Of a stretch of DNA of 64,000 nucleotides, positions 1-64,000 are shown one piece after another. Within the stretch, counting starts at the first letter, position 1. The number at the start of each line of letters is the position of its first letter. The notes beneath the pieces were generated by a model. The model made no database searches. It was not told the origin of the DNA and saw nothing but the letters and a program-made list of their open reading frames with translations. The translations under genes and the position numbers were made by a program. Source of the stretch: a phage; the sequence record OZ413487.1; one strand, written 5' to 3'.

Positions 1-1
1 C

Positions 2-338
2 ACACTGTGGCGTAAACCTGATTACCGTTTTCATCCTTCTGACTATGGTGGGTATTTACCGGAGGATGATGTAAACCCTTGGTTTCCTGAATTTATAGCT
101 CCACGTGATGCCTATCCAAAAATAACTTGCGGCTGGATAGGTAATGGATTTATAATCCCGCCCACAAAACCTGTCCCGCAAATAGTTGACGCGGTTAGCG
201 GGTATTCCATGCAACACGCCAAGCTGGGTGGAAAGAGTGCAAGAACGAAGATGATTCGAAGCCTCACACCACGTGGCTGGGCAAAAGCCGTATTCTTAGC
301 AAACGAGCCTGTAGTAAGGAGCAGAATTAATGGGAAGT
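2..338 (+). CDS. hypothetical protein, 3' portion of a gene starting upstream of the window
   Basis: Frame open from window edge to TAA at 336-338; overlaps next start by 8 nt. Not in ORF track (no start in window). Confidence 0.35.
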
Positions 339-2408
339 AAATTTATGGCATCTGCATACAACCGTTTCGGTGAGCCAAACCCGAAAGCAACTAAGTATAA
401 AAGTGGGGGAAGTGTGAAACGAGACTATCGTGATGAAAAAGAGATTGAAACTGTAGAGACTGTTTTAGAAAATACTAAAATCGTCCCTGTCCCACAACAA
501 AATATCGGTCTGATGGCTGCACAATATTTTGGTGTGCGATCAGCATTGTCCCAAGAAGACGGTGTGACAGTTACTGCAACATATTTCCCATATTACGACC
601 GCTACGGGAATCTGTCCGGTTTCAAAAAGCGTGACTGGACGATTCCTAAAGAGCAAAGGGGCCATTTCTCCGTTGTTGGCATAGTAAAGGCCAACTCCCA
701 GATGTTTGGTCAAAAGCTGTGTGCATCTTCCAACAACCGTAAGCAGATTAACGTTTGTGAGGGGGAAGGTGATGTTATTGCAGCATGGCAGGCTGCATAT
801 CAGATACAAGTAAAAGGGATTCTCACCAACGCTAAAGCCCCGGCAAAGGTGAAGCAGTGGGCTAAAGAAGTCCAGGACGGGATCGATGCAGTTATCAACG
901 GTGGTGATCTGGCAGGAAAACCATGCCTGCCTTTTGTTGGAATTAACTGTGGATGTGCAAACGCAGTAGATACTTTTGCAAACAATGAGAAGTTTATCCG
1001 TAGCTATGGAACAGTTGTGCTGGCAATGGATAACGATGCAGCTAACGAGGTAGAGAAGCAAAAACACGTCATTAAAGGTGTTGAGGCCACGCACAATATC
1101 GCAGCATTTTTGATGGCTGATAACGTTTACCACGTAGAATACCCTGGTGAAGTAAACGACCCTGACGGTGTAAAAGATATCCGAGACATGCTGAAGGCTA
1201 AAAAGCTGGAAGATATTGTCAACATGTTCCGGCATCCTGTTAAATATGTGCCTGATGCGGTGTCGGATTTAGAAGACTTCTCTATCGAGTCTTTGCGGAA
1301 AAAGACTTCCAACGGGGTAGATATCAGCGCAGAGTTCCCAAAACTGCAAAAAATGCTAAAAGGCTTGCACAAAGGGACACTCGTAATGCTTACAGGTCCA
1401 TCAGGTGGCGGTAAAACAACCGTAGCTAAAAAACTGGAACACTGTATTGCAAGATACCTAATGGACCCGACATGCCCGAAGGCTGATGACTATGAAGAGG
1501 ATGATCGTCTATGTATGATCCATCTTGAGGAGGACCCAGAGGAAGCAATTAACTCCTTGTATGCAAACCAGTTAGGGTTTGATGTTAAAGAGTTTGTTGA
1601 AGATCCTAGCCAGTTTTTAACTGATCAAGAACACGCAGAGATTCACCAATCATGGGCAAAAGCTGGAAAAATCAAAGTGTTCAAACATTTCGGGTCTATT
1701 CCGGTGGATGAGTTGATTACCAAGCTTAAGCAAATGGTTTGCCTGTACCATTGCCGTTATATTGTGCTGGATCACCTGTCCATGGTAATTTCAGGGCTTA
1801 ATGTTAAGGATGAGCGAAAAGAACTGGACATGGCTATGACTCAGCTGGCTGCGTTTTGTAAGCAGTTTAACGTGTTTATCTTGGTGATCGCTCACCTCAA
1901 ACGTACAGAGATTGTGCCTCCTAAGGACAAGGATGGTAACCCGTTACCTTTCTGGTATCCTGTGCGAAAAGAGAATTTGCGAGGATCGGCGGGGCTTGAA
2001 CAGTTGAGTTGGGTAGTCATAGGTGTCGAGGCCGAAGAAATGGTGGATCGTTCTCGTGGACGTGTCCGTCTGGTAGGTCTTAAAAACCGTCCAGCAAAAA
2101 CTCTAGGTATTGCTGACACTTTGGTTATGGACCCGCACACAGGTAAGTTCCATGATGCCAGTAATTGGTACTGGGACAAAGAAATGCAGATGTTTACAGA
2201 CGGAGAAGGTGGGGAGGTTGTTTGGAGACCTCAGGCCATGTTTGAGGACCAAGAGCATGCAGTTGTAGAAACACCTATGGGCAAGGTTGTAGCCGATAAG
2301 GTTGTAACTCCTACTATTAAGCCTGTTGACACGCAGGAAGACCTCCAGTACGATGATCCATCCTCTGATCCGGTCCCCGGTTTTGAGGATGATGAAACAC
2401 CTTTTTAA
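330..2408 (+). CDS. DNA primase/helicase fusion (toprim primase domain + DnaB-like helicase)
   Basis: Toprim motifs VCEGEGDVIAAWQ and VLAMDNDAAN; Walker A GPSGGGKTT; Walker B IVLDHLS; acidic C-terminal tail ending EDDETPF. Confidence 0.8.
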   Translation: MGSKFMASAYNRFGEPNPKATKYKSGGSVKRDYRDEKEIETVETVLENTKIVPVPQQNIGLMAAQYFGVRSALSQEDGVTVTATYFPYYDRYGNLSGFKKRDWTIPKEQRGHFSVVGIVKANSQMFGQKLCASSNNRKQINVCEGEGDVIAAWQAAYQIQVKGILTNAKAPAKVKQWAKEVQDGIDAVINGGDLAGKPCLPFVGINCGCANAVDTFANNEKFIRSYGTVVLAMDNDAANEVEKQKHVIKGVEATHNIAAFLMADNVYHVEYPGEVNDPDGVKDIRDMLKAKKLEDIVNMFRHPVKYVPDAVSDLEDFSIESLRKKTSNGVDISAEFPKLQKMLKGLHKGTLVMLTGPSGGGKTTVAKKLEHCIARYLMDPTCPKADDYEEDDRLCMIHLEEDPEEAINSLYANQLGFDVKEFVEDPSQFLTDQEHAEIHQSWAKAGKIKVFKHFGSIPVDELITKLKQMVCLYHCRYIVLDHLSMVISGLNVKDERKELDMAMTQLAAFCKQFNVFILVIAHLKRTEIVPPKDKDGNPLPFWYPVRKENLRGSAGLEQLSWVVIGVEAEEMVDRSRGRVRLVGLKNRPAKTLGIADTLVMDPHTGKFHDASNWYWDKEMQMFTDGEGGEVVWRPQAMFEDQEHAVVETPMGKVVADKVVTPTIKPVDTQEDLQYDDPSSDPVPGFEDDETPF

Positions 2409-2466
2409 TGTTTAACAAAGAGTGGGAGGGGTAGTACAACCGCCTCCCCTTTAAGGAGAACTGTAT

Positions 2467-4890
2467 ATGAGCATGTGGTCGTTCGACTTTGAGTCATCCG
2501 GTTTGCTGGAAGACCCAGATCTTTATTATCACTGCGGCCTGTTTAAAGAGCTGAATAAGAACCGTTTTATGCTGTTCCTTCCTCTAAATGACCGCACACA
2601 CTACTCCGAGGAGGATATAGAAAAGGCTAAGAACTTCATTCTGGCAAAGAAAACTCTTTATAAAGATTTTGAAGTTCGCATAGCAGATTTTTCAGAGTTG
2701 GAAGGTTGGCTTACAGGAAATTCTGACTGGTCACCAACAGCTTTGAACTGCCATAACTGCTACAGTTATGACTTTATGCTGATGGAAAGATTATCTGGTA
2801 TTCATTTTGATATGTTCCGTGATCCTAAATGTATGGGGACTATCAACGATCACCAGGTTAACCTGTTTGATACGTTGGCGATGAGCCGAATCTTGTGGCC
2901 TGATCGCCCTTTACCAAAAGGTTGTCCGGACTCTGTATTCAACCCGGTTACTAAGAAAATGCAGCCTGTTGGTCCTCACGGCCTTATGGCATGGGGCTAC
3001 GCCCTTGGTAACCAGAAAGTTCAAATTGATGACTGGCGCGATCTTCCGTTGTGGAAGTATGTGGATCGTGTATTCGAGGACGTTATCATCCAGGAGCTGC
3101 TCTGGAAAGAGCTGGTAGCGGAATCAAAAGGTGTATTCTACGGCAAATCTGACATGCAGAACTTTATGTACGATCCGGCCAAAGAGAAGCCGAAAGGGTT
3201 CAAGAAGATCACCTGGAAGAACGCATTACGTCGAGGCATGCTGCAGCACTTCCTGATGGAGCTGCAGGCCCGTCAGGGTGTATACTTCGACATAGATGGA
3301 GCTATTGCTTTACGTGACCGTTGCGATGCGTGGATGAAAGAAATCGCTGATCGTGTTGAACCACAACTACCTTTAAAAGAGCTGTCAATGTCTCAGCGGC
3401 CCAAGTTCCCTGAAAAGCCGTTTAACCAAGACGGGACAATCTCTAATAATGGTTGGAAATGGTTAAAAGATAAGCTTGGCTATCCTGTAGACATGAGTGC
3501 TTTAGAGTTCAAAGCCCTGCCTAAGCGAGCATTTACCTCTACAGGAGATGTCAGCAAGATGGGGATAAAATGGTGTGAAGAGATGGGCTGCAAAGACCCC
3601 GATAAGATGGCTGATTTCTTGAGAGGCTATATTAAGGGCACCTCCACACCACAACCCTTACCTAAAGAGCTGATGGATCAGGCAATAAGTGATCTGCAGC
3701 AGAAGCGAATGCCTGACTGCAAGATACCTATGAAAATCAGCAATCAGGACGACATCAAGCGATACCTAATCAGTGCTGGTTGGCTCCCAACAATGTGGAG
3801 AACTAAAGATGTAACTAAAGACAGCAAGAAGAAAGCTTTACCTGATGCAGATGTTGATGCACGAGTATATGCATATATGGACGAGCTTTTGGAGTCAGAG
3901 TATTGTGACCTAATTATCAACTTCTGGAACAAAACTGATGCTAAGTTCCAGACAACCGTGCACAAGTTCCGAAGCTTTCCTAACTCCGAAAGGATTAAAA
4001 AGGAAGTATTCGGGAAAATACGTAGAAAAGCCAGGGCACTTATTACTTCTCCGCAACTGAAAGATACGTTTGGACACCTATGCCCAAATCTTGAAAAATT
4101 GAACGGAGAGATGGCTAAAGATATCGTCTTGTGGTTATCATTGCGAAACCGCAGATCGGTCCTTGATCCAATCAAGGAGGATAAGGTTGATACTGGTCTT
4201 CTTAATCACCCACGTTTGAAGATTGACCATAAGCTTCCTGCTAAAAGCTCTGGATTAACAAACACTTCCAGACAGAAACACAGTATTTGTGCAAACATGC
4301 CTAAACCATCTCCTAAAGTAGTTATGGGTAAAGAGATGCGTAGTCTGTGGGGTGTTCCTCCAGGATACTTTGAGATCGGTATTGACGGGTCCAACTTAGA
4401 GCAGCTCATCGGGGCTTGGGGTGCCTTTGAGTTCGACAACGGCTTGTATTATGATGTTGTAAGTAACGGAGACGCACACCAAAACAATGCTGAGGCATAT
4501 ACAAAAGTGGCAGGCAGAGAGGTGTCCCGTAACGACGGTAAACCTATCACGTATGGGGTTATGTACGGGGCACAAAAAGATAAAGTTGCAGATATGCTGG
4601 ACATCTCCCCAGAGTTGGGACAAAGGGTAATCGATGCACTCTGGGATGCCAACCCAGGTCTTAAGGGGCGCAAAGAGGATCTGGAGAAATTCTGGGAAGC
4701 AACAGGTAAGAAGTTTATCTACTCTTTTGATGGTCATGCTATCTGGACCCGATCTAAACACTCTTTACTTAATGCATACCAACAAAATGGCGGTGCATCG
4801 TTGTGTGACTTAGTTGGAATACTCATGCACCACCAGATGGTGAAGCGTGGGTGGTACGATGAAGGTGTTCGTCGTATTATTTATTACCAT
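2467..4890 (+). CDS. DNA polymerase, family A, exon 1 (3'-5' exo + polymerase motifs A and B, up to His of motif C)
   Basis: N-terminal exo I motif FDFESSGL; motif A GIDGSNLEQ; motif B RNDGKPITYGVMYGAQ; ORF ends ...RRIIYYH-K-stop where family A polymerases have VHDE. Confidence 0.8.
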
Positions 4891-5166
4891 AAATAACATT
4901 GTGGCTTCATAGAGTAATCTATGTCGAATAACCTCTTTAACTGCGGGAAGCCTAAACCTTATGGCAAGGTAATCCGCAACGAAGCGCTCAAAAGAGCGAA
5001 CGCTCAGAGGCCATTCCGAAAGGAAGTAGACCAGCAAGTGCGGTCGAAATGGGAGGATTCCTGTGGTTGCTTATCATAGGAATATGAGATGGTCCGATCC
5101 TACGTGAAAACGTATGGCTATGCACGTAATGGTGCGGGGTAGCTTAACGACCTACCTGAACTATTG
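4891..5166. other. putative group I self-splicing intron in DNA polymerase gene
   Basis: Exon 1 ends in U (4890); intron ends in G (5166); internal guide CAUUGUGG (4897-4904) can pair with exon-1 end CCAU (P1, U.G at splice site) and exon-2 start GAUG (P10); four in-frame stops; splicing restores YYH-DEYQLQV. Confidence 0.55.
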
Positions 5167-5520
5167 GATGAGTACCAACTTCAAGTGCCTGACACACCGA
5201 AGTATAAGACTGTGTACACCTTCGACACAATTGAAGAACTGGAAGCATTTAAGGCAGAGCAGGAAGCCAAACTTCATGTGTTCGACGGTCATAAGTACAA
5301 AAAGGCACGCAAGGATGAGGACGGAAACGAAGTGGTTGACAGAGACGGAAACACGGTGTACGATCCTATCCTGAACGATGACGGAAAGCTTGAACTTATC
5401 TGGAGCCCTGTGGGTGAAATGGTGGTACATTGCTTCTGGCAAGCTTCTAAAATGATGGGAGTCCCGTTCCAGATCACAGGTGAATACTTGTGTGGTCGTA
5501 ATTGGGGTGATTGTCACTAA
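5167..5520 (+). CDS. DNA polymerase, family A, exon 2 (motif C Asp-Glu and C-terminal end)
   Basis: Same frame as exon 1; begins DEYQLQV (T7 pol has HDEIQVG); ends GRNWGDCH, like T7 pol C-terminus GPNWAICH; ORF-track start 5164 is the TTG ending the intron. Confidence 0.6.
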   Translation, partial: DEYQLQVPDTPKYKTVYTFDTIEELEAFKAEQEAKLHVFDGHKYKKARKDEDGNEVVDRDGNTVYDPILNDDGKLELIWSPVGEMVVHCFWQASKMMGVPFQITGEYLCGRNWGDCH

Positions 5521-5569
5521 TGTAAACTATCAACACATGGAAGTGTTGTTGAGCAAAGAGGAGACTTTT

Positions 5570-5854
5570 ATGGTAGTAGAACCAACAAAAACATTTACAT
5601 CCATGACTATCCCTGTTATTATGCAGGTGGAGTGTGTTCAGGTATCTCAAGTGTGGCCTGGCACCAAAATCCCAACAGGGCCTGATTTCTTTCAGGTTGG
5701 GAAAGTGTACAATGTCTGGAAGGCACCAGATTGTTACCCTTTCATTAAAGATGACCGTGGGATGCTGTGGTACCTTGGAAATGACTTGACACTGCACCTT
5801 GGGAATACTATTATTGCAGTATTCAGACTTAACAAGAAGGAGACCGATCAATGA
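5570..5854 (+). CDS. hypothetical protein
   Basis: ORF track 5480..5854; start moved to ATG with GAGGAG RBS. Confidence 0.4.
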   Translation: MVVEPTKTFTSMTIPVIMQVECVQVSQVWPGTKIPTGPDFFQVGKVYNVWKAPDCYPFIKDDRGMLWYLGNDLTLHLGNTIIAVFRLNKKETDQ

Positions 5855-6078
5855 CGACTTTGGTTAAAGCTACCTTTGTAGAAGAAAAGATGACAGACCT
5901 GTCATTCTTTAAAGAAGGAAAGACCTACGAGGTTTATTACGATAAAGCTCGTGCAAACAAAATGATTAAAGACGAGGAAGGGGTTGCCTGGTATATCTCT
6001 CACCTGGCAAACGGTGAGTATCATATCTACGGAACCACTTTGCTTGCCAAGTTTGTAGTTGTTGAAGAGGACCTATGA
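5851..6078 (+). CDS. hypothetical protein
   Basis: ATG with AAGGAG RBS; 4-nt overlap with upstream gene. Confidence 0.45.
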   Translation: MTTLVKATFVEEKMTDLSFFKEGKTYEVYYDKARANKMIKDEEGVAWYISHLANGEYHIYGTTLLAKFVVVEEDL

Positions 6079-6269
6079 AAGTAAAGTATCTTGCTGAAGG
6101 TATGAATAGGTATTTTACCCTTGGTGAAGAATATTGGCCCTTTACAAACAACGGCGATGTCTACGTGAAAGATAATTTCGGCACGCCGTGGTTTCTGCAC
6201 TCTAATGGGCTGGGATACTCCATTTACTGCGGTGCAGTGAACAACACAACTCTTGCAGAGTTCGTTTAG
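6075..6269 (+). CDS. hypothetical protein
   Basis: ORF track; operon-like 4-nt overlap. Confidence 0.4.
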   Translation: MKVKYLAEGMNRYFTLGEEYWPFTNNGDVYVKDNFGTPWFLHSNGLGYSIYCGAVNNTTLAEFV

Positions 6270-6279
6270 AGGAGGTAGG

Positions 6280-6651
6280 ATGTTAGTAAAAGGTACCCAC
6301 ACAGTCAAACAACGTATTGAAGTTGAGATTGATGATTGTGAGCTGAAGCATATTTTACGGTCATGCTCCAACGTTTTGCTCCTTAGTATTCTTCAGGAGC
6401 GAGCGGAGAACGAGTTCTTAAATGCATTGGCAGGCCGTCCCGGTGACTTCTGTGTGCGTAAGCGTGGTGACAACAAGTCGTGGTTGTGGGAGATCGATGC
6501 CGACTGGGATTACCACAAAAATGAGGGTATAGATGAGCCTATTCGTGAACTGACGGACAAAGAGATTCAGATGTACAATGAAGTTTGTCATTGGGCAACA
6601 CGCCAACAAATTTACCTAGACCCTGTGTGGCTGATTGAAAATAGTCGTTGA
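6280..6651 (+). CDS. hypothetical protein
   Basis: ORF track 6253..6651; start moved to ATG after AGGAGG RBS; stop TGA lies inside the -35 of the next promoter. Confidence 0.45.
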   Translation: MLVKGTHTVKQRIEVEIDDCELKHILRSCSNVLLLSILQERAENEFLNALAGRPGDFCVRKRGDNKSWLWEIDADWDYHKNEGIDEPIRELTDKEIQMYNEVCHWATRQQIYLDPVWLIENSR

Positions 6652-6676
6652 CAAGAAGTAAGGCTAGATGTAAGAT
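6648..6676 (+). promoter_or_regulatory. sigma70-like promoter (TTGACA-17-TAAGAT)
   Basis: Consensus -35, 17-nt spacer; precedes gene at 6728. Confidence 0.55.
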
Positions 6677-6727
6677 ACTCCCCACAAACAGAGTATTGAT
6701 TGTTAAATAATTAAGGAGACCTCTAAG

Positions 6728-6982
6728 ATGAAAATCATGTTGAAACCAGAATGCGTTGCAAACGACCGAGCTTTTAAAGATTGCACACTTGGCGCTACTT
6801 ATGAAGCAGAGTTTTGTGAGAACCCTTTGGTAAAAGCCCTTTTGGAAGAAGGGGCCCCTCTATCACAAGAAGAGCTTGATGAGCTGGAAAACTCAGCACA
6901 GTGCCTTACCTTTAAAGATGATGAAGGAGACTCTGTCTGGTGCACTGTTAATGAAGTAGTTTTTGTAAAACCTGAACATTAA
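6728..6982 (+). CDS. hypothetical protein (paralog of 7046..7306)
   Basis: Shares DRAFKDCT / DSVWCT motifs with next gene; GGAGA RBS. Confidence 0.5.
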   Translation: MKIMLKPECVANDRAFKDCTLGATYEAEFCENPLVKALLEEGAPLSQEELDELENSAQCLTFKDDEGDSVWCTVNEVVFVKPEH

Positions 6983-6985
6983 TAC

Positions 6986-7014
6986 TTGACAACAGTGATG
7001 GGGCCTAATATAAT
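6986..7014 (+). promoter_or_regulatory. sigma70-like promoter (TTGACA-17-TATAAT)
   Basis: Perfect -35 and -10 hexamers with 17-nt spacer. Confidence 0.65.
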
Positions 7015-7045
7015 GGCCCTATCAAAACGAAAGGGGACCACAGCA

Positions 7046-7306
7046 ATGACCAAACAATATCAACGAATTAAAGCCAAGGTTAAGCCAGACTATCTGGAGA
7101 AAGACTCTGCTTTTCGGGACTGCACAGCCGACAAAGTTTACACAGGGGCTGTCCTGTTGAACGATAAACTTGAAGTAGATGTGCTGGGTAAAGAGGCCGT
7201 TATCGAGGATGACAACGGTGACTGGGTTTTCTGCACCACACGAGAGCTAGAAGTCTTAGAATATTTCGGTGAAATCTTCAACTCCTTAGACGACGAGGAA
7301 GCGTGA
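7046..7306 (+). CDS. hypothetical protein (paralog of 6728..6982)
   Basis: ORF track 6986..7306 starts at a TTG inside the promoter; real start likely ATG 7046 after AAAGGGGA. Confidence 0.5.
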   Translation: MTKQYQRIKAKVKPDYLEKDSAFRDCTADKVYTGAVLLNDKLEVDVLGKEAVIEDDNGDWVFCTTRELEVLEYFGEIFNSLDDEEA

Positions 7307-7695
7307 TGAAAAATATTTGGGATATCGATATCTTTGAAGCCTCTAAGCTTGACGGTGCTGATGGAGTGATTATGGTGTCTGATGGCAAGGCAACACTAAC
7401 TTCCGGAGATATCATCTATGCCTTGGACGAGCTGGCGCTTCTGAAATCTACCGGTAACACTTTGGAGGAGCGTCTTCAAGGATTCGCTTTCAAAGAAGGT
7501 ACAAATACAGCCATGATGTGCACCACACGGACAGTTCAGGTTGGTAACGGTGTCTATATGATTATTGCTGTGTGTCCTAAATTCAGCAACGTCAACAAAG
7601 ATGATGCTGACGCGGTCAACGATGTGGTTGTTCTCTTCGTGGGTGACGCTATGGCAGATCTGATGAATGCAGGAGAAGCAGCAAATGAAGACTGA
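7303..7695 (+). CDS. hypothetical protein
   Basis: ORF track; 4-nt overlap with upstream gene. Confidence 0.45.
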   Translation: MMKNIWDIDIFEASKLDGADGVIMVSDGKATLTSGDIIYALDELALLKSTGNTLEERLQGFAFKEGTNTAMMCTTRTVQVGNGVYMIIAVCPKFSNVNKDDADAVNDVVVLFVGDAMADLMNAGEAANED

Positions 7696-7987
7696 AAACA
7701 TCACCCCAGCAGGGTTCTTAAAAGTATACCGTGAACTGCTATATACTACAGAGGACAGTGTTCTAGAGTATCCAGAATATCTTTTGCTGTATAAGTATCT
7801 GCAGGAGGCTGGTGAAAATCTGCCAGTTAGTGCAGAAGGTGGTCCAAACTGGATATACAGCGCATGGAGAAAGGTTGACATTCTCCCAGACCCAGGTAAA
7901 GATATGGTAGTTTGGCAGCTTATCAACAACATCGGGATTCCAATCTTTGATGAAGCTGTTAAAATCTATTTTGAACTTGACGATTAA
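7686..7987 (+). CDS. hypothetical protein
   Basis: ORF track 7667..7987; ATG 7686 has AGGAG RBS. Confidence 0.4.
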
Positions 7988-8004
7988 TATCAGGAGACCT
8001 TAAG

Positions 8005-8250
8005 ATGACTGAAGCAGTTGCTCGCGCAGGACAGAAAGTACGTTGTGTTGAAGTAGGTTTTGGTGGCAAAGGGTGTCAAAACTTGACTCAAGGTAAGGAA
8101 TACGCTGTTATCTCTGGGGGTGGAGACGAAAGTATTGTGTTCGAGGGCCACATCCTGGATGCTGAAAACTTTGAAATCTTTGACGACGATGGGGACCCGA
8201 TCACCTGCCTGCTGGACGGGAATTGGGGAACTTTCGAAGTGATTGGCTAA
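8005..8250 (+). CDS. hypothetical protein
   Basis: ORF track; GGAGA RBS. Confidence 0.45.
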   Translation: MTEAVARAGQKVRCVEVGFGGKGCQNLTQGKEYAVISGGGDESIVFEGHILDAENFEIFDDDGDPITCLLDGNWGTFEVIG

Positions 8251-8260
8251 CAAATACCTA

Positions 8261-8289
8261 TTGTAATTTACAGAAGGGGATGCTAAAAT
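8261..8289 (+). promoter_or_regulatory. sigma70-like promoter (TTGTAA-17-TAAAAT)
   Basis: Hexamers with 17-nt spacer upstream of gene at 8334. Confidence 0.4.
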
Positions 8290-8333
8290 AGTGTCTCCTT
8301 CTATGTTGTTCAAATAAAATCGGAGATTCCATA

Positions 8334-8699
8334 ATGGAACAAATGAACGATCAAGCGTCGGTTGCGATGAACGAGCAAGAACAACCTCAAGAATTTTTCT
8401 TAGGGTTAAGTAAAGATCAAGTGTCTCTTCTGCTAGTGCTTTCTTCTTTCATGGGAAGACTTCAGGAGCTTACACAACAGCCAGAGGCTGAACAATTATT
8501 CCAGGCTCTGCGTGAAGAAGAAAAATATCGTCGTTTGGACTATGCCTTAGGTTGGGTAGCTCAACAACGAGATATGCTGATGGCCCTCTCTGGGACCACA
8601 AGTTTTGCAATGGGCCTGTTGGCTCAAGTTCAGGACAAATTAATTCAAGCAGGGTTTGCACACACGGCAAACACTAACGAAGAACAAGGAGATAAATAA
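8334..8699 (+). CDS. hypothetical protein
   Basis: ORF track; GGAGA RBS. Confidence 0.45.
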   Translation: MEQMNDQASVAMNEQEQPQEFFLGLSKDQVSLLLVLSSFMGRLQELTQQPEAEQLFQALREEEKYRRLDYALGWVAQQRDMLMALSGTTSFAMGLLAQVQDKLIQAGFAHTANTNEEQGDK

Positions 8700-9925
8700 T
8701 GAGCGTTATTCAACAATTCGCTAACCCGATGAATCCGCGTGAAACTGTTTTACTAGCTCACGGCATGATTAAACGTGTCAGCATCAAGCCTATCAAAGGT
8801 GCTGATCCTACAACAGGTATTAAAACCACTGTGTGGCAAGGTAAGAAAATTGAATCCAGCCACACCATCTCTTTACTGATTTCTGAACTGGATTCCTCTG
8901 ATAACCTACTTCAAGGTGGTGAAGAAGTTTGGATCAGTATGGGCGATAAGCTGCTTAAACCAGGTCATCAAGACTCTGTCTCTGTTAAAATTGATGACAA
9001 GTGGGAAACCGTAACGCCAGGATGGATCGTAAATATCCCTTTGAAGGCAAACGAGCATAACGGTAAGACCTACTACAAAGGCTCACTGGCTAAGATGGTT
9101 AAGCTGGGTGCAGGAGAGGCTCCAGCAGCGACTCAGCAGCAAAAACAGCAACAAGGTGCACAATCACAAGGCCAGAAGCAGAAACCTCAGCAGAATGCCA
9201 ATCAGGACGTTTTACGCATCTATGGTGATGTGACTCAGATTGTTGGCAACGTGGTTACTGTTAATGACCACAAGATTGGCGAAGGTGCTATGGTTGTCAC
9301 TGATGAGCAGCTTAAAGACCTGGTGGTAGGTGGTCGTGTTGCAGCCATTGTTGACAAAGACACCGGAAACATTATCAGTGGCTTCAAGGCCTATCCTCCT
9401 AAGGCAGAGAACGGCACTCAAGGCTCTGGTGGCAAGCGTAAATCCTCTTACGACCCTATCGGTGTGGAGACGGGACATAGCATCAATGCGTTGCAGATCA
9501 TCCTGGATCGCGGGTTTAAGGTGGACGACCCACTAGGCGTGGCTAAAACACTGCACGTAGTCACCATTGAGCTTAAGAAAGAGTATGCTCAAGCCACCAA
9601 CCGAACTGAAGATGAAGTAGGTGCCAGTGTCGGCAATGCGGTGTTGAACGCTTGTCGCCGTATTGACAAGAAAACGAAAGTTGATGATTTTGCAGCGGCA
9701 ATTACTGCAGAAGCAAAAGATGTCTTGACTAATCTGGCTGAGCCGTTGTACGATTGGATCAAGAACGGTGCTGGGTCCACTGACCATCAAGAACCTCAAG
9801 CTGCCAAACAGGAAGCAGCTCCACAGCAAAACACTGTAGACGCTCCTCCTGTAAATGACGAGGAAGATGACCCGATGGATCAGAATCCAGCACAGTATGA
9901 GTTCGATGACTCGATCCCTTTCTGA
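8699..9925 (+). CDS. putative ssDNA-binding protein
   Basis: C-terminus QYEFDDSIPF resembles the acidic DDDIPF tail of bacterial SSB; Gln/Pro-rich linker; sits in the replication module. N-terminal fold not verified. Confidence 0.45.
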   Translation: MSVIQQFANPMNPRETVLLAHGMIKRVSIKPIKGADPTTGIKTTVWQGKKIESSHTISLLISELDSSDNLLQGGEEVWISMGDKLLKPGHQDSVSVKIDDKWETVTPGWIVNIPLKANEHNGKTYYKGSLAKMVKLGAGEAPAATQQQKQQQGAQSQGQKQKPQQNANQDVLRIYGDVTQIVGNVVTVNDHKIGEGAMVVTDEQLKDLVVGGRVAAIVDKDTGNIISGFKAYPPKAENGTQGSGGKRKSSYDPIGVETGHSINALQIILDRGFKVDDPLGVAKTLHVVTIELKKEYAQATNRTEDEVGASVGNAVLNACRRIDKKTKVDDFAAAITAEAKDVLTNLAEPLYDWIKNGAGSTDHQEPQAAKQEAAPQQNTVDAPPVNDEEDDPMDQNPAQYEFDDSIPF

Positions 9926-9933
9926 GGTCAGTT

Positions 9934-10512
9934 ATGAAATGCAAACGTTGTGGAGAGGACAAGGAGGCCTCCGACTTCTACACCAGTAACAAATCAACGT
10001 GCAAAGAGTGTTGCAAGAAGGCCAGCAGGGAGGCTGACCAATTTGCTAAAGACTCTTCAGAAAAAGGTGTAATACGTGTGTTGTACAAGGCTCAAAAGTG
10101 CAACAGCAAGCAAAGAGGTCACCCTCCTCCGACTTACACCAAAAAAGAGTTTAAGGAGTGGCTATACCTTAACGGTTACAAAGAGTTGTATGATCAGTGG
10201 GTAGCCAGCGGATACGACAAAAGGAAAAAGCCTTCTTGTGACAGGATAGATGATTTCAAAGGGTACTCTTTTGATAATATCCGTTTAACGACTTGGGGAG
10301 AAAATAAAGACAAGCAGACAGAGGATATTCTGTTACATAGAAGCACCAGCGGTAGACGGTGCAAAAATGTAAGGAGGTTGGACATGAATGGTAACGTTCT
10401 TAAAGAATGGGTATCTCACAACTCTTGTAGCAGAGAAACCGGAATATATATTGGTTACTACATTCATGAAAAAATTCCAGCTCCAGATGGATACTTATAC
10501 GAATACTTTTAA
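9934..10512 (+). CDS. putative HNH-family homing endonuclease
   Basis: N-terminal Cys cluster CKRCGEDK...CKECCKK; SCDRIDDFKGYSFDNIRLTTWGEN resembles degenerate HNH_3 motif. Confidence 0.45.
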   Translation: MKCKRCGEDKEASDFYTSNKSTCKECCKKASREADQFAKDSSEKGVIRVLYKAQKCNSKQRGHPPPTYTKKEFKEWLYLNGYKELYDQWVASGYDKRKKPSCDRIDDFKGYSFDNIRLTTWGENKDKQTEDILLHRSTSGRRCKNVRRLDMNGNVLKEWVSHNSCSRETGIYIGYYIHEKIPAPDGYLYEYF

Positions 10513-10527
10513 CACATAACTAACATA

Positions 10528-10555
10528 GCCCTGCCCGAAAGGGTGGGGCATTTTT
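10528..10555 (+). terminator. intrinsic terminator
   Basis: GCCCTGCCC-GAAA-GGGTGGGGC hairpin followed by TTTTT. Confidence 0.6.
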
Positions 10556-10574
10556 GTATAAGGAGATCTGAAAA

Positions 10575-10991
10575 ATGACATTAGAAGATATCATTGTTAA
10601 ACCTGAGAACTATGACCAATACAACCTGTCAACTCAATCTGTAGACCTTGGATGCGCCACAGTTAGTGCGTGGCTGGTTAATGGAAAAGAGCTGGACAAG
10701 TGCTTAGAAGCTCACATGTCTGTTAACAAGTTTCTGGATGAAAATACTCACTGGCTTGAGGGTGCTGGAGTATATGCTTCATGGTTGGAGAGCATGGGCT
10801 TTGACTATCAATCTGATGAAGGGTGGTGGAGCTATCTGGCTATCTGTCCAGAAACACTGCAATGCTTCATGAAATACTCTGAAGATCTTGAGTACCGAGC
10901 GGTGGTTGATAGTGCTATTGCCCGTTATAGCCGTAAACCTTTTTCCCATGACATTAAAACTGTGGAAGAATTTGTTGAAGTTTTCTGTTGA
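10575..10991 (+). CDS. hypothetical protein
   Basis: ORF track; GGAGA RBS; stop TGA embedded in downstream TTGACA. Confidence 0.45.
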   Translation: MTLEDIIVKPENYDQYNLSTQSVDLGCATVSAWLVNGKELDKCLEAHMSVNKFLDENTHWLEGAGVYASWLESMGFDYQSDEGWWSYLAICPETLQCFMKYSEDLEYRAVVDSAIARYSRKPFSHDIKTVEEFVEVFC

Positions 10992-11087
10992 CACAGGTTG
11001 AAAGGTGTGCAATTATAACTTCATAAAACGGGAGGACGCGATGAACGAAGAAAACTGGGATGTATAACTAACAGGAGACCACTGCCC

Positions 11088-11285
11088 ATGATTTATCGAA
11101 TCCGTGTAAGAGAAGATGCACCAGGCTGTTACTTTGACTGGCGTGGGTGGTGGTTTCTCCACCCGATGGATGGACTCACAGATAGAATGCTGGATGCTGC
11201 CCTTTATACAGATACCGACATAGAATATAATCTTTATCTGAAGGACGGTATAGATAACGGCCTATTTGAAGCAATTCCTGTGTAA
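11088..11285 (+). CDS. hypothetical protein
   Basis: ORF track; AGGAGA RBS. Confidence 0.4.
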   Translation: MIYRIRVREDAPGCYFDWRGWWFLHPMDGLTDRMLDAALYTDTDIEYNLYLKDGIDNGLFEAIPV

Positions 11286-11353
11286 GAGACTGCGATAGCC
11301 ATGTTTTATGATCTTCCTGTAGCACCACCACCTATTGAACCCGGAGAACCAAG

Positions 11354-11773
11354 ATGATCTATGAAATGCCAAAATTGATCCGTGACGATGCCCAAAACCA
11401 CACCATTATTATGGGTAAACGCATGAATATCCTTTGCCGTAACGATTTCTGTGGTGGAGAATACGTTGCAGACTACTTCGGTGAGAATGGTAAACACCCT
11501 GTTCAGTTCTTCCTTGACCATGAGGATAACATTATCTGGGAGTTTGAAACTGAAGATATCCGCAACCTCTTCATCTTCCTCGGTGTCAAGGTTAAGGCCA
11601 ATTTCGCAGAAGGTGAGTGCGACGATTGTGGATTTTATGAGGTGACAGACTTTTATCTCCCGAGTGGCAAGAACCTTTACTATGAGAGTCACTTCGGAAA
11701 CACCAACATGCCTCAAAGCTGGGAAGAATTTTTCAGTATCGTAGAAGAGGAGCTGGCATACCGTGATTATTGA
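11354..11773 (+). CDS. hypothetical protein
   Basis: ORF track; GGAGAA RBS. Confidence 0.45.
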   Translation: MIYEMPKLIRDDAQNHTIIMGKRMNILCRNDFCGGEYVADYFGENGKHPVQFFLDHEDNIIWEFETEDIRNLFIFLGVKVKANFAEGECDDCGFYEVTDFYLPSGKNLYYESHFGNTNMPQSWEEFFSIVEEELAYRDY

Positions 11774-12221
11774 TACTGTAAAGGGAGATTTAATCTCCCT
11801 TTTTAAGAGCGGTGCTGGTCACCTGATCCACGGTTGTAACTGCTTCCACACAATGGGTAAAGGTATAGCAAAACAGATTGCCCGTGAGTTCCCTCAAGCA
11901 TTGGCAGCCGACAAAGAGACGAGACACGGTTGCCTAAGTAAACTGGGTGCGTTCTCCCGATGGGAGCACTTATCTCCGATAGGTATTGTCTACGGAATCA
12001 ATCTGTATACTCAGTTCTACCCAGGGCCTAATGCTGAATATTTCTCAATCCTGAAAGGCTTTGAGCTAGTCAATGAGGTATTCAAGGGATCGACTTTACC
12101 ATTCTACATCCCTAAGATCGGGTGCGGCATAGGCGGTTTGAAGTGGGAGCACGTAGAGGACGTTATTAACCTCGCCACTTTTGATATAGATATTATCGTG
12201 GTGGAGTACAAAGAGTGTTGA
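11763..12221 (+). CDS. macro domain protein (putative ADP-ribose binding / hydrolase)
   Basis: GDLISLF...[22 protein letters not shown] aligns with macro GDIT...[31 protein letters not shown] aligns with ISTGVYGY. Confidence 0.6.
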   Translation: [152 protein letters not shown]

Positions 12222-12246
12222 CAGCTGGCTTTTGAGATGGTATAGT
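12218..12246 (+). promoter_or_regulatory. sigma70-like promoter (TTGACA-17-TATAGT)
   Basis: -35 overlaps stop codon of the macro gene. Confidence 0.55.
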
Positions 12247-12274
12247 CACCACAACGATTGAGAGAGGGAGCACT

Positions 12275-12475
12275 ATGGAGACTAAAATCTTAATTCTGGC
12301 TGTGATAGATACGACCGAAGGGGCCGTGTTCGAATCTGCAGGAGGGTATTTCTACCTGCCCTACGGAAAAAGAACTTCCGAACCGAGTAAAGATTCAATC
12401 CTTAAAGTGTTCCCTTGTGCTTTCTGGCTGGAGATTCTGGTAGAAGATTGCAGAGGATTGGGGAGAGAATTATGA
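12275..12475 (+). CDS. hypothetical protein
   Basis: ORF track; GAGAGGGAG RBS. Confidence 0.35.
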   Translation: METKILILAVIDTTEGAVFESAGGYFYLPYGKRTSEPSKDSILKVFPCAFWLEILVEDCRGLGREL

Positions 12476-12666
12476 GAAACAAGAAAGAGCTTTACTCTGG
12501 CGAGTGGATCAACGATCAACAGGTCGGAGAGGTAACCTGCTTCCGATGTTTTACCAGGTACAATCTTAAAACTGCACCAAAAAGTGTTCCAAAGACTGAT
12601 GGTTATTATATAAAAGAACCTCATTGCCCAAAATGTAAATGCCGATTGTACTGGAGCAATCTGTAA
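12472..12666 (+). CDS. hypothetical zinc-ribbon protein
   Basis: ORF track 12415..12666; ATG 12472 overlaps upstream stop; CFRC...CPKCKC motifs. Confidence 0.4.
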   Translation: MRNKKELYSGEWINDQQVGEVTCFRCFTRYNLKTAPKSVPKTDGYYIKEPHCPKCKCRLYWSNL

Positions 12667-12670
12667 GAGG

Positions 12671-12698
12671 TTGACATCTGAAAACTGCAGTGTATAAT
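12671..12698 (+). promoter_or_regulatory. sigma70-like promoter (TTGACA-16-TGnTATAAT)
   Basis: Consensus hexamers plus extended -10 TG. Confidence 0.65.
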
Positions 12699-12729
12699 AT
12701 ACGCATAAACTAACAGAGAGCGATGTATT

Positions 12730-12921
12730 ATGGTAATTTTTAACCGGGATGGTATCATAGTTAGACAGCACCCGTTCCTTGAATACTATCAAATTGAGCA
12801 ATGGTGCTACGGGGATTGCAGTCACTCCTATGGGCAAAGTTGGGGATACCGTACAGTTTTTGAATCCACAGACCTTGACAAAGTAAGACAGAAAGTTTTA
12901 GAACTTATTAACAACAAGTGA
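12730..12921 (+). CDS. hypothetical protein
   Basis: ORF track. Confidence 0.35.
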   Translation: MVIFNRDGIIVRQHPFLEYYQIEQWCYGDCSHSYGQSWGYRTVFESTDLDKVRQKVLELINNK

Positions 12922-12928
12922 GTATGAT

Positions 12929-13261
12929 ATGGTAACATTAGAAAGACGTAAAGCTATTGCCGCCACACTGGCAGACATCTTTTGGGATTGTAATTTAAAA
13001 TCTACCCGAAATTGTGGCGCATCTGTAGATGTATTATTCCCACGGCCTACTATTGTTGCAATGGGCAACCTTCTTGATGTGGTATATGGAGCATGGGACA
13101 AGGAAGGTGGATTCTATATCTGGCAACCTGACTACGGGACTTGGAAAGAGGTTAGTGGTTCTACGGACTTCACTCCTGCAGTGGCTAAAATGGATGGCTG
13201 GAAAATCTATGTCGGTAACGACATGGAACTGAAAGGCGAAATTGTTTACTGGTTACCTTAA
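12929..13261 (+). CDS. hypothetical protein
   Basis: ORF track. Confidence 0.45.
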   Translation: MVTLERRKAIAATLADIFWDCNLKSTRNCGASVDVLFPRPTIVAMGNLLDVVYGAWDKEGGFYIWQPDYGTWKEVSGSTDFTPAVAKMDGWKIYVGNDMELKGEIVYWLP

Positions 13262-13282
13262 GAGAATGCAGGAGATAAAGTT

Positions 13283-13528
13283 ATGAACAAAGGGTGGACA
13301 TTTGTAGACGGCGTTAAAAACATGCCTCTAGGAAAGTATATTGTAGCCATGGCTGATGAGGATGGCAATGTGGATTTCGGAGCTTGCGAGGTTGTTCTTG
13401 CAGGATCTGGTAACTATGTGGACAAAACCGGGATAATTAACGGTCAGTTCTACTTTGATCACAACCCTGTTGTAGCGTATATGGCTATGCCAGAGTTTAA
13501 GTTCCCAAAGGATGGTGCTGATGTTTAA
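13283..13528 (+). CDS. hypothetical protein
   Basis: ORF track; GGAGA RBS. Confidence 0.45.
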   Translation: MNKGWTFVDGVKNMPLGKYIVAMADEDGNVDFGACEVVLAGSGNYVDKTGIINGQFYFDHNPVVAYMAMPEFKFPKDGADV

Positions 13529-13718
13529 GCTTAAATCCGCATGGAGCATTGCTGTGGGTGATGAGATCCGTATCCCCGGTGGGAAGACCATTATGAAGAT
13601 ATCTCGTATTGAGTACGAAGGTGACCGTGTATTCCACATCTTCGCAGAAGATGGTCGAGAAATTTATATACAGGCAGGTTCTCACATTTATATCCGTAAG
13701 AAAGGGGACGACAAATGA
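13512..13718 (+). CDS. hypothetical protein
   Basis: ORF track; overlaps neighbours in operon fashion. Confidence 0.4.
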   Translation: MVLMFKLKSAWSIAVGDEIRIPGGKTIMKISRIEYEGDRVFHIFAEDGREIYIQAGSHIYIRKKGDDK

Positions 13719-14044
13719 CAGAAATCATCATTTCAACTGCAGGGTATGTGTTCCTGACAATCATTGCACTGACTATTTTGGTGACAGTGTATGGGTTTGT
13801 TATCCTTCCTATCCTTGAGACATTTAGTTTGTGTCGGTGTTGGAGAAAAGCTTACGGTCCACAACCATGGAAGGACTGGCCCCACCTGGTGCGCTTAGCG
13901 TTCTCTTATGCTTACGATCACTCCAGTAGTGCATGCATAACCGGATACCACGCCCACAACTGGAGCTGGGAAGGGTTGAGGAAATGGAATGTTACAAAGA
14001 CCATACCTCTGCGCATGTACAAACCTAAAAACAAAGACAACTGA
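13715..14044 (+). CDS. hypothetical membrane protein
   Basis: N-terminal hydrophobic segment YVFLTIIALTILVTVYGFVILPIL. Confidence 0.4.
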   Translation: MTEIIISTAGYVFLTIIALTILVTVYGFVILPILETFSLCRCWRKAYGPQPWKDWPHLVRLAFSYAYDHSSSACITGYHAHNWSWEGLRKWNVTKTIPLRMYKPKNKDN

Positions 14045-14640
14045 TACTTGAAAATTCTTGGCATATCAAGTATAAGGGGGATTTCTAAAATGGATTTCCT
14101 CCTTTTGATATTTCACCGGGCCGGATATTTTAAAATTCTTAGAAAATCAGAAAATGGATCGAAAACTAAAATGGATTTTTCAGAGTAGGCGCGACAAGCT
14201 GAATAACTCATCCTATCGTTTGCACCATATTCCAGGCCACCATTATAGATTTCCCACACATGCTAACCTCCCTCTACTAGAACTTCCTCCACTTACCCTT
14301 GACCTTCTATGGTAACAATCTAACCGCTATCTTGAAGTTGCTGTGCAGCTTTCCAGGTACTCGATCTACTTTTCATTTCAGGGCTTGGATTTTCTGAAAA
14401 TTTTTCTCGATAAATTTCTCAGTACTCGATCTGTTTTTCGTTTTCTGAATCGGATTTTCTGGAAATCGTTCCGGCTCTCGACCTGAAATTTTTGGGGACG
14501 AAATCGATTTTTCGTTTTCAGAAATGGATTTTTAAAATTTCTATATGGGAATATTTTATGGGATACTGTTTTATAGGAAATTGTTACGGAGGGTAATTAG
14601 CGTGCTAATTAAATTTATTAAATGCGAGGAGTTCTCATTT
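14045..14640. repeat. AT-rich iteron array (AAATGGATTT, GGATTTTCTG, TACTCGATCT units; 64-bp tandem at 14351-14478)
   Basis: Direct read: repeated decamers and two ~64-bp tandem units; no credible ORF. Confidence 0.6.
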
Positions 14641-14680
14641 AGAATTTTGAATGATAATCATTCTCGTTTGCAGAATAACG

Positions 14681-14703
14681 GGCAGGCCCGGTGATTGTCT
14701 CCC
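14681..14703 (+). repeat. conserved 23-nt motif GGCAGGCCCGGTGATTGTCTCCC, copy 1
   Basis: Near-identical copy in inverted orientation at 22121-22143; related copy at 14822-14837. Confidence 0.6.
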
Positions 14704-14821
14704 GGCCCCTACTGCCCCGGCTTGTTATTATAGTATCACACAGGACAAAGAAAGCAAGGATTTTTTGCATAAATTTTTAAATGATAATGATAACCGTTCT
14801 CATTTTATGCAGCGCCCATCC

Positions 14822-14837
14822 CCGGTGGTTGTCTCCC
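14822..14837 (+). repeat. conserved motif CCGGTGGTTGTCTCCC, copy 2
   Basis: Second copy of a ~65-nt unit (begins TTAAATGATAAT... like copy 1). Confidence 0.5.
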
Positions 14838-14880
14838 CCGTCACCGGTGCCTGCCGTCCTTTCGATAGGTATATCGTGCC

Positions 14881-15195
14881 ACCTGGCGGGGCCGCTGTCA
14901 ACACTTTTCAAAAAATTTTTCTAACCTGATGCGCTAACCGCTGCAACCTGGCGGGGTCAGCCTGGCAGGACCTAACTGACCGGGTAGGAGAGAATGAAGG
15001 CTTGTAAACCTGGTGGGCCTATGCTACAGGATAGGTAACAATTGAAGAGGAGGTACAAAAATGAAAGGTAATATGATCCCCCTAGAAAATGTAGCTATTA
15101 ATGACGCTGAGGCTATCGCCCTGGTTGAAAAGGCTATGGCGGGAGCGTTGGAACATAAAGAAGAGTACGAAAAATGGTGGTTAACCTGGCGGGGG
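14881..15195 (+). repeat. four copies of ACCTGGCGGGG-like motif
   Basis: Copies at 14881, 14946, 15007 (ACCTGGTGGG) and 15184; first three spaced ~62-65 bp. Confidence 0.5.
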
Positions 15196-15228
15196 CGGCA
15201 GGTGGATTCTATCATAAAAATAATTTAA
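15061..15228 (+). CDS. hypothetical small protein (55 aa)
   Basis: ATG with strong GAGGAGG RBS; below ORF-track length cut-off. Confidence 0.35.
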   Translation: MKGNMIPLENVAINDAEAIALVEKAMAGALEHKEEYEKWWLTWRGRQVDSIIKII

Positions 15229-15236
15229 AATAGTCG

Positions 15237-15265
15237 TTGACAACAAGGTTAATCATGGTATTATT
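15237..15265 (+). promoter_or_regulatory. sigma70-like promoter (TTGACA, extended -10 TGgTATTAT)
   Basis: Shares AAAATAGTCGTTGACA context with promoter at 6648. Confidence 0.5.
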
Positions 15266-15315
15266 ACCCTACAAGGTGAACAACACCGCACTAACCAGTA
15301 AAGAGGATAAATTTA

Positions 15316-15512
15316 TGAACGCATACGGGATCAAAGTACGTCGCAACACTCGCCAGGTGGTCACCAATCAAGTGATTTGCCGGGTGGATGTAACCATCAA
15401 CAACGGGCAAGGCCTTTATAAATTTCGTCGCGGTCATAGCTATACCCTGCAACAGCTTAATCGTTGCGCCCTGACAAAAGGTCAGATCAACCATTGGTTT
15501 AATAAAAAATAA
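15316..15512 (+). CDS. hypothetical basic protein
   Basis: ORF track 15237..15512; start moved to ATG after AGAGGA RBS. Confidence 0.4.
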
Positions 15513-15515
15513 GTA

Positions 15516-15544
15516 TTGACATACAGTCCGACACCAAATACACT
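15516..15544 (+). promoter_or_regulatory. sigma70-like promoter (TTGACA-17-TACACT)
   Basis: Precedes gene at 15577. Confidence 0.5.
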
Positions 15545-15576
15545 AAAAGCACAAAAGACACTAAGAGGATAAAATC

Positions 15577-15975
15577 ATGAAAACCACTACCTTTAATTTT
15601 GATAATGCAGACTTTTCTTTTTCTGATGTCAAGAACTGCCGCCGTGATCGTGGATTTTACAAGGCTTATAATCTGGTGGGCCTGGACGATGACAATAATT
15701 TGCACGAAGTAGCTGAGATCCGGTATTATGCCGCCGCCAGCGGTAACACTAACTACTGCGTTTTTTGGATACACGACAACAAGAACAATAAGTACGGTTA
15801 TACTGGTGGCAAGGCTAGCGGTCACGGTTATGATAAAGCCAACGCTGCACTTGAAAGCGCATTAAATGCCATGGGAATCACTGCCGACGGCTGGATCTAT
15901 GAAGAAGAGTTTTTGGCGGCACTTGCTGCCCACCTGGGCTATAAAAAGCACATTGTAACATGCGCCCACGAATAA
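15577..15975 (+). CDS. hypothetical protein
   Basis: ORF track; AGAGGA RBS. Confidence 0.5.
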   Translation: MKTTTFNFDNADFSFSDVKNCRRDRGFYKAYNLVGLDDDNNLHEVAEIRYYAAASGNTNYCVFWIHDNKNNKYGYTGGKASGHGYDKANAALESALNAMGITADGWIYEEEFLAALAAHLGYKKHIVTCAHE

Positions 15976-15986
15976 AAAAAAAATTA

Positions 15987-16014
15987 TTGACACGCTGCAA
16001 AATTCAAGTAAACT
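15987..16014 (+). promoter_or_regulatory. sigma70-like promoter (TTGACA-16-TAAACT)
   Basis: Precedes gene at 16063. Confidence 0.5.
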
Positions 16015-16062
16015 AGGCACAAAAGGCGGGAATGTTTCCCGCCAACACGAAGGAAAAAGATC

Positions 16063-16458
16063 ATGAATAAAAACGTACGCCGCATCATGAACGAACTGGC
16101 AAACGATGAAAAAATTATTGATATGCATTTGGTCAACATTTGCCGCCGTTGTGTAACATATAACAACCGCGCCGCAAAAGCGCGTGAGATGAACGCAAAA
16201 GGCACCTTAAAGCCCTTTCAGGTGGTTGTAAAATCTATGACCAGTGCAGCAGGCCAGGCGCATGACCACAACAACGGGAGCACTAATATTGATCCATCTT
16301 ACGTAATGAAACGGATCCGGACTTGCAAGAATAAAGAGCAGGTGTATAACGTCATAGATTGGCTGGACTCCCTGGGTGACGTGGTTTACAATAGGTTTTC
16401 TGCAGCTATTGAAATTCAGTTAGACAGGTTGGACGGGAAAGTACTGAAAACTTACTGA
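16063..16458 (+). CDS. hypothetical protein
   Basis: ORF track; AAGGAAAAAGA RBS region. Confidence 0.5.
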   Translation: MNKNVRRIMNELANDEKIIDMHLVNICRRCVTYNNRAAKAREMNAKGTLKPFQVVVKSMTSAAGQAHDHNNGSTNIDPSYVMKRIRTCKNKEQVYNVIDWLDSLGDVVYNRFSAAIEIQLDRLDGKVLKTY

Positions 16459-16460
16459 GT

Positions 16461-16506
16461 TTATTTTTAGATGGCCTTGACTCCAGGGCCATCAATAAAG
16501 TAAACT
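16461..16506 (+). promoter_or_regulatory. repeated hairpin/promoter element, copy 1
   Basis: GATGGCC-TTGACTCCAG-GGCCATC inverted repeat enclosing TTGACT, then TAAACT 18 nt downstream; sits directly after a stop codon. Confidence 0.55.
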
Positions 16507-16538
16507 AATCCCAGTTAAGCGAAAAAGGAGGCTTGAAG

Positions 16539-16658
16539 ATGAGCACTACACGCCAGCACACAAAGGTAACTATTATCGTTTGCATCATTGGTTATATCCT
16601 GGCGCAAATGTTGATGGGTAGCGCTAACGGTGTCGCAAAATTTTTCTTAAACTTTTAA
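16539..16658 (+). CDS. hypothetical small hydrophobic peptide (39 aa)
   Basis: ATG after AAAAAGGAGG RBS; hydrophobic core IIVCIIGYILAQMLMG. Confidence 0.3.
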   Translation: MSTTRQHTKVTIIVCIIGYILAQMLMGSANGVAKFFLNF

Positions 16659-16659
16659 T

Positions 16660-16687
16660 TGACAAGCTAACTTAGATCAGTATACTA
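16660..16687 (+). promoter_or_regulatory. sigma70-like promoter (TTGACA-16-TATACT)
   Basis: Precedes gene at 16736. Confidence 0.55.
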
Positions 16688-16735
16688 AACACATAAACGG
16701 GAAAACTTCCCAGAACACCAAAAGGAGAAAACATT

Positions 16736-17086
16736 ATGAATACTTCCATCACTATGACCGCCGAAGAAAAAGCCCTGCAGATCGCCGCTCTGAAAAAACA
16801 GATTGCAGAACTTGAAGACAAGATCGACAATTTTGAAATCGACGAAGACAAATACGACGATAAATATGATGAATGGTTGGACGAGATCTACGGCGAAATT
16901 ATGATCGGAAACATTTCTTTTCTTCCGTCGCGTATCCTCAAGGAGCTAGATCCTATCGCTTACCGCTGCGGATTTAGCGACTACATCGACAGCCTGGATA
17001 TTGAGGACGATGAAGAATACCAGGAATTGCAGACAGAGCTTGAAGAAGTGAAAGAAGAGCTTGCAGAACTGGAAGAAAACGAGTAA
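16736..17086 (+). CDS. hypothetical acidic coiled-coil protein
   Basis: ORF track; AAAGGAGA RBS; Glu/Asp-rich. Confidence 0.5.
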   Translation: MNTSITMTAEEKALQIAALKKQIAELEDKIDNFEIDEDKYDDKYDEWLDEIYGEIMIGNISFLPSRILKELDPIAYRCGFSDYIDSLDIEDDEEYQELQTELEEVKEELAELEENE

Positions 17087-17088
17087 GA

Positions 17089-17134
17089 TTATTTTTAGAT
17101 GGCCTTGACTCCAGGGCCATCAATAAAGTAAACT
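17089..17134 (+). promoter_or_regulatory. repeated hairpin/promoter element, copy 2
   Basis: Identical to copy 1 over ~45 nt. Confidence 0.55.
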
Positions 17135-17175
17135 TTATACTGTTAACACTGAACTAATGCATAGGAGTTAAAACC

Positions 17176-17421
17176 ATGGCAGCACTAATCACCAAATATT
17201 ATGCCCCTACCAACACCAAAAGCGCCCGTATCATGGTAAAAGGCTTCGGACGTAAAAAGGTTTACACTTGGGATTATTCCCTAGACATGGAAGACAACTA
17301 CACCAACGCGATGACCGATTTTATTAATGAACTAAATAAGCAGATCTTAACCAATTATAAGGTGACCGACATCGCCTATGTTGGGGAAGGTGGGATCTGT
17401 TTTGTCGGTATTGTCAAATAA
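17176..17421 (+). CDS. hypothetical protein
   Basis: ORF track; AGGAG RBS. Confidence 0.5.
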   Translation: MAALITKYYAPTNTKSARIMVKGFGRKKVYTWDYSLDMEDNYTNAMTDFINELNKQILTNYKVTDIAYVGEGGICFVGIVK

Positions 17422-17430
17422 GCTGTTTTT

Positions 17431-17470
17431 TCGGTGGTCCTGGTGGCAGGGCCATCTATAAAGATAGTTT
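17431..17470 (+). promoter_or_regulatory. repeated element, degenerate copy
   Basis: Shares CAGGGCCATC-nATAAAG 3' half with copies 1-3; 5' half diverged. Confidence 0.35.
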
Positions 17471-17496
17471 ATTAACACCATGAAAGGAGAAAGTAC

Positions 17497-17850
17497 ATGA
17501 TCAGCGGGGCTAGTTTTATTATTGGCGCTATTGCTACAGCTTTAATTGTAAACAAGATCCAGGATAAAAAGGAAAGAGGAAGTACCGCCCTTGCAGAATA
17601 TCCATTTTGGACATTCAACGATAACGAAGATTATATTATAAAGTATAAAAATAAAGAAGGTGACCAAGTAACACCGCGACCGATCCCGGCTTACAAGATG
17701 CAGGAAACACTATACCGCTTGGAGGCAGGGGGCGCAAAAATTGTGGACTTTTGGGGATACGATCACACAGATCAGGAAGTTATAAAGCGCCGTATCCGGG
17801 CTATTCAGGCCAATATTGAAGTTAGCAAGGGGGGAATATATGAAGATTAA
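17497..17850 (+). CDS. hypothetical protein with N-terminal hydrophobic segment
   Basis: ORF track; AAAGGAGA RBS. Confidence 0.5.
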   Translation: MISGASFIIGAIATALIVNKIQDKKERGSTALAEYPFWTFNDNEDYIIKYKNKEGDQVTPRPIPAYKMQETLYRLEAGGAKIVDFWGYDHTDQEVIKRRIRAIQANIEVSKGGIYED

Positions 17851-18037
17851 TTTTGAGAAAATTGTAAAGCGATCTCATGATTCCGAAGAGCTGCCGGAAC
17901 GCCGCCAGCGTAACAATAAACTGAATAAGCCAAAAAGATTTGGGAAGATCTGGCGGAATCATTATGATCGTAAATTGCCGGGCCTCCTTTTGGAACGTGA
18001 ACGGCAGGCGGAACGATACCGCCACAAAGGCAACTAA
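17840..18037 (+). CDS. hypothetical basic protein
   Basis: ORF track 17816..18037; start moved to ATG after AAGGGGGGA. Confidence 0.4.
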   Translation: MKINFEKIVKRSHDSEELPERRQRNNKLNKPKRFGKIWRNHYDRKLPGLLLERERQAERYRHKGN

Positions 18038-18045
18038 CAACCAAC

Positions 18046-18074
18046 GCCCCGCCATCGTGCGGGGCTTTTTATTT
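18046..18074 (+). terminator. intrinsic terminator
   Basis: GCCCCGC-CATCGT-GCGGGGC followed by TTTTTATTT. Confidence 0.7.
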
Positions 18075-18195
18075 CTACCCTACGAATAGCGCCCCTGGTT
18101 GGCCCCACAACGCCCTAAAAGCCCCCTACCCATGCAATCCCATTTCTTAACCTGAAAACATCGTCAAAGGCTGTTTTAAAGCGTTAAAAATATTG

Positions 18196-18223
18196 TTGAC
18201 ATCTAAAATATTCTAGATATACT
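18196..18223 (+). promoter_or_regulatory. sigma70-like promoter (TTGACA-16-TATACT)
   Basis: Precedes gene at 18259. Confidence 0.55.
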
Positions 18224-18258
18224 AATCACATCAAAGCGAGAAGTAAGGAGTAAACGCC

Positions 18259-18519
18259 ATGCGTAAATTAAAAAATTTTGATAAAGTTGATATTGTCCTG
18301 AATAATTTTTACTACTGCAATAACAAGGCCGTTTGGTGGCGTGATAGTTCCACCGATAAAGTCAAGGCGCGCTTTCTCCAGGGGCACTGGCAAGGCCGCC
18401 CAGTGATTAAAATCATGGGGCAATTGGTAGCGTTTAAAAATTGCCGCCGTGTTGATGACGTTGAAGAGATTTTAAACATTTTGCGCCACAATAATTTAAA
18501 AAATAGTGTTGACAAGTAA
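18259..18519 (+). CDS. hypothetical protein
   Basis: ORF track; AAGGAG RBS. Confidence 0.5.
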   Translation: MRKLKNFDKVDIVLNNFYYCNNKAVWWRDSSTDKVKARFLQGHWQGRPVIKIMGQLVAFKNCRRVDDVEEILNILRHNNLKNSVDK

Positions 18520-18536
18520 ATCTCAATAAGTATAAT
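18509..18536 (+). promoter_or_regulatory. sigma70-like promoter (TTGACA-16-TATAAT)
   Basis: Consensus hexamers; precedes gene at 18594. Confidence 0.6.
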
Positions 18537-18593
18537 TAAAAACACAGGCGGGAAAACTTCCCGCCACTAACAAAGAAAACAGGAGAAAATATC

Positions 18594-19217
18594 ATGACCA
18601 CCGTTAACATTACCACAGGTTACAATTTATCTTTCGACGTGCTGACCGACGAACAAAAAGAAAAAGCCGTGGAAATGGTCCGCGAAAGAGAAGAACACAG
18701 CGGGGATAACTTTTTTGCAGAAAGTGTAATTGAGTACTATAAAGAATATGTTTTTCCAGAGTACGGCCTTGAAGATACCGATGTACATTGGTCAGGCTTT
18801 TGGTGCCAGGGTGACGGCGCGTCAATCAGTGCGGAAAACGTGGATTTAGAAAAATTCTTGCGTAAAGTCAAGTCTCTGACTAAATTCCGCTCAATTCGTC
18901 ACTTGTTCGGCACAATGCACGATGGCGAGTTATCCGCAAGTGTTGAGCGTGATCCATATAGCCGCTATAGTCACGAAAACACTGTAAACGGATACATCGA
19001 TACTACATGGCTAGACCTGACCACCAAACAAGAAAACAAAGTGGAAGATCTGGAAGAGCTGATCACCGAGACGGTACGGGAGTTATCCCGCAAGGTTTAC
19101 GTAGACCTGGAGGAGGCCTATCTTGAACAATTCACCGCCGAAAACTTGATCGGCCTTATCGAGGCCAATGATTGGCGGTTTGATGTCGATGAACACGGTA
19201 AGATGACTTTTTCATAA
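18594..19217 (+). CDS. hypothetical protein
   Basis: ORF track; CAGGAGAAAA RBS. Confidence 0.5.
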   Translation: MTTVNITTGYNLSFDVLTDEQKEKAVEMVREREEHSGDNFFAESVIEYYKEYVFPEYGLEDTDVHWSGFWCQGDGASISAENVDLEKFLRKVKSLTKFRSIRHLFGTMHDGELSASVERDPYSRYSHENTVNGYIDTTWLDLTTKQENKVEDLEELITETVRELSRKVYVDLEEAYLEQFTAENLIGLIEANDWRFDVDEHGKMTFS

Positions 19218-19225
19218 ATAAAGTG

Positions 19226-19253
19226 TTGCAATAACCTAAAAACCTGCTATATT
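19226..19253 (+). promoter_or_regulatory. sigma70-like promoter (TTGCAA-16-TATATT)
   Basis: Precedes gene at 19306. Confidence 0.45.
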
Positions 19254-19305
19254 AAAACTCAAGGGGCAAGACGTTTGCCCCACACAAAACAAAGAGGTAA
19301 ACATT

Positions 19306-19686
19306 ATGAAAAACACTACTAAAGCTATTGACACCGTTATGTTTAACCTGGTTACATTCCGTGAAGATATGAAAGATCTTCCACGTGAAACAGTGTGCGA
19401 TCACATTGAAAACTATCGCAAACTAATCAAAGAGTTGCCTTTAAAACGTGACCAGTATGCGGCTAACGCTATGCTTAACGCCATGATCAAAAAGATGATT
19501 CAGTGTGATTTAACTCTGGCCTATGATTATGCAGGTGGTCGTTTTGCAGTATACAATCAGCCCGTGCCTGGTATGAGCACCACCGAAGAATTGCACGCGT
19601 TAAATCTGAAACAAGATGTATGGGATAACATGCCCCGCGTGGTGGTGTGGGCAGAAAGCGGAAAGATTTACGGCGATAATTTTTAA
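19306..19686 (+). CDS. hypothetical protein
   Basis: ORF track; AAAGAGG RBS. Confidence 0.5.
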   Translation: MKNTTKAIDTVMFNLVTFREDMKDLPRETVCDHIENYRKLIKELPLKRDQYAANAMLNAMIKKMIQCDLTLAYDYAGGRFAVYNQPVPGMSTTEELHALNLKQDVWDNMPRVVVWAESGKIYGDNF

Positions 19687-19696
19687 TCAGGTAACA

Positions 19697-19722
19697 GGCG
19701 GCATATTTGCCGCCTTATTGTT
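19697..19722 (+). terminator. intrinsic terminator
   Basis: GGCGGCA-TATT-TGCCGCC followed by TTATTGTT. Confidence 0.6.
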
Positions 19723-19750
19723 AAACAGAACTGCAAAAGAGGTACATAGA

Positions 19751-20122
19751 ATGGAATTTATTATTTTGGCTGTAGTAGTTGCCTTGTTCAACGCCTGGAT
19801 CGCTGGCAAGATAGGTAGATCCGCTTTTCTATGGTTTGTTATATCTATTTTCCTGGGAGTGGTTGCAACTATTGTATTGGTTATCCTTGCAATTGTTGAC
19901 AAGGGCGATAATAGAAAGGGTAAAGTGTTTTCCGACCTGTATGACGCACAAACGTTTGTCAACGCCTATTATAGTGATCTTCCAGTCTCCCTACGCTGCA
20001 GCCTGGCACAACAGGTTTTTGATGAGGCTAAAACCAGAGACCAAGCCCATGAGATATGTTTAACTGAAGCGGATCGCCTATTTGAGAGGAATAGAAAATA
20101 TGTGGACCAGCCGTTTAAATAA
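19751..20122 (+). CDS. hypothetical membrane protein
   Basis: ORF track 19616..20122; ATG 19751 after AAAGAGG; two hydrophobic helices. Confidence 0.45.
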   Translation: MEFIILAVVVALFNAWIAGKIGRSAFLWFVISIFLGVVATIVLVILAIVDKGDNRKGKVFSDLYDAQTFVNAYYSDLPVSLRCSLAQQVFDEAKTRDQAHEICLTEADRLFERNRKYVDQPFK

Positions 20123-20465
20123 CGCCACGTTAATTAATCCCTTTAGTGAAGATTTGAAGCCAGCCGCCTGGCGTGACGGATTCAATAACGAACGCTTTAT
20201 TTTCAGGCCTGATCTTGAGGAATTTTATAACAATGGATCGAACAACAGCGGAGATAATTTTTCTTGTGGTGTGCGTGGTGATAGGACTCCTGGGGGCCAT
20301 TGTAAACCACGTCACTACTAACAGGAGGGAAGGGGGAGACGATGACAACCAAAGATAAGCCATGCGCTGATAAGGTGCGCCGTGTTATGGTATGGCTTGA
20401 GATTATCGCCCTTGAAATATTGTTAGGCGTAGGGATGTACTTTATCGCTGTAAGTAACTAAGAGC

Positions 20466-20494
20466 GGCCCCCGATCATGGGGGCCTATCTTTTA
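20466..20494 (+). terminator. intrinsic terminator
   Basis: GGCCCCC-GATCAT-GGGGGCC followed by TATCTTTT. Confidence 0.65.
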
Positions 20495-20515
20495 AAAAAT
20501 TTTTCTTCCGGGGTG

Positions 20516-20544
20516 TTGCAATCCGGTCCGGAATGTGGATAATA
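20516..20544 (+). promoter_or_regulatory. sigma70-like promoter (TTGCAA-17-ATAATA)
   Basis: Precedes gene at 20600. Confidence 0.45.
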
Positions 20545-20599
20545 ACAATCAACGGGGAGCTAATCCCCACCACCACAAAAACCAGAAAGGAGAAACAAA

Positions 20600-20800
20600 A
20601 TGAGCAACAATATCCGCGTTATTAACTTCAAAAAAGAAGAAAAAATTGCCGTGCTGATTGACGGTCAAGAAATCTTCAAGGGCGACTATGAAGATCATCA
20701 AACGGCGATTAGTATCACTCGCGTGATTGGTTATCATAATTTCTACCCCCAAGGCGCTGAGGCAGCAGTTAAACGAATCAAAGAGATTGTAGGCCTGTAA
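20600..20800 (+). CDS. hypothetical protein
   Basis: ORF track; AAAGGAGAAA RBS. Confidence 0.5.
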   Translation: MSNNIRVINFKKEEKIAVLIDGQEIFKGDYEDHQTAISITRVIGYHNFYPQGAEAAVKRIKEIVGL

Positions 20801-20803
20801 AAT

Positions 20804-20848
20804 TTATTTTTAGATGGCCTTGACTTCAGGGCCATCGATAAAGTAAAT
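20804..20848 (+). promoter_or_regulatory. repeated hairpin/promoter element, copy 3
   Basis: Same element as 16461 and 17089 with 2 substitutions (TTGACTTCAG loop, GATAAAG). Confidence 0.55.
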
Positions 20849-20893
20849 TTAAACCCTGTTAAAATACCACGCAGTTAACAAGGAGTGATAGAC

Positions 20894-21193
20894 ATGTTTA
20901 TCCAGGCTAATAATCTTTATTTCTTTGATGGTCAGATCGTAGATGGTGTGGAAGTGGAGATCACCGGGTGCCCTGGCGGTCAGGCTATGACTTTTCGGAA
21001 TAATGCCTTTGATGATTCTCATATCGTTATAAGAATGGAAGTTACGAAGCTGGACGACAAGAAAACACTTATTGACTATTCTGTGAAAGATCATCCAGAC
21101 TACCGCATGATCCATGGTGATTTGTGCATTGTTGACCGTGACAAGGTGGGCGGCATTGTGATCGCTATTGTGAACGATGTTTTCTCAAACTAA
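20894..21193 (+). CDS. hypothetical protein
   Basis: ORF track 20885..21193; ATG 20894 after AAGGAG. Confidence 0.5.
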   Translation: MFIQANNLYFFDGQIVDGVEVEITGCPGGQAMTFRNNAFDDSHIVIRMEVTKLDDKKTLIDYSVKDHPDYRMIHGDLCIVDRDKVGGIVIAIVNDVFSN

Positions 21194-21210
21194 TTTCAGC
21201 AGGCGATTTT

Positions 21211-21561
21211 ATGAAAGTCAAACTATATTACCTTAATGAGCTTAACCCCCTTGCCCAGGTCCGCGCCCTAGCTAATACCTTGATTTGTGAGAAATCTGTA
21301 TATTGTGTTGAGCTTAACGCCATGCGTGAACGTCTCAAAGGTGGTTACTTTGACATCCATGCTGCAATCAACGGCCTGAATATGGAATTTATACGCTTAC
21401 GTAACAGCCGCCGGAATCTGGCAAGAATGGAACAAGATCCGGCCCACCTTCGTAAACTGGTTATTGAAAATCATCTGATGTTTAATGCCGAGGGGGATTA
21501 TTACCATTTTCACCGCAAACGCTGGTACCGTGGCGGCAATACAGGCAAGAATGCAAAATAA
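21211..21561 (+). CDS. hypothetical protein
   Basis: ORF track. Confidence 0.5.
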   Translation: MKVKLYYLNELNPLAQVRALANTLICEKSVYCVELNAMRERLKGGYFDIHAAINGLNMEFIRLRNSRRNLARMEQDPAHLRKLVIENHLMFNAEGDYYHFHRKRWYRGGNTGKNAK

Positions 21562-21598
21562 GGCCCCTAGCAGGGCCTGCAGCAATATAATCACATAA

Positions 21599-21630
21599 AG
21601 GCCATGCGGTTGCATGGCCTTTATTATTTT
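21599..21630 (+). terminator. intrinsic terminator
   Basis: AGGCCATGC-GGTT-GCATGGCCT followed by TTATTATTTT. Confidence 0.7.
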
Positions 21631-21678
21631 GGCGTTACAACGGCATACGGGGCGCTTAAAAAATTTTTAAAGAAGTAC

Positions 21679-21707
21679 TTGCATCATTCCCGACAATATG
21701 GATAATA
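21679..21707 (+). promoter_or_regulatory. sigma70-like promoter (TTGCAT-17-ATAATA) driving a region with no convincing ORF
   Basis: Downstream 21714-22100 has only a 22-codon ORF with RBS and a distant 11-bp inverted repeat. Confidence 0.45.
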
Positions 21708-22120
21708 AGAGTTGTCGAGGGGGAGGCCCCCAATCGTTGACCAGATAGATAGGAGTTAAAATCATGGCTATTGTTACCGCTGGCTATCTTCAAAGATGCG
21801 GAAGCAAAACAACGCCGGATCTCAATACATGAGATCATCAACCTTAACGCTGGAGGCACACCATACCGCCCAGGACCTGGCCGTGAGATGGACAATACGC
21901 TAGCGATCCTGAAGATACGCCGTAAACGGTCCTCCCTTACTCTGGACTCATTACACACAATGCAGCCTCCGTTCCAGGTGACCGGGAAACGGATCGCCAG
22001 GTCCTGGACAAAGGCCAATGATCGGACCGTATAAATAAAAGTGTTTTGGTACTGATTTTGGGGTTGACTTGTTCGGCCCCTTTTGCTATTCTTATTAAAC
22101 GGGCGGCACTTGGGAACAGG

Positions 22121-22143
22121 GGGAGACAATCACCGGGCCTGCC
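22121..22143 (-). repeat. conserved 23-nt motif, copy 3 (inverted orientation)
   Basis: Reverse complement GGCAGGCCCGGTGATTGTCTCCC matches copy at 14681 at about 21/23 positions. Confidence 0.6.
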
Positions 22144-22167
22144 TGTCATATAAGAACTATAAAAACC

Positions 22168-22196
22168 GTTGACATCTGCCATGGGGTGGGGTAACA
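22168..22196 (+). promoter_or_regulatory. sigma70-like promoter (TTGACA-17-TAACAT)
   Basis: Precedes gene at 22252. Confidence 0.5.
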
Positions 22197-22251
22197 TTTA
22201 TCTTGAAGGGGCAAAAGTGCCCACACAACAACCAAGAGAGAGGAAAACACT

Positions 22252-22524
22252 ATGTCAAACTGGATTAATCAAGAAGTCGAATCACGTTTTAATGCTATTT
22301 GGGATCTCATCGAAAAAGAAGACGGCACATCAAGCCCCTACCTCAACAATTTGGAATTCCATTTTGTGGAAGCGATGAACGCAGAACATGATCACGAAGG
22401 TGGCGCGGATGAGTTCGCTAAAGGTTATGGCTTTAACAATGCCAACGAAATGATCGAGGCGGTAGTACTCCAGGCTGAGGAAGATTATCAACTAAAAACG
22501 CTTGAATTCTGCCGCCGCAAGTAA
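22252..22524 (+). CDS. hypothetical protein
   Basis: ORF track; GAGAGGAAAA RBS. Confidence 0.5.
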   Translation: MSNWINQEVESRFNAIWDLIEKEDGTSSPYLNNLEFHFVEAMNAEHDHEGGADEFAKGYGFNNANEMIEAVVLQAEEDYQLKTLEFCRRK

Positions 22525-22584
22525 TAAGATAATGACACGGGCCAAAAGGCCCACTAATCAGAACCGCACAAAGAGGTAAACATC

Positions 22585-22848
22585 ATGAAACGTCTTGATC
22601 AGCTCAAATTAGTTCAATATATGGCTTATCGTGTTCTTGAAGTCCAGAAAGGTAGCAAAAAAGAGGTTTGCGAGAAAGCTTATAAGATCTTCACTCGCAA
22701 AAAAGATGACTGGATGCTACGCCAGACTAAAAAGGCTGACATCTTGGGGTACCTGGAAGAAGAGATCCGCCTTGAAGAGCAAGAAGAGATCCGCCGTAGT
22801 GAGGCAGATTATCAGGCAGCTTGGGAAAACTGGATGAGCAACAAATAA
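22585..22848 (+). CDS. hypothetical protein
   Basis: ORF track; AAAGAGG RBS; last + strand gene before the noncoding zone. Confidence 0.5.
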   Translation: MKRLDQLKLVQYMAYRVLEVQKGSKKEVCEKAYKIFTRKKDDWMLRQTKKADILGYLEEEIRLEEQEEIRRSEADYQAAWENWMSNK

Positions 22849-22867
22849 TACAACAAGGTGCACGGTC

Positions 22868-22893
22868 AGGGGCTTAAAGCCCCTTTCTTTTTG
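22868..22893 (+). terminator. intrinsic terminator ending the + strand gene block
   Basis: AGGGGC-TTAAA-GCCCCT followed by TTCTTTTTG. Confidence 0.7.
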
Positions 22894-23502
22894 TCTCCTC
22901 TTTTCCTACCACAAATGGCCCCGCCTGGCAAATGGAATAATCAACAAGCCAGCAATTAACCCCACTGTACAAACATACATATAAAATAACTATTGCATAA
23001 TTTTTCATTGTGTGGTAGCAGTGCCATTTTTACACGTTTTTCCTTCCAAAATTGCACGTAATGCAGCATTTGCACAAAATTTAACCTGATGCATATCTTC
23101 AATAGCTTGTCAACAACTAAAAATCTTTATAAGTCATACACTTACATAACTACAAAAACGTTTTCTACGTGAAAAATCGAGTATAACTATAGCCGCCAGA
23201 TCTCAGAATTTACGTACGCTCGCCATTCTATAGCCTGCTAAGCATTTATTCCAACCATAGAATAACGGAATAGTCAATACCTGCATAAAATAATTATTCG
23301 TGTAAACTGCATAACATAAATCGGCCCAGGTGTCAACATTTTTCGTAAACAGTCTGGAATTGTCACGTTAGGTTACCATAAGCAGAGAAATCTTTAGTCG
23401 TCTAATGTTTACTGTACATTACTATACTGACTGGAATCATTAGATGACTAAGAGAAAGATAAGAAATAATTAATAATGTAATTATTTTACCTGTAACAAT
23501 AA

Positions 23503-23760
23503 GGCAACTATGCAAACGAATGGCATGGCGCGACGGAGTCGCGACATAATATAAAAGCAGTAACCATCACCCCCGTGATAGTTTGTCTGCAAACTATTAA
23601 TCAGATCATAGTTGCCTTGTATTTAGTTAATCATGACATGACAAGCAAGGCAACTATAGATCTGCTAATAGTTGCCCTGCTTTTATATTATGTCATGCTA
23701 ATTATAATCAGTGCGATTATTGTCATGTATAATTATTGTCATGCAAACGAATGGCATGGC
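23503..23760. repeat. GGCAACTAT motif x4 (two inverted pairs) bracketed by 19-nt direct repeat TGCAAACGAATGGCATGGC
   Basis: Direct repeats at 23511-23529 and 23742-23760; 12-bp inverted repeat ATAGTTGCCTTG / CAAGGCAACTAT at 23608-23619 and 23646-23657. Confidence 0.6.
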
Positions 23761-23767
23761 TGATTAT

Positions 23768-23862
23768 CGGTGTGTAAACAGTCAATCATGTAAATGGTTA
23801 GCATGTGAACAATCAGGAATGTAAACAATCCAGTGTGTAAACTAATAGGTGTGTAAAAGTGT
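23768..23862. repeat. TGTAAAC iteron cluster (5 copies in ~95 bp)
   Basis: GTGTGTAAAC x2-3, ATGTAAA, AATGTAAAC at 11-25 nt spacing. Confidence 0.55.
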
Positions 23863-24134
23863 CATGTTGTGTCAGTTAGGTCACATTATGTCAGACAAGT
23901 TTTTCTCCTCTTTGTCAAGTGCTGCATGAAAAATTTACAAGCTTGTATGGTAGCATTTTTGCGGCCCTGTTTACATTCAGTAATGTATGTATAATCCTTG
24001 TTGTGTGGGCGTTTAGACGTCTAGACGGTTGGAAGTCCACAGGTCAATATCTAATCTATCGGCTGCTAACTATATCCCACACAAATAGTAAGAAATATGA
24101 TTGTTATATGCGTAAACTGTAACTCATGTTATCA

Positions 24135-24505
24135 ATCCCTGTATGGATCGCCAGTGGTGCGCATAATAGGTATTATGTTAAATTGCCCGTAATGATAACA
24201 GTTCTCACAATGATAGGTATTCTCATTCATCCACACAAAATAGGTTGCAAATGTTGTGCCACTGTGTGAACGGCCTGGCCTATTAATTTCTCTCACTGCC
24301 TCGATATTTGAGAATTGTTATCCCTGTATGGATCGCCAGTGGTGCGCATAATAGGTATTATGTTAAATTGCCCGTAATGATAACAGTTCTCACAATGATA
24401 GGTATTCTCATTCATCCACACAAAATAGGTTGCAAATGTTGTGCCACTGTGTGAACGGCCTGGCCTATTAATTTCTCTCACTGCCTCGATATTTGAGAAT
24501 TGTTA
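24135..24505. repeat. tandem duplication, two ~185-bp units
   Basis: Unit beginning ATCCCTGTATGGATCGCCAGTGGTGCGCATAATAGG... occurs twice head-to-tail, essentially identical. Confidence 0.85.
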
Positions 24506-25564
24506 TAAGAATGAGAAGTATTCCCATTCCGTCCGCCTGGCAGCACTCCTGTAGGTCCTGCAAGGACTCTAGCTGAAAGCTAGACCCTTCGGGCCTCCCT
24601 GTAGGTCAGGTCAAAATCGTGGTAGAATTGGGCCTGTTCAGATATTTCTGGCTGACTCTTCAGGTCTGTGTGGGAAAAGCCAACCTCTCCGGCGGGGCAG
24701 GGGGTCATGACGGGAAAATTGCAGGTCAATTAAAAAATTTACGTGGTGTATGAAGCGCTCTTCAGGTAAGGCATGTATTATGGGATGAAACCCTCTTCAG
24801 GCAATGATATTTGTGGGTGTGATATTTGCTGGAAAGCCAGATATGACGGGACTCCCGGCGGGGATGGGGTAGTACAGACAGGGAAAATATGAGAATGTAG
24901 TTGGGGAAATTGATCAGACAGGTAGAGTATGGAATATGTTACAAGTATGTTAAATATGGAGGTTGAATATCTGTAGGATTTGTGTGTAAAATCAAAGACT
25001 TAAGGGGTGTTGTGGTATTTTCTATAAATAATTCAAGTTTAATAGGCAATATTTGTCTCTATCCGCTTTGTGTGGTAAACAGATTCAGATTAGATTGGTT
25101 TACAAGTGTATACATAATATACAAATTAAAGATACAAGAAACCCCCCTCCCCCTTCGGCTACCATTCACCTTTTCCTCTGACTGGTACTTAAACACTTAT
25201 TCAGACTCTTCAGGTTATCACCCATATATCATATGGCAGTGACTGGTGTCCTCCGGCCCCTCTTTCGTCACCCGTCCGCTTCGCCATGCTAATGCCATAG
25301 CCAATGGTTCGGTTGTTCACTCTGTTCACTCAGGTGTATCTCCATACCCCTTCAAACCGAAGAGAACAGAAAACCCGAATTACTCGGTAAAAGAAAAGAG
25401 AAGAACTTAATTTTATCAGGATAGGCAAGAATGTCAAGGCATGACTGCTCACTAAACAAGCAAACAGTCATGTGTGGAAGGTAAGTGATTGTGGTGGTGG
25501 GAAATTTAGTTGAAAGATGTGTTATAGGTGCTCCCAGCACTTTAGCCGGGTAGCTAATTGTGTG

Positions 25565-25846
25565 TCAGTCCAGTGGTTCATCACCTACTTCACTGAAATC
25601 AATGTTCATGGTCTCCTCCCAACCATCAATCTCAGCACCAGAGTAGAGATCTTTAGGACTTACTCCCAAAGCATCAGCAACAGAGTCCATATTTAACACC
25701 TCTGGCAGGTATGATTCATCGAATTCAAGGTAAATCAGGCCACGAGTGTTGTCAGCTCCACCAAATATTTCTATCTTCATGAAATCTCCTCTGGGAATGA
25801 GAGTGTGAACAGGGTTTATACGTTCCAATGCGCTGGAATTATGCAC
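25565..25846 (-). CDS. hypothetical acidic protein
   Basis: ORF track; last gene of the - strand block. Confidence 0.4.
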   Translation of the reverse strand: MHNSSALERINPVHTLIPRGDFMKIEIFGGADNTRGLIYLEFDESYLPEVLNMDSVADALGVSPKDLYSGAEIDGWEETMNIDFSEVGDEPLD

Positions 25847-26473
25847 GTTTGCCTCTTCAGGCCATGCTTCAGCATGAGGAACCTGTGTGGGCTCGGTGCT
25901 TCATAGTCTACCACCCCTGAACTCTTCGTGCTCAGGCATAATAGAGAACCAGATATCTACGATGTCTTCCCACGTCAGGTCATCAGCCTCAGGATCTACC
26001 TGGAGCGAAGATGAAGAATCTTCAGAATCGAAGTTTTCCTCTTGCACTGGCTCAGTCAAGGGACATATAGTCACTCCTTTGGATGTCTCTTCAGATGCAT
26101 GTGTGTTTATCATGTTCCACCCGTGAGTATTCCGGCAACAGCTGCTATGGACGTAATGATCATCAGGATCACCACTAAAACTTCGGACAATGTTCTCATT
26201 GTGTACTCCATATTCTACAAACTATGTGTGGATACTATCACTGGATCGGTAATGTGTCAACAGAAACGCCGCGAGGGTTTGGTTAAAATCCGAGCGTATG
26301 GTGATTTGGGTCAAAACGGACGTGCGTTCTCGCTACGCTCGAAATATGGAGTTGTTTGTAGGGAGCTCTTAAACGCTCTGTAATGAAATTAACTACCCAA
26401 GGTATGCAATCGTGCACCAGACAAAGAAAAGGACGCCACAGAGCGTCCTAGGTGTCTTAAATTTGATATTTTG

Positions 26474-26785
26474 CTATACCCACGAGGGCTTATCAAGGTT
26501 GGAGTAGCTGAAAGGTGTCAAAAGGTGACTGTCAAAATCTCTCAAACTATCCAAATCTTTTTCCTCGTCCTGACACCATCTGTGCCTACATTTGTTGTTG
26601 TAGTGCATGGAATGCATAGCGTTCTGCAACTTAACAGGCACAAGTGATTCAGGAGTAGATAGTATTGTTGGGTATGCCAGAACCACCTCAAACAGTGGAA
26701 ACACATCGAAACTAAAGTCTACCTCTGCAGAGGTTGATGGCATATAGGAGTATTTAGCCGCCTTTGTAGACATAATCCACCTCAC
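26474..26785 (-). CDS. hypothetical protein
   Basis: ORF track. Confidence 0.4.
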   Translation of the reverse strand: MRWIMSTKAAKYSYMPSTSAEVDFSFDVFPLFEVVLAYPTILSTPESLVPVKLQNAMHSMHYNNKCRHRWCQDEEKDLDSLRDFDSHLLTPFSYSNLDKPSWV

Positions 26786-27114
26786 ACAGGTTTGATAATA
26801 CCTTCACCGAATAGCTCTTCGTATCTAATCTTGTCCGGATCCCACTCCTGTATAATTTCGAAGACAATATCCAACCCAGGAACAATCACTTCTCCAGTGT
26901 CAAGCTTAGCAAGAACAAAACCGGAAGGTTGAATGGTTTCCCAGTTACGGCGATCAGAATAAAATACTTCGAAAATATCACCAACCTCAATCCGTTTCTG
27001 TTGCTCAAGATGCTGAAGGTTCTCTTTCATACGGATGCAGCGTATTTTTCGTGCAGGCCATAGACCACCTGCATCACGTTCATTCAATTCTTTTACAGTG
27101 ATCGGTATACCCAT
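26782..27114 (-). CDS. hypothetical protein
   Basis: ORF track; 4-nt overlap with downstream gene. Confidence 0.45.
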   Translation of the reverse strand: MGIPITVKELNERDAGGLWPARKIRCIRMKENLQHLEQQKRIEVGDIFEVFYSDRRNWETIQPSGFVLAKLDTGEVIVPGLDIVFEIIQEWDPDKIRYEELFGEGIIKPV

Positions 27115-27169
27115 CTCAAGTCTCCTTCATGGATAGTAAAAAGAGGGGCCTAAGCCCCCCTCTTTGTCA

Positions 27170-27475
27170 TTATTCTACAGAGCGTTTGAACAGAATGTCT
27201 GCCTCAGACATGTGCTCAACCTCTTCTTCGATTTTAGCTCGACGTTTTTCAGCCTCATATCGAATATCGAACTCGGTAGCCACCAGAGATTTGATGAATT
27301 TAGGAGAATACAGATGATCCTGCTTCTCAACAAGAATGATATCCTTGATGGCATCTTTCAAATCTTTAATCTGAAGCTGGAGTTCCACCAGTTCTTCAAT
27401 TGTTTTGCGAAGGCGATCACGTTCTGCAGTGTCAGAAGGAAGAGAGGTGAACAGTTCAACTTTAGATTTAGCCAT
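27170..27475 (-). CDS. hypothetical coiled-coil protein
   Basis: ORF track. Confidence 0.45.
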   Translation of the reverse strand: MAKSKVELFTSLPSDTAERDRLRKTIEELVELQLQIKDLKDAIKDIILVEKQDHLYSPKFIKSLVATEFDIRYEAEKRRAKIEEEVEHMSEADILFKRSVE

Positions 27476-27503
27476 AGTAAGAGTCTCCTTATGTTGTTTT
27501 AAA

Positions 27504-27821
27504 TTAACGTTCTACAAAAATACCGTTCAGTTCAATAACCAGGAATTTCTGGTCTTCACTATCGTCTCGTGCCAGCACCTCACAGACGTATCGGTCATCC
27601 CCATCATCATCGCAGTCAAATACAAGACTGAGGACTTTATCATGGTAAACCTTCGCCACTACCGCCTCGTAAGTATTGCCGATTGTGAATCCAAGATAAT
27701 CTCCGATGCATTTGACAACAACATGGTCTCCAGCATTTAAGTCAATCTTCGTCATTACTGCGCTCCTTGGGTAATAATACTGTATGTAAAACTTTAACCA
27801 GAGATGTGAATAACGCCCCAA
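27504..27821 (-). CDS. hypothetical protein
   Basis: ORF track; true start may be the internal Met (MTKIDLNAG). Confidence 0.4.
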   Translation of the reverse strand: MGRYSHLWLKFYIQYYYPRSAVMTKIDLNAGDHVVVKCIGDYLGFTIGNTYEAVVAKVYHDKVLSLVFDCDDDGDDRYVCEVLARDDSEDQKFLVIELNGIFVER

Positions 27822-27910
27822 AACACACCGATAGCGCTAAAACAGACAAGGCCATCATTAAAGCTTCAGTAAAATCCGTCATTCCTCACCTCTTGTTAGT
27901 CACTATACTA

Positions 27911-28174
27911 TCATTTATCCTTGTCGTCAAGAACTTTTTTAAATCTTTCAGGGATATCTCCCGTTCTTAGATAGTTCATGACCTCGCAAGGTTCCCACTT
28001 GAATTTCTTACAGAGCAGGGCGGCTGAGATTGTTTCATTGCGAAAAGAAAGGATATTAATATCCCACTCTGAGAACCCCAACTTCCGAAGGGTAGCTACA
28101 GAAATCCTCACCGCAACCCAGCAGCAAAAACATGCAACAAACGCCACTGCTACAACCCACATCAGGATGTTCAT
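27911..28174 (-). CDS. hypothetical membrane protein
   Basis: N-terminal TM segment ILMWVVAVAFVACFCCWVAV. Confidence 0.4.
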   Translation of the reverse strand: MNILMWVVAVAFVACFCCWVAVRISVATLRKLGFSEWDINILSFRNETISAALLCKKFKWEPCEVMNYLRTGDIPERFKKVLDDKDK

Positions 28175-28263
28175 ATAAGCACCTTACTGAAATACAAGAC
28201 ACAGTGTTAAGGTTACTGACCAGCAAATAATTAACAGTGCCGTTGCAACCTTGGCAAGATTTA

Positions 28264-28551
28264 TCATAGTGCCTCTAAGATTTCATATCCTTCGGGTCGG
28301 AATACAAGCCACTCCGTGGCTCCGTTTGGTCGATACGCTTTATACAGAACAACCTGATCTCGGCACATGCACATGGCTACATAGTTTTCATCCACACCTG
28401 CAGCCTGCATTGCATCTTCTTCTCCGGCAACCGCTTTGCTTACAACTTCCTTGGTAGGCAGGTGTGCGATCAGCTCGTCACCATCATTAATTCCAAAATG
28501 GCTGAGTTCTCCATTGGTATCTTTGATCTTAATCTTAACCAGATCTTTCAT
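28264..28551 (-). CDS. hypothetical small protein (MKI/MKV paralog group)
   Basis: ORF track; abutting neighbours. Confidence 0.45.
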   Translation of the reverse strand: MKDLVKIKIKDTNGELSHFGINDGDELIAHLPTKEVVSKAVAGEEDAMQAAGVDENYVAMCMCRDQVVLYKAYRPNGATEWLVFRPEGYEILEAL

Positions 28552-28880
28552 TAGTCTTTCTCCAGGTTCAAAGGTCCTAAGATTTCATATGCCAGATTAG
28601 AAGTTACAAGAGGGTCTTCTGCGTCTTTAGTATTATACCACCCGTGAATAACCAGAGTCCCACTTTGTTTCATGTCCAACTGTAACTCTTCTGCCGTTTC
28701 CTCATCCAGCTCCAAGATTTCCATAAGGTATTTGATGTTAGGGAGGTATGCAGCTGTTACAGTCCCCTCTACCAGACCTTCAGGCCAACCTACATCTGGA
28801 TGACAAGTAGGAACCAGGTTGGTCAGCTTAATGGTGTACGCTTTTTCTGCACGAGCCTTCAGTAACGGGTCAATCTTCAT
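28551..28880 (-). CDS. hypothetical small protein (MKI/MKV paralog group)
   Basis: ORF track; start codon overlaps upstream stop. Confidence 0.45.
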   Translation of the reverse strand: MKIDPLLKARAEKAYTIKLTNLVPTCHPDVGWPEGLVEGTVTAAYLPNIKYLMEILELDEETAEELQLDMKQSGTLVIHGWYNTKDAEDPLVTSNLAYEILGPLNLEKD

Positions 28881-29230
28881 TATTCGTCCTCCTCTTCGGT
28901 ACCTGCTTCCAGTAATAAGTTAAGAATATCTTCTGCACAAGGCTCATAGAACTCTTGGCCTTCATTATCGATGATTTTATAGTCATCTCCACGAATAATC
29001 AGGGGATCACTCTCAAAATTATCGAGACCTTTAACAACGACAACACGATCGATTGCCATCATTGTAAGAACTTTATCGACATCTTCCTCTGCTACACCAT
29101 ACTGCAGCAGAATGTCTTTGGTAGGAGGAACAGCATCCACCACAACGCCGTTACCAAAACCTTCTGGAAGTTTAGCTAAAATATCTTCCGGAACCACATT
29201 CACATCAAAACCGGTAATTTCTACTTTCAT
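28880..29230 (-). CDS. hypothetical small acidic protein (MKI/MKV paralog group)
   Basis: ORF track. Confidence 0.45.
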   Translation of the reverse strand: MKVEITGFDVNVVPEDILAKLPEGFGNGVVVDAVPPTKDILLQYGVAEEDVDKVLTMMAIDRVVVVKGLDNFESDPLIIRGDDYKIIDNEGQEFYEPCAEDILNLLLEAGTEEEDE

Positions 29231-29491
29231 TTACAGCACCTCTTCGTCAACTACTTCATAAAAATGGCCTGGGATTGCAATAGCGTTCTCACCTTCACCT
29301 ACAAACACAGTTCCGTCAAGAATCAACATCATAAGAATTTCTGTAATATCCTCTTCCGGAACGTTGCCAAAACCTTTAATCAGCTCGTAGGTTGGAATAT
29401 TTACCTCTAAGATGTCACCATCTTTAGAACGGAAATCAACACCGTCCTGAATCTCTGCCGTTTCAAGGTTTTTCAATTTAATCTTCATCAA
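29231..29491 (-). CDS. hypothetical small protein (MKI/MKV paralog group)
   Basis: ORF track. Confidence 0.45.
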   Translation of the reverse strand: MMKIKLKNLETAEIQDGVDFRSKDGDILEVNIPTYELIKGFGNVPEEDITEILMMLILDGTVFVGEGENAIAIPGHFYEVVDEEVL

Positions 29492-29567
29492 TCGGTCTCC
29501 TGTCTTGTTAAGATGAAGGTATTATTTCACACAGGGTTGGCGTTGTCAACACCTGTGTGCAAGAAAA

Positions 29568-29963
29568 TTACTGAAACAGTGCGGATAAATTACCTTCTGG
29601 TGGGAACTTATCTGCCAAAAACGGTGTTAGCACAGTAGCCCTCTGAAGATCTGGGGTCCACTCGTTGTTCAGAACATCCCAGTAGTACGCAATGTTGCTG
29701 TGTGGGTGCCGCATTACGAACTTTTTCCCTTCGTAGTCATCTGAAACCTCTACAGAAGAAATAACAACAGAATCTTCAAGGGTTTCTTCATAGAAAGATC
29801 CACCTTCAAATTTCCAACGAGATGCAAGAGCCCCTGCCTTGAACGCTGCAGATAACGGACTGTCGGCAAGAACATACATTTCTTGCACTCTGTCGCTGCG
29901 ATCTTTGCTTCTTACGTTGTATACAGTATCTGAGCTATACTCAACACGGTATAGGCTTACCAT
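29568..29963 (-). CDS. hypothetical protein, paralog of 31770..32168
   Basis: Shared block HPHSNIAYYWDVLNNEWTP vs HPDSRVKHYWNARTKTWTP. Confidence 0.5.
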   Translation of the reverse strand: MVSLYRVEYSSDTVYNVRSKDRSDRVQEMYVLADSPLSAAFKAGALASRWKFEGGSFYEETLEDSVVISSVEVSDDYEGKKFVMRHPHSNIAYYWDVLNNEWTPDLQRATVLTPFLADKFPPEGNLSALFQ

Positions 29964-30322
29964 TACCGAACCTCCTCAATAACTTCCACATCTGAACCTA
30001 CCACAAATGCAAAAGGACAGGTTTCATGAAAGATATCCGGATCGCCGCCAAGCTTGCTAACAATTTCTCCACCACTAATAAACACAAGCTCACCGATATT
30101 CATCAGATTGCTGAAATAGTACCCATAATGATTAAAGAATGCAGCAGGGTCAGGTAGACTAGTAGCCTCAAGCACTACATCGGTTGAGGTTACTTTCTTA
30201 TCATAACCTCTCGCCTTTTGAGATGCAAGATCTGCAGAATCCTCAGGCGACCGGAGATGCACAGGAATTGTTTCACCAATAAAGCGTACTTTCATATTAT
30301 CACCCAACAACCATAGCTTCAA
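29963..30322 (-). CDS. hypothetical protein (family A-like, MKVRFIGE...)
   Basis: ORF track; internal Met start plausible. Confidence 0.45.
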   Translation of the reverse strand: MKLWLLGDNMKVRFIGETIPVHLRSPEDSADLASQKARGYDKKVTSTDVVLEATSLPDPAAFFNHYGYYFSNLMNIGELVFISGGEIVSKLGGDPDIFHETCPFAFVVGSDVEVIEEVR

Positions 30323-30563
30323 AAGGAGTCATGAACGAATAAACGGCATCATCATCTGCTTCAGGGAATGCTCCCAAAGACTTCATATCTGAGCCCTTGA
30401 CAAATACAAGGTTTTGATCAAAGGCTTCTTGGGGGTCAATCCGATACATATTTCGTAAAATATCGCTTACCTCCTCATCAAGAGGTGAGTATGCTGTGCA
30501 CGTTTTTCCGATCAAGCTTTGAGAATCAGGGTATCCACCTGAAGTTTTAAAATAAACAATCAT
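30300..30563 (-). CDS. hypothetical protein
   Basis: ORF track. Confidence 0.4.
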   Translation of the reverse strand: MIVYFKTSGGYPDSQSLIGKTCTAYSPLDEEVSDILRNMYRIDPQEAFDQNLVFVKGSDMKSLGAFPEADDDAVYSFMTPFEAMVVG

Positions 30564-30654
30564 ATAGTATCACCTCTGGTAAGAGATTGGGACTCCTTTC
30601 CCACAAATAATTACAAATCTTCCTTAGCGAGGAAGTATGCTAATCCAAGCAGGA

Positions 30655-30924
30655 TTATTCCTCTACAATCTCATACACATCAGGAGTTACAATCAACTCT
30701 TCTCCGTTACCCGGTGCAACAAACACCACCAAACCTTCAGGTGTGTGCTTTTTAGCCATCTCGATAACATCTTCTCGCAGAGCTGGCTCCATCAGATCAA
30801 AACCTTCACCTAGGGCATCACGAACCACCTTCATATAGTCCACTGGTTGTGCTTCAACAATCATGCCTTCAACCAGTCCACAATTTTTGTCTGCCAGCTC
30901 AGTTTGGAATAATTTAATTTTCAT
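30655..30924 (-). CDS. hypothetical small protein (MKIK paralog group)
   Basis: ORF track. Confidence 0.45.
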   Translation of the reverse strand: MKIKLFQTELADKNCGLVEGMIVEAQPVDYMKVVRDALGEGFDLMEPALREDVIEMAKKHTPEGLVVFVAPGNGEELIVTPDVYEIVEE

Positions 30925-31061
30925 TTAGAGGTCTCCTCAATTATTTGATATTAATAGCCGTAACCTAACACATTAACTACAACTGCGATTGCAAACATAA
31001 TTTCAAAGCATGCAATCTCTACATTTGGGACTAATTTCTTAATCACACCCATTGTAGCACC

Positions 31062-31379
31062 TCATTCTCCAAAGTCAATCTTTACTTTGCCTTTCCCCTT
31101 ACCTTTCTTTCCACCGCATTTAGCCAGCTGACGTGCTGCAACATCTACCATACGGTCAGTTGCCTCGTAAGCATCACTGCCTTTAGCCTTGGCAATAACT
31201 TCTTTTCCAGAATTGTCAAAAATGAACGCCATAACTTCCTGGTGATCATTTTCAACTTTTACACTCACACGTGCATAGTTGGCAGAGGGATGCAAACGCT
31301 CCAACTTAGACATTTTGTGGGAAATGAAAGACACCATACCTTCAGTGATTTCTACGTTGCCAGTGATTTCAATTTGCAT
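31062..31379 (-). CDS. hpf: ribosome hibernation promoting factor / RaiA (YfiA) family homolog
   Basis: MQIEITGNVEITEGM...KLERL...DAYEATDRMVDVAARQLAK aligns with E. coli HPF MQLNITGNNVEIT...KFAKLEQ...DMYAAIDGLIDKLARQLTK; Lys/Gly-rich C-tail. Confidence 0.65.
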   Translation of the reverse strand: MQIEITGNVEITEGMVSFISHKMSKLERLHPSANYARVSVKVENDHQEVMAFIFDNSGKEVIAKAKGSDAYEATDRMVDVAARQLAKCGGKKGKGKGKVKIDFGE

Positions 31380-31427
31380 AACGTGTTCCTTTTAAAGAAG
31401 AGGGAACCGAACCCTCTTTGAAAACAA

Positions 31428-31455
31428 TGATACTAAATCTGAAGCGTTGTGTCAA
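31428..31455 (-). promoter_or_regulatory. sigma70-like promoter for hpf-like gene (TTGACA-17-TATCAT on - strand)
   Basis: Followed in the 5' UTR by hairpin AAGAGGG-TTCGGTT-CCCTCTT (31389-31409) and RBS AAAAGGAA. Confidence 0.5.
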
Positions 31456-31461
31456 CAGTTT

Positions 31462-31752
31462 TTACAGATTGTTGTCGATAGTTTTTAAAATATCCACAGC
31501 AAGATCTGCCATTTTTCGAACATACTCTGCAAACTCAACAGGATCCTTGATCAAAGAATTCACAGGGTCGTACCCTAGAGCGTTCAAAATGGCTGCAGCA
31601 TCTACAACCTTCTCATCATTTGCGAAGATCTCTCCATCAAACTTGTAGGTCCATTTTGAGTCAATCTTGGCAGGGAATGATTGGTCAACGCTTGTTACAC
31701 CATCCTTTTTAAACGCTCCGGTGTTATCAGTGTCTAGAACTAAATCCATCAT
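31462..31752 (-). CDS. hypothetical protein
   Basis: ORF track. Confidence 0.45.
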   Translation of the reverse strand: MMDLVLDTDNTGAFKKDGVTSVDQSFPAKIDSKWTYKFDGEIFANDEKVVDAAAILNALGYDPVNSLIKDPVEFAEYVRKMADLAVDILKTIDNNL

Positions 31753-31769
31753 GTTAGTACCTCACCGTT

Positions 31770-32168
31770 TCAGTTTAGCTTTTCTTCAACAACCCCATAG
31801 CTCGGGACAGAGTCAAGAGCTTTCTGGTTTAAAAGTGGTGTAGCAGAATCTGCAAACGGTGTCCAAGTTTTTGTTCTGGCGTTCCAGTAATGCTTCACTC
31901 TGGAATCTGGATGCACTATAACAAAAACTTTTTCACTTGTCAACACATTAATTTCTTCCACACCCCTGCTGATAATTTCTCCGTCATATCCCCCGGTCTG
32001 GTATCCTTCGTACCAGGTTCTTGCATAGGCATAGCCAGCCTGCCAGCATGCAGCCTCCTCCGAGGTGGAGACTACGTAGAAGTCTTTCTCAAATTCTGGG
32101 ATACGCCCTTGCTTTACGCTCCAAGCTCCGCGAATTTTCATTGTAACTTTGAATAGTTTATTTTTCAC
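31770..32168 (-). CDS. hypothetical protein, paralog of 29568..29963
   Basis: Shared conserved block (see 29568). Confidence 0.5.
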   Translation of the reverse strand: MKNKLFKVTMKIRGAWSVKQGRIPEFEKDFYVVSTSEEAACWQAGYAYARTWYEGYQTGGYDGEIISRGVEEINVLTSEKVFVIVHPDSRVKHYWNARTKTWTPFADSATPLLNQKALDSVPSYGVVEEKLN

Positions 32169-32180
32169 AACGGTTACCCA

Positions 32181-32435
32181 TCACAGTTCTACAATATCTG
32201 CATCTGACCCTGCCCCAAAGGCATAATAGGACTCTTCCCCGAAATAATATTCCGGTGCACCAGCAGCGATCAGGTCTGATCCCAAAATGAATACCACGTT
32301 GTGGCCTACATAGCTGTGATTTTGCCGCACAGGATCATCCCACGGCAACCCTTCGAAGTATACCGCAGGGACGACCTTTCCTTTCAGGAAGGATTGCCCC
32401 AAGTAGACGTTAGAATCAAGAATTTTAACCTTCAT
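32181..32435 (-). CDS. hypothetical small protein, MKVKxLD family
   Basis: MKVKILD N-terminus and GSDLIAAGA motif shared with 32425..32652 and 36065..36298. Confidence 0.5.
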   Translation of the reverse strand: MKVKILDSNVYLGQSFLKGKVVPAVYFEGLPWDDPVRQNHSYVGHNVVFILGSDLIAAGAPEYYFGEESYYAFGAGSDADIVEL

Positions 32436-32652
32436 GATCGTCCTCCACTATCTCTACATCCTCACCTAGGGCAAAGTTGTAGGTCCACTGACTGTCAAAG
32501 CATTCCTGAGATGCACCAGCGGCAATAAGATCTGCCCCTTTTATTTTTAAAAGGTCAGGGTAATCTTCGTTAGGGACAGCAGTAAACACTTTCCCTACTA
32601 AAGGCTCCTGACCAATATAGAAGCTTGAATCTAAAACTTTAACTTTCATCAA
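32425..32652 (-). CDS. hypothetical small protein, MKVKxLD family
   Basis: MMKVKVLD...GADLIAAGA. Confidence 0.5.
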   Translation of the reverse strand: MMKVKVLDSSFYIGQEPLVGKVFTAVPNEDYPDLLKIKGADLIAAGASQECFDSQWTYNFALGEDVEIVEDDHEG

Positions 32653-32936
32653 CGGTCTCCATCAGGTGGTTGTGGGACGTAAACACTGTTACGAATATCG
32701 TCCGCAGTATAGTAATAAGTGTCTCCAACCCTATCTCTGGCTGCAATGTACTCTGCTATACCAATAAGTGCCATTGATTTGGTGGCGTATCTTCCCCACT
32801 CGTTAGCTCCCCAGTAGAATTTAGACCAGTAGGGAATAATACCGAACAAATATACCTTTTGACGAACTTCCCAGTAAGTGCCTTTTCCGACAAGTTTAAA
32901 CTCTACTTCACTACTGTTAATCTTTTTCATTATCAA
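32649..32936 (-). CDS. hypothetical protein
   Basis: ORF track. Confidence 0.45.
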   Translation of the reverse strand: MIMKKINSSEVEFKLVGKGTYWEVRQKVYLFGIIPYWSKFYWGANEWGRYATKSMALIGIAEYIAARDRVGDTYYYTADDIRNSVYVPQPPDGDR

Positions 32937-33229
32937 TCTCCCTCTACCGTGGTCGGATTGTCAGTAAGAAATTGAGCATTGGCTGGAGGCACGCCTGACA
33001 TTTTCCACACAACCATAAGTTTGTAACCAGGAACTCTATTAAGTGCAGATCGAGTAGAGTTTGTGCACGTATACTTTCGCTTTCCAAACCCGTTCTCCAT
33101 CATAATCCAGTACCCAGTATCTTTGTCACCAGGTATCGGTAGACCACCTTCATCAACCCACTGAATGGACCACGGCACGATGGCTACAGCTTTATATTTA
33201 AACTTTTTAAACCACTCAAAAAGTTTCAT
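32933..33229 (-). CDS. hypothetical protein
   Basis: ORF track. Confidence 0.45.
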   Translation of the reverse strand: MKLFEWFKKFKYKAVAIVPWSIQWVDEGGLPIPGDKDTGYWIMMENGFGKRKYTCTNSTRSALNRVPGYKLMVVWKMSGVPPANAQFLTDNPTTVEGD

Positions 33230-33324
33230 AATTCAGCCTCGCATAGACATAATCACTATAAACAGGCAAACAATGAATCCGAATGCCACGCCACCCATAA
33301 ACGTTAATATTGATGCAATCATAG

Positions 33325-33510
33325 TCAATCAGCCTCGCTTGGCAACTCTTCTACCTTAACATGCCGAAAAGTGTTACCGTAATGGTTGATCCATGACATC
33401 AGCTCGCTTTCTTGCTCTTCCTCTGGGATGAACTCTCGAATGCTGACAAGTTTTAAGAAAACCCAATCACAATCTGCACCCATTCTACCAGACAGGCAAT
33501 AGTGCTTCAT
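33325..33510 (-). CDS. hypothetical protein
   Basis: ORF track. Confidence 0.35.
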   Translation of the reverse strand: MKHYCLSGRMGADCDWVFLKLVSIREFIPEEEQESELMSWINHYGNTFRHVKVEELPSEAD

Positions 33511-33528
33511 AAAAACCCCCCGCCTGGT

Positions 33529-33723
33529 TTAGAATATTGCTTCTTCCATTGCACCTGAGAGCAACAAAGAGGTGATCTGGCTAACATTCATCTCAGACTC
33601 TACTTCCTCCCCTTTGAAAGGTTCGCGGCAGAATAGGACTGTTTCAGGACTTTTACTTCGAACAATATAATACAAATCATTCAATGTGTTGTAGTAATAA
33701 GTGTTAAAACGTAAGTTTTTCAT
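33529..33723 (-). CDS. hypothetical protein
   Basis: ORF track. Confidence 0.4.
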   Translation of the reverse strand: MKNLRFNTYYYNTLNDLYYIVRSKSPETVLFCREPFKGEEVESEMNVSQITSLLLSGAMEEAIF

Positions 33724-34007
33724 TTTCTAGTCCCCTTCTTAGATTTTTGTGTAGAAACGCTTTCTGCAATACGAGACAAACGTTCTTCTGAAGCCTTGCC
33801 TATTCCAGGTTTTTTGAGTGGGTTATCTTTATGACCACAATCCAATTGGATATTGGATACCTCTCCAACCTTGTAAGTCAATTCTAGCAAAAGGTTGTCG
33901 TCCTTGTCAAATGTTCTTACGATAAATTTTTTATCGTTCTCCTGAACTTCGTATCGGGTACCCGCAGTATACAGCATGGTGCCATCCGCATAGGATATCC
34001 AGATCAT
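33720..34007 (-). CDS. hypothetical protein
   Basis: ORF track. Confidence 0.4.
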   Translation of the reverse strand: MIWISYADGTMLYTAGTRYEVQENDKKFIVRTFDKDDNLLLELTYKVGEVSNIQLDCGHKDNPLKKPGIGKASEERLSRIAESVSTQKSKKGTRK

Positions 34008-34351
34008 TGAACCTCCTTCTGCTGCAACAGCATTAACTCTTTGTTGGAGATTTTTACTGCTGTTTTTATTGTTCCATCTTCACGAAACCACGACCAGAAC
34101 TCTACAGTGTCCCCACTGTCAAGCAAAGCATACCCGTGGTAGAAGTCTTTGTCCTTAGACAGTTTCTCATCTATGTCTGCATCGACACATTCGTGATCCA
34201 TAGCATTTTGCCTGAATGCATCGGTTATACCAATGCACGCCTTGCTCTCAAGACTGGTATATCCGATATCTTTTAATTCAGTTTCCCAAGTCCAGTACCC
34301 TATAAAAGCTAAAACAGCTACCCACATTAATAACGTTTTAATCTTTGGCAT
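34004..34351 (-). CDS. hypothetical protein with N-terminal signal/TM segment
   Basis: LLMWVAVLAFIGYWTW hydrophobic N-terminus. Confidence 0.4.
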   Translation of the reverse strand: MPKIKTLLMWVAVLAFIGYWTWETELKDIGYTSLESKACIGITDAFRQNAMDHECVDADIDEKLSKDKDFYHGYALLDSGDTVEFWSWFREDGTIKTAVKISNKELMLLQQKEVQ

Positions 34352-34413
34352 TCTCTCTACCTCTTTCTTAGTTTATTTCACTATGGCACATCCTTTGTGC
34401 CATATCTCAACCA

Positions 34414-34875
34414 CTACTTAAATAGTAGTCCAAAATAGTGCAAAATTAACAGAAGTTGAACTACACCTAGTGCAACGGCGAGTATGTTAATCTTAGAATC
34501 GAAAAACTTCTTAACTTTTACTCTAAAAGGTTCCTTAATGTCCTTTACGATCCTATTTATAGATGATTTCATATCCCTGATTACCATCCTAAACATTAGA
34601 GACGGATCTTCCTTCTCTGTAATAGAATCGAAAACATACTCTCTTCGGTCATAAGGACCTCCAGATCTGCGTATTAACCTCTCCACAGAGACCTCGTACG
34701 ACACACCTGTAACGTAATCATCTATGATAAGTAGTGACGGGTCTTTATCGTCCAAGGGTATTAAAGTTATCTTTCCAGATTTTGTTAAAATTTCTCCTTT
34801 TTCAAGCAAGGTGTACCAATGCTCTCTACCAAGATTGTTGAGGCACGTTTTTACATATTTAACAAACATCGTCAC
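34414..34875 (-). CDS. hypothetical protein with C-terminal TM anchor
   Basis: C-terminal ILAVALGVVQLLLILHYFGLLF. Confidence 0.4.
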   Translation of the reverse strand: MTMFVKYVKTCLNNLGREHWYTLLEKGEILTKSGKITLIPLDDKDPSLLIIDDYVTGVSYEVSVERLIRRSGGPYDRREYVFDSITEKEDPSLMFRMVIRDMKSSINRIVKDIKEPFRVKVKKFFDSKINILAVALGVVQLLLILHYFGLLFK

Positions 34876-35075
34876 CCCTCATCGCACGTCTGATATAACC
34901 ACTCTATGAAATCTTGATACCATTCGCCCTCTGAGCGCTCCGTAGGCCAATAATCTTCACCCTCTCGTGCATTAAAATCTGAGTATTCAACTTTCCACTC
35001 CTTTACCAGCTCGTGGAGAAGGTTTTCAGCCTGCTCTAAAGATTTATTTTTTGCCATTGCTGTCTCCTTTTTCAA
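34872..35075 (-). CDS. hypothetical protein
   Basis: ORF track. Confidence 0.4.
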   Translation of the reverse strand: MKKETAMAKNKSLEQAENLLHELVKEWKVEYSDFNAREGEDYWPTERSEGEWYQDFIEWLYQTCDEG

Positions 35076-35276
35076 GATAGTTATACATCAGAACTGCACC
35101 ACCTAAGATGGCTACCAGTAACAATATCCCAGATAGCATCTCAATAAACATGGCTTGAAACACTGGAAGGTCTCCCTAAATTAACGCACCATTTTAAATA
35201 CATGCTCTTTTCCCATAAAGGTGCCTGGCTAAGATCTGCGTAGAACGCAATCTCTTTAAGAACAGTATAGATAGTT

Positions 35277-35504
35277 TTAGGTGCGGTCTCCATCCCTACT
35301 CTCCTTCCTGATATTCTTGTAGTAATCAACTAGGCACATTGTTACGATGAAGATAACAACAGGCCAAAAAGGTGCAGCAGTGATGATGGTGATAAAATCA
35401 TCAAACTTCACCCTTCGTCTGGACACGATGCATACACCTGTCAAGAATGCCGCTGTTATAACGGACATTACCAGGTAACCTATTAGCACAACATTTATAC
35501 TCAT
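35277..35504 (-). CDS. hypothetical membrane protein
   Basis: Two hydrophobic segments. Confidence 0.4.
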   Translation of the reverse strand: MSINVVLIGYLVMSVITAAFLTGVCIVSRRRVKFDDFITIITAAPFWPVVIFIVTMCLVDYYKNIRKESRDGDRT

Positions 35505-35534
35505 TGGTCCTCCCTTTGTAGGTTAAATTGTATA

Positions 35535-36068
35535 CTACAAATGGTCGCTGAGGGTGTCAAGAAAATTATCCCGTTCTTTCTCAGAGTTTTCATGTGTGTA
35601 GCTGAAAAACATATCGAGAATAACCTTATTGATATATTCCAGCTCCTCTGTGTTCAGATGCTTAGCAGGATCTACAATGACATCCCAAATATCATACAGA
35701 CCACACTCATGATACCCATAACGCCACTCAATTGTCAAGCTGAGCGGCAAATCTTTACCTTCACAAACAACCTTCCATCTACATATGTTGGTATCTGGTC
35801 GTACCTGTGCACGGTACACCTGCACAAAATCCAATTTGAATTTGAGGTACTCGTCATACAATTTAAGCACAAAGCTCTCGATTTGTGGAGACACTTTTGC
35901 AGCAAACTGTGCGTATTTGTACTTGCACTGGATGATCTTTCTACGTTTTGCAGTTAAATTTTTTGCCGCCAGTTGTTCTTCAGTGTATCTCCACCTACGA
36001 TCAACAAACGCAACAGGGTCTTTGTCCCCATAGAGGTCTTCCCAGTTAATCAGAAGCATACCTGTCAC
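35535..36068 (-). CDS. hypothetical protein
   Basis: ORF track. Confidence 0.45.
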   Translation of the reverse strand: MTGMLLINWEDLYGDKDPVAFVDRRWRYTEEQLAAKNLTAKRRKIIQCKYKYAQFAAKVSPQIESFVLKLYDEYLKFKLDFVQVYRAQVRPDTNICRWKVVCEGKDLPLSLTIEWRYGYHECGLYDIWDVIVDPAKHLNTEELEYINKVILDMFFSYTHENSEKERDNFLDTLSDHL

Positions 36069-36298
36069 TCCTCCACAACTTCAAGGCCTTTACCGCCTCG
36101 CTCTGGCAGATTACTTAAAGATAGGTAATACATATAATCAGGAGAGATCCTGCCAGACTCTGCACCTGCAGCTAGTAAATCCTTCCCTTTAACCAGGACA
36201 ACATTCTCGTTTGCAGATAGCCGTTTTGCTTCCACAATTTTACCAACACAGTCAACCAAGGAAGGGTACCCTAAATCTGTAAGAAATTTAACTTTCAT
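36065..36298 (-). CDS. hypothetical small protein, MKVKxLD family
   Basis: MKVKFLTD...GKDLLAAGA. Confidence 0.5.
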   Translation of the reverse strand: MKVKFLTDLGYPSLVDCVGKIVEAKRLSANENVVLVKGKDLLAAGAESGRISPDYMYYLSLSNLPERGGKGLEVVEE

Positions 36299-36335
36299 GC
36301 TACCTCCTACCTACCGTCCCTGGTAAGATAAATTA

Positions 36336-36734
36336 TTACTGAACAGAGCGCGGTGCTGGGAAGGATAACTCCTCTAAAGAGAAGATTTCATTTCCTACCA
36401 CCCAAGTTGCTGGGTCATCTGGATCAACAGGTTGGATAATCATTACCTCATCCGCCTCGCACACACGTTTCCCACCCATAGTAGCGTCAGCCACTAACAT
36501 ACGCGGCTCTTCAGAAATGCACAGGTAGCCACCTCGGCCCACTGTTCCTTCCACGGGATCCTGCCCTTTGACCACAATGAATACCTTCTCTCCTGTGGAG
36601 ATATTACTTTTCACACTAACAGTTTGACCAACTTTAGATGTACCGATCTTGGTGGCTTCAAACATTAAATCCCGAATTACTGTTGCATAGTTGCCGGACA
36701 CTTTCTTACCTTCTTTAGTAATCTCAATCTTCAT
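36336..36734 (-). CDS. hypothetical protein
   Basis: ORF track. Confidence 0.45.
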   Translation of the reverse strand: MKIEITKEGKKVSGNYATVIRDLMFEATKIGTSKVGQTVSVKSNISTGEKVFIVVKGQDPVEGTVGRGGYLCISEEPRMLVADATMGGKRVCEADEVMIIQPVDPDDPATWVVGNEIFSLEELSFPAPRSVQ

Positions 36735-37006
36735 AATCTAGGCTCCTTAAATGAATCTATGTAATCAATTAAATCCCAAGCATCGCGATGGGCTGTCAGA
36801 GGGTATACTTCTCCGAGAGGGATCATAGCAATAAGTCTATCAAAAACCCAGTCTGGACGCAACATTTTATGGTGATATTCCCACTCACCTTCCACAGATT
36901 TTTTCTGAGTTATCAGGATCTCTGTGTAGTGTTTCTCCTGTCTTGAGTAGATTGAAAATGACTTGTACATAAATGACCCCCTCTTGTTGAAAACAACAAT
37001 ACACAA
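36731..37006 (-). CDS. hypothetical protein
   Basis: ORF track. Confidence 0.4.
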   Translation of the reverse strand: MCIVVFNKRGSFMYKSFSIYSRQEKHYTEILITQKKSVEGEWEYHHKMLRPDWVFDRLIAMIPLGEVYPLTAHRDAWDLIDYIDSFKEPRL

Positions 37007-37321
37007 CTACCAGGTTACTGTCAAGTAGGCAACCGTATTATTTTTCTCTGGGGAGATGCCAACAACATCTACCTGCAGACCTCCTGCCCTTAAATCTCCA
37101 ACAATGTGAGGGAAGTAATCTGAGAGATGCGAGGGTAGATTTATCGAAAATCCGCACCCCAGAAAGCCTGCTAACGCTTTATTTTGTATCTCCCCCACAA
37201 TCGCATCATAAATGGAGTTAAGCTCGTCAGGGAGCGTTACAGGACGTTTTAGCGCTAACTGGTGTAATTTGTCCTTAGCACTCATTTTCATTTCAGGTCT
37301 ACCTCTGGAGGTGCCAACCAC
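37007..37321 (-). CDS. hypothetical protein
   Basis: ORF track. Confidence 0.4.
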   Translation of the reverse strand: MVGTSRGRPEMKMSAKDKLHQLALKRPVTLPDELNSIYDAIVGEIQNKALAGFLGCGFSINLPSHLSDYFPHIVGDLRAGGLQVDVVGISPEKNNTVAYLTVTW

Positions 37322-37821
37322 ATAAACGGCGGCAAGTCTAAACGGTTTTTCTTATCCCACACAAAATATGCATATGCTTGCCCGTCAGTTCTGCCGTTTG
37401 ATTGAAATGATGGACGCTTAGATATTGTGATCACAGTAGTAGGTGCATTATCAAGCCACCATTCAAATCTGGCTTTGCTTTCCAGAAAATTAAGACGCAA
37501 AAGCATAATAACTACGTCAGCATCTTTCAACGCCTTGTCTACAAACTCACGAGCCAGGCTGTATGGTGGGTTGGTGATAATACAGTCAACATGGTTGTAT
37601 TCTGTATTCAGATAGTCAACACCTTCTTGTATTTCTCCCCATGCAGATCCTAACGGCATACGGGAGTAGAACACACCTGAGGCACTATTCCTGCAAGGCT
37701 CTAAGTAGGTCCAGTCTTCTGGGAACGGAATAAGGTCATACAGCCCTTCTGCACACCACTCCGGTGTCACATACTCATCGTAGGCGTTACGTTGTTCATC
37801 AGGTTTTCGAGCACAAGTCAT
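37288..37821 (-). CDS. small phage-type N6-adenine DNA methyltransferase
   Basis: Catalytic motif IITNPPY preceded by motif-I-like LEPCRNSASGVF; ~177 aa. Confidence 0.65.
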   Translation of the reverse strand: MTCARKPDEQRNAYDEYVTPEWCAEGLYDLIPFPEDWTYLEPCRNSASGVFYSRMPLGSAWGEIQEGVDYLNTEYNHVDCIITNPPYSLAREFVDKALKDADVVIMLLRLNFLESKARFEWWLDNAPTTVITISKRPSFQSNGRTDGQAYAYFVWDKKNRLDLPPFMWLAPPEVDLK

Positions 37822-37872
37822 GCAAATCTCCAGATCATAAAAGCCCTCCGAAGAGGGCTTTAGAATTAATGT

Positions 37873-38922
37873 TTAAGCTTCTTCGACAATTCCTGCACCC
37901 AGGATTTTTTCATTGAGCTCTTTTGCTGTTTTAATAATATTGTCCACCAGACGCTTGCGAGTCTTATCTTTTACCTTAACCTCTTCACCGCCGTTTAGGG
38001 TTGTCTTCAATTGGGACAAAATGTCTTGAAGTTCAACGACAGAGAATCGCTGCAGATCTTCTGAGGTAATCTCACCTAAGGCAATCTTAACGGTCTCACC
38101 ACTTTCCATCTGCAGGTTCAGGAACACAGTGTGAACATCCCCTTTCGAACCACCCGCTTTTGCAGATTCAACAGCATGAACTAACTCATCTAAAGATGTG
38201 CACTGGTGAATCTCCGGAAGACCTGCTTCACCTAACACGCCTTCTTCATCACCTTTTGCCAGAAGCTTTTTCGGTTTTTGTCCGTTCTGGATGCGTTGTA
38301 TGTTGCCTTCATCCAGAATAATAGCTCCAGTGCGTGCTGCCAGCTCTTCTCCGTCCAACCACACTTCGCCACCAGCTGTGATGGATGCGATCTCATCTTC
38401 TGTCAGCACCCCACCGTAGTATTTTTCGATCAGGCGTTCAAAACGTTTTTTCCAGTAGCTGACCTGAGTATTCATGTTCACACCGTTACCATAAGTGCCA
38501 CCTTGATAGTAGTGGAACATAAACTCTGTGTCCGGAGCCACAGTACGTTCTTTGCAACCCAGCCATAAGATTGTTCCCGCAGAGCAGCACATCCCTTCCG
38601 CATGTGCAACAACGCTTGCCTGAGACTCGCGGAATGCCTGCAGATAAGCCATCGCAATGTGCACGCAACCACCAGGGCTGTTAATGATCACTCGAATGCT
38701 TTCTTCAGGCTGAGCCATACGGATCGTCTGCAGGCGAGACATATGATCCTGCAGGTCTTCCAAATCGTCGATATAAAGAACGTGGTCAACAACAGGTGTT
38801 GGGTAGCTGTATGTTTCCATGATACCGCCCGGCATACCAAACATTTTATTACTCATAGGTTCGAAACCGTTCTGTTTCTCTTTCATGCCGTGTACCATGG
38901 TGCTGCGAGGTGTTAAATTCAT
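37873..38922 (-). CDS. ClpP-family (S14) serine peptidase-like protein
   Basis: INSPGG...EGMCCSAGT...FMFH matches ClpP INSPGG / AASMGA / MIHQP pattern; C-terminal coiled-coil extension. Confidence 0.6.
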   Translation of the reverse strand: MNLTPRSTMVHGMKEKQNGFEPMSNKMFGMPGGIMETYSYPTPVVDHVLYIDDLEDLQDHMSRLQTIRMAQPEESIRVIINSPGGCVHIAMAYLQAFRESQASVVAHAEGMCCSAGTILWLGCKERTVAPDTEFMFHYYQGGTYGNGVNMNTQVSYWKKRFERLIEKYYGGVLTEDEIASITAGGEVWLDGEELAARTGAIILDEGNIQRIQNGQKPKKLLAKGDEEGVLGEAGLPEIHQCTSLDELVHAVESAKAGGSKGDVHTVFLNLQMESGETVKIALGEITSEDLQRFSVVELQDILSQLKTTLNGGEEVKVKDKTRKRLVDNIIKTAKELNEKILGAGIVEEA

Positions 38923-38982
38923 GAGAAATCCTTAATATTGGAAGTTGAAAGCTATTTATTTAAACCTGATTCACATTTACCT

Positions 38983-39294
38983 TTATTTAGCAATCACTAT
39001 GGAATACTTACGATTGTCAGAAGCATCACAGCTCAATGATTGCCAGTCTACCACATACCACGTATCATTGTCAACAATTACTTTATCGCCTGTTCTGTAG
39101 CAAGTGCTGCTTTCAATAATTCGAGACTCGATAAAGAATCTGTGTCGGCGCTCACGTAGCAACGCTAAGTTAATTATATTACCACCGCTGTCCTTGGTCC
39201 ACACATTCTTGGATCCCTTATTTGCCAAAATTGTCTCGCCGTTATAGACAAACAGGCAGTATATTTTATTCAGTTTCTCTTGTATTGTAGCCAT
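38983..39294 (-). CDS. hypothetical protein
   Basis: ORF track. Confidence 0.4.
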   Translation of the reverse strand: MATIQEKLNKIYCLFVYNGETILANKGSKNVWTKDSGGNIINLALLRERRHRFFIESRIIESSTCYRTGDKVIVDNDTWYVVDWQSLSCDASDNRKYSIVIAK

Positions 39295-39395
39295 ACTGTC
39301 CTTCTCTCTGTTTTGTCCGATAATAATATCTAAAGCTTACCTATTTGTCAACAACTGTTTTAGATATTTAAGGGTGGAATAACCACCCTTCTGTA

Positions 39396-40184
39396 TTACT
39401 CGGAAACAGGGGTCCAAATATGATTTGCACGATCCTCAATAAGATTGAGTGCGATCTGACGACCCAACCCAGAACGAACGACATCGTCTGGACTATCAAA
39501 GCTGATCATTCCAACCTCAGGATCTGGATGACGAGTAAAGAAATCCGTCACCCATGCAAGGCCAGATTTACCAGGGATGTCACGTTGGCTATTATCACCC
39601 ATAATTACAAGGGTGGCTTGATCAGAGATCCTTGTGATAATTGACAACATTTCTTCAGGGTTAGTTTGCTGTGCCTCGTCAATCAGGACAAAGCATCGCT
39701 CATCGAAACTACGACCACGAATGCTTTCAACTTCACAAATCTCGATACGACTGTTCTGACCGTCTCCCAGCATTGCGGCAAAAGCACCTTTGCCAACACG
39801 ACGACAAATCGTGTCCATCATGCTTCGAAGATAGGGCCACAGTTTCTGCATTGCATTTCCGGGTTTAAATCCTGAAGTCTTTCCTGTCTGGACGTAAGGA
39901 CGTGCAACAATGATCTTATCAATCTCATTCTTACGCAGAAGATCACCTGCATATGCAGATGCCATGAATGTCTTACCGGATCCAAACACACCGTTTACAA
40001 TAATAATCTTACGTGACCCTAGATAATCAAGATACTTTTGCTGCTTTTTATTCATTGGTCGGAGAGCTGGAGCGGTGTGCTCTCGTTCGTCAGCAAATTT
40101 CTCAGCAGCCTTACGCAGGCGATCAGATTTGCGAGCCTCTCTAGCTTCATCACGCATGCGTTTTGTTTCTTTAGCTCGACCCAT
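39396..40184 (-). CDS. phoH: PhoH-like ATPase
   Basis: Walker A GVFGSGKTF; Walker B VLIDEAQQ; PhoH-type length. Confidence 0.85.
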   Translation of the reverse strand: MGRAKETKRMRDEAREARKSDRLRKAAEKFADEREHTAPALRPMNKKQQKYLDYLGSRKIIIVNGVFGSGKTFMASAYAGDLLRKNEIDKIIVARPYVQTGKTSGFKPGNAMQKLWPYLRSMMDTICRRVGKGAFAAMLGDGQNSRIEICEVESIRGRSFDERCFVLIDEAQQTNPEEMLSIITRISDQATLVIMGDNSQRDIPGKSGLAWVTDFFTRHPDPEVGMISFDSPDDVVRSGLGRQIALNLIEDRANHIWTPVSE

Positions 40185-40222
40185 GTTGGGACTCCTTTCA
40201 GATTGAGATGTGCCAAGTACTT

Positions 40223-40573
40223 TTACTGCAACAGTTTTTCAATAGCCGCTTCCATGCTGCTTGCAACAGCCTGAACTCGGATATTCATCTCTTCTTGGTG
40301 GATCAGCTCCTTAAGCTCTTTAATGGTAAATTCTTTAGAGAAACCTTCCACCATAATCTTGTGCAAGGCTTCTTGCGTGTCTACTTGCAAGAACTTTTCC
40401 AGTTTGTTGGCAGAGGCTTCTAAATCAGCCCGAATACGAGGGTCATCTGTGCGATTCAGCATTAGGCGTAAGCCATCAAGATTAGTAGAAATAGCGTCTG
40501 CATGTTGAGTAACTAACCGTGGCAAAATGAGATCTACAAACTTATTAGCCAAATCGATACGTTCTTGTGTCAC
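40223..40573 (-). CDS. hypothetical protein
   Basis: ORF track. Confidence 0.4.
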   Translation of the reverse strand: MTQERIDLANKFVDLILPRLVTQHADAISTNLDGLRLMLNRTDDPRIRADLEASANKLEKFLQVDTQEALHKIMVEGFSKEFTIKELKELIHQEEMNIRVQAVASSMEAAIEKLLQ

Positions 40574-40745
40574 TGTTGCACCCCCTCTTCATCCTCATGA
40601 TATTTCTTTTCACGCTTGTGTTTTTTCTTAAGCTCAAGCGCAATCTCTTTTTTGTACGCCTTCTTCAAGGCTTTTTTAGCCATTTGGCACCTCCTCTGCT
40701 CTCATTACGCTAATTATAACCAACTTAACAAAGCTTTGTCAACGA

Positions 40746-41219
40746 TTAGTCAACCTGAACCCAACCATCTGCTACCTTTTTAAACATTCTTTGGTTATCA
40801 CTACCTCTGAATGGTTTTTTGGTGGGGTTATCTTTTTCGTACTTACCATCCATAATGTAATCGACACTATCTTTAATATAATCTGGGACTTCTTCAAACA
40901 AATACCCTGTGTACACCCAGATAGTTTTTGTGTTGCCGAAGCGTTCACGGATAGCGAGAATGATCGAGTACATACCATCGATATTGTAAGGCGCTAAAGG
41001 TTCGCCACCACACAATGTAACTCCGGTAATATGTTTCGGCTCTATAGAGTGAAGTATACTCTCAATTGTGTCATTTGTTAACGGTTCCCCTTTAGCGGGT
41101 GACCAAACACTTTTGTTTTGGCAACCAACACAGTGATGTGGACAACCAGAACAGAACACCGTTGTCCTAATGCCTGGGCCGTCAACCATGCTACACTCTA
41201 TAATATTAACAACATTCAT
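40746..41219 (-). CDS. nrdG: anaerobic ribonucleotide reductase activating protein (radical SAM)
   Basis: Cys cluster CSGCPHHCVGC; size and position next to nrdD. Confidence 0.8.
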   Translation of the reverse strand: MNVVNIIECSMVDGPGIRTTVFCSGCPHHCVGCQNKSVWSPAKGEPLTNDTIESILHSIEPKHITGVTLCGGEPLAPYNIDGMYSIILAIRERFGNTKTIWVYTGYLFEEVPDYIKDSVDYIMDGKYEKDNPTKKPFRGSDNQRMFKKVADGWVQVD

Positions 41220-41452
41220 TCCTTACCCTCTTTGAGGTAGGGATATTCAGGCCCACAATAAGCTCTATCTAAGAAAACAGCTTCTTCCCCTCTGGAATCA
41301 GTAGATCTATAATACCCATCACCCTGGTAACTAACGAACCAGTAGCACCCATCATCGCTTTCTACTGTTGTGGCTCTGTCCGAATGAAAGATAATTTCGT
41401 AATCCTTGCCGAATGTAAACCATCTGTTAGCTTTTACACAGACACCTACCAT
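41216..41452 (-). CDS. hypothetical protein
   Basis: ORF track; 4-nt overlap with nrdG. Confidence 0.4.
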   Translation of the reverse strand: MVGVCVKANRWFTFGKDYEIIFHSDRATTVESDDGCYWFVSYQGDGYYRSTDSRGEEAVFLDRAYCGPEYPYLKEGKE

Positions 41453-41783
41453 AAGGAACCTCTCTTCTGTGGTGTGCTTCTATTCAAGATAAACTTATAA
41501 AAGTCCATTTGATGAAGCCGTATAACTTTTTATACTTACGCTTCAGTGCTAACAATTTTATCTTGAGTTTCTTGATAGATTTCCGCATTTCGACCCCTTA
41601 TGCTTATAAGTACTCTGCATCGCATTCAGGACAATGCCAAATAAAATCGTCCAGTGCCTTGCACCAACGAAGATTGCAACGACAACCACACTTGCAAATT
41701 TTATAAATACCTTTAGACATACTGTACCTCCTAGCTCACTGTGTGTCAATAATATGCCACATCCTTGTGGCTTTTGTCAAGTA

Positions 41784-43907
41784 TCAGCAAATACAACTTC
41801 CATAGTGCTTAACTCGCTCGATAACTTCCGCTTGCTTACCTTTATTGTAAGGACGGGAGTTAGGACTGGAAAGGTATCCAGACACACGTCGAATTACACT
41901 GATCGTTCCCTCTTCATGGTTTCCACACTCTGGGCATACAAAGCCTTTAGCTGTTGCACTGAACTCACCAGAGAAACCACACTTGAGACATTTATCCACA
42001 GGTTGGTTAATACCAAAATACATAATATGTTTATATCCGAAATCAACAAGAGTTTCCAAAGCATCTAAGTTGTTTTTCAGATTTGGTGTCTCTACGTATC
42101 CGATGTTGCCACCAGAGGAGATCATAGCAAAACCTTCCTCATACTCCCACTTATCAAAAGGAGAGCTACTGATCCATACTGGCTGATGGAAACTGTTGGT
42201 GAGATATTCATGCTCGTGCTTCAACACTTCCGGATATTCACGATCCAGACAGGTTGCAGCTTTATAGCATAGACTTTCAGAAGGGGTGCCGTACAAGCTA
42301 AATGCTAGTCTACTTTCCTTCTTGTATCTCTCACAAGCATCTCTCATGTGCTGAAGGATTCCAAGAGCTAAAGCCTTGTCACCCTCTCTGCCCAAAATCT
42401 TACAGGTTTCATACACACCAATATACCCAATACTGATGGAAGCGTACCCGTCATAGAAGAGTTTATCAATACTCTCTTCAGGATCCAGGCGAGCAAGAGC
42501 GCCTTCACACCACATGATAGGGTTCTGCCCTGCCTTGGTGCCTTTCAGACGGTTAACCCTTACAAGGTGAGCTTCATATGCCAAATCCAGATACTCGTCA
42601 AGAACGGCAAAGAAATCAACACCTTCCGTCTTAGCTTTTGCCGCAATCATTGGTAGGTTAAGGCTAACAACACCCAAGTTGAATCTGCCGAGGTATTTCT
42701 CCTCACCTGTTTCCAAGTCATTGTATTTGCTAAGAAAACTCCGGCAACCCATACTCGTTACTTTGCCATCTGTCGAGCCTGTCACTTTACGATTTAGTGG
42801 AACAGAAACAAAGTCAGGATAAATCCGCTCTGCAGAGCATTCCAGAGCTAATCGTTTCAAATCATAGTTGGGATCTCCAGGGTTCATGTTGACACCCTCT
42901 TCTAGGAAGAACAGCACTTTAGGGAACACAGGTGTGATACGTTCTTCACCAAGACCCATTTTGTGGACTTTCAAGTAGTTTTTGGTAATCATTCTACCAA
43001 AGACTGAGGTGTCCAAACCTAAACTCAATGTGATGAATGGAGTTTGCCCGTTGACAGAAGTTAACGTATTGATTTGATAGAGCAAAGTCTGCATGCTGTC
43101 AAATACGTCTTTATCTGTCATTTGCATTGCAACAGTCTCAGCATCTGGCAACCAATGTTCCTGGCAAAATTTAAGGTTCTTCTCATAAGTCGCCTCAACA
43201 TACTGTGCCAAATAATGGTCAATATGGCTCATAGTCTGACCCCCATATTGAGCACTAGCTACTGCACTAGAGATTTGGCTAAGGATTGTTGTTGCAACCC
43301 CTATTGACTTCGGCTTACTGACATGGGCGTTACCAATGTTGAATCCGTTTTCCAACATATCTGGATAATTTACCAAACAACAGTTTGTTAACGGACTGAT
43401 CAAGTAGTCAAGATCATGCACATGGATGAAGCCTTTATTGTGCTCTTCTGAGACACGGTCTGGCAGGATCTGTGTTGATGCAAGGTGTTTGCTAAGGATG
43501 CCTGCAAGCAGGTCACGATGAGTGTGTACATGATTGGTAGGCTTATTTGCGTTTTCTTTTGTAAATTCATCACAAGTTCGATCCAAGAAGCCACTAATAT
43601 CTGCAAGCAGTTTTCCACCTGCCTCTCTGTTATTATCTCTTGTCTGTCTATACTGGATGTATTCTCTGGCTGCACATTTTAAACCCATATCCATAAGAGC
43701 ATCTTCAACAAGGATATGGATATTTTTTACAGAGATCGTGCACTGGTCGGTTGGTAGATTGTTAGCAACAACTTCATTAACCGCACAAGCGATCCGGTAA
43801 GCTTCTTCTTCAGTATGTCCAGACTCAAGTAAGGCGGACTCTGCCGCCTTGATCACCTTAATTCCGTTATAGACCTCTTCTCTACCGTCCCGTTTTACAA
43901 CTTTCAC
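41784..43907 (-). CDS. nrdD: anaerobic ribonucleoside-triphosphate reductase
   Basis: N-terminal ATP-cone; C-terminal glycyl-radical motif RVSGYL; zinc ribbon CLKC...CPEC. Confidence 0.9.
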   Translation of the reverse strand: MKVVKRDGREEVYNGIKVIKAAESALLESGHTEEEAYRIACAVNEVVANNLPTDQCTISVKNIHILVEDALMDMGLKCAAREYIQYRQTRDNNREAGGKLLADISGFLDRTCDEFTKENANKPTNHVHTHRDLLAGILSKHLASTQILPDRVSEEHNKGFIHVHDLDYLISPLTNCCLVNYPDMLENGFNIGNAHVSKPKSIGVATTILSQISSAVASAQYGGQTMSHIDHYLAQYVEATYEKNLKFCQEHWLPDAETVAMQMTDKDVFDSMQTLLYQINTLTSVNGQTPFITLSLGLDTSVFGRMITKNYLKVHKMGLGEERITPVFPKVLFFLEEGVNMNPGDPNYDLKRLALECSAERIYPDFVSVPLNRKVTGSTDGKVTSMGCRSFLSKYNDLETGEEKYLGRFNLGVVSLNLPMIAAKAKTEGVDFFAVLDEYLDLAYEAHLVRVNRLKGTKAGQNPIMWCEGALARLDPEESIDKLFYDGYASISIGYIGVYETCKILGREGDKALALGILQHMRDACERYKKESRLAFSLYGTPSESLCYKAATCLDREYPEVLKHEHEYLTNSFHQPVWISSSPFDKWEYEEGFAMISSGGNIGYVETPNLKNNLDALETLVDFGYKHIMYFGINQPVDKCLKCGFSGEFSATAKGFVCPECGNHEEGTISVIRRVSGYLSSPNSRPYNKGKQAEVIERVKHYGSCIC

Positions 43908-44182
43908 TTTTTCTCTCCAAAACCATTCTTAACAAAAGAGATGAAATCGTCGGCACCGCCTATATGGACACTTTCAAGATTGCTTTCTAAGAAGATCTGC
44001 GGCAACGTTCTGGGTACGATTGGACTGCACTTCTCAATAAGCTCTTCTTTTGTGTAACCCTCGCCAAGTGTCTTATATACAAAAGGCAGACCTTTACTGA
44101 CTGCAAATTCTTTTGCTCTTACACAATGTGGGCAGTTATCTTTACCGTAAATAATAAAGAAAAAAGATTTTTCACAGCTCAT
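43904..44182 (-). CDS. glutaredoxin-like protein
   Basis: Active-site CPHC; ~92 aa; between nrdB and nrdD. Confidence 0.7.
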   Translation of the reverse strand: MSCEKSFFFIIYGKDNCPHCVRAKEFAVSKGLPFVYKTLGEGYTKEELIEKCSPIVPRTLPQIFLESNLESVHIGGADDFISFVKNGFGEKK

Positions 44183-44185
44183 GTA

Positions 44186-45274
44186 TTAAAACTCCCAAAT
44201 TTCTTCTTCAGCGTCATTAACAGTTGTGTTGACGCGGTAGTCAGTGTTCGACATTTCTTGGTTCGCCGTCTGTTGCAATGAAGGTTTCATCCACACCTGC
44301 ATAAACGGTAGAGGGTCCTTTGTTGGCGGCACAAAGTCTTTGTCGATGCCGTAGTAATCATAAATCGGTGAGCAGTTATAGTCAACCCATTCTTTAAGCA
44401 ACGGTGAGTTAAGACCTATAATCGCTCTTCCTTCGCTGAAAATATAGTCACTCCAACCGTACTCTTTGGTTCGTACTTCATCAAGAATCTCTTTTAACTC
44501 CCCTTTTATCTCAAGGAAGCTTTTCTCCCATGCCGGATCATTAAGCAGGATATCAATGATGGCAAAATCACCTTTCGAGTGTAGCATTTCGTCAAGCATG
44601 ATTTTTTGAACAAGCTGCGCCACCTGAACAAAAATACCCTGTTCAGCTACTGCGAAAGTGCATGCAAAACTTGCAATAAACTCAATACTTTCCAGGGCTA
44701 AAAGTGCAAAAAGCGCTCTAAGAATGCATTTCCGCACAATATCTTCTTCAACACTAGAAGGATCCAGTCGGTATTTTGCACCAATAACCTCAAGCTCTTG
44801 CATGTATTTGACAATAACGCCAGATCTGCTCAGAACGTTTTGGTTTTCCTGAATCTCTTCTATAATCTCACGGGCATTGGGGAGGCATTGTCTAACAATC
44901 TCTGAGTAAGTTAGTGCGTGAAGAACTTCAATCTCTGACTGTTTCATCAATAGAGTGAAAAGCTCACTATTAGTGATGAATGGTGAAAAGAGGCAGATGA
45001 TCGATCTTGCCGCAACGCTATCAGCCTCCCATTGCCACATCAAGGTCTGCACCATCACGTCATAAGTTGACTTGGAGCATGTTACAAAATCTGAAATAGA
45101 TTGCGACAAATCCACTTCATCCTCTGCCCAATCTTGCTCTTTTTGTTTTTTGTATAGTTCAAACAGTTGTGGATATTTTTTGTTGATAGAGTCATACATA
45201 CCCATTTGCTGTCCTAGAAACAGCGGATAGTCACCAGTTTTATGAGCGGTGTTCTCAGCATTAAATACAGCCAT
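44186..45274 (-). CDS. nrdB: ribonucleotide reductase class Ia beta subunit
   Basis: Ferritin-like helices; 362 aa; directly downstream of nrdA. Confidence 0.85.
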   Translation of the reverse strand: MAVFNAENTAHKTGDYPLFLGQQMGMYDSINKKYPQLFELYKKQKEQDWAEDEVDLSQSISDFVTCSKSTYDVMVQTLMWQWEADSVAARSIICLFSPFITNSELFTLLMKQSEIEVLHALTYSEIVRQCLPNAREIIEEIQENQNVLSRSGVIVKYMQELEVIGAKYRLDPSSVEEDIVRKCILRALFALLALESIEFIASFACTFAVAEQGIFVQVAQLVQKIMLDEMLHSKGDFAIIDILLNDPAWEKSFLEIKGELKEILDEVRTKEYGWSDYIFSEGRAIIGLNSPLLKEWVDYNCSPIYDYYGIDKDFVPPTKDPLPFMQVWMKPSLQQTANQEMSNTDYRVNTTVNDAEEEIWEF

Positions 45275-45313
45275 TATTCTAACCTCTAAAATGGGGCCGA
45301 AGCCCCTTTAAAA

Positions 45314-47629
45314 TTATAGTGCACAACTTTCGCAATACGGATCTTCAACCGAACTATCTGCAATCAAAGGGTAGTTCTTTCTGGTTTCATCTTCAGCCTG
45401 TTTCTTGGCATGAAGTTCCTCTGCCAATGAGTCACCAGCACCAACCCTGGAGTTTAAATAATACCATGTCTTCATCCCGAATTTAGTGGCACGGATAAGG
45501 TACCCTAGCTGCTCCTTCATTGAAATTTTACCATCTTTCAACTTGGTGTAGTCTATGTATAAATCCGCGCTGATTGCCTGACCTGTAAATTTTTGAATCA
45601 CAGCATACATATCGATCATGTCGTTAGTATCAACGTCCCAAGCCGAGGTGTAATACTCTTTCAACTCATCATAGTCAGGAACGATAAACAGCACCTGCCC
45701 TTGTGGCGACTTTTTAAAGATAATGTGCTCACGGACAGGATAAACCCCGTTAGTGGTGTTTGTTGCCAGCGAAGAGCTTTCATTAGGCATATATGCTTCA
45801 AGAACGCTATTACGTAGCCCACCATTTTCAATGATTTCTTTACGTAACCCTTCCCAATCCTGTTTAAGAGAAGGATCTTTCACCACGCTATCGACCTCTT
45901 TGTTATAGGTGTCGATTGGTAACCAACCTTCTGGATATTTTGTTTTATGCATCCACTCGCAGACACCACGCTCTTTTGCCAACCGTAAACTTGCCTTATG
46001 CAAGCTGTAGCTGTGAAGTTCTGCAAGATCGTGAACAAGCTGTTTACTTTCAGGAGATCCGTAAGTAACCTTGTGGCTGGCAATAAAATGTGCAACATTG
46101 GTAAGGCCAACCCCGATGGATCTGCGTTTTTTAACTGTGCTTTCCATATTTTCATACGGATATGTCATGATTTCCATAACATTGTCAATCATAAGCACCG
46201 TGTAGTATGCAACATCCTCATACTCCTCTGGAGTAACCCTTCCAGCTACAAGAGATGACAGGAAGCACAATGCAACCTCTCCATCATCAGCATCGTACTT
46301 GAAGATATTACGCATATCTGAATAGCCTTTTGTAGGGAGGGCTATTTCTGCACACAGGTTACTTGAATAGATCACATCTTTAAAAGGTGTATGTCTATTC
46401 ATCTCATCTGTCCAGTATACATACAGCCTTCCCACCTCAGTACGCTGCGTGATCAGTTCAACAGCAAGATCTCTGGCTCGGATCCATGTTTTAGGAATAC
46501 TGTCATCTTTAGCAATACGATCAACCTCTGCATCAAACTCCTCCATAGACATGGTGAAGATACCCTCATGCAGTTGAGGAGCGTGCTTATAAGAAACAAG
46601 CATCCAATCTAAATTCTTAGCCACACGGTTGATAAACGACCTATTAATACCGATGGAGTAGTCCATGGTGTTGATTCTTTTTGAAGCAACAGTCATAGGG
46701 TTTCTCAAGCGGATTAGCTCATCAATCTGCGGGTCTAGTGCAAGGAATGATACTGTTGCAGAACCGCCACGTGATTGTTGTCTGTTCTCCTTAACACCAG
46801 CATCAATACCTCGATAATATGGAATCTTACCCATGTGTTTAATAGTGTTACCGCGAACACCATCACCTGCAGATCTTGATGATAAATAGTAGCCGATACC
46901 TGCTTGGTTAACCGTCATTGTGTACGCAACTTCACGTGCCACACCAATAGATTTTGCTGTATCGTCAGCTTTTATTACACAACAAGATGCATACCCTGTC
47001 TTACCTGTGCGCAGCCCGTTTAAGTACGGTGTCGGGGCATTGATCTTTAAGTCGGACAGATAAGTGTATAATTTTACAACATCGTTGATACGACGTTCTT
47101 TTGGCATATTCTTCATGACAGCCATTGCTATCCCCATAAACATCATCTGGGGAGATTCAAACAAGGTGTCTTTAAGAGTATCCTTGATCCCGTATTTGTC
47201 GCGAAACTGTTTAAGGACTGCATAGCCATAACCGAGATCTTTACTGTGGTCAATAACAGCGTCTAAAGTGTTTAGCTCGGTAAAGCTATATCCCATATCC
47301 TCCCAATACCCTTTCTCAACCATGTCGTTGTAAAATGATGGTAAGGAAGGGATCTTTGTAAACCCTCCAAAAGCCTCTTTATAAATCTGACCAATAAGAA
47401 CACGACCAGCCATACGGGAATGTGCTTCGTCTTTACGGCTAACACAGGAGTCTATGATAGCTTGGTTAACTTCTTTGGTTGTACATCCATCATACAGTCG
47501 TTTGTATGCATCCAGTGCAATATGTGACCAATTGCCGTTACCGTCGTCACCGAAAATAGCTGCCTTATTTAAACGTTCTGGATCGAATGCCACTTCACAT
47601 CCGTTGCTTTTAATTACCTTGGTGATCAA
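45314..47629 (-). CDS. nrdA: ribonucleotide reductase class Ia alpha subunit
   Basis: ATP-cone N-terminus; active-site SNLCAEIALP; C-terminal redox Cys pair CESCAL. Confidence 0.9.
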   Translation of the reverse strand: MITKVIKSNGCEVAFDPERLNKAAIFGDDGNGNWSHIALDAYKRLYDGCTTKEVNQAIIDSCVSRKDEAHSRMAGRVLIGQIYKEAFGGFTKIPSLPSFYNDMVEKGYWEDMGYSFTELNTLDAVIDHSKDLGYGYAVLKQFRDKYGIKDTLKDTLFESPQMMFMGIAMAVMKNMPKERRINDVVKLYTYLSDLKINAPTPYLNGLRTGKTGYASCCVIKADDTAKSIGVAREVAYTMTVNQAGIGYYLSSRSAGDGVRGNTIKHMGKIPYYRGIDAGVKENRQQSRGGSATVSFLALDPQIDELIRLRNPMTVASKRINTMDYSIGINRSFINRVAKNLDWMLVSYKHAPQLHEGIFTMSMEEFDAEVDRIAKDDSIPKTWIRARDLAVELITQRTEVGRLYVYWTDEMNRHTPFKDVIYSSNLCAEIALPTKGYSDMRNIFKYDADDGEVALCFLSSLVAGRVTPEEYEDVAYYTVLMIDNVMEIMTYPYENMESTVKKRRSIGVGLTNVAHFIASHKVTYGSPESKQLVHDLAELHSYSLHKASLRLAKERGVCEWMHKTKYPEGWLPIDTYNKEVDSVVKDPSLKQDWEGLRKEIIENGGLRNSVLEAYMPNESSSLATNTTNGVYPVREHIIFKKSPQGQVLFIVPDYDELKEYYTSAWDVDTNDMIDMYAVIQKFTGQAISADLYIDYTKLKDGKISMKEQLGYLIRATKFGMKTWYYLNSRVGAGDSLAEELHAKKQAEDETRKNYPLIADSSVEDPYCESCAL

Positions 47630-47934
47630 TTTGCTTCCTCCACTTCATCAACGTATTTATCAAGGCAGGTATCAGTATCTTGCTGGATAAAGGTATCCTC
47701 TTCTACAGAGATATTTATAATTTTGCCTGTATACTCGTCATAATAAACATCATCATACATTTTAATATCGTTTGTCAGGCCGTTGAACCAAAGCCAACCA
47801 ACATACTCTGACCGACTTGCAAAACCAAGATCCTTCCACTTGGAGTTATGACTCATCTTCACCACCTTAGCTTTCAATACCGAATAATTTTTCCAGGCGA
47901 TGCAGATCTTCAAAATTGAAAGGTTCATCAACAA
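47626..47934 (-). CDS. hypothetical protein
   Basis: ORF track; start may be an internal Met. Confidence 0.35.
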   Translation of the reverse strand: MLMNLSILKICIAWKNYSVLKAKVVKMSHNSKWKDLGFASRSEYVGWLWFNGLTNDIKMYDDVYYDEYTGKIINISVEEDTFIQQDTDTCLDKYVDEVEEAN

Positions 47935-48367
47935 TATGAATATCTTCAGCCTTTTCAGATTGTTTTGTATACTTTCTTACATTAACACGATCCTCTACAG
48001 GAATATCATACGGAAGATCTTGAACAAGCATTGCCTCACCAGGTGCTTTATCCACATCTAAAATATCTACACCGTTATACATTTGCGGGTATCTAAAGTC
48101 TGCACGCATGACACCAGCAAATACATCTGCCTTTCGATAATGTGTTGGCTTATTTTTGCATCGAACGTTTTTTCCACGAAGAACATCAATACTTTTTAAA
48201 TCAAACCCTACGGCAAAGAGTGCAGCTCGGAGACCGTTTCGTGTGCGAACGTTAAACCCGGGAACGGTAGATAGGAAATCCAAAGTAACTGAAATAAATG
48301 TCTTTTTAGGAATCATAACATTACTCATATCTGTCTCCATTTCTGGCTCACCAACAAAGTGAGCCAT
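47867..48367 (-). CDS. hypothetical protein
   Basis: ORF track; no confident motif. Confidence 0.4.
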   Translation of the reverse strand: MAHFVGEPEMETDMSNVMIPKKTFISVTLDFLSTVPGFNVRTRNGLRAALFAVGFDLKSIDVLRGKNVRCKNKPTHYRKADVFAGVMRADFRYPQMYNGVDILDVDKAPGEAMLVQDLPYDIPVEDRVNVRKYTKQSEKAEDIHIVDEPFNFEDLHRLEKLFGIES

Positions 48368-48426
48368 TATTATAGATTATCTAATACTATTAGTCAACAC
48401 AAAAGTTACCTATCGCTGTGATAGGA

Positions 48427-49410
48427 TTAACCTTTCACGAAGTGGTTATTAAGCAGTTGTCTGTGCTGAACCCACCCACAAAAGTTGGCAGACCAGAATT
48501 TACCATCACGGTCTTGATGGGTTACACCTTCCTGCCAAGTACTGATGTCTTGTGTGATTTCACATGAAGACAGGTAGTAGTTTAAACGTTCCATTGCGTT
48601 ATCGTGATCCATAGGTGTTGCCTGGTGCTCGTAAGGGCTTGCATGAATACGATCCCCACCAATCAATTTTTTAGCAACACTATCTGCCTTTTCAAACGTG
48701 CTGTCAATATTTCGATAAGATACTTGTGCACAGCAACTAGCACTGATAGACAGAGCTTCTTTAGTATCGAGAATGCAAAGCTTTCCTTCTGTGTCACGTA
48801 CAGCGTAGTTAAACTCTCCGTCCAAATAAACGTGCTCTACATATGGGGTGTGCCATTGACCCGGTTTAAGGATTTCAGGAGTGCTATTCTCAAGAGCCTC
48901 CCACATACAATTAGCTAACATCTGAATCGTAGGATCCGCATCGTGCCAGCAACGGAGGTGGAAAAAATTATTCCACTCGGTGCTTGTTACAACTGTTTTC
49001 ATGCGCTGGAACGGCTCCACTAAGCGGTTACATACTTGCTTATGGTAACCAGCAAGGGCGAACTTCTCTGCATGCCAAGCGGCGTTTTTTGCAGCTTCTT
49101 TCCAAAACTCTTCAGGAGTTAGCTCCATGTCAGTGTACTCTACACGGATCTTTTGATCGTGTTCCCCACCATCTTCCATTCCTCGCTTATTTACACCGAA
49201 GCGAACTGGCATTGCCGGATTCTCCACAATCTGTTGCAGCATCTTTCCGACAGGCACTGCACGGGAAGACATGGCGTTTCGGCTGAACACTCGGTGCGTC
49301 ATAAGCTCTGAGTGAATAATTCGAGGATACTCTAGCTCAAAAGTGGTGATGCGCTTACCTTTCTCGGAAATGCTGTCAGCAATGATCTTTGCAGTGCACA
49401 GTTTTAGCAT
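48427..49410 (-). CDS. thyX: putative flavin-dependent thymidylate synthase (ThyX-like)
   Basis: ELMTHRVFSRNAMSSRAV fits ThyX signature RHR-x7-S with first Arg replaced; within dNTP-synthesis cluster. Confidence 0.5.
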   Translation of the reverse strand: MLKLCTAKIIADSISEKGKRITTFELEYPRIIHSELMTHRVFSRNAMSSRAVPVGKMLQQIVENPAMPVRFGVNKRGMEDGGEHDQKIRVEYTDMELTPEEFWKEAAKNAAWHAEKFALAGYHKQVCNRLVEPFQRMKTVVTSTEWNNFFHLRCWHDADPTIQMLANCMWEALENSTPEILKPGQWHTPYVEHVYLDGEFNYAVRDTEGKLCILDTKEALSISASCCAQVSYRNIDSTFEKADSVAKKLIGGDRIHASPYEHQATPMDHDNAMERLNYYLSSCEITQDISTWQEGVTHQDRDGKFWSANFCGWVQHRQLLNNHFVKG

Positions 49411-49610
49411 TATTTAGCTCTCCTTGTTTTAATTTTGGAAATTTCGTCTGGGTTTATGTTGGCCTTAAATGCAAGGTATCTGTTGAACATATCGGAGCAC
49501 ATGTCTTGGGTGATCCTAGAGGCATACACTAGCTTACCTCCTAGATCATACACCTCTAGCCAGTCACCGTATCTGACTACAGGATCGCCACCTTTAGAAC
49601 ATCTGCCCAT
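49410..49610 (-). CDS. hypothetical protein
   Basis: ORF track. Confidence 0.35.
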   Translation of the reverse strand: MGRCSKGGDPVVRYGDWLEVYDLGGKLVYASRITQDMCSDMFNRYLAFKANINPDEISKIKTRRAK

Positions 49611-49611
49611 T

Positions 49612-50205
49612 TCAAATACCTTCTAAAAATTTTCCTATTTTATACCAGCTATTAGCGGTATAGTCAACACTGACCTTTAACTCCTCGAATTGCTCATAAG
49701 GCGTATCTTTTAGGATTTTAATAACTTCAGGTCGTGAAGCGAATTGGTTCAGGTATTCATGCCTGTCATCAATTATAACATCTACAGCCACATTTCCTTT
49801 GAAATGTGTGGCGTAGAATCCGTGGCCCTGGGTGTGATCGTCCAGATCCATAAAATCACTGGTCCAACGCTTTAAGAACCTTGATTTAGATGCAAGGTGA
49901 CCTTTCTTGCATACCGAGATAAATGCAAGCTTGTGACCACGAGCCACCAAATCTTTCATAACCTCAATAGCCCCCTCTTCAGGCTTAAGGAAGTCGTAGA
50001 GGGACGGATCACTCCAGAAATCAAAAGGTCCTATGATGTTTTCTTTGGGACGATCAGGCCAATACTTTGACAGATCGTAATACATTAGCCCATTAGAAGG
50101 TTTAGCTACTGTCTTACTGGCTGGACCATACAAACGCTCCAACCACTCCCACCATGCTGTTCCTGAATCTACCAGTGTCAGATCTACATCAATTCCGATT
50201 AACAT
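49612..50205 (-). CDS. HAD-superfamily phosphatase, putative 5'(3')-deoxyribonucleotidase
   Basis: N-terminal GIDVDLTLVDS (DxDxT/V) and later VDVIIDD. Confidence 0.5.
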   Translation of the reverse strand: MLIGIDVDLTLVDSGTAWWEWLERLYGPASKTVAKPSNGLMYYDLSKYWPDRPKENIIGPFDFWSDPSLYDFLKPEEGAIEVMKDLVARGHKLAFISVCKKGHLASKSRFLKRWTSDFMDLDDHTQGHGFYATHFKGNVAVDVIIDDRHEYLNQFASRPEVIKILKDTPYEQFEELKVSVDYTANSWYKIGKFLEGI

Positions 50206-50813
50206 TCTTCTTGGGCCTCTTTAGCATCAATATACTTGCACACAATCTCCGATGCACACTCCCAAGGTGCACCTTCAGGGTTTACAACATCAAACTCAAC
50301 CCCTTTTATTCCGTTCTTTTCCAGACTTAGATAGGTTCTGGAATCATTTCCCCAGTCATATCCTACACGGTGAATACGGAACAACAACAGATCTCCACCT
50401 GTGCTGTATGCGTACTCGCTAAGGCATGCCAGCTCCTCTTTGAATCCCCCATCGGAGTAAACAATAACCCCTTTACCTTCAGGGAAATCTTTCTTCAAAG
50501 ATGCGACTGCGGCTTTACCGAAAGCATCTTCACCAAAGATAGGTTTAATCAGATTTTCACTACAATGGATCATCCATTCTCGCGGAGAAACATGCTTGCC
50601 GTCTATCATTAAGAAAGGGCAAGGCTCTTCTTTGTAGTGACGGTCATAAAGTGCATTCCAGAGTTGAGGAGTTACACCAGCTGCCTTAATTGCCACACTG
50701 AAGAGCATTTCCTTAACCTCGCGGTGGTGTGAGTTAGGAATAGCTTCCAACAAGAGATCTGCAATGTGATCCTTACCACTGCTGGGTGGGGCGTTAAGAA
50801 CAATAATATCCAT
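50199..50813 (-). CDS. P-loop nucleotide kinase, putative dNMP kinase
   Basis: N-terminal LNAPPSSGKDHIADLL resembles T4 dNMP kinase P-loop. Confidence 0.5.
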   Translation of the reverse strand: MDIIVLNAPPSSGKDHIADLLLEAIPNSHHREVKEMLFSVAIKAAGVTPQLWNALYDRHYKEEPCPFLMIDGKHVSPREWMIHCSENLIKPIFGEDAFGKAAVASLKKDFPEGKGVIVYSDGGFKEELACLSEYAYSTGGDLLLFRIHRVGYDWGNDSRTYLSLEKNGIKGVEFDVVNPEGAPWECASEIVCKYIDAKEAQEEC

Positions 50814-51016
50814 TAAAAACCTCCGTGGTATTCTTCAACTGCATCAATAATACTTTTACACTTATCTACCAGCTCGTTAGCCACTACAGAATCGTCTTCC
50901 CAAACAGCCTCCTCAATCTGATCAAGCAATGATCGCATCTTACTCATCATTTCTGGGATAAAGTTTTCTGAAAAGTTGTCTGGAATTGTTAACTCTAGTG
51001 TCATTTCGGTCTCCAA
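50813..51016 (-). CDS. hypothetical acidic protein
   Basis: ORF track. Confidence 0.35.
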   Translation of the reverse strand: METEMTLELTIPDNFSENFIPEMMSKMRSLLDQIEEAVWEDDSVVANELVDKCKSIIDAVEEYHGGF

Positions 51017-51031
51017 TCATACTATGCGTTA

Positions 51032-51490
51032 TTAGAAGTTTGTTTTTACACGTCCCTTCTCATCAACCTCGTTGTTAGCTAAAAGCGTTACAAAGTCTGT
51101 GAAACGAACATGAAGAACCCTTTTCTTATCAAGGTATCCTAAAGCCACCCCTGAGAAATTTAGCATCAAAGGGGCTAAAGAAGCTCTGGCACTGAAATGC
51201 TGTTGTTCTACCCTTCCAACACCCTTAGTGTAGGATGGGTTAAGATTGTAAGTTCTGAATCCCAGTTTTGTTGGAGCTTTAGAATTAAAAACGACTTTAT
51301 AGCGTTTCTTACTCAACTTATGCTCCAGGATAAGCATTCCCTTATCACCTTTGATAAGTTGAAAATCTGTAAAGTGCTCTTTTAAGACGAAAGGTAGTGC
51401 CAGTCCCATCGCCTGTCCTCTTTGTACCGCTGTCTCACCAAAAGCTTTTGCATCAGTAAGTTCTTTGGTCAAGTCTATGCTTTTGATCAT
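51032..51490 (-). CDS. hypothetical protein
   Basis: ORF track. Confidence 0.4.
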   Translation of the reverse strand: MIKSIDLTKELTDAKAFGETAVQRGQAMGLALPFVLKEHFTDFQLIKGDKGMLILEHKLSKKRYKVVFNSKAPTKLGFRTYNLNPSYTKGVGRVEQQHFSARASLAPLMLNFSGVALGYLDKKRVLHVRFTDFVTLLANNEVDEKGRVKTNF

Positions 51491-52301
51491 ACCTGGTCTC
51501 CAAAATGTATTGTAGTTCTTTCTTACCTATACTCTTCATTCCAGCAGTCTTACCTGCTTCTTCTTGAAAAGAAGAATAGCATTCAGCAAACACTCTGTCA
51601 ACACCGTTAACTAAAGATTTTATGAAATATGTTGATTCTTCAGATTTTGGGTCATCATCCCCCAATACTTTTCCAGCATTATACCCAACACGTCTTACAC
51701 AGAAGTCGTAGTCATCTGGTGTGCTAAAAGAAAATAACTTATTCTCTCCAATCTCTACAGGATCCCTATTGCACGCCTTTTTCTCCCAAATTTGGAAAAC
51801 ACATGGCACGTCATAAGGTTTGCCATTAAGTAAAAACGAATTCTTAGGGCACCTTTCGCTGTAGACAAGGTGCATCGACATGTCCAGTTTGTTTGCAAAA
51901 AATATTTTTTCAAATGTCCGTGGCAAGATGAAGGCTATAGCCCCTCCAAGCTCTAGCAATGATGCACAATGGTTAAAGAATTTGCAAGCTAAGGATGAAT
52001 TCTTGCCAAATGGTGGGTTACCTATGAAGACATCTGCCTTGGGATGCACCTCCAAGAAGTTTGCCTGAATGCACGGTGTTGGTCCTTCAAATTCAGGATC
52101 TGGTACTAAATCGTACGACAGTATCTCTGAAAATAGTTTTGAAAAAGAACCCCTTCCAGCAGAAGGCTCAACGTATGCACAATTCCCATACTTATCTTTT
52201 ACTTTACCAACAAGATATTCTGCATACTCAGGGTTTGTGTAGTATTTGTCGTTGGACTCTTTCTTGCTCAAAGTGCCTCCAAAAGGAAAAGGGAGGCGCA
52301 A
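51453..52301 (-). CDS. N6-adenine DNA methyltransferase (motif I before motif IV)
   Basis: YYTNPEYAEYL, motif I VEPSAGRGSF, motif IV IGNPPFG. Confidence 0.75.
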   Translation of the reverse strand: MRLPFPFGGTLSKKESNDKYYTNPEYAEYLVGKVKDKYGNCAYVEPSAGRGSFSKLFSEILSYDLVPDPEFEGPTPCIQANFLEVHPKADVFIGNPPFGKNSSLACKFFNHCASLLELGGAIAFILPRTFEKIFFANKLDMSMHLVYSERCPKNSFLLNGKPYDVPCVFQIWEKKACNRDPVEIGENKLFSFSTPDDYDFCVRRVGYNAGKVLGDDDPKSEESTYFIKSLVNGVDRVFAECYSSFQEEAGKTAGMKSIGKKELQYILETRYDQKHRLDQRTY

Positions 52302-52316
52302 GCCTCCCTATAATTG

Positions 52317-53300
52317 TTAGATTATCTGAATCAGGGTATTTTTCATTTCTTCTCTGGTTCGGATGTTGTTACGGTCACGAACAACAGATCCACAACCTTC
52401 GCAGCGGTATGTTTTAAATGCACTCAGTTGAGTATACGCCAAAGCTTCTTCCTCGTGAAGGTGTTCTCCACCACAGCGTGGGCAACGAACTTTTGGCTCC
52501 TCATCCTGGTAGTACAATGACATGTTGGGGTGCTGCTTAGCAAACGGGCGAGCCAGCAAATACAGGCCTTCCAGAGATAGGATATCGCCAACATTGTACT
52601 CCCGCATCTGTTTAAACGCCTCAAGATCACCGTGAACACACTTGATCCACATTTCAAATGTGTGGTCAATCAGTTTCTGTCGGGCAAGTTGGAAGTATTT
52701 GCATGCATACTCCAAAGTGTTTGCATTCAAACGGAATGCCTTCTTGATCATTTTAAGGGTGTCAACCTCTTTGTAGGGGCTTGTTGGAGGCAATCCGTGA
52801 AATGCAAATCGTTGGTTGGCCCACCCACAGTCAAAACCTGAATTGTGGGCTACTGCGACATCACATTTATCCAGATAATACCACAAATCCTGAATCAATT
52901 CGAGATCATTGTGAATATCCTCATCCCACATTTTGTAATCAGGAAGAGCGCAGTCAACCACACTAGGACTGTCTAACCACTTACCTGCGAAAGTTAGCAT
53001 GTAGGGCATAATTTCAATACCACAGGTTTGAATGTTGGTCTTATAGTGCCCAAAGAACCAGCCGTTTGTTGGGGATGTCTCTGTATCATACACCCAAACT
53101 TTAGCACCTTTGTGCTCCTCAAGGAAGCGCTCCGTTGCCTCTCCTACAATCTCTGACATATTCTCTTGTGCACGTTTAAGCTGTAGTCGGATCCAGCTCT
53201 CACGTGACTCACGGCCTAAAAATTCACGAGCAATTTGTCTATTAGTGTATCCCTGTTGCTTTAGTGTTAAAATTTGCTCAAGAGTTAACTTTGTCATCAT
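52317..53300 (-). CDS. DnaQ-like 3'-5' exonuclease with N-terminal HTH and C-terminal zinc ribbon
   Basis: Exo I VYDTETS; Exo II VAHNSGFDCGW; C-terminal CPRCGG...CEGCG. Confidence 0.55.
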   Translation of the reverse strand: MMTKLTLEQILTLKQQGYTNRQIAREFLGRESRESWIRLQLKRAQENMSEIVGEATERFLEEHKGAKVWVYDTETSPTNGWFFGHYKTNIQTCGIEIMPYMLTFAGKWLDSPSVVDCALPDYKMWDEDIHNDLELIQDLWYYLDKCDVAVAHNSGFDCGWANQRFAFHGLPPTSPYKEVDTLKMIKKAFRLNANTLEYACKYFQLARQKLIDHTFEMWIKCVHGDLEAFKQMREYNVGDILSLEGLYLLARPFAKQHPNMSLYYQDEEPKVRCPRCGGEHLHEEEALAYTQLSAFKTYRCEGCGSVVRDRNNIRTREEMKNTLIQII

Positions 53301-53312
53301 CGTTAAGATTCC

Positions 53313-53534
53313 TTAGTAAAACTGAAGAATGTCTTTTAAAGCGAAGTCACGATATTCGCCCTTGTCTACATCGAAGGCACGCATCAACCACTGCTCTTCT
53401 TTATGATACTCTGTAGAGCCAAACCATAAATTAGGCTCAGTAACGCAGCGATCTGCAACAACACCTTTCCAGTTACGGTATTTCATCCTGATCAGGACTG
53501 AGTCGCAAGGATTGAATACCTTTTTCATCCCCAT
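53313..53534 (-). CDS. hypothetical protein
   Basis: ORF track. Confidence 0.35.
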   Translation of the reverse strand: MGMKKVFNPCDSVLIRMKYRNWKGVVADRCVTEPNLWFGSTEYHKEEQWLMRAFDVDKGEYRDFALKDILQFY

Positions 53535-54078
53535 AGAAATCTCTCTCCTCAGTTTTCTTTATAAACTCTTGCATGTAGGACTCAATAGCCTCATGCTTGG
53601 TGCACTCCGGATCAATGACAAGATTGAGATCTGATTCTGCTCGTGCAATAATCGTAGCTTTAGAGCATCTCCTCAAGAACTTTGTCATATCATCTCTGTA
53701 GTTTTTGTGGAGCGGGAAGTCGCTGTAGTCTTTCTCCAAATAGTCAGCCATCCGGCGCAACGCCTCTGATAAACTGCAATCTGTATACTCGTTACAGTAT
53801 TTCATCCAGTATTTAAGCACATACCCCTCAAAGGTATTAGTGCATTGAGACAAAACACCCCTGCAACGACCAGTCAGATGATCATGATCTAAACAAGGCT
53901 TACGAAGTGGCTCGCACAAGATCGGATCAAGACCATCCTGCTCCTCTGACAATTCTTTTCGAAAGTTGGCTATGTCCTTAGAATCTTTTAACCACCCGTT
54001 ATGAACTGGGGCTTTGACAGCTTTCTTTCTTATTTTACGCTTTGCGATAATCCCTCCAGATGAGCCCTGCCTATCCAA
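53473..54078 (-). CDS. endonuclease VII-like (His-Me finger) junction-resolving nuclease
   Basis: CLDHDHLTGRCRGVLSQCTNTFEG matches T4 endo VII LDHDHELNG...VRGLLCNLCNAAEG. Confidence 0.6.
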   Translation of the reverse strand: MDRQGSSGGIIAKRKIRKKAVKAPVHNGWLKDSKDIANFRKELSEEQDGLDPILCEPLRKPCLDHDHLTGRCRGVLSQCTNTFEGYVLKYWMKYCNEYTDCSLSEALRRMADYLEKDYSDFPLHKNYRDDMTKFLRRCSKATIIARAESDLNLVIDPECTKHEAIESYMQEFIKKTEERDFYGDEKGIQSLRLSPDQDEIP

Positions 54079-54659
54079 TAAGCATCTGCGAGATCGGCCT
54101 TACCTTGTACCAAATTGATCCCGTCTAGGAACCCAGGTTCAGATACTTCGCAGGCCTTAACCATCAACTTTTTATCCATTGTAACAGGTTTCTTCACAGT
54201 ATGCTCTTTACCTGTCTTTTTGTCAAGCTTTTTCTTCTCCTCAAAAGCAAGTTCTTCAGGAAGATGACTACGAGCAAACTTTTTGGCAGTTGTTGGTGTC
54301 ACTGTGTGGACCTTAAACAGGCCGTCATTTTCACAATCAGCTAAGGCATCCCAAAGCATAATTTCAAGACCGTAAAACAACCCAGCCAGTTCACGTGTGG
54401 CATCCCCGCGTGATCCAAAGGAAAGCCCTTCCATAACCACGGTGTCAACGTGATGCGTGTGGATATAATATCTGACCTGTTTGCAGATCCAGTCAATACG
54501 CTCAGCAGCTGTTGCAAAAGAAACCGTCCCTGGTTTCTTCTCTTTTGCAGATGAGCTTTGAGTTCGTAACACAACCTTATGAACAGGCTTTCCATCGTCC
54601 CATACAACGCAAGCTGTGTGTGTCAACGACTGGTCTATGGATAATAGACGCTCTCTCAT
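54030..54659 (-). CDS. RuvC-like Holliday junction resolvase
   Basis: N-terminal LSIDQSLTHTACVVWD, VVMEGLSF, C-terminal DLADAYWIGRAHL resemble RuvC catalytic motifs. Confidence 0.5.
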   Translation of the reverse strand: MRERLLSIDQSLTHTACVVWDDGKPVHKVVLRTQSSSAKEKKPGTVSFATAAERIDWICKQVRYYIHTHHVDTVVMEGLSFGSRGDATRELAGLFYGLEIMLWDALADCENDGLFKVHTVTPTTAKKFARSHLPEELAFEEKKKLDKKTGKEHTVKKPVTMDKKLMVKACEVSEPGFLDGINLVQGKADLADAYWIGRAHLEGLSQSVK

Positions 54660-54991
54660 ACTTCCTCATCCTCCTCTCCTTCATCAGGAGCATAAGCCTT
54701 ATCTTTGAACAAGACGAGAGAGCAAAGCTTAACATCTGTTTCCACACTGGTGAACATGCATAACCGCTCGCCCTCAATCAGTTCACAATCCTCTTTTAAA
54801 ACAGCAGACCATACACGGTCATCTGCGTAATCATCAGTGTACAGGATGTATGAAATGGTGTCATCTTCATACAACCGCCACATACCTGTGGCAACAACGA
54901 ATGTATTTTTTGTTTTAAGTGTCCCTGTTGTATGATCATCCTCAAAAACAGCTTCCATAATTGCACTATCTACAGAATTTTTAGTCATCAA
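54656..54991 (-). CDS. hypothetical acidic protein
   Basis: ORF track. Confidence 0.4.
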   Translation of the reverse strand: MMTKNSVDSAIMEAVFEDDHTTGTLKTKNTFVVATGMWRLYEDDTISYILYTDDYADDRVWSAVLKEDCELIEGERLCMFTSVETDVKLCSLVLFKDKAYAPDEGEEDEEV

Positions 54992-56127
54992 ATTGCTCCA
55001 ACATTTCTAAGAACGTTAACAAGTTTTGTTTGATCATTGAATGTTCGCTTCATATACAAACAGTCAAAAATTATACTCATCCATTGACCTACGGAAATTC
55101 TACGATCAACACCATTGAAGTCAGTATACTTAACAACACCTTTCGGGAACCACTTCTTGTACTGATCAATAATAGCCACCCACATCTCCTTTGGAGTGCT
55201 GCACTGAGACAGTAGGTAGAATGCTGAGGCATCTCCGAACTTACCCTTACCGATAAGTCCCTGATACGGCTTGATGTTGTCAGCAGAGTCACCACACAGC
55301 ATTTGGTATCCGAAGAACAGCATTCCGTAACCACCAACCTCTCCATTAGGCTTCATGAAGATGTTCCCCATACCGTTATCGATCAGCATAGGGGTTTCTC
55401 TTACAAAATCTCCCTTATCGTTTCGCATGGGATCGAACACAAGCCCCGGTAGTGTTCTTTGGTCCTTATCAATAGAGATAATAAACTTGTTGAACTTACC
55501 TGTTTTTTGGTAGTGGTTCCAACCTTCAAATTGCTGGATAGCTAACCAGTCGTCAGCCTCGATACCGTTGATCACTTGAGCATTATACTGCTTTTGGAGA
55601 TACTGTCTTGCATCTCCAAGCAGCAGTGGTCGAAGAGTATTGTTACGGTTGGCTTTATATCTTTCCGGCATGGGAAGATCTAGTCTGAAATTACCTGTGC
55701 CTCCAAGTACCCCCACGCACCGATCTTCCGGAATACCGAGATAATTAAGGACTGCATTAGCTTTACACTTAATTGTGTGCAAGCAGTTCTCTACAGGATC
55801 AGGGGTTTGGATATCCAAGACATCGAAATCTTCTCGTGTCCACGGAATAAACTCCTTGCCAGCCTTTTTACATGCAGCTTCACGGTTGGTATTCTCAGCT
55901 TTTAACCAACCACCAACGGTGTTCTTCTGCCGCCCCCAGAACTCTGTTCGTGTTTTAAACATCTTCTTACGTCCGGAGGCTTTGTGTGTTACCTCAATTG
56001 TCCTTTTTTCACAACTTGCTGCAGCTTGATATGCAACCTGATCGAAGTCATAATAAACTATAGCGTCAGGTTCAAGAAGATCAGCCAGACAATCTATGGA
56101 CTCAATAAGTGGATATTCTCTACTCAA
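54988..56127 (-). CDS. 5'-3' exonuclease / flap endonuclease (FEN family)
   Basis: VINGIEADDWLA and H3TH-like CGDSADNIKPYQGLIGKGKFGDA match T5 D15-type GVEADD / GDLGDNIRGVEGIGAKRG. Confidence 0.6.
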   Translation of the reverse strand: MSREYPLIESIDCLADLLEPDAIVYYDFDQVAYQAAASCEKRTIEVTHKASGRKKMFKTRTEFWGRQKNTVGGWLKAENTNREAACKKAGKEFIPWTREDFDVLDIQTPDPVENCLHTIKCKANAVLNYLGIPEDRCVGVLGGTGNFRLDLPMPERYKANRNNTLRPLLLGDARQYLQKQYNAQVINGIEADDWLAIQQFEGWNHYQKTGKFNKFIISIDKDQRTLPGLVFDPMRNDKGDFVRETPMLIDNGMGNIFMKPNGEVGGYGMLFFGYQMLCGDSADNIKPYQGLIGKGKFGDASAFYLLSQCSTPKEMWVAIIDQYKKWFPKGVVKYTDFNGVDRRISVGQWMSIIFDCLYMKRTFNDQTKLVNVLRNVGAI

Positions 56128-56428
56128 AGACCCTCCTGTTAGTTATTCTGCAAGATGGTTGGATGCTGTAATGGAAGGCATCATCACTCTCTGCAATAAG
56201 TGACTCAACATCCCAATACTTTTCAAAAAGGAACGGATTAGACCCCCAGTGGTGGGTTATTTTCATCAAGGAGTCTGGTATCATATAACCACAGATCTTA
56301 ATTACATCGCCAGGTTGAATTGTGTTTTCATGAAGGTTGCTTGCCTTCTTCAGAATCATACCTTTATGATTCTCGTTTGCATACAACTGGACAATATCTT
56401 TATCTTCAACAATAAAAATTTTAAGCAT
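56120..56428 (-). CDS. hypothetical protein
   Basis: ORF track. Confidence 0.4.
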   Translation of the reverse strand: MLKIFIVEDKDIVQLYANENHKGMILKKASNLHENTIQPGDVIKICGYMIPDSLMKITHHWGSNPFLFEKYWDVESLIAESDDAFHYSIQPSCRITNRRVFE

Positions 56429-56487
56429 ATCTAGTTCTCCTAGTTTATAGATATCTTACCGATAATATCAGATTAATAACACTTTTG

Positions 56488-56781
56488 TCAAGACTTTTTA
56501 GTCTTTCTTGGAGAGCTTTTTGTTGATCTTTTCCTTTTGTGGTAGATTCCAAGTGCAGCGTTTTCTTGGGCGCACGTTTTAACAGTTCTCAGACAAGAAC
56601 TTTCAGCTTTAGGCAGGTTTAACTCCCACCAACCAAGCCAGTAAAGTTCTGATTCAGACAACTGCTCAGATTCAGCCTTCCGATACAAGGCTTGCATACC
56701 TCTGATGATATCGTCCAGAGGTGTATCGAATACAAAAGCTGTCTTATCGAATTTCTCTTTTACAGGTTTCTTAGCCATCAA
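56488..56781 (-). CDS. hypothetical basic protein
   Basis: ORF track. Confidence 0.4.
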   Translation of the reverse strand: MMAKKPVKEKFDKTAFVFDTPLDDIIRGMQALYRKAESEQLSESELYWLGWWELNLPKAESSCLRTVKTCAQENAALGIYHKRKRSTKSSPRKTKKS

Positions 56782-57235
56782 GGTAACCCTCTATCCACGA
56801 AAAGTCAGTCTTCCACTCTGGAACTTTACTAAGCTCACGCCACTCTGCAAAGCAGTCTCGGTAATACTCCTCTGCCATACCTTTGGTGATCTTATTCACC
56901 TTAGCCAACTGATTAACTGCCTGAGCATACTTTCCACGGATATTTGCTAACCCAGGGTGCACCGATGTGTGACAATCCGGGCACAACGCTATCAGTCCGA
57001 CAAGCCGGATCACTCCCTCTTCGAAAGTGTAAAGTTCATGACACTCCACTGGGTGTTTGCTGCCTTTACCGCCGCACACCTCACAGGTGTAGTTGGCTTC
57101 TCTATAGCACTTCTTGCGGATCTTATCCCACTCACTCTTCTTTACAGCGTTTCGGAGGTTATTATACCAAGCTGTTTCTGGGATCAGTTGCACAATAAGC
57201 CTGCGTTCAGACTTCATTAAACGTCCGTCTTCCAC
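56771..57235 (-). CDS. hypothetical Cys/His-rich (zinc-binding) protein
   Basis: CEVCGG...H...CPDCH pattern. Confidence 0.4.
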   Translation of the reverse strand: MEDGRLMKSERRLIVQLIPETAWYNNLRNAVKKSEWDKIRKKCYREANYTCEVCGGKGSKHPVECHELYTFEEGVIRLVGLIALCPDCHTSVHPGLANIRGKYAQAVNQLAKVNKITKGMAEEYYRDCFAEWRELSKVPEWKTDFSWIEGYLDG

Positions 57236-57244
57236 GTATCCTCC

Positions 57245-57451
57245 TCATTCAAAGAAATGGGTACGAGGGCAGGAACCTGCCTCTCCTTGTTTCACAAGTT
57301 CGTAGAGCTCACCTTGGCTTGTCTCATAAAGGCAAATACGTTTACCATTGTCCCGATATACATCGACAAGATACGCTGTTTCACCTGCAAACACTACACC
57401 ACAGGCCAGACATGCCGCCATGAACAAAATTGCCAACAGAAAATCTTTCAT
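57245..57451 (-). CDS. putative secreted small lipoprotein
   Basis: Signal-like MKDFLLAILFMAACLAC; two Cys in short mature part. Confidence 0.4.
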   Translation of the reverse strand: MKDFLLAILFMAACLACGVVFAGETAYLVDVYRDNGKRICLYETSQGELYELVKQGEAGSCPRTHFFE

Positions 57452-57519
57452 GGTTAAACCCTCTCAAACATTTTATGAGGTGACAATACCACGTCCGTGT
57501 GGTTATGTCAATGATACTG

Positions 57520-58218
57520 TTACAAGCTTTCAGTAAGAGCCTTTGCGTAACACGCTTCAGCAGACTCTTTGGTGTCAAACCTGCCTAACGTTTTTCCTCT
57601 GAAAGTTACTTTCCATTTGCCCCTGTCTGCTTCAAATCTGACACCTCTAGATTTATCCCTCCCTAAAGGCTGTCCACGATATTCCCTGACAAACGTGCCA
57701 CTTTCAAAAGACTTTTGAGCAGCAATGGCCTCTTCTAAGGTATCGTATTCTCCTAAATCTTTCTTATAGTAATGACCTACCTTACCAAAAGCAGCATACC
57801 TTCCAGATCTAGCATGAAAATATACACCCAAATGTCCAGTATTGGATTTAGGTATCTTGCGTGCCAGGCATCCGTCATCTGCCGCCTTTTTTGCATTTTC
57901 TTCTGGTGTTAACAGTTGTAGGTTTTCTACCCTATCATCCGCAACACCATCGGAATAGAAAAGTGGCTTTATGTGATCAACTTCGTACCCTTCTGGGATT
58001 GGTCCATAGTGCATCTCCCACACCAATCTATGCCTGTAGTAATGCACGCCACAATAGACTATATCCCTGTACCCGTCCATGTTAGTACATCCAGCCTCCT
58101 TTCCCAGTAGTTGAGGTTTGTTTTTTGGCGGGGACTTCCAAAACAACCTTCCAGTTCCTGTATCGTATCTAAAGACACTCCACCAGTTAATCCCGTTACT
58201 CATCTGTAACAACTCCAC
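57520..58218 (-). CDS. HNH homing endonuclease with AP2 DNA-binding repeats
   Basis: HNH core HRLVWEMHYGPIPEGYEVDHI...NLQLLTPEEN; two AP2-like repeats (GRYAAFGKVGHY...EAIAAQKS; GKWKVTFRGKTLGRF...AEACYAKA). Confidence 0.75.
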   Translation of the reverse strand: MELLQMSNGINWWSVFRYDTGTGRLFWKSPPKNKPQLLGKEAGCTNMDGYRDIVYCGVHYYRHRLVWEMHYGPIPEGYEVDHIKPLFYSDGVADDRVENLQLLTPEENAKKAADDGCLARKIPKSNTGHLGVYFHARSGRYAAFGKVGHYYKKDLGEYDTLEEAIAAQKSFESGTFVREYRGQPLGRDKSRGVRFEADRGKWKVTFRGKTLGRFDTKESAEACYAKALTESL

Positions 58219-58684
58219 CTGCCTTCTTAAAGATATCCAGCATCTTGTCTATACTTTCTGCTCGCTGATTGTACAGCTTTCCAGCTCCTGGCGGTGGTGG
58301 GAAGCTTGCCCAGCGGCTGCGGCATTTATAAATGGCCTGATGAATACGCCCTTCGTCAATGTCAGCGAGAGCCTTGCACTCACGGATCAGTTGCAACGCA
58401 ATCTTGTCCTGACTGGCAGGGCCAAAATCTGGTAATCCTAACTGTTTCATGTAGTGTTTAGCAAACTTCTCCAAAACCTGGTAACGACCAGCAGCGGAGG
58501 AGGTAAGTTTAGCATTTAGCTTAACGTAAACACCTGGATGCTTGCTGTAATCGCTGAACAGCTTGCCGCCGACTATGACATCGTACCCCCGATCCTTGGT
58601 AGGTTGTCTACCATTATCTGTTCCTTCCGAATATGCGATCATATCCAAGAAAGCTTTTCGTTGAACATTTTTATCAAGTTTCAT
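58196..58684 (-). CDS. lysozyme, lambda R-type lytic transglycosylase
   Basis: NVQRKAFLDMIAYSEGTDNGRQPTKDRGYDVIVGG near-collinear with lambda R NNQRKAFLDMLAWSEGTDNGRQKTRNHGYDVIVGG. Confidence 0.85.
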   Translation of the reverse strand: MKLDKNVQRKAFLDMIAYSEGTDNGRQPTKDRGYDVIVGGKLFSDYSKHPGVYVKLNAKLTSSAAGRYQVLEKFAKHYMKQLGLPDFGPASQDKIALQLIRECKALADIDEGRIHQAIYKCRSRWASFPPPPGAGKLYNQRAESIDKMLDIFKKAGGVVTDE

Positions 58685-58808
58685 TTTTCATACTCTCCAG
58701 TTTGCTCATAACTAACCCGATCAACAACACTGCATAGTGTGGTTATGTAGGTGCCAATTGAAAAACCATCATTCAATTGGCTACCGTTACCTACTAAACC
58801 ATCCTACA

Positions 58809-60092
58809 TCATTCCAGAACCTCCCAAGTGTCTGGGTCAACATTTCGGACGCAGATACCGACAGGGAATTGGTAGTTGTTGTCTTCTGTCCTTGATTGAT
58901 ATTTGAAGGTGACAAACTTGCCGATCATTTCCTGCATCCTGTCATAGCTACGCTCCTCGTGCGTGCCTTTCATCTTCATTTTAACAATAACACCTTCCTT
59001 GTCAACACAGATAAGAACACCTTCATCATTCTTATCTTTCTCAACGTCAATAACTTTCACCTCTGCGTCGTTGAACTTTTTCCATTTCAATGCTTCAGAT
59101 GTTCGCTGACCGTACTCGTATTTACCGCAGAAATTACGCATGATAGTACCTTCATATCCTTCGGACATGAATATACCAACAGATTCTTCGCAATGATCAA
59201 CTGTGTACGCAAGCTCTGCGTCAACAACCTTGATATGGTCAAGCATCAGAGTGGTAACGGTATCCTCTGCATCCATAAGATCCTTGCAGCGTCCAGACTC
59301 TGTTTCTGGATCCCACCACACCTTGTCGCTAGGAATATCAAAAATGTGATACTCCAGATCGTAGCTACAGTACCCACCGTAACGCAAATCATCACGAACA
59401 GGCTCAACATCGACAGGAATATCTACCTTGTTGAAGTTTTTGTATGTTGATAAGCCTGCCTTAATTGCTGCATGACGGCGTTTTTTATCTGCCTCATAGT
59501 CTTTATCGATCTCGGCCTGAATTTCTTCCTGTGTGCGCCACCGTTTAGCAAGAGACACTATTTTCTGCAGAGGAAGACCATGAATATAGAGCTCTCCGTC
59601 GAGCTGTTTAATCCCGGTGGTTAGGTGGAAAGAGCGAAGTTGCTCCAGAAGCTTTCCTTGAATAGGGTAGGACTTATTACCACGGGAAATAAATTTAGGC
59701 TCACCATTTTGGAAAACAACAAGCAGACGAAGGCCATCTAACTTACGCAAGATCCAGCAAGGTAATTTAAGTGCCTTGCCACGCTTCAGGTAGTCATGCA
59801 CCAGCATGGGTAAAAGATCAACACCCTGCTCGCAATCTTCCATGTTTTCAACATACCCCAGACGGACTTGTTTTTCCCACTTGCTGATAGCCTCAAGCTC
59901 GGCCTGTTGCTCAGCTGTAGTCTCGTTGGCACGACCTACGTTCTTAGGTGTGCATACCGTCTCTTTGTACTGCAGTTTACCATCAAGCTTGCCAAACTCT
60001 ACGATAACCTTATCACCATCCGTGAATACTTTCCACTGTTGGTAGCTGCCATCTTTATTCAGTGCGTACAGTGTTGTTTTGATCTGATGCAT
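58809..60092 (-). CDS. ATP-dependent DNA ligase
   Basis: Motif I KLDGLR (KxDGxR); motif IV EGYEGTIMRN; motif V LKWKKF. Confidence 0.7.
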   Translation of the reverse strand: MHQIKTTLYALNKDGSYQQWKVFTDGDKVIVEFGKLDGKLQYKETVCTPKNVGRANETTAEQQAELEAISKWEKQVRLGYVENMEDCEQGVDLLPMLVHDYLKRGKALKLPCWILRKLDGLRLLVVFQNGEPKFISRGNKSYPIQGKLLEQLRSFHLTTGIKQLDGELYIHGLPLQKIVSLAKRWRTQEEIQAEIDKDYEADKKRRHAAIKAGLSTYKNFNKVDIPVDVEPVRDDLRYGGYCSYDLEYHIFDIPSDKVWWDPETESGRCKDLMDAEDTVTTLMLDHIKVVDAELAYTVDHCEESVGIFMSEGYEGTIMRNFCGKYEYGQRTSEALKWKKFNDAEVKVIDVEKDKNDEGVLICVDKEGVIVKMKMKGTHEERSYDRMQEMIGKFVTFKYQSRTEDNNYQFPVGICVRNVDPDTWEVLE

Positions 60093-60361
60093 TACTCGGC
60101 CTCTTCCTTAAAAATTTTAAACATCTCTTCTTTACTCATTACCAACCAGTCTCCCATAAAGTCAACTAGCCAATCTCCCTGGTACAAGACAAGGTTACCA
60201 AAAGGCTCGACAAGCTCACACATGCGACGAAGATCTCTGGTCCGAACAGGTGACGATGTAAACACACCTGTATCAATCCACCGTTGCAGATCAGATACTG
60301 ATGAAGAGCTTCCGTCAAACTGATGTGCTTCTACAGGTTTAGCAAGATTAAATAACGGCAT
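60092..60361 (-). CDS. hypothetical protein
   Basis: ORF track. Confidence 0.4.
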   Translation of the reverse strand: MPLFNLAKPVEAHQFDGSSSSVSDLQRWIDTGVFTSSPVRTRDLRRMCELVEPFGNLVLYQGDWLVDFMGDWLVMSKEEMFKIFKEEAE

Positions 60362-60686
60362 TGCAGTCCTCCTTCTGTAGTAGGTCTTTTATAGGATAAA
60401 CAAGTAAGTGTGGGTCGTAATAACGTATAGTCCTATTCTGCCACACTATGAACTTTATTACAACCAAATTTACAATATCTTTATCACCATGTAGCCCAAC
60501 ACACACATTTGTCCATATTTTGTGGTTGAAGACCTTGCTATCGATGTAGATTTTAGTGTCAAACTTATCCTCCATTCTACCAATAAGTTTAACCAACTCT
60601 TTCATCTGATCCCCAAACACAGCATCGTTTTCAAGATCTCTAGAGTGCTTGTACATAACTATCTGCCTCACTTGCATACTTTCCAC
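60348..60686 (-). CDS. hypothetical protein
   Basis: ORF track. Confidence 0.4.
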   Translation of the reverse strand: MESMQVRQIVMYKHSRDLENDAVFGDQMKELVKLIGRMEDKFDTKIYIDSKVFNHKIWTNVCVGLHGDKDIVNLVVIKFIVWQNRTIRYYDPHLLVYPIKDLLQKEDCNAVI

Positions 60687-60719
60687 AACAAGTAAAGCCG
60701 GGTAATCCCGGCTATGTTG

Positions 60720-61433
60720 TTAAATATACTCTGTTACATCCTTGAAGCTCGAAGGCTTCATGATCTTACCTTTACTGTCAAGGAATATGATAACTTTATT
60801 ACCGTTGTAGAATTCTTCCTTAGCAACAAAACCTTCATATCGACCATCAAAGCGTCGTTCAAGATCTTTAATCTCCAACTCGATGAGTTGTTCAGCAGGC
60901 ATATCTGCACTGGCACCGTGTGAATACCGTAGATGGTTGACCCGTGCAAACTTGCTGTCATTCGATTTGAGAACCTTACGCATCATCCCGCACACATCGC
61001 CGCGAAGCTGGAACAGCAAAGCTGTTGACAACTCTGCTAAGCGGTAAGCGGATGCTCTTTGCTTAGAGGTGTTTTTCGCAGCGATCAGTGTATCATAGAA
61101 CTCACCGATCTTGAACTTAAGACCTCGTGGATTATCAAACAGGTTTGACCACTTTTCGTGATTGTCATTAACAAGATAAGCGGCATAACTTGTGACAACG
61201 TGAAGATCGCAGGCCTCTTTTAGCAGGTGATCTCCACCATCCCCTTTCTCCAGCTCTTCCAAAACTTCATTGAACTCTTCCTCAATGAAGCTAAGCTGTA
61301 ATTCGAACGGTATGTATGATTTTTTCACTTTAGCTGCCACACGGTTCCAGTTTTCCACCCAGTTGGCAGACCAAAGGTAGTTTTCAGGTTGGGACAGTTT
61401 TTCCAGGTTGTCAATTAATTTGGTATTCAGCAT
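60720..61433 (-). CDS. hypothetical protein with MazG-like NTP pyrophosphohydrolase N-terminal region
   Basis: EEEFNEVLEELEKGDGGDHLLKEACDLHVV resembles MazG E-x2-E-x-EA...ELGDLL helix pair. Confidence 0.35.
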   Translation of the reverse strand: MLNTKLIDNLEKLSQPENYLWSANWVENWNRVAAKVKKSYIPFELQLSFIEEEFNEVLEELEKGDGGDHLLKEACDLHVVTSYAAYLVNDNHEKWSNLFDNPRGLKFKIGEFYDTLIAAKNTSKQRASAYRLAELSTALLFQLRGDVCGMMRKVLKSNDSKFARVNHLRYSHGASADMPAEQLIELEIKDLERRFDGRYEGFVAKEEFYNGNKVIIFLDSKGKIMKPSSFKDVTEYI

Positions 61434-61446
61434 TAAAGGTCTCCTT

Positions 61447-62208
61447 TTAAAGTTCCATAAAGTTTTCTACGGTCTCAATGAATGTTTTATCAGAGAAGGC
61501 ATCAACCGCACCGTTAAACCAAACTGGGATGCCGCGATCCTCATACTGGTAAATATCACTACGTGAAATGCCATTCTCCTCTAGATGCTGTGAGTCGTAT
61601 TTATTAACGATCAGTAGTTTGGTTCCCTTATTGCAGGCAGGGAATAGCTCCCAGTTAAAATTGATAACTGTGTTGGAACACCCTACAAGGATAACCATAT
61701 CATTGCTTGTAAGAGAAGTCAACAGGTCATACATGTCTGTATACTTCGGAGCTACTTCTCCGAAGAACACCACATTAGGTTTAACCCAGGTATACTTTCC
61801 TGCATCTACCTCAGAGTATCCAATGTCCTTAATGACGTCACTTCCTTCATCGTCCTCATAGACTATTTCTGGCAAATACCCGTGAACATGTAAAATATCT
61901 TCATGTTTTACACCAGCACGCTCCAGCAAATCATCTACATTGGTGGTAAGGTTGATCACACGACCAGACCAGCGGGAATACCACTCAGCGATCCGAAGAT
62001 GTGCAAGGTTAGGCTCAACACCGCCTAGAGCTACACGACGTGCATTGTAAAAGTCATGCACCTTGTAGTAGTTCTTGGCAAAGGTGTGGATGTTGCACAC
62101 CTCATCGATGCTGAAATTCTCCCACATTGCAGTGCTACCAGATCGGAAAGTGGGAATACCAGATTCAGCGCTCAAACCAGCACCGGAGATAATAATCAGT
62201 CGTCGCAT
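61447..62208 (-). CDS. Sir2-family protein (sirtuin-like NAD+-dependent enzyme)
   Basis: GAGLSAESGIPTFR; catalytic HG in DILHVHGYL; FGE and VGCSNTV motifs; no Zn-ribbon cysteines. Confidence 0.75.
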   Translation of the reverse strand: MRRLIIISGAGLSAESGIPTFRSGSTAMWENFSIDEVCNIHTFAKNYYKVHDFYNARRVALGGVEPNLAHLRIAEWYSRWSGRVINLTTNVDDLLERAGVKHEDILHVHGYLPEIVYEDDEGSDVIKDIGYSEVDAGKYTWVKPNVVFFGEVAPKYTDMYDLLTSLTSNDMVILVGCSNTVINFNWELFPACNKGTKLLIVNKYDSQHLEENGISRSDIYQYEDRGIPVWFNGAVDAFSDKTFIETVENFMEL

Positions 62209-62216
62209 AAGTGTCC

Positions 62217-62567
62217 TCAGTAGATGTTTTGTTTAATCTCTATTCCAAACTTTTTAAACGAGTCAGCTGCAAGCATGAATTTACGAGCCGCTGATGGGTT
62301 AGAAGTATGCACGAAAATCTTCACGTTGTCAACTACAGGGGGCTTACCAAATACAAATTTTTCCTCCAACATAGATAGGCAATCGTACCCTTCGAACACC
62401 TCTCCAAGGTCGTTGTCCATGTGCCACTCAGAAACGCGTCTGTAGAGCTTTCCCCTATCGTTAATAAAATCTATAAACTCGGAGGAATTCTTTAGCCAAA
62501 TAGCGTCTGGGAGCCCATAATTTGACGGATCTCTCAAGTCATCCAGCCACACAATCAACTTCTTCAT
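62217..62567 (-). CDS. hypothetical protein co-operonic with Sir2 and RNA ligase
   Basis: 4-nt overlap with RNA ligase gene; 9-nt gap to Sir2 gene. Confidence 0.4.
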   Translation of the reverse strand: MKKLIVWLDDLRDPSNYGLPDAIWLKNSSEFIDFINDRGKLYRRVSEWHMDNDLGEVFEGYDCLSMLEEKFVFGKPPVVDNVKIFVHTSNPSAARKFMLAADSFKKFGIEIKQNIY

Positions 62568-63499
62568 TGCATATAGTTCTCGTTGTGGAAATAGTAATCA
62601 AGTATCTCACGGCGTTCCTGCTCCAGGAGGCAGTTCCACACATCTTCTGTGTAATTGTTACGAATGAAGTTTACCATGCCGTAAAACTCTTCGTCAACAC
62701 GTTTAAAGATATCATCATCCCAAATCCTCCAAGCTTTACCCCTCATTACGGCCTTCCGTGCCAGGTAGTATGGAGACTTGATCTTCAGCTGCAGGTCATA
62801 AGGGTAGTAAGGCTTACGGATCATATACCCTTCGCCCCTTGTTTCTGCGGCTAATTCTTTTGCATAGCTGAACGGGATTTCACGCACAGTGTGAGGACGT
62901 TTTGCACCAAGGTATTTGGCAATCCCATCTAAAGCTGCTTCTGGTAGCATTATTCCAGAATCATTATATCTGCAACCTATCAAATATGCGCCATGGTCTT
63001 CTTGAACAATATGCGGATCTGAAGGGTGACAAATTTCAAACATGAATGTCATGTTTTCATTGCCCATAACCTTCTTGATAAGATCTAAATTACCACATTG
63101 CTCTTGGATGGTTTCCTTTGCAAGGTTACAATATGGAGAATCAAGAGACCCGGTTGTTGAGAACAATAGGTCACCTTTATGAGATGATACCACACCAAGG
63201 AATCCGTTCTTTTTCTCTACCGCAGTCACAAGCTTATTGTCAGGCAGGTTGGTGGAGTTTTCTCCCAAGTTAAACACTTTTGTGAAGGGCCATGCCACAA
63301 CATTTCCTTCATTACCTACAACAATGCCTCGACACTCCAGTAAACGAGGGGACAAATGCCATAAATTGTTGTAAAATACTTTTCTAGCATATTTATAGAT
63401 CTTTAACCCAAGATCCGGGTAATATCTACTGGTTACAAGACCTTTGTCAACTAGGTCGTCTGCATTAAAATACTTCATCATACGTTCCTCATTTGTCAT
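62564..63499 (-). CDS. putative RNA ligase (nucleotidyltransferase superfamily)
   Basis: Motif I-like VEKKNGF, motif IV EGYMIRK, motif V-like LKIKSPYY; a separate DNA ligase exists at 58809. Confidence 0.5.
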   Translation of the reverse strand: MTNEERMMKYFNADDLVDKGLVTSRYYPDLGLKIYKYARKVFYNNLWHLSPRLLECRGIVVGNEGNVVAWPFTKVFNLGENSTNLPDNKLVTAVEKKNGFLGVVSSHKGDLLFSTTGSLDSPYCNLAKETIQEQCGNLDLIKKVMGNENMTFMFEICHPSDPHIVQEDHGAYLIGCRYNDSGIMLPEAALDGIAKYLGAKRPHTVREIPFSYAKELAAETRGEGYMIRKPYYPYDLQLKIKSPYYLARKAVMRGKAWRIWDDDIFKRVDEEFYGMVNFIRNNYTEDVWNCLLEQERREILDYYFHNENYMQ

Positions 63500-63543
63500 T
63501 TTGTCAGTCTATCCTGCCACACAAATAACCTAGTGTCAACACT

Positions 63544-63572
63544 TGAAATTAACAAAACAGTTAGGTATACTA
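63544..63572 (+). promoter_or_regulatory. sigma70-like promoter (TTGAAA-17-TATACT)
   Basis: In the divergent intergenic region; precedes ATG 63600. Confidence 0.5.
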
Positions 63573-63599
63573 TCGTTGAAATTAAAACGGAGTATTACT

Positions 63600-64000
63600 A
63601 TGTCTAAAATGCTATATATCGTGCGTGGTCTACCAGGGTCTGGCAAATCAACACTGGCAAATGCGCTATCTTTAGAAGGTCTGTATCCACATTTTGAGAA
63701 CGACATGTTCTGGTACGACGATGATGGAAATTACAACTGGGATGCAAGTAAAGTAACACTTGCAGCAAAATGGTGCAAAGATAACGTAGAAGATATGATG
63801 CGTATGGGATACGACCGTATCGTGGTAAGTAATACGTTTACAAAAGAAAAATATGTGCAAGAATATATTGACATGGCGATCAGTCATGGGTATAGTTATA
63901 CCGTGATCGTGGTTGAAAACCGCCATGGTAATAAAAGCATTCATGATGTTCCAGACAGGGTTGTGGATCGTATGGAACGCCAGCTTAAAAACTGCATTAA
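63600..64000 (+). CDS. P-loop kinase, polynucleotide-kinase-like (runs off the window end)
   Basis: MLYIVRGLPGSGKSTLANAL resembles T4 Pnk kinase-domain P-loop GCPGSGKST; RBS ACGGAG. Confidence 0.45.
   Translation, partial: MSKMLYIVRGLPGSGKSTLANALSLEGLYPHFENDMFWYDDDGNYNWDASKVTLAAKWCKDNVEDMMRMGYDRIVVSNTFTKEKYVQEYIDMAISHGYSYTVIVVENRHGNKSIHDVPDRVVDRMERQLKNCI

Follow-up and report, generated by a model that had tools for sequence, protein, structure and literature searches.

The region at 40746-50813 of a 64,000-nucleotide stretch of phage DNA (OZ413487.1; referred to as the window) holds a set of genes for nucleotide metabolism. The initial annotation had proposed a complete dNTP-synthesis supermodule with both aerobic and anaerobic ribonucleotide reductases (RNRs). 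Our analysis indicated with high confidence that these genes make up the cluster with which a lytic E. coli phage of the rV5-like type (Vequintavirus) supplies its DNA precursors.

Organization of the cluster

All genes of the cluster were located on the minus strand. The ORFs named in the initial annotation were all present there with unchanged coordinates, except for a 38-aa ORF that was off by one. The functional assignments in that annotation were all upheld by Pfam, NCBIfam, PHROG and structural matches; HMM annotation had been proposed as a check, and the family matches agreed with the assignments. In the order of transcription, the genes for a dNMP kinase, an NT5C/HAD protein, a 66-aa ORF and ThyX were followed by a sigma70-like promoter. 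Two small conserved ORFs, NrdA, NrdB, glutaredoxin and NrdD came after the promoter, and then the 38-aa Cys-rich ORF, two more small ORFs and NrdG. The genes were tightly packed at intergenic distances from -7 to +98 nt, with overlapping start and stop codons at several junctions. The contiguity of the genes was thus as described. The ThyX, HAD and kinase genes, however, had been placed after the nrd genes, and they lie upstream of them in transcription, which runs from 50813 to 40746.

The promoter ahead of the nrd genes (48369..48397, minus strand) matched the consensus at 11/12 positions in the scan, and a sigma70 promoter is annotated at the equivalent place in rV5. This sigma70-like promoter (48397-48369) separates the kinase-HAD-ThyX genes from the nrd genes, which suggests two neighbouring transcription units and not a single operon. 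A perfect sigma70 consensus promoter (12/12; 40713..40742, minus strand; P118 in rV5) was found just downstream of nrdG, and it marks the start of the next unit.

Three of the small ORFs were conserved on the minus strand upstream of nrdA. The 66-aa ORF (rV5 gp101; 49410..49610) matched PHROG 4903 (E 5.6e-35) and gave no match in Pfam. Salmonella phage PVP-SE1 carries a 64-aa ORF between its HAD-like and ThyX-like genes, comparable by position only, and there a 106-aa ORF intervenes between this ORF and ThyX. The 153-aa ORF (rV5 gp103; 47867..48328) matched PHROG 5557 (E 8e-75), and the match spanned residues 14-166 of a longer, 166-aa version. Translation more likely begins at the rV5 start (M14), because the ATG at 48367 adjoins the -10 hexamer. 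A 158-aa ORF occupies the matching position upstream of nrdA in PVP-SE1. The 76-aa ORF (rV5 gp104; 47626..47856) matched PHROG 5488 (E 7.8e-41), and its stop codon overlapped the nrdA start as TTGA. In PVP-SE1, the ORF at this position carries the Pfam label DUF8047.

Aerobic and anaerobic ribonucleotide reductases

NrdA, the class Ia RNR alpha subunit (45314..47629, minus strand; 771 aa, TTG start), matched Pfam Ribonuc_red_lgC (E 2e-100) and lgN (E 7e-14), and it aligned with E. coli R1 (E 7e-133). The equivalents of C225, N437, C439, E441, C462 and Y730/Y731 were kept, and the C-terminal end was CESCAL. The N-terminal ATP-cone was weak, with 21.8 bits where the gathering score is 25.8. NrdB, the beta subunit (44186..45274, minus strand; 362 aa), matched Pfam Ribonuc_red_sm (E 1.4e-30). 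Its residues were read from an alignment to 7mdi chain E and mapped to E. coli numbering; E. coli R2 was also matched. The iron ligands D84, E115, H118, E204, E238 and H241 were kept, as were the equivalents of the radical Tyr122, W48 and the C-terminal Y356. The glutaredoxin (43904..44182, minus strand; 92 aa) showed a CPHC active site and scored 32 bits with Pfam Glutaredoxin (gathering score 22.9). Its top NCBIfam family was GrxA, with a score under the cut-off of that family.

NrdD, the class III anaerobic RNR (41784..43907, minus strand; 707 aa, GTG start), matched NCBIfam NF006732 with 826 bits (cut-off 657). Its Pfam domains were an N-terminal ATP-cone (E 1.9e-13), NRDD and Gly_radical. 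In the alignment with T4 NrdD (E 1.4e-166), the TNCC, MGCRSF and NLGV motifs, the four zinc-ribbon Cys and the RRVSGYL glycine were kept. NrdG, the radical-SAM enzyme that activates the class III reductase (40746..41219, minus strand; 157 aa), matched NCBIfam TIGR02491 (145 bits, cut-off 126) and Pfam Fer4_12 (E 9e-38), and the motif C26-x3-C30-x2-C33 was present in the sequence. Both RNR classes were therefore found together with the redoxin and the activase, as proposed, and none of the catalytic residues checked in NrdA, NrdB, NrdD and NrdG carried an inactivating substitution. It had also been suggested that this combination reflects adaptation to hosts that switch between oxic and anoxic growth. 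The presence of both classes was borne out, and phages that infect facultative anaerobes usually combine class I with class III (PMC3653736); the physiological benefit itself is presumed.

Putative dNMP kinase and HAD nucleotidase

The 204-aa P-loop protein (50199..50813, minus strand; homolog of rV5 gp099) resembled dNMP kinases, and its top structural match was the T4 dNMP kinase (gp1). The next gene (49612..50205, minus strand; rV5 gp100) encodes a 197-aa HAD-superfamily protein that resembled NT5C-type 5'(3')-deoxyribonucleotidases. D6-x-D8-x-T10, S97, K136 and D146-D147 were invariant, and the motifs DxDxT, S, K and DD are common to this protein and the human mitochondrial and cytosolic 5'(3')-deoxyribonucleotidases (mdN, cdN; Pfam NT5C). 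The substrate specificity of HAD enzymes is hard to infer from sequence. It is possible, but unlikely, that the protein acts as a phosphatase on polynucleotides or on a substrate that is not a nucleotide. The Pfam NT5C score of 28.8 bits was narrowly above the gathering score of 24.8, by just about 4 bits. The protein matched PHROG 420, whose label is "unknown function", and its second PHROG match, a weak one, was "phosphoheptose isomerase". However, when the family profile was compared with PDB, the top relatives were all 5'(3')-deoxyribonucleotidases, led by the human mitochondrial enzyme (1mh9 and relatives), although the similarity to mdN and cdN was low (E 0.004). Homologs were found in 700 phage records, in several of which the gene adjoins a dNMP kinase or thymidine kinase gene, and other annotators had independently named homologs 5'(3')-deoxyribonucleotidase. 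Membership of the NT5C 5'(3')-deoxyribonucleotidase family is thus supported at the level of sequence. Deoxynucleoside-5'-monophosphatase Dmp of phage T5 is presumably another related system.

The nrdD-nrdG spacer

The 38-aa ORF had been described as a Cys-rich ORF with a strong ribosome-binding site between nrdD and nrdG. This description was correct, with the position 41603-41719 corrected to 41604-41720 (minus strand). The ORF contains seven Cys in the pattern CxCxCxC...CxxC and matched PHROG 20137 (E 5e-31), and its product is probably a small zinc-ribbon-like protein. The doubt that it is a chance ORF in the spacer, or that the overlapping frame of 75 aa (gp109) is the real gene, arises from the rV5 RefSeq record, where a different frame is annotated at this position. 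The 38-aa ORF also gave no Pfam match and was confined to one genus, with all of its 122 phage records being Vequintavirus-like. Several observations made either possibility quite improbable. An AGGAGG ribosome-binding site lies 7 nt 5' of the ATG, and the variable sites across seven genomes were distributed 4/3/10 by codon position in this frame, which is coding-like. In SophiaRose, the indels were in frame and left the Cys pattern intact along with the last 28 residues, even though the upstream context differs. The stop codon overlaps the nrdG start as ATGA in several relatives, whereas the alternative frame in the window is a mere 63-aa ORF with a TTG start. The small Cys-rich protein was followed by a variable insert (41216..41588, minus strand) with a 34-aa ORF (41484-41588) and a 78-aa ORF (41216-41452; PHROG 3249, E 1.3e-26), both on the minus strand. 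The insert was carried by the window, rV5 and CarlMeissner, and it was missing from MaxBurger, S127 and YN3.

ThyX-type thymidylate synthase

The assignment of 48427..49410 (minus strand; 327 aa, rV5 gp102) depended on whether the protein has a ThyX fold. The fold was present, and the protein was assigned as a divergent ThyX-type (flavin-dependent) thymidylate synthase. Its NCBIfam thyX score was 39.5 bits, below the cut-off of 87.9, and as a single sequence it had no match in PDB. H39, R40, S48, R50, R129, N148, R153 and an HxSPxEH motif were kept, which we take to be the equivalents of the dUMP- and flavin-binding residues of T. maritima ThyX. The canonical R-H-R reads T-H-R, with Thr in place of the first Arg. 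The protein was compared with canonical ThyX (T. maritima TM0449, PBCV-1 A674R and M. tuberculosis ThyX), and it is longer, at 327 aa against about 190-250 in the matched chains. The segment order apparently differs, as canonical residues about 20-60 (helices and HETPFEH), which are N-terminal to the R-H-R helix there, aligned to 221-266 here. Further differences were an additional beta-meander (residues about 72-97) and, at the C-terminus, an extension in which R317 is invariant. It is very improbable that the protein instead acts as a flavin-dependent methylase or hydroxymethylase of pyrimidines with a different substrate or product, such as a UMP/dUMP methylase like PolB or the maker of a modified base. 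The presumed dUMP- and flavin-binding equivalents were kept, canonical ThyX proteins outscored PolB, and the gene adjoins the dNMP kinase and the reductases, with td in T4 as a functional parallel. In addition, Vequintavirinae are "exceptionally susceptible" to restriction-modification systems (PMC8594841), which makes a protective modification of the bases unlikely and favours unmodified DNA with an ordinary dTMP synthase.

Proposed pathway

Homology, predicted folds, intact catalytic residues, gene order and conservation of the cluster were observed; from these we infer enzymatic activities, substrates, timing and physiological benefit. Host RNA polymerase would transcribe the cluster from the sigma70-like promoters. 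With oxygen, NrdA/NrdB (diiron-tyrosyl radical, class Ia) would reduce ribonucleoside diphosphates, and NrdA would be re-reduced through its C-terminal cysteine pair, probably by the phage glutaredoxin. Without oxygen, NrdG (radical SAM, [4Fe-4S]) would put a glycyl radical on NrdD, and the activated NrdD would reduce ribonucleoside triphosphates. The ThyX-type enzyme would use methylene-tetrahydrofolate and reduced flavin to methylate dUMP to dTMP, which would make DHFR unnecessary. The T4-gp1-like kinase would make dNDPs from the dNMPs that ThyX and the breakdown of host DNA provide, and host NDP kinase would carry out the final phosphorylation. A probable role for the NT5C-type enzyme is to trim or rebalance the pool of dNMPs. 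The annotation of the rV5 region that corresponds to the cluster includes no dCMP/dCTP deaminase, dUTPase, thymidine kinase or NDP kinase. Because a dUMP-generating enzyme and NDP kinase are absent from that annotation, the cluster is not a complete pathway, and the term "complete" was overstated.

Comparison with known systems

The cluster is intact, ordinary and already known. The rV5 genome paper of 2013 listed anaerobic and aerobic RNR subunits and thymidylate synthase among the nucleotide metabolism genes (PMC3606486). The papers that we read reported no activity of the cluster proteins for rV5-like phages. The region was nearly unchanged in more than 100 deposited Vequintavirus genomes, with 97-98% identity over its full length and the same genes annotated. 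In rV5 (NC_011041; gp099-gp112) and other Vequintavirus such as BASEL Bas48 CarlMeissner, the same genes occur in the same order with 97-98% identity over 10,068 bases, and the ThyX-like protein of slur16 was 100% identical. These relatives showed allelic differences only. Some carry homing endonucleases or introns in or beside nrdD, and some have a different nrdG allele and are without the insert of the 34-aa and 78-aa ORFs. The cluster and its gene order were also conserved in PVP-SE1, a distant member of the subfamily.

T4 and the window both have class Ia and class III reductases, a phage redoxin and the activase, and similarity to T4 extended to the kinase, with gp1 as its top structural match, and to NrdD. 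The PDB chain of T4 NrdD (605 residues) aligned to 103-701 and has no counterpart of the N-terminal ATP-cone. In T4, where the precursor genes are scattered, td is ThyA-type and is accompanied by DHFR (frd) and dCMP hydroxymethylase. In contrast, the thymidylate synthase in the window is ThyX-type and the genes are contiguous.

Organization of the gene cluster

The region 40746-50813 was densely coding on the minus strand, and ORF reading returned the coordinates proposed in the initial annotation. Transcription order runs from high to low coordinates and begins with a kinase-like P-loop protein of 204 aa (50199-50813). It was followed by a HAD protein of 197 aa (49612-50205), a 66-aa ORF (49410-49610) and a ThyX-like protein of 327 aa (48427-49410). 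Two ORFs of 153 aa (47867-48328) and 76 aa (47626-47856) preceded NrdA, which had a TTG start (45314-47629). NrdB (44186-45274), a glutaredoxin (43904-44182) and NrdD with a GTG start (41784-43907) came next. The final part was composed of a Cys-rich ORF of 38 aa (41604-41720), ORFs of 34 aa (41484-41588) and 78 aa (41216-41452), and NrdG (40746-41219), all on the minus strand. The 38-aa ORF existed as claimed, but it had been placed one base off.

Intergenic gaps ranged from -7 to +98 nt, with start and stop codons overlapping at several junctions. The largest gap (98 nt), between the ThyX-like gene and the 153-aa ORF, contained a sigma70-like promoter on the minus strand (48397-48369) that matched 11 of the 12 consensus positions. 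A sigma70 promoter matching all 12 positions was located after nrdG on the same strand (40742-40713). Both coincided with promoter positions annotated in the E. coli phage rV5.

Class Ia reductase and glutaredoxin

NrdA was aligned to E. coli R1 with an E value of 7e-133. The equivalents of C225, N437/C439/E441 (SNLCAEIALPTK), C462 and Y730/Y731 were kept, and the C-terminus was CESCAL. NrdA therefore had the catalytic Cys triad with Asn and Glu, the Tyr-Tyr radical-transfer pair and the C-terminal Cys pair of a class Ia alpha subunit. NrdB residues were mapped by us to E. coli numbering from an alignment to class Ia R2. The equivalents of D84, E115, H118, E204, E238 and H241 were all present, as were those of the radical tyrosine Y122, of W48 and of the C-terminal Y356. 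NrdB thus kept the six diiron ligands, the radical tyrosine and the C-terminal Tyr expected of a class Ia beta subunit.

The N-terminal region of NrdA was alignable to the E. coli R1 N-terminus, and its match to the Pfam ATP-cone was weak (21.8 bits, gathering score 25.8, E 2.8e-4). Residues 1-70 resembled a degenerate ATP-cone, with VIKSNG in place of the E. coli VTKRDG. Judging from this degeneration, allosteric dATP inhibition of the phage NrdA may differ from that of the host enzyme.

The glutaredoxin scored 32 bits with the Pfam Glutaredoxin model (gathering score 22.9) and carried the CxxC of the thioredoxin fold as CPHC. No NCBIfam Grx subfamily model reached its cut-off for this protein.

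Class III reductase

NrdD was aligned to T4 NrdD with an E value of 1.4e-166. It kept TNCC, MGCRSF, NLGV, the four-Cys zinc ribbon (CxxC...CxxC) and the glycyl-radical motif RRVSGYL. The score was 826 bits against an NCBIfam equivalog cut-off of 657, and the glycyl-radical site, catalytic Cys and zinc ribbon of a class III enzyme were all found. NrdG had the radical-SAM motif CX3CX2C as C26-x3-C30-x2-C33 and reached 145 bits with TIGR02491 (NCBIfam equivalog cut-off 126). The residues checked in NrdA, NrdB, NrdD and NrdG were present, and the inactivating substitutions that would have spoken against the initial annotation were not seen in the nrd genes.

An N-terminal ATP-cone was detected in NrdD (Pfam E 1.9e-13), and it was retained with the GTG start at 43907 (region 43696-43907). 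In the BASEL record of CarlMeissner (Bas48), nrdD was begun at an internal ATG (local 4045-5955). With this start the ATP-cone is missing, and a 200-nt 'gap' opens behind the glutaredoxin gene. The nrdD of the window (41784-43907) was uninterrupted. In the close relatives MaxBurger, Mangalyan and phita32, a putative homing endonuclease or intron divided nrdD into two to three pieces. In SophiaRose, a GIY-YIG nuclease gene was situated directly upstream of the 38-aa ORF, at the position of nrdD in the window.

Small ORFs and nrdG alleles

The 38-aa ORF encoded MSKGIYKICKCGCRCNLRWCKALDDFIWHCPECDAEYL and matched PHROG 20137 (E 5e-31). It was found in 122 phage records, all Vequintavirus-like. It was absent in the Salmonella phage PVP-SE1, where nrdG directly followed nrdD. 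The rV5 RefSeq record has, instead of this frame, a 75-aa frame named gp109 that overlaps the nrdD end (window 41558-41785, minus strand). BASEL and other records annotate the 38-aa Cys-rich frame (41604-41720, minus strand). Among seven genomes, the variable sites of the 38-aa ORF were distributed over the first, second and third codon positions as 4, 3 and 10, a substitution pattern that favours the 38-aa frame over gp109 as the likely coding frame. The SophiaRose copy had in-frame indels behind a different upstream gene, and its cysteines and C-terminal 28 residues were kept.

Some records call the 38-aa frame 'anaerobic ribonucleoside-triphosphate reductase', on grounds that are not visible. 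From position and cysteine content alone, our guess is that its product might be zinc-ribbon-like and act as a small partner to the class III enzymes. The nrdD GTG start and the 38-aa ORF are handled inconsistently in public records, and the cluster could be used as an annotation sanity check.

In MaxBurger, S127, YN3, nom and SophiaRose, the stop of the 38-aa ORF overlapped the start of nrdG as ATGA. In the window, rV5 and CarlMeissner, an insert of approximately 390 bp with the 34-aa and 78-aa ORFs was located between the two genes. The nrdG alleles were compared using window 40746-41600 (minus strand) and MaxBurger local 1614-2087. Two alleles were distinguished, with 52% protein identity except in the last approximately 37 residues, in a genus that is otherwise approximately 97% identical. 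The insert accompanied the window/rV5 allele. Homology to the other alleles broke off precisely where the 38-aa ORF stops, and this pattern points to a mosaic replacement.

Kinase-like and HAD proteins

The protein at 50199-50813 showed a P-loop kinase fold nearest T4 Dnk, with an xSGKD P-loop, as in T4 gp1-type deoxynucleoside monophosphate kinases. Its sequence had no Pfam, NCBIfam or PDB match. When the family profile was compared with the PDB, a weak match to an adenylate-kinase P-loop was obtained (E 0.05). The top match of this profile was an Argonaute PIWI segment (E 5e-4) from a DGxFxE-like stretch, and it was taken as chance because the fold search clearly yielded P-loop kinases. The dNMP-kinase-like assignment was supported at the level of family and fold.

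The HAD protein at 49612-50205 gave nothing useful as a single sequence against the PDB. It passed the Pfam NT5C gathering score narrowly (28.8 bits against 24.8). The residues of HAD motifs I-IV (DxDxT, S/T, K and DD), namely D6, D8, T10, S97, K136 and D146-D147, were invariant. The family profile matched human 5'(3')-deoxyribonucleotidases (mdN/cdN) best in the PDB, with an E value of 0.004. With the NT5C match, the invariant HAD motifs and these PDB relatives, the proposed HAD nucleotidase was upheld, also at family and fold level. Homologs were present in 700 phage records, and some annotators label them 5'(3')-deoxyribonucleotidase. Among the listed phage records, several had the HAD gene beside a dNMP kinase gene, Vibrio phages and a further Escherichia phage among them, and others had it beside a thymidine kinase gene.

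ThyX-like protein

The ThyX fold was found in the protein at 48427-49410, in agreement with its ThyX-like assignment. As a single sequence, it matched Pfam Thy1 above the gathering score (38.1 bits), with only profile positions 60-191 covered. Its score with NCBIfam thyX (TIGR02170) was 39.5 bits, against a cut-off of 87.9. No full-length, same-order match above a curated ThyX family threshold was obtained in Pfam or NCBIfam, and the single sequence had no PDB match at E <= 1. The family was large: of the representatives of clusters defined at 50% identity, 5050 matched with E <= 1e-3, and 2010 of these passed the stricter limit of E <= 1e-30. Members occurred in 1035 phage records, and carriers included Vequintavirinae, ICP1, Pseudomonas PAK_P-like (PAK_P1-like) phages, Gamaleyavirus, N4-like and phiCbK-like phages.

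Residue equivalences were taken from profile alignments and our own mapping to the numbering of T. maritima ThyX, the canonical reference. The signature was T38-H39-R40-x7-S48 where the canonical one is R-H-R-x7-S, and T38-H39-R40-x7-S48-S49-R50 corresponded to T. maritima R78-H79-R80-x7-S88-G89-R90. H39, S48 and R50 were invariant, and among 66 family members at least 90% had Thr in the position of the first Arg. R129, N148 and R153 corresponded to R147, N169 and R174, respectively. R317, in the C-terminal extension, was also invariant.

The family profile matched T. maritima ThyX as three out-of-order pieces. T. maritima 62-90 corresponded to profile positions 26-54 and 155-201 to positions 133-179. 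T. maritima 20-60, which contains helices and HETPFEH, corresponded to positions 219-261 (SxSCCAQVSYR...HASPFEHQ); this numbering was made after removal of the 12-residue tag of the PDB chain. Every canonical ThyX structure started to align at its residues ~58-86, opposite residues ~22-33 of the family. This meant that the canonical N-terminal ~60 residues had no same-order counterpart. The canonical N-terminal helices and HxxPFEH motif aligned instead to residues ~221-266, behind the catalytic core. A profile of the C-terminal half aligned to T. maritima 20-63 (hhalign E 3.4e-4), and in hmmsearch it gave T. maritima ThyX 11.4 bits, whereas 2000 shuffled copies of that sequence reached 5.0 bits at most. 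The predicted model had helices at 216-231, 239-250 and 258-262 and then a strand at 264-266, which is the order of the relocated segment.

It is quite possible, though we stop short of calling it probable, that the rV5-like 'thymidylate synthase' belongs to a branch of the ThyX superfamily that is large and uncharacterised. In this branch, the segment order would be unlike the canonical one, with the flavin-proximal helical HxxPFEH segment in the C-terminal half rather than ahead of the catalytic helix, and T-H-R in place of R-H-R. The reordering could be either a true circular permutation or the relocation of one segment. Relatives of ~630-650 aa were considered as tandem duplications, that is, as intermediates of circular permutation. 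The sole one examined, P0126 (638 aa), had an intein instead, inserted exactly at the signature motif (MTHR, then C...VVHN, then CFSRNAMSS; THR|xFSRN), and the further relatives of this length probably also carry one. An arrangement of 1.5 tandem ThyX repeats was rejected, as the two halves were dissimilar (N- versus C-terminal hhalign, probability 0.2%).

A role of the ThyX and kinase genes in hypermodification was disfavoured. Restriction-modification systems act on Vequintavirinae, which are described as "exceptionally susceptible" to them (PMC8594841). This susceptibility speaks for plain dTMP synthesis by the ThyX-like protein rather than for a part in modifying bases.

No description of a permuted or rearranged ThyX of this arrangement was found in the searchable literature. 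If true, the rearranged enzyme could assemble active sites unlike the canonical homotetramer. The ThyX-like enzyme occurs widely among phages that have been used in or investigated for therapy (Vequintavirinae, ICP1 and Pakpunavirus). Were the rearranged topology and the T-H-R motif real and undescribed, their characterisation would add to ThyX enzymology in a genuine, if modest, way, and this apparently rearranged family is the only lead with some novelty in the cluster.

Proposed supply of DNA precursors

The cluster would serve as a phage-encoded supply of DNA precursors. Under oxic conditions, reduction would proceed through the class Ia enzyme with its dedicated glutaredoxin, and under anoxic conditions through the class III enzyme with its own activase. 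Thymidylate synthesis would be independent of DHFR through the ThyX-type enzyme. Phosphorylation of dNMPs would also be encoded within the cluster, together with a nucleotidase whose role is uncertain. The gene neighbourhoods in the phage records above suggest that the HAD nucleotidase and the kinase work as a pair on the pool of dNMPs.

The initial annotation had described a complete dNTP-synthesis supermodule carrying both reductase classes. Its observation was confirmed, and its interpretation was supported. However, completeness did not hold, since the annotation of the rV5 region that corresponds to the entire window lists no dCMP/dCTP deaminase, dUTPase, thymidine kinase or NDP kinase. 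The host presumably provides the dUMP and carries out the final phosphorylation.

ORF-poor region of the window

Outside the cluster, ~2.1 kb at ~22850-24980 had no ORFs of at least 70 aa and lay at a GC-skew and strand-switch point. Within it, a 185-nt sequence was duplicated perfectly in tandem (24135-24319 and 24320-24504), and several inverted repeats were also present. Its approximate counterpart in rV5 is a gap free of CDS (104013-106618). No Rfam match was obtained in the ORF-poor region around 22.8-25 kb, and an ARAGORN scan of the entire window gave no tRNA.

Comparison with related phages

In a megablast search with the 10,068-base cluster, 116 phage records covered 80% or more of the query, and identity was 95-99% in 107 records. 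The matches were Vequintavirus genomes, including rV5, BASEL isolates and O157 typing phage 5. Approximately 20 GenBank entries that go by the name 'Campylobacter phage' (87-143 kb; A135, A112b, D1, C14 and others) encoded rV5-type proteins with up to 97-99% identity, as compared for the 38-aa ORF and the HAD protein. These look like Vequintavirus sequences filed under a Campylobacter host name.

The cluster corresponded to rV5 gp099-gp112 with identical gene calls, and to Bas48 genes 0182-0195. As such it is already annotated and published and holds nothing new; it is the standard nucleotide-metabolism cluster of rV5-like phages, and it confirms the window as DNA of such a phage. The gene order of the cluster was also shared by the distant relative PVP-SE1. 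There, proteins of 201, 200, 64 and 106 aa were followed by the ThyX-like protein, an HNH protein, a 158-aa protein and DUF8047, and the order continued with NrdA, NrdB, a 115-aa protein, Grx, NrdD and NrdG.

Follow-up and report, generated by a model that had tools for sequence, protein, structure and literature searches.

Why would a phage encode two nucleases of unrelated fold, both from junction-resolving families, one directly after the other, and where does the second of the two genes begin? The question is raised by a block of genes on the minus strand of sequence record OZ413487.1, of which we analysed one stretch of 64,000 nucleotides (the window, to which all positions refer). The window derives from a Vequintavirus, an rV5-like E. 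coli phage, with 99% identity to published genomes. The original prediction for this locus was that an endonuclease VII-type His-Me finger protein and a RuvC-like protein are encoded back to back with a 49-nt overlap, next to a DnaQ-like exonuclease and a FEN-like nuclease, and that the two folds may have distinct roles (replication restart versus packaging debranching) or one of them may be a recent acquisition. The locus forms a DNA-processing module, conserved among rV5-like myophages, whose genes run in the order 5'-exonuclease, small ORF, RuvC-like resolvase, endonuclease VII, small ORF, DnaQ-like exonuclease. The parts that matter here are as follows, the endonuclease VII gene being given as we propose to re-delimit it.

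54988..56127, minus strand: putative 5'-3' exonuclease (FEN-like); phrog_107 'exonuclease' match at 5.7e-71, GIEADDW motif, GenBank label 'putative 5'-exonuclease'

54030..54659, minus strand: RuvC-like Holliday-junction resolvase gene, 209 aa; ATG after GAGG-AAGT, stop codon TAA at 54032..54030

53473..54048, minus strand: endonuclease VII-like gene, re-delimited, 191 aa; proposed start ATC at 54048..54046, stop codon TAA at 53475..53473

53313..53534, minus strand: small ORF, 73 aa; ATG start with the Shine-Dalgarno sequence GAGGAG upstream

53473..53534, minus strand: 62-nt overlap between the 3' end of the endonuclease VII gene and the 73-aa ORF, from the ORF coordinates

52317..53300, minus strand: DnaQ-like 3'-5' exonuclease with a C-terminal zinc ribbon; phrog_403 match at 1.4e-110, sub-threshold RNase_T and DnaQ matches

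Of the two neighbours named at the outset, the DnaQ-like exonuclease is confirmed by its phrog_403 match, and the FEN-like nuclease can be called putative only. The latter, which lies two genes upstream in the same operon-like block, has no match in Pfam, NCBIfam or PDB sequence searches, and its label derives solely from phrog_107, the GIEADD motif and GenBank. No RuvA or RuvB partners were seen in the gene neighbourhood between 50 and 58 kb.

The phrog family matched by the RuvC-like ORF, at 4.5e-39, is phrog_159 ('RuvC-like Holliday junction resolvase'). Searched directly, the protein finds nothing in Pfam, in NCBIfam or, with phmmer, in the PDB; its family profile reaches PDB RuvC with an E-value of only 0.55, and hhalign against a single E. 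coli RuvC sequence gives an uninformative probability of 2.5%. PF02075 is found on the distant homologues P0030 and P0032. Sequence-only searches having given so little, the link to RuvC was settled by comparing folds: the AF2 model (pLDDT 92.8, pTM 0.89) has bacterial RuvC proteins from Thermus, Deinococcus and Pseudomonas as its top 11 Foldseek matches in the PDB (E-values from 9e-8 to 1e-5, probability 1.00, TM-score on the target 0.72-0.79), and E. coli RuvC (1hjr) and phage bIL67 RuvC are matched as well. An RNase H-like fold is thus shared with bacterial RuvC (PF02075; 4ld0, 7w8d, 1hjr) and with the RuvC of lactococcal phage bIL67 (4ktw), at an identity to the matched bacterial structures of only 11-17%, below what Pfam and NCBIfam detect. 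The E. coli tetrad D7/E66/D138/D141 corresponds to D9/E77/D189/D192 here, with the motif DLADAYWIG; among 30 homologues E77, D189 and D192 are invariant and D9 is conserved in at least 90%, D. radiodurans RuvC aligns at the D and E equivalents, and in the model, as in RuvC, the tetrad is placed where beta-1 and beta-4 end and within the last helix. RuvC has no counterpart to a basic stretch of about 30 residues inserted at roughly 133-165, for which a beta-hairpin is predicted. Judging from alignment and model, the protein appears to be a catalytically intact RNase H-fold enzyme with a D-E-D-D tetrad, and we infer that it is a dimeric, Mg-dependent Holliday-junction resolvase.

The adjoining ORF, taken at its longest, occupies 53473..54078 on the minus strand and encodes 201 aa from a TTG codon; residue numbers given below are counted from the ATC start. 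Its Pfam match is Endonuclease_7 (PF02945), where a score of 31.6 bits exceeds the gathering cutoff of 23.6; it also matches phrog_423 ('endonuclease VII') at 3.5e-37. T4 endonuclease VII (1e7d/1en7, E-value 3e-4) is its sole PDB relative by sequence, and is also the only significant Foldseek match in the PDB for the AF2 model (pLDDT 85.6; 1e7l, 1en7 and 2qnf, 153-156 columns); the TM-score is low, as one would expect from setting a monomer model against a domain-swapped dimer. At about 24% identity, the alignment takes in about 153-156 of the 157 residues of the T4 enzyme (gp49; PF02945; 1en7, 2qnc), including a common C-terminal helical domain, and pairs the T4 residues D40/H41/H43/N62/E65 with D54/H55/H57/N71/E74. 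In alignments of 11, 36 and 28 sequences D54, H55, H57 and N71 are invariant and E74 nearly so. Residue conservation and the predicted structure agree in that the protein appears to be catalytically intact, with the whole beta-beta-alpha-Me set and a T4-like C-terminal helical domain, and by analogy with T4 it would have the same task of cutting branched DNA before packaging.

There are nonetheless several differences from the T4 enzyme. The positions of its Cys4 zinc site (C23, C26, C58, C61) are aligned with D, L, S and T in the window protein, and the clade alignment contains no four conserved cysteines. The zinc site is a trait of T4 gp49 that the PF02945 family does not require; we treat the protein, on its aligned residues, as a zinc-less variant that keeps its family membership, with the proviso that loss of the T4 ligands could affect stability or function. 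Two further features set it apart from T4. At the N-terminus it carries an additional peptide, rich in Lys and Arg, of some 18 residues, and in Vequintavirus the C-terminus ends in a disordered tail of some 20. This tail, roughly the last 20 aa, lies in the 62-nt overlap with the small ORF, is missing from other genera and is predicted to be disordered (pLDDT <50). The gene also differs in its setting, directly downstream of a RuvC-like gene, and in its start codon, which is probably AUC or AUA rather than a canonical one.

The check by HMM searches and structure prediction that the original prediction had called for therefore comes out in its favour (Pfam, phrog_423 and the T4 fold for one protein, phrog_159 and the RuvC fold for the other): the cluster of nuclease genes includes two from junction-resolving families whose folds are unrelated, the endonuclease VII being a His-Me finger protein and the RuvC-like protein having an RNase H fold, and neither ORF has lost its catalytic residues.

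The overlap between the two genes is another matter. The ORFs do lie back to back at the stated coordinates, on the minus strand, but the 49 nt that they share depend on where the endonuclease VII gene begins. The relevant sites are these.

54076..54078, minus strand: TTG, the start given by the longest-ORF call and by most GenBank records, here rejected

54053..54057, minus strand: Shine-Dalgarno sequence GGAGG, 4 nt upstream of ATC 54048 and within the last RuvC-like codons

54046..54048, minus strand: ATC, the proposed non-canonical start codon; ATC or ATA in 19 loci, coding frame switch

54030..54048, minus strand: probable true overlap of 19 nt between the RuvC-like 3' end and the endonuclease VII 5' end

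At first sight the case for TTG 54078, with a protein of 201 aa and a real overlap of 49 nt, looks reasonable. The endonuclease VII frame is open from 54099, this TTG is the sole canonical start codon upstream of residue 44, it is present in 9 of 9 Vequintavirus sequences compared, and it is the start annotated in most deposited Vequintavirus records. Being in frame and open in the window, it may even support some initiation. No Shine-Dalgarno sequence precedes it, however, and in the Murica record, where three neighbours of the endonuclease VII gene are given a ribosome-binding site, that gene itself has none. The TTG itself arises from the RuvC-frame codons TAT TGG (Tyr-Trp) of the catalytic DAYWIG motif, and it is missing from 15 of 19 related loci. 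Homology to relatives, moreover, starts only at residues 24-29 of the 201-aa ORF. Between TTG and ATC, every substitution leaves the RuvC protein unchanged and is non-synonymous or nonsense in the endonuclease VII frame. The nonsense case is locus L013, whose endonuclease VII is 93% identical: here a RuvC-synonymous change creates an in-frame TAG downstream of TTG and before ATC, and the neighbouring ATT has become TTT with ATC retained. On this evidence we regard initiation at TTG as the normal route to the protein as highly improbable.

What speaks for ATC 54048 is a combination of signals. GGAGG or GGGGG, followed by four nucleotides (six in one locus) and then by ATC or ATA, is found in 19 of the 19 loci of the group, and in 12 loci that are more distant the homologous codon, again preceded by a Shine-Dalgarno sequence, is ATG, GTG or TTG. 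Upstream of ATC/ATA, 15 of the 19 group loci contain no ATG, GTG or TTG in the open endonuclease VII frame; downstream, the next canonical codon in these loci lies 12-69 codons further on, within conserved sequence. The GGAGG is retained in Henunavirus although the RuvC C-terminal peptide has changed there (QEA, not LEG). Since only hydrophobic residues (I, M, V, L) are found at the proposed start, conservation of the codon alone could reflect an internal residue, and the argument for a start therefore depends on the upstream stop codons and on a switch in the pattern of selection. Such a switch is seen when codon differences are counted pairwise among eight Seunavirus and Mydovirus sequences, with the caveat that pairs share phylogeny and are hence non-independent: upstream of ATC the ratio of synonymous to non-synonymous differences is 124:27 in the RuvC frame and 46:144 in the endonuclease VII frame, between ATC and the RuvC stop it is 8:39 and 48:24, respectively, and past the RuvC stop it is 241:67 in the endonuclease VII frame. 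The coding signature changes frame at the ATC codon.

Two public annotations, RefSeq PVP-SE1 and GenBank GAP31, place the endonuclease VII start at the homologous ATC. An overlap of 19 nt is common to Vequintavirus, Seunavirus and Mydovirus loci, and in other lineages the overlap between the two genes ranges from 1 to 16 nt (TAATC, TAATA, ATAG). The distance of 4 nt between Shine-Dalgarno sequence and ATC is rather short; the ATG of the RuvC-like gene has an equal GAGG-N4 spacing. Based on these comparisons, the endonuclease VII gene most likely begins at ATC 54048 and not at TTG 54078, so that the overlap is 19 nt, and the 49-nt overlap (54030..54078) is most likely a longest-ORF artefact. 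A mis-called start, which had been named from the beginning as the observation that would undo the overlap, is essentially what we find, and as a piece of biology the 49-nt overlap is not supported.

There are further scenarios under which neither TTG nor ATC would be the start. One codon upstream of ATC lies an ATT (54051..54049), at the equivalent of which the RefSeq rV5 CDS begins and which is a documented start codon in E. coli (infC, pcnB; 10.1101/063800); it would lengthen the overlap to 22 nt and leave the biology otherwise the same. Yet ATT is only 1 nt away from GGAGG, and relatives have TTT, AGT, GCT, TAT, GAT, CCT, TTC, GAA, TGT, GTA or ATA in its place, with the codon that follows invariably ATC or ATA in those relatives, and we consider a start at ATT distinctly unlikely. 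Alternatively, the gene might need no start codon of its own if ribosomes shifted by -1 near the RuvC stop (GTA AAA TAA) and made a RuvC-endonuclease VII fusion. The endonuclease VII frame is indeed -1 relative to that of RuvC, the Lys-tRNA that reads AAA could shift its pairing along the A-run that directly precedes the stop, and an SD-like GGAGG lies upstream of the candidate slip site, albeit too near the A-run for a dnaX-type stimulator. But the A-run is not conserved (Henunavirus, for example, reads CAG GAG GCA TAA), relatives carry ATG, GTG or TTG at the start position, and Certrevirus-like phages have a different gene upstream. In locus L024 the endonuclease VII frame opens only one codon before ATC, and the RuvC stop and ATC have just one base in common, which leaves no room for a slip site. 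With the site unconserved and, in L024, without space, we reject the fusion and give frameshifting next to no credence. Initiation further downstream, at the TTG of codon 44, was likewise discarded: it would cost the protein a conserved Trp and helix 1, which are aligned with the T4 N-terminus.

In T4, the start of gene 49 is masked by RNA structure. No support was obtained for similar masking of the endonuclease VII start in the window, where a 111-nt RNA fold over the start is no more stable than shuffled sequence (z = +0.97).

Returning to ATC 54048 as the start, we note that such codons have precedent as weak initiators: in E. coli, AUC and AUA start translation at some 0.02-3% of the level seen with AUG, and the N-terminal residue is Met (10.1101/063800). 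The closest parallels are the AUU-initiated E. coli genes infC and pcnB, which likewise use a conserved, weak near-cognate codon of the isoleucine type (10.1101/063800); the codon here differs in being AUC or AUA, in lying inside the 3' end of the preceding gene and in being known from sequence alone.

As to why both nucleases should be there, the suggestion that one is a recent acquisition is not supported, in that the pair is syntenic and usually directly adjacent across several phage groups. It is conserved in Vequintavirus, Seunavirus, Mydovirus, Henunavirus and Certrevirus-like phages, in a Stephanstirmvirinae phage, in Aeromonas Plateaulakevirus and in a Vibrio phage. In the Certrevirus-like phages a different gene lies upstream of endonuclease VII. 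A division of labour, with one enzyme serving replication restart and the other packaging debranching, is plausible. Against this, it might be argued that genuine junction resolution is the task of just one of the two proteins and that the other has drifted to become a nicking or mismatch endonuclease, an enzyme of host-DNA degradation or a structural partner. Two resolvase types in one genome are unusual, given that endonuclease VII-type and RuvC-type resolvases are nearly complementary in their distribution among jumbo phages (PMC7824862); the endonuclease VII clade has lost the T4 zinc site, and the RuvC-like clade, with its insertion of about 30 aa, does not reach the Pfam thresholds for RuvC. 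If one partner had drifted in this way, however, it would have done so with the catalytic residues of both families conserved clade-wide and with both predicted folds matching resolvases over their full length, and long-term co-retention argues for selection on both. We think it unlikely that only one is a resolvase. The stable co-retention of a RuvC-type and an endonuclease VII-type enzyme runs counter to the jumbo-phage pattern.

Taking these strands together, our best joint reading is that the window holds a conserved module with two apparently intact nucleases, in which endonuclease VII is translated from ATC 54048 with an overlap of 19 nt, and we hold this reading to be probable. The biology is known, with a modest twist. 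Gene order is the same as in rV5 ORF96/ORF97, PVP-SE1 gp124/gp125 and GAP31_152/151, to which the genes are essentially identical; identity of endonuclease VII within the genus is 93.5-99%; the two genes already bear the labels 'RuvC-like Holliday junction resolvase' and 'endonuclease VII' in recent Pharokka-style records; and a non-canonical start is already annotated in PVP-SE1, GAP31 and rV5. In the literature on rV5-like phages we found no discussion of the gene pair or of its start codon. Most automated records differ from the model proposed here, giving instead the TTG with its 49-nt overlap, a downstream GTG or a badly truncated ORF, and the lengths of endonuclease VII homologues in public protein sets vary between 129 and 201 aa. 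For this large phage group, which is in therapeutic use, the endonuclease VII gene is thus mis-delimited in most public records, and a simple comparative rule, GGAGG-N4-ATC/ATA, corrects its start in all 19 group loci examined. Neither the annotation point nor the biology alters current understanding of either enzyme family.

The position of the start may nevertheless bear on how much of each enzyme is made. In every locus with a RuvC-like gene directly upstream, endonuclease VII starts 1-19 nt before the end of the RuvC stop codon, and the Shine-Dalgarno sequence is conserved in all of these loci. AUC would be a weak start codon just upstream of that stop, and from this weakness and position one would expect a low level of endonuclease VII, possibly produced via re-initiation by ribosomes that terminate on the RuvC-like gene. 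A low level, in turn, would keep a broad-specificity and potentially toxic debranching nuclease scarce relative to its neighbour. The wider model, which we regard as evenly balanced between right and wrong, is that in Vequintavirinae and at least one Stephanstirmvirinae phage (FBKp34) endonuclease VII is translated from a conserved AUC or AUA by termination-reinitiation coupled to the RuvC-like gene, that this hard-wires a very unequal ratio of the two nucleases, and that the two are possibly a functional pair. If true, it would add a rare conserved start other than AUG, GUG or UUG to the few known enterobacterial cases (infC, pcnB) and give a natural example of a single virus in which two resolvase folds work together. 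The conservation of a weak start codon in this pair suggests deliberate dosage control of a broad-specificity nuclease.

Every gene in this part of the window lies on the minus strand, and both resolvase ORFs are found at exactly the coordinates claimed in the original prediction.

Genes around the resolvase pair (coordinates, strand, feature)
54988..56127 (-) putative 5'-exonuclease
54656..54991 (-) small ORF
54030..54659 (-) RuvC-like ORF
53473..54078 (-) endonuclease VII (endoVII) ORF
53476-54048 (-) endoVII protein, re-delimited from its probable ATC start
53313..53534 (-) small ORF, 73 aa, weak WYL/SH3-like matches, strong GAGGAG Shine-Dalgarno sequence (SD)
52317..53300 (-) DnaQ-like exonuclease

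More than 100 published Vequintavirus genomes of rV5-like coliphages (phiWec189, naam and AlexBoehm, for example) are 98.5-99.2% identical to the 3.9-kb stretch around the pair. Twenty unannotated GenBank records titled 'Campylobacter phage' (MG0656xx; host C. jejuni) also match window positions 52300-56200, the seven listed at about 98.6-98.7% identity over the full 3.9 kb; their host label looks doubtful, and they may represent contamination or carried-over coliphage. Just upstream of the nuclease cluster lie two HNH endonuclease genes, one matching phrog_5200 (56771-57235) and the other, with HNH_3 and AP2 domains, resembling a homing endonuclease (57520-58218). On the other side, an N6-adenine-methyltransferase-like ORF (51453..52301; phrog_5172/phrog_799) overlaps a 152-aa ORF (51032..51490) by 38 nt; both pieces are labelled methyltransferase in the naam record and could be the halves of a split or bipartite gene. 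A perfect 8-bp GC-rich hairpin (52290-52309; AGGGAGGC, 4-nt loop, GCCTCCCT) with a terminator-like score on both strands separates the methyltransferase and DnaQ-like exonuclease genes. At about 24-26 kb the sign of the GC skew flips from positive to negative, which would fit a change of predominant coding strand in the phage genome.

The predicted family assignments of both ORFs hold. The 209-aa ORF matches phrog_159 ('RuvC-like Holliday junction resolvase', 4.5e-39); Pfam and NCBIfam searches with it gave no match, and PF02075 is present in two remote homologues. Its AF2 model is confident (pLDDT 92.8, pTM 0.89), and all 11 top PDB matches are bacterial RuvC (E 9e-8 to 1e-5, TM 0.72-0.79 on target); RuvC of E. 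coli and of lactococcal phage bIL67 come next. D9, E77, D189 and D192, the last two inside a DLADAYWIG motif, are common to 30 homologues. Unlike RuvC, the clade has an extra basic insertion of ~30 residues that is modelled as a beta-hairpin.

The 201-aa ORF scores 31.6 bits against Pfam Endonuclease_7 (cutoff 23.6) and matches phrog_423 ('endonuclease VII') at 3.5e-37. Its sole relative among solved structures is T4 endoVII (E 3e-4 by sequence); the predicted fold (pLDDT 85.6) has significant structure matches only to 1e7l, 1en7 and 2qnf, over about 155 columns. D54, H55, H57, N71 and E74 (counted from the ATC discussed below) align with T4 catalytic D40, H41, H43, N62 and E65 and are invariant or nearly so in three alignments. 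A check of catalytic residues in both proteins thus found none lost, and both enzymes look intact. The positions of C23, C26, C58 and C61, the structural zinc ligands of T4 endoVII, hold D, L, S and T in the window protein, and no conserved Cys4 set was found in the clade alignment, by which the window protein is a predicted zinc-less variant. The clade instead carries a conserved Lys/Arg-rich N-terminal peptide, such as IAKRKIRKKAVKAP or IRRKRVKSPxSKPKARKKP. At its 3' end, endoVII overlaps the next ORF by 62 nt (53473-53534); the overlapped tail (~20 aa) occurs only in Vequintavirus and is predicted disordered, and in other genera the overlap is about 11-20 nt where annotated ORFs are comparable.

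The original prediction had the two resolvase genes overlapping by 49 nt, and GenBank records annotate the same coordinates, this overlap included. The endoVII frame opens at 54099, and TTG 54078, which arises from RuvC codons TAT TGG (Tyr-Trp of the catalytic-helix motif), is the only canonical start upstream of residue 44. No SD precedes it, and the Murica record gives ribosome-binding sites for three neighbouring genes and none for endoVII. Further downstream, GGAGG at 54057..54053 is followed by GATT ATC. We compared this junction across a set of 31 related loci drawn from GenBank phage records, IMG/VR and metagenome assemblies. GGAGG or GGGGG, 4 nt (6 nt in one locus) and an in-frame ATC or ATA recur in 19 of them (Vequintavirus, Seunavirus, Mydovirus, Henunavirus, a Stephanstirmvirinae phage and uncultured relatives); the open frame upstream contains no ATG, GTG or TTG in 15 of these 19, and the next canonical codon lies 12-69 codons downstream, within conserved sequence. 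In twelve loci further removed, the same position is an ATG, GTG or TTG that follows an SD and leads into the same Lys/Arg-rich peptide. Among eight Seunavirus/Mydovirus sequences, the pattern of pairwise codon differences changes frame at the ATC.

Synonymous:non-synonymous codon differences by reading frame
Upstream of ATC: RuvC frame 124:27, endoVII frame 46:144
ATC to RuvC stop: RuvC frame 8:39, endoVII frame 48:24
Beyond RuvC stop: RuvC frame 24:278, endoVII frame 241:67

Judged by these counts, the endoVII frame is under selection from the ATC onwards, and the sequence past the RuvC stop, left as intergenic in several GenBank records, codes for protein in that frame. In one close relative (L013; endoVII 93% and RuvC-like protein 96% identical to the window), a GGC-to-GGT change, silent for RuvC, makes a TAG between TTG and ATC; the ATT beside the ATC is changed to TTT and the ATC retained. 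Outside the genus, similarity to the 201-aa ORF first appears at residue 24-29. Together, the conserved SD-ATC/ATA arrangement, the frame switch, the TAG and the late-starting similarity indicate that endoVII most likely starts at ATC 54048..54046, overlapping the RuvC-like gene by 19 nt (54030..54048). We read the 49-nt overlap as an artefact of ORF calling, in essence a mis-called start.

Might a -1 frameshift at GTA AAA TAA join both frames instead? The A-run is not conserved, and in another locus (L024) the RuvC stop shares one base with the ATC (G TAA TC) and the endoVII frame is open for just one codon ahead of that ATC, leaving no slip site. Certrevirus-like phages, for their part, have a phrog_12410 gene directly upstream of endoVII and a canonical start. 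RNA around the endoVII start is no more stably folded than its shuffled counterparts.

Manual curators had already arrived at a non-canonical start: endoVII begins at the homologous ATC in RefSeq PVP-SE1 and in the GenBank record of GAP31, and at the neighbouring ATT in RefSeq rV5. Automated annotations have since shifted to TTG, downstream GTGs or truncated ORFs, and the lengths of public homologues spread from 129 to 201 aa, largely because their N-termini are called differently. This spread points to systematic mis-annotation of the start site, caused by the non-canonical start codon.

The suggestion that one resolvase is a recent acquisition is not borne out, the pair being kept across several phage genera. 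The two genes are immediate neighbours, with the RuvC-like one upstream, in Vequintavirus, Seunavirus, Mydovirus, Henunavirus, a Stephanstirmvirinae phage and a Vibrio phage; Certrevirus-like and Aeromonas phages have a single gene inserted between the two. In Certrevirus/phAPEC8-like loci this gene encodes about 215 aa (phrog_12410, function unassigned; L008 1807-2460, L009 1810-2454, L025-L030), and endoVII, with a canonical ATG/GTG/TTG start, overlaps it by about 56-62 nt. INPHARED holds RuvC-like homologues in 268 records and endoVII homologues in 433. A survey of jumbo phages found the distributions of RuvC-type and endoVII-type resolvases to be almost complementary (PMC7824862), so stable co-occurrence is mildly unusual; we found no discussion of it in the literature searched.

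Wherever the RuvC-like gene is directly upstream, its 3' end overlaps the endoVII start by 1-19 nt, counted to the end of the RuvC stop (19, 16, 10, 7, 4 or 1 nt; TAATC, TAATA and ATAG junctions are among them). In E. coli, initiation at AUC, AUA and AUU reaches roughly 0.02-3% of the AUG level, with N-terminal Met kept (10.1101/063800). Through such a weak start, used perhaps mostly by ribosomes that have terminated on the gene upstream, the phage would make little endoVII relative to RuvC-like protein. The T4 enzyme clears branches from DNA ahead of packaging and also acts on mismatches (PMC5714182, PMC7344957); low output would limit a broad-specificity, potentially toxic nuclease. A division of work is plausible, in which the RuvC-like enzyme would take recombination or replication-restart junctions and endoVII the debranching for packaging, and the two may interact.

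The genes and their families are real, look intact and already figure in public annotation; several recent records name the pair 'RuvC-like Holliday junction resolvase' and 'endonuclease VII', and elsewhere in GenBank the former is 'RNaseH' or 'hypothetical'. What is noteworthy is the conserved AUC/AUA start with its putatively coupled 19-nt overlap, the predicted zinc-less endoVII that carries a basic peptide at its N-terminus, and the long-term retention of two resolvase folds.

Follow-up and report, generated by a model that had tools for sequence, protein, structure and literature searches.

A lambda R-type endolysin gene of a Vequintavirus and the patchily distributed HNH endonuclease gene behind it

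The endolysin gene and its surroundings

The phage DNA analysed here (64,000 nucleotides of record OZ413487.1, referred to below as the window) comes from a Vequintavirus, an rV5-like coliphage, and its nucleotide identity to published genomes is 96-97%. Three minus-strand open reading frames, already delimited in a first-pass annotation, are the subject of this study, and they encode a lysozyme, an HNH protein and a product of 68 amino acids. The first-pass annotation placed the transglycosylase amid genes of DNA metabolism, and this is how the region is built: an ATP-dependent DNA ligase (58809..60092, minus strand; PF01068 and PF14743, and the annotations of relatives) is encoded upstream of the lysozyme, and nuclease genes follow downstream, for a second HNH protein, a 5'-exonuclease, a RuvC-like protein, EndoVII and a DnaQ-like exonuclease. 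The second HNH protein (56771..57235, minus strand; PHROG 5200, 2e-72) corresponds to rV5 gp91. Its gene belongs to the conserved backbone, as it was found in 14/14 aligned relatives and in the remote lineage L024, with no presence/absence polymorphism among the relatives examined. We consider it probable that the region holds three independent things, namely the endolysin, a mobile HNH homing cassette and a secreted mini-protein.

The lysozyme gene (58196..58684, minus strand) encodes a homolog of the rV5 gp89 lysin, 162 amino acids long. Zero matches to this protein were obtained in Pfam or NCBIfam, and a sequence search of the PDB was needed to establish its identity. There, lambda lysozyme (1am7) was matched by phmmer with E=3.8e-49, residues 4-160 of the query aligning with residues 3-154; together with the match to PHROG 90, 'endolysin' (6e-52), this bears out the initial description of the protein as a lambda R-type lysozyme. 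The catalytic glutamate is kept, E20 in YSEGTD aligning with the SEGTD motif of lambda (E19), and the same residue was noted in the paper on LysECP26. Judged by its full-length homology to lambda R, the protein is a member of the GH104-like lytic transglycosylase family. No signal peptide, SAR or hydrophobic segment was detected in it by a TMD scan. It would act as the endolysin of this Vequintavirus, of lambda R type and cytoplasmic, and, since it carries no export signal, would have to reach the cell wall via a holin encoded elsewhere.

This identity is not new. The lysozyme is already annotated as the endolysin in rV5-like Escherichia coli phages, and the records of relatives label the gp89-type protein endolysin or lysin. 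LysECP26, a close homolog of 156 amino acids reported to be 98% identical to the rV5 endolysin, was strongly muralytic when purified, lytic with EDTA and toxic in BL21; the activity on record is that of a turbidity-type lytic assay. As to expression, no sigma-70-type site was found in the ligase-lysozyme spacer by a promoter scan or in the rV5 promoter table, and the rV5 late-promoter motif TGGTAAAATA is absent upstream of the lysozyme gene.

The HNH gene and the linked end of the lysozyme gene

Behind the lysozyme gene lies a putative free-standing HNH homing endonuclease gene (57520..58203, minus strand; 227 amino acids from the ATG). The HNH_3 domain (PF13392) scored 50.2 bits against a cut-off of 24.8 (E=2e-13), and PHROG 99, HNH endonuclease, was matched with 4e-49. 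The AP2 domain (PF00847) stayed below threshold in the whole protein (22.3 bits against a cut-off of 33.3), and its two C-terminal AP2-like repeats, when scanned singly, gave weak matches with E=0.006 and 3e-4; no solved structure was matched in the PDB sequence search. Of the initial designation as an HNH-AP2 endonuclease, the first half is thus secured by an above-threshold domain, and the second consists of sub-threshold matches only. Many enterobacterial phages encode relatives of 29-43% identity that are labelled as homing endonucleases, in some cases at other Vequintavirus loci, and no relative above 60% identity was found outside the 11 Vequintavirus records discussed below. The nuclease activity of this protein and its target site are inferred here from sequence.

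The longest reading frame of the gene (57520-58218) starts with GTG at 58218, and the overlap of 23 nt with the lysozyme gene described at first holds only for this start. An ATG at 58203 is preceded, 9 nt upstream, by the Shine-Dalgarno sequence GGTGGAG, and the equivalent codon is the start used in the records examined of RudolfGeigy, rV5_ev168, isim, nimi, rV5_ev147, YN3 and FV3. ATG 58203 is the likely start, and the two genes do overlap, by 8 nt at the lysozyme stop (ATGAGTAA) rather than by 23 nt. Such an arrangement suggests that translation of the HNH gene may be coupled to that of the lysozyme.

What our comparison adds to earlier knowledge is that the HNH gene is patchy and always comes with a swapped-in stretch of the last 45 lysozyme codons. 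The gene was found behind the lysozyme in 11 of 124 related records, and the diverged lysozyme 3' end, followed as a stretch of 140 nt, is present in exactly the same 11. The replaced tract, delimited by fixed differences and by its linkage to the HNH gene, comprises 136 nt (58196..58331, minus strand) and codes for WASFPPPPGAGKLYNQ... instead of WASLPGAGYGQ.... When eight genomes with the HNH gene were aligned with six lacking it, the divergence between the two groups was 34% in the tract and 1-6% elsewhere; fixed differences were confined to 58196-58331 plus the insert, with zero in the rest of about 6.7 kb. The HNH-linked allele carries insertions of 9 nt and 6 nt (PPP and KL) inside the conserved WASLPGAGYGQ motif, which the HNH-less allele has in common with lambda R. 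The first approximately 115 residues of the window lysozyme are essentially identical to those of the rV5-type lysin, and its C-terminal part of about 45 residues, with one extra terminal residue, is of another allele type. On the other side the insert is bounded as sharply: it sits exactly between the lysozyme stop and the promoter P090 of the 68-aa gene, ending about 3-9 nt upstream of the -35 hexamer, the exact point being ambiguous.

The polymorphism exists within one species, Vequintavirus murica, in which isim and nimi have the HNH gene and EdH4 does not. The flanks of isim differ by 0.1% from those of EdH4 and EmilHeitz, both HNH-less, and for the window the closest genome on both sides is the HNH-less AlexBoehm. 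Descent of the HNH-bearing phages as one clade was considered and rejected, as their flanks interleave with those of HNH-less genomes. The presence/absence pattern and the linked replacement tract support the original proposal that the HNH gene was inserted next to the lysozyme. A donor of the tract was not found; the best candidates are V18/HMD-6 and the metagenomic contigs L008-L010, at 63-83% nucleotide identity, and the tract indels are common to V18/HMD-6-type and L008-type lysozymes. The swapped end resembles this second natural lysozyme type, that of V18/HMD-6 and a metagenomic sister lineage, and for this reason the hybrid product would be a functional mosaic enzyme.

Judging from these alignments, the pattern is the one that a free-standing homing endonuclease leaves by one-sided co-conversion, for which there are precedents (PMC2988022, PMC2790892, PMC10448857), and it predicts a putative HNH target in the lysozyme 3' end. 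One plausible mechanism would treat the HNH gene and the last approximately 136 nt of the lysozyme gene as one mobile cassette. During mixed infection, the enzyme would cut the HNH-less allele in or beside the lysozyme 3' end, the recognition region being most likely the conserved stretch coding for WASLPGAGYGQ, and repair from the HNH-bearing genome would bring in the nuclease gene together with the diverged stretch of the lysozyme gene next to it. A carrier would escape cutting, since its own version of this stretch differs by 34% and bears the 9-nt and 6-nt insertions.

It is also conceivable that the HNH gene is old and now passive or domesticated, its distribution and the linked lysozyme end having arisen by ordinary recombination and occasional loss in co-infecting Vequintaviruses. 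The genomes are visibly mosaic across the 6.7 kb examined, and the four diverged HNH haplotypes differ by dS of about 0.09-0.12, similar to the backbone divergence, from which it follows that the insertion is old. However, dN/dS between these haplotypes is 0.13-0.22, indicating purifying selection on the reading frame, which is intact in 8/8 copies examined. If the gene were passive, it would also have to be explained why its linkage to the tract is perfect, why the tract is one-sided, has sharp limits and stops exactly at the insertion, and why the indels fall in the best-conserved motif of the lysozyme gene; together with the purifying selection, these features fit what has been described for active free-standing endonucleases (PMC2988022, PMC10448857). 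We regard a passive gene as unlikely and prefer homing with co-conversion as the origin of the linked tract. For the patchy distribution, ordinary recombination or loss could be just as important as active homing.

Scattered lysis genes and a predicted secreted mini-protein

According to the first-pass annotation, the lysozyme has no adjacent holin, lies far from any lysis cassette and has the 68-aa product as the only membrane-targeted one nearby. All three observations were confirmed. In the TMD scan, the 68-aa reading frame with its signal peptide was the only such one flanking the lysozyme, and no other reading frame for a membrane protein was found between 52 and 64 kb. Two holin candidates lie farther off. 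One, the homolog of rV5 gp129 (35277..35504, minus strand), is a protein of 75 amino acids with two TMDs and a basic C-terminus, encoded 23 kb from the lysozyme; it maps to rV5 94001-94371, which covers gp129, put forward as a candidate holin by the authors of the paper on rV5. The other (19751..20119, plus strand), a two-TMD protein of 123 amino acids encoded 38 kb from the lysozyme, is 100% identical in tblastn to RudolfGeigy bas52_0114, annotated 'putative holin'. Both belong to PHROG families without assigned function. The i- and o-spanin adjoin TerL at 1-683 in RudolfGeigy, a 96%-identical genome, and the spanin locus falls outside the window; the literature likewise places the spanins of the genus beside the terminase gene. 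In the window phage, neither holin nor spanins adjoin the endolysin gene as they do in a canonical holin-endolysin-spanin cassette, and no such cassette with another endolysin is present in the annotation of the 96%-identical genome. Earlier papers on rV5 (2013), LL12 and CB7 had already placed the lysin apart from the other lysis genes; the scattering of these genes in the genus is not new. The rV5 gene table lists gp133 as 'structural protein (MS evidence)' and gp89 only as 'lysin (lysozyme)'.

A separate problem is whether the lambda R-type lysozyme is the main lysis enzyme, or an exchangeable accessory to a SleB-like hydrolase that is exported by Sec and whose gene lies upstream of rIIA. 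SleB-like hydrolases (Hydrolase_2) with a signal peptide, non-structural, are conserved in all Vequintavirinae genera, and the third hydrolase varies by genus, being a T5-like peptidase in CB7 and lysozyme-like in others. RudolfGeigy bas52_0065 is of this kind (Hydrolase_2, E=2e-19, with an N-terminal signal-like segment), and a remote relative keeps the ligase-gp90-gp91 backbone without any lysozyme. Against a merely accessory role, the lysozyme gene is intact in 21/21 loci examined and matched in every related record found, its homolog LysECP26 is strongly muralytic and toxic on expression, and the annotated records as well as the rV5, LL12 and LysECP26 papers all name the lysozyme as the endolysin. 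It is improbable, in our estimation, that the SleB-like protein takes the main part, and we keep to the lysozyme as the endolysin. A hidden cassette of a holin and the SleB-like hydrolase upstream of rIIA in RudolfGeigy was also looked for and rejected: the neighbouring 126-aa protein is soluble, and no overlapping two-TMD reading frame is present.

The 68-aa precursor (57245..57451, minus strand), homologous to rV5 gp90, has nothing in Pfam or NCBIfam and belongs to PHROG 4641, a family without assigned function. The promoter scan placed a sigma-70-type promoter in front of its gene (57483..57511, minus strand; TTGACA-17-TATTGT with TG), identical in sequence to P090 of rV5 (Table S4). Alignments of homologs and an AlphaFold2 model (mean pLDDT 79, four strands) describe a protein with a single hydrophobic segment, a probable signal-peptide cleavage site at VFA↓GE and a beta-rich mature domain of about 46 amino acids, the C-terminal domain being acidic. 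A Foldseek search of the PDB with the model gave small generic beta-barrels with a best E=0.02, which was uninformative. No paralog of the gene was found in the window or in 117 of the 137 kb of RudolfGeigy.

This product had been suggested to be a lipoprotein, possibly spanin-like, and neither suggestion held. The cysteines C14 and C17 are not conserved, being replaced with M, V, L or S in homologs at 63-73% identity; the remote homologs have no cysteine in the signal region, the same is true of P0006-P0010, and in P0005 C14 follows Leu. Of the PROSITE rules for a lipobox, C14 fails the one on position, and C17 is without an allowed residue at -3. What is conserved instead is a site of signal peptidase I type, with small residues at -3/-1 at the same alignment position in the homologs (VFA↓G, SFA↓G, TFA↓G, AWS↓G, AWA↓G, AQA↓S, AEA↓A, ARA↓T), and two invariant cysteines in the mature part. 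As predicted from these alignments, the product is a Sec-exported periplasmic mini-protein processed by signal peptidase I, and the mature protein is probably disulfide-bonded.

The gene order lysozyme-promoter-67/68-aa gene is kept in a sister lineage with unrelated intergenic DNA. The remote homologs occur in the same ligase-to-gp91 backbone with no lysozyme; the pairing was not accepted as evidence of functional coupling, since it is lost in this remoter lineage that keeps the backbone. Most likely the two genes are neighbours simply because this order was inherited. A membrane-anchored lysis protein tied to the lysozyme (a holin or antiholin with one TMD, or a lipoprotein resembling o-spanins or Llp/Cor) would be in line with the one hydrophobic N-terminal segment, with the near-match of C14 to a lipobox in the clade of the window, with the gene order shared with the sister lineage and with the label 'putative membrane protein, 1 TMD' in several records, but it is very improbable given the variable C14 and C17, the hydrophobic core of about 12 residues followed by an AxA/AxS site in homologs, the spanin pair already assigned next to the terminase gene, the remote homologs away from the lysozyme and a nonsense codon in the 68-aa gene of one isolated phage. 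For the periplasmic mini-protein, our best guess is an early protection or superinfection-exclusion factor.

Implications and comparison with known systems

A broader reading of the locus can be offered tentatively, at somewhat less than even confidence. The endolysin gene of Vequintaviruses may be a hot spot for selfish nucleases, with one HNH family behind it and, in other lineages, a second, 30%-identical one in front, each associated with a different lysozyme allele. These nucleases would recognise the most conserved endolysin motif, and their spread would shuffle C-termini or whole genes between two lineages; the 68-aa protein would separately be a possible new superinfection-exclusion or lysis-timing factor.

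The practical value of these observations is modest, and they leave the understanding of lysis or homing unchanged; the HNH cassette is a neat example of a common type of element. They do provide a concrete target-site prediction for an HNH/AP2-like nuclease, with a donor (RudolfGeigy) and a recipient (AlexBoehm) from the BASEL collection that can both be grown in E. coli K-12. They also show that endolysins that are natural mosaics, with changes in the WASLPGAGYGQ motif, are viable, which is relevant to the engineering of rV5-type lysins such as LysECP26. The label of gp90-type proteins is corrected from 'membrane protein / lipoprotein' to a predicted family of secreted periplasmic mini-proteins, and it becomes apparent that, for a widely used therapeutic phage genus, two different holin candidates stand in databases.

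Among known systems, T4 has its lysis genes e, t, rI and rz/rz1 scattered, and in Vequintavirus, too, the endolysin, the holin candidates and the spanins are found at separate loci. As in T4, both rIIA and rIIB are present and a small secreted periplasmic protein is encoded (Sp and RI in T4), the 68-aa protein showing no sequence similarity to Sp or RI as judged from family searches rather than direct comparison. With lambda R (PDB 1am7, 3d3d) the window lysozyme shares 58% identity over its full length, the same catalytic glutamate in SEGT, a single globular domain and the lack of an export signal. Unlike in lambda, its gene stands outside any S-R-Rz cassette, and unlike both lambda R and rV5 gp89/LysECP26, it has the swapped C-terminal part of about 45 residues with the PPP and KL insertions.

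The closest parallels to the HNH gene are the Seg proteins of T4-like phages, MobE and the boundary nucleases of ICP1 (PMC2988022, PMC2790892, PMC10448857), which are likewise encoded by polymorphic intergenic genes among close relatives. The likeness extends to a one-sided diverged tract in an essential or conserved neighbour and to co-inheritance of flanking markers. In contrast to those systems, the presumed target of the putative homing enzyme is here an endolysin gene and not one of DNA or nucleotide metabolism. In its presumed DNA-binding part, which is AP2-like, the window HNH protein also differs from the Seg and Mob modules. HNH-AP2 endonucleases are the class behind the proposed homing-endonuclease origin of the AP2 domains of plants. 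In the members found in phages and cyanobacteria, as apparently in the window protein, the HNH_3 domain is N-terminal and AP2-like repeats come after it, those of the window protein scoring below the Pfam threshold.

Identity of the lysozyme and location of the lysis genes

The arrangement noticed in the first-pass annotation, a lysozyme gene far from any lysis cassette with an HNH gene overlapping it, is real and was rightly read in outline, and the arrangement itself is known and annotated. What is new here is comparative evidence for the HNH gene and the lysozyme 3' end as one mobile unit, a concrete predicted target site for the HNH enzyme and a re-assignment of the 68-aa product encoded nearby.

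A 3.7-kb query around the locus matched 124 phage records at 90-99% nucleotide identity, nearly all of them Vequintavirus (rV5-like E. coli myophages), with rV5_ev168, isim, nimi and RudolfGeigy at the top (96-97%). Nineteen of the 124 carry the name 'Campylobacter phage'; these GenBank entries (MG0656xx, about 19; stated host, Campylobacter jejuni) share 91-99% identity with Vequintaviruses of E. coli at window positions 56500-60200 and 35200-35560, and their host label looks doubtful. Base-composition skew and ORF layout place the locus in a long minus-strand block, on which all three ORFs previously proposed were found. An ATP-dependent DNA ligase gene lies upstream of the lysozyme gene, and genes for a second HNH protein, a 5'-exonuclease, a RuvC-like protein, EndoVII and a DnaQ-like exonuclease lie downstream of the lysozyme/HNH pair. 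The second HNH protein (56771-57235; rV5 gp91; PHROG 5200), whose sole NCBIfam match is a weak one to the IscB HNH region, is kept even in a remote lineage (L024, 5033-5533) and shows the pattern of a fixed part of the backbone rather than of a mobile gene. In phage HdK5 an additional gene, annotated 'putative modification methylase' (L005:772-1626), separates the gp91-type HNH gene from the gp92 homolog, which makes a further local polymorphism by insertion within a few hundred bp of that of the HNH gene. Elsewhere in the window, adjacent plus-strand ORFs of 47 and 48 aa (24126-24269 and 24308-24454) both encode the 43-residue IPVWIASGAHNRYYVKLPVMITVLTMIGILIHPHKIGCKCCATV, with one hydrophobic segment; the pair is a local tandem duplication, and the surrounding region aligns poorly with RudolfGeigy.

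The 162-aa ORF (58196-58684, minus strand) is indeed a lambda R-type lysozyme, as it matches 1am7 over its whole length (E=3.8e-49) as well as PHROG 90 'endolysin', and keeps the catalytic glutamate of SEGT; no model in Pfam or NCBIfam matched it. LysECP26, a 156-aa lysin of the same type, lyses Gram-negative cells in purified form after outer-membrane permeabilisation, and is toxic in BL21(DE3).

Separation of this endolysin from any lysis cassette was correctly noted, but it is already published, being found in the rV5 and CB7 papers and in the BASEL annotation. In the rV5 paper the ligase is gp88, the lysin gp89 (156 aa), the 68-aa product gp90 and the HNH protein gp91, and a promoter, P090, is predicted before gene 90; the CB7 paper describes likewise scattered lysis genes throughout the subfamily, together with a conserved SleB-like hydrolase bearing a signal peptide. 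The BASEL annotation of RudolfGeigy places spanins at 1-683, the endolysin at 126.8 kb and, at 86.5 kb, a 'putative holin' (bas52_0114). This holin differs from the candidate of the rV5 paper (gp129), and the window contains counterparts of both, one at 35277-35504 (minus strand), mapping onto rV5 gp129, and one at 19751-20119 (plus strand), identical to bas52_0114.

An alternative would be a canonical cassette built around another endolysin, with the lysozyme being virion-associated. Beyond the window, at 58804-59304 (L003:8804-9304), RudolfGeigy encodes a SleB-like wall hydrolase (Hydrolase_2, E=2e-19) that has a signal-like segment at its N-terminus; the gene lies directly upstream of rIIA and overlaps its start. 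It is a second non-structural wall hydrolase beside the lysozyme, with a possible part in lysis. The protein adjoining it is soluble and no two-TMD ORF overlaps the gene, while the rV5 gene table marks mass-spectrometry evidence for gp133 and not for gp89; these two observations argue against such an alternative.

The 68-aa protein and probable insertion of the lysozyme gene

The product of the 68-aa gene (57245-57451, minus strand) had been taken for a lipoprotein, possibly spanin-like. This assignment, which rests on C14 and C17, is not supported, as homologs sharing 63-74% identity have M, V, L or S at these two positions. In one homolog (P0005) C14 is preceded by leucine, and remote homologs (26-41% identity) have an N-terminal region without any cysteine. 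Conserved across the family are a basic second residue, a hydrophobic core some 12 residues long, a site of small-x-small type (VFA|G, AWS|G, AQA|S, AEA|A and others) and two invariant cysteines in the mature domain. In an AlphaFold2 model a helix at the N-terminus precedes a beta domain of four strands (pLDDT 84-93), and a Foldseek search with the model returned no informative match. Judging from these sequence features, we read the product as a Sec-exported, signal-peptidase-I-processed and probably disulfide-bonded periplasmic mini-protein; an early role in periplasmic protection or exclusion is our best guess, held with low confidence. In bov22_2 (L007:2708-2914) codon 48 of the gene is a nonsense codon, indicating either a sequencing error or that the gene is dispensable under culture conditions. 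It is missing from the BASEL annotations of AlexBoehm and EmilHeitz, and the ORF is intact in AlexBoehm.

The gene has its own sigma-70-type promoter (P090, 57483-57511, minus strand). The order of lysozyme, promoter and a 67-aa gene recurs in a sister lineage, with unrelated intergenic DNA, and a remoter lineage keeps the ligase-to-gp90-to-gp91 backbone and lacks the lysozyme. Adjacency of the lysozyme and 68-aa genes is thus best explained by insertion of the former into a conserved backbone, rather than by functional coupling. An exact 12-nt direct repeat, ACATAACCACAC, at 58737-58748 and 57497-57508 (minus strand; two matches against 0.29 expected), flanks the lysozyme gene, or the lysozyme and HNH pair. 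Its downstream copy covers the junction of the P090 -35 hexamer with the spacer; the upstream one looks like a decayed duplicate of P090, and the repeat may be a scar of the insertion.

The HNH gene and the lysozyme 3' end

The putative homing endonuclease gene (57520-58203, minus strand), described earlier as HNH-AP2, encodes an HNH_3 domain above the Pfam threshold, while its two C-terminal AP2-like repeats fall below it. It does overlap the lysozyme gene, by 8 nt (ATGAGTAA) from the ATG at 58203, which has a GGTGGAG Shine-Dalgarno sequence 9 nt upstream and is used in all seven HNH-bearing records examined; the 23 nt originally proposed would apply only if the ORF began at GTG 58218.

That the gene is an insertion, as suspected, is borne out by its patchy occurrence: just 11 of the 124 records, from 10 phages (FV3 was deposited twice), contain it, and the remainder align in two pieces that skip it. 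In alignments with HNH-less phages, the insert falls precisely in the gap that separates the lysozyme stop codon from the P090 -35 hexamer. The HNH gene alone, used as a query, retrieved the same 11 records, and so, exactly, did the last 140 nt of the lysozyme gene. In an alignment of 14 genomes over 6.7 kb (eight with the HNH gene, six without), divergence between the classes outside 58196-58331 equals that within them (1-6%), with no fixed differences; within this tract, which makes up the final ~136 nt of the lysozyme gene, it reaches 34%, and here lie all fixed substitutions together with two indels (6 and 9 nt). On the flanks the two classes interleave: the nearest relative of the window on both sides is the HNH-less AlexBoehm, HNH-bearing isim differs by 0.1% from EdH4 and EmilHeitz, which lack the gene, and the species Vequintavirus murica includes phages of either state. 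Short mosaic patches inside and beyond the ligase gene (59571-59670, 60371-60670 and 61469-61700), at which HNH-bearing genomes diverge from one another by 8-19% and most sampled HNH-less ones by near 0-1.5%, are unrelated to the HNH cassette. None of the eight copies of the HNH ORF is disrupted, and dN/dS among its four haplotypes is 0.13-0.22, so that it encodes a protein under selection; as the haplotypes are ~0.1 dS apart, the insertion is not recent.

Lysins of HNH-less phages end, like lambda R, in ...WASLPGAGYGQHEQKIEKL..., and the HNH-linked allele has ...WASFPPPPGAGKLYNQRAESIDKM... at the same place. Its PPP and KL insertions are shared with a second natural lysozyme type (72% identical overall) of V18, JEP1, HMD-6 and others, and with the uncultivated sister-lineage contigs L008 and L010, a third contig of that lineage (L011) having the lambda-like version. 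The window enzyme is thus a mosaic of an rV5-type body and a V18-type C-terminus. Sampled V18/L008-type genes are only 63-83% identical to the 58196-58331 tract at the nucleotide level, so its donor is unsampled.

Another HNH_3 gene (238 or 226 aa; 30% identical to that of the window) lies directly upstream of the lysozyme gene in HMD-6 (L006:1464-2180) and a metagenomic contig (L010:2742-3422). It was found in HMD-6, VB-EcoM-WM, YP-6, EduardKellenberger and one sister-lineage contig, always beside a V18-type lysozyme; V18 and JEP1, which have this lysozyme type, match the upstream HNH region partially (V18 over its last ~100 nt only). With a second nuclease family at its other end, the lysozyme gene looks like a recurrent target of selfish nucleases.

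Three features thus coincide: the intergenic nuclease gene is polymorphic, its conserved neighbour contains a diverged tract that is one-sided and sharply bounded, and indels fall in the most conserved motif of that neighbour. The comparative evidence indicates that the HNH gene and the end of the lysozyme gene form one mobile unit. From the three-feature pattern we infer that the HNH enzyme would cut the HNH-less allele in or beside the 3' end of the lysozyme gene, the carrier being shielded from cutting by its diverged tract. Published accounts of co-conversion by free-standing homing endonucleases, in T4-like phages and in ICP1, describe the same pattern.
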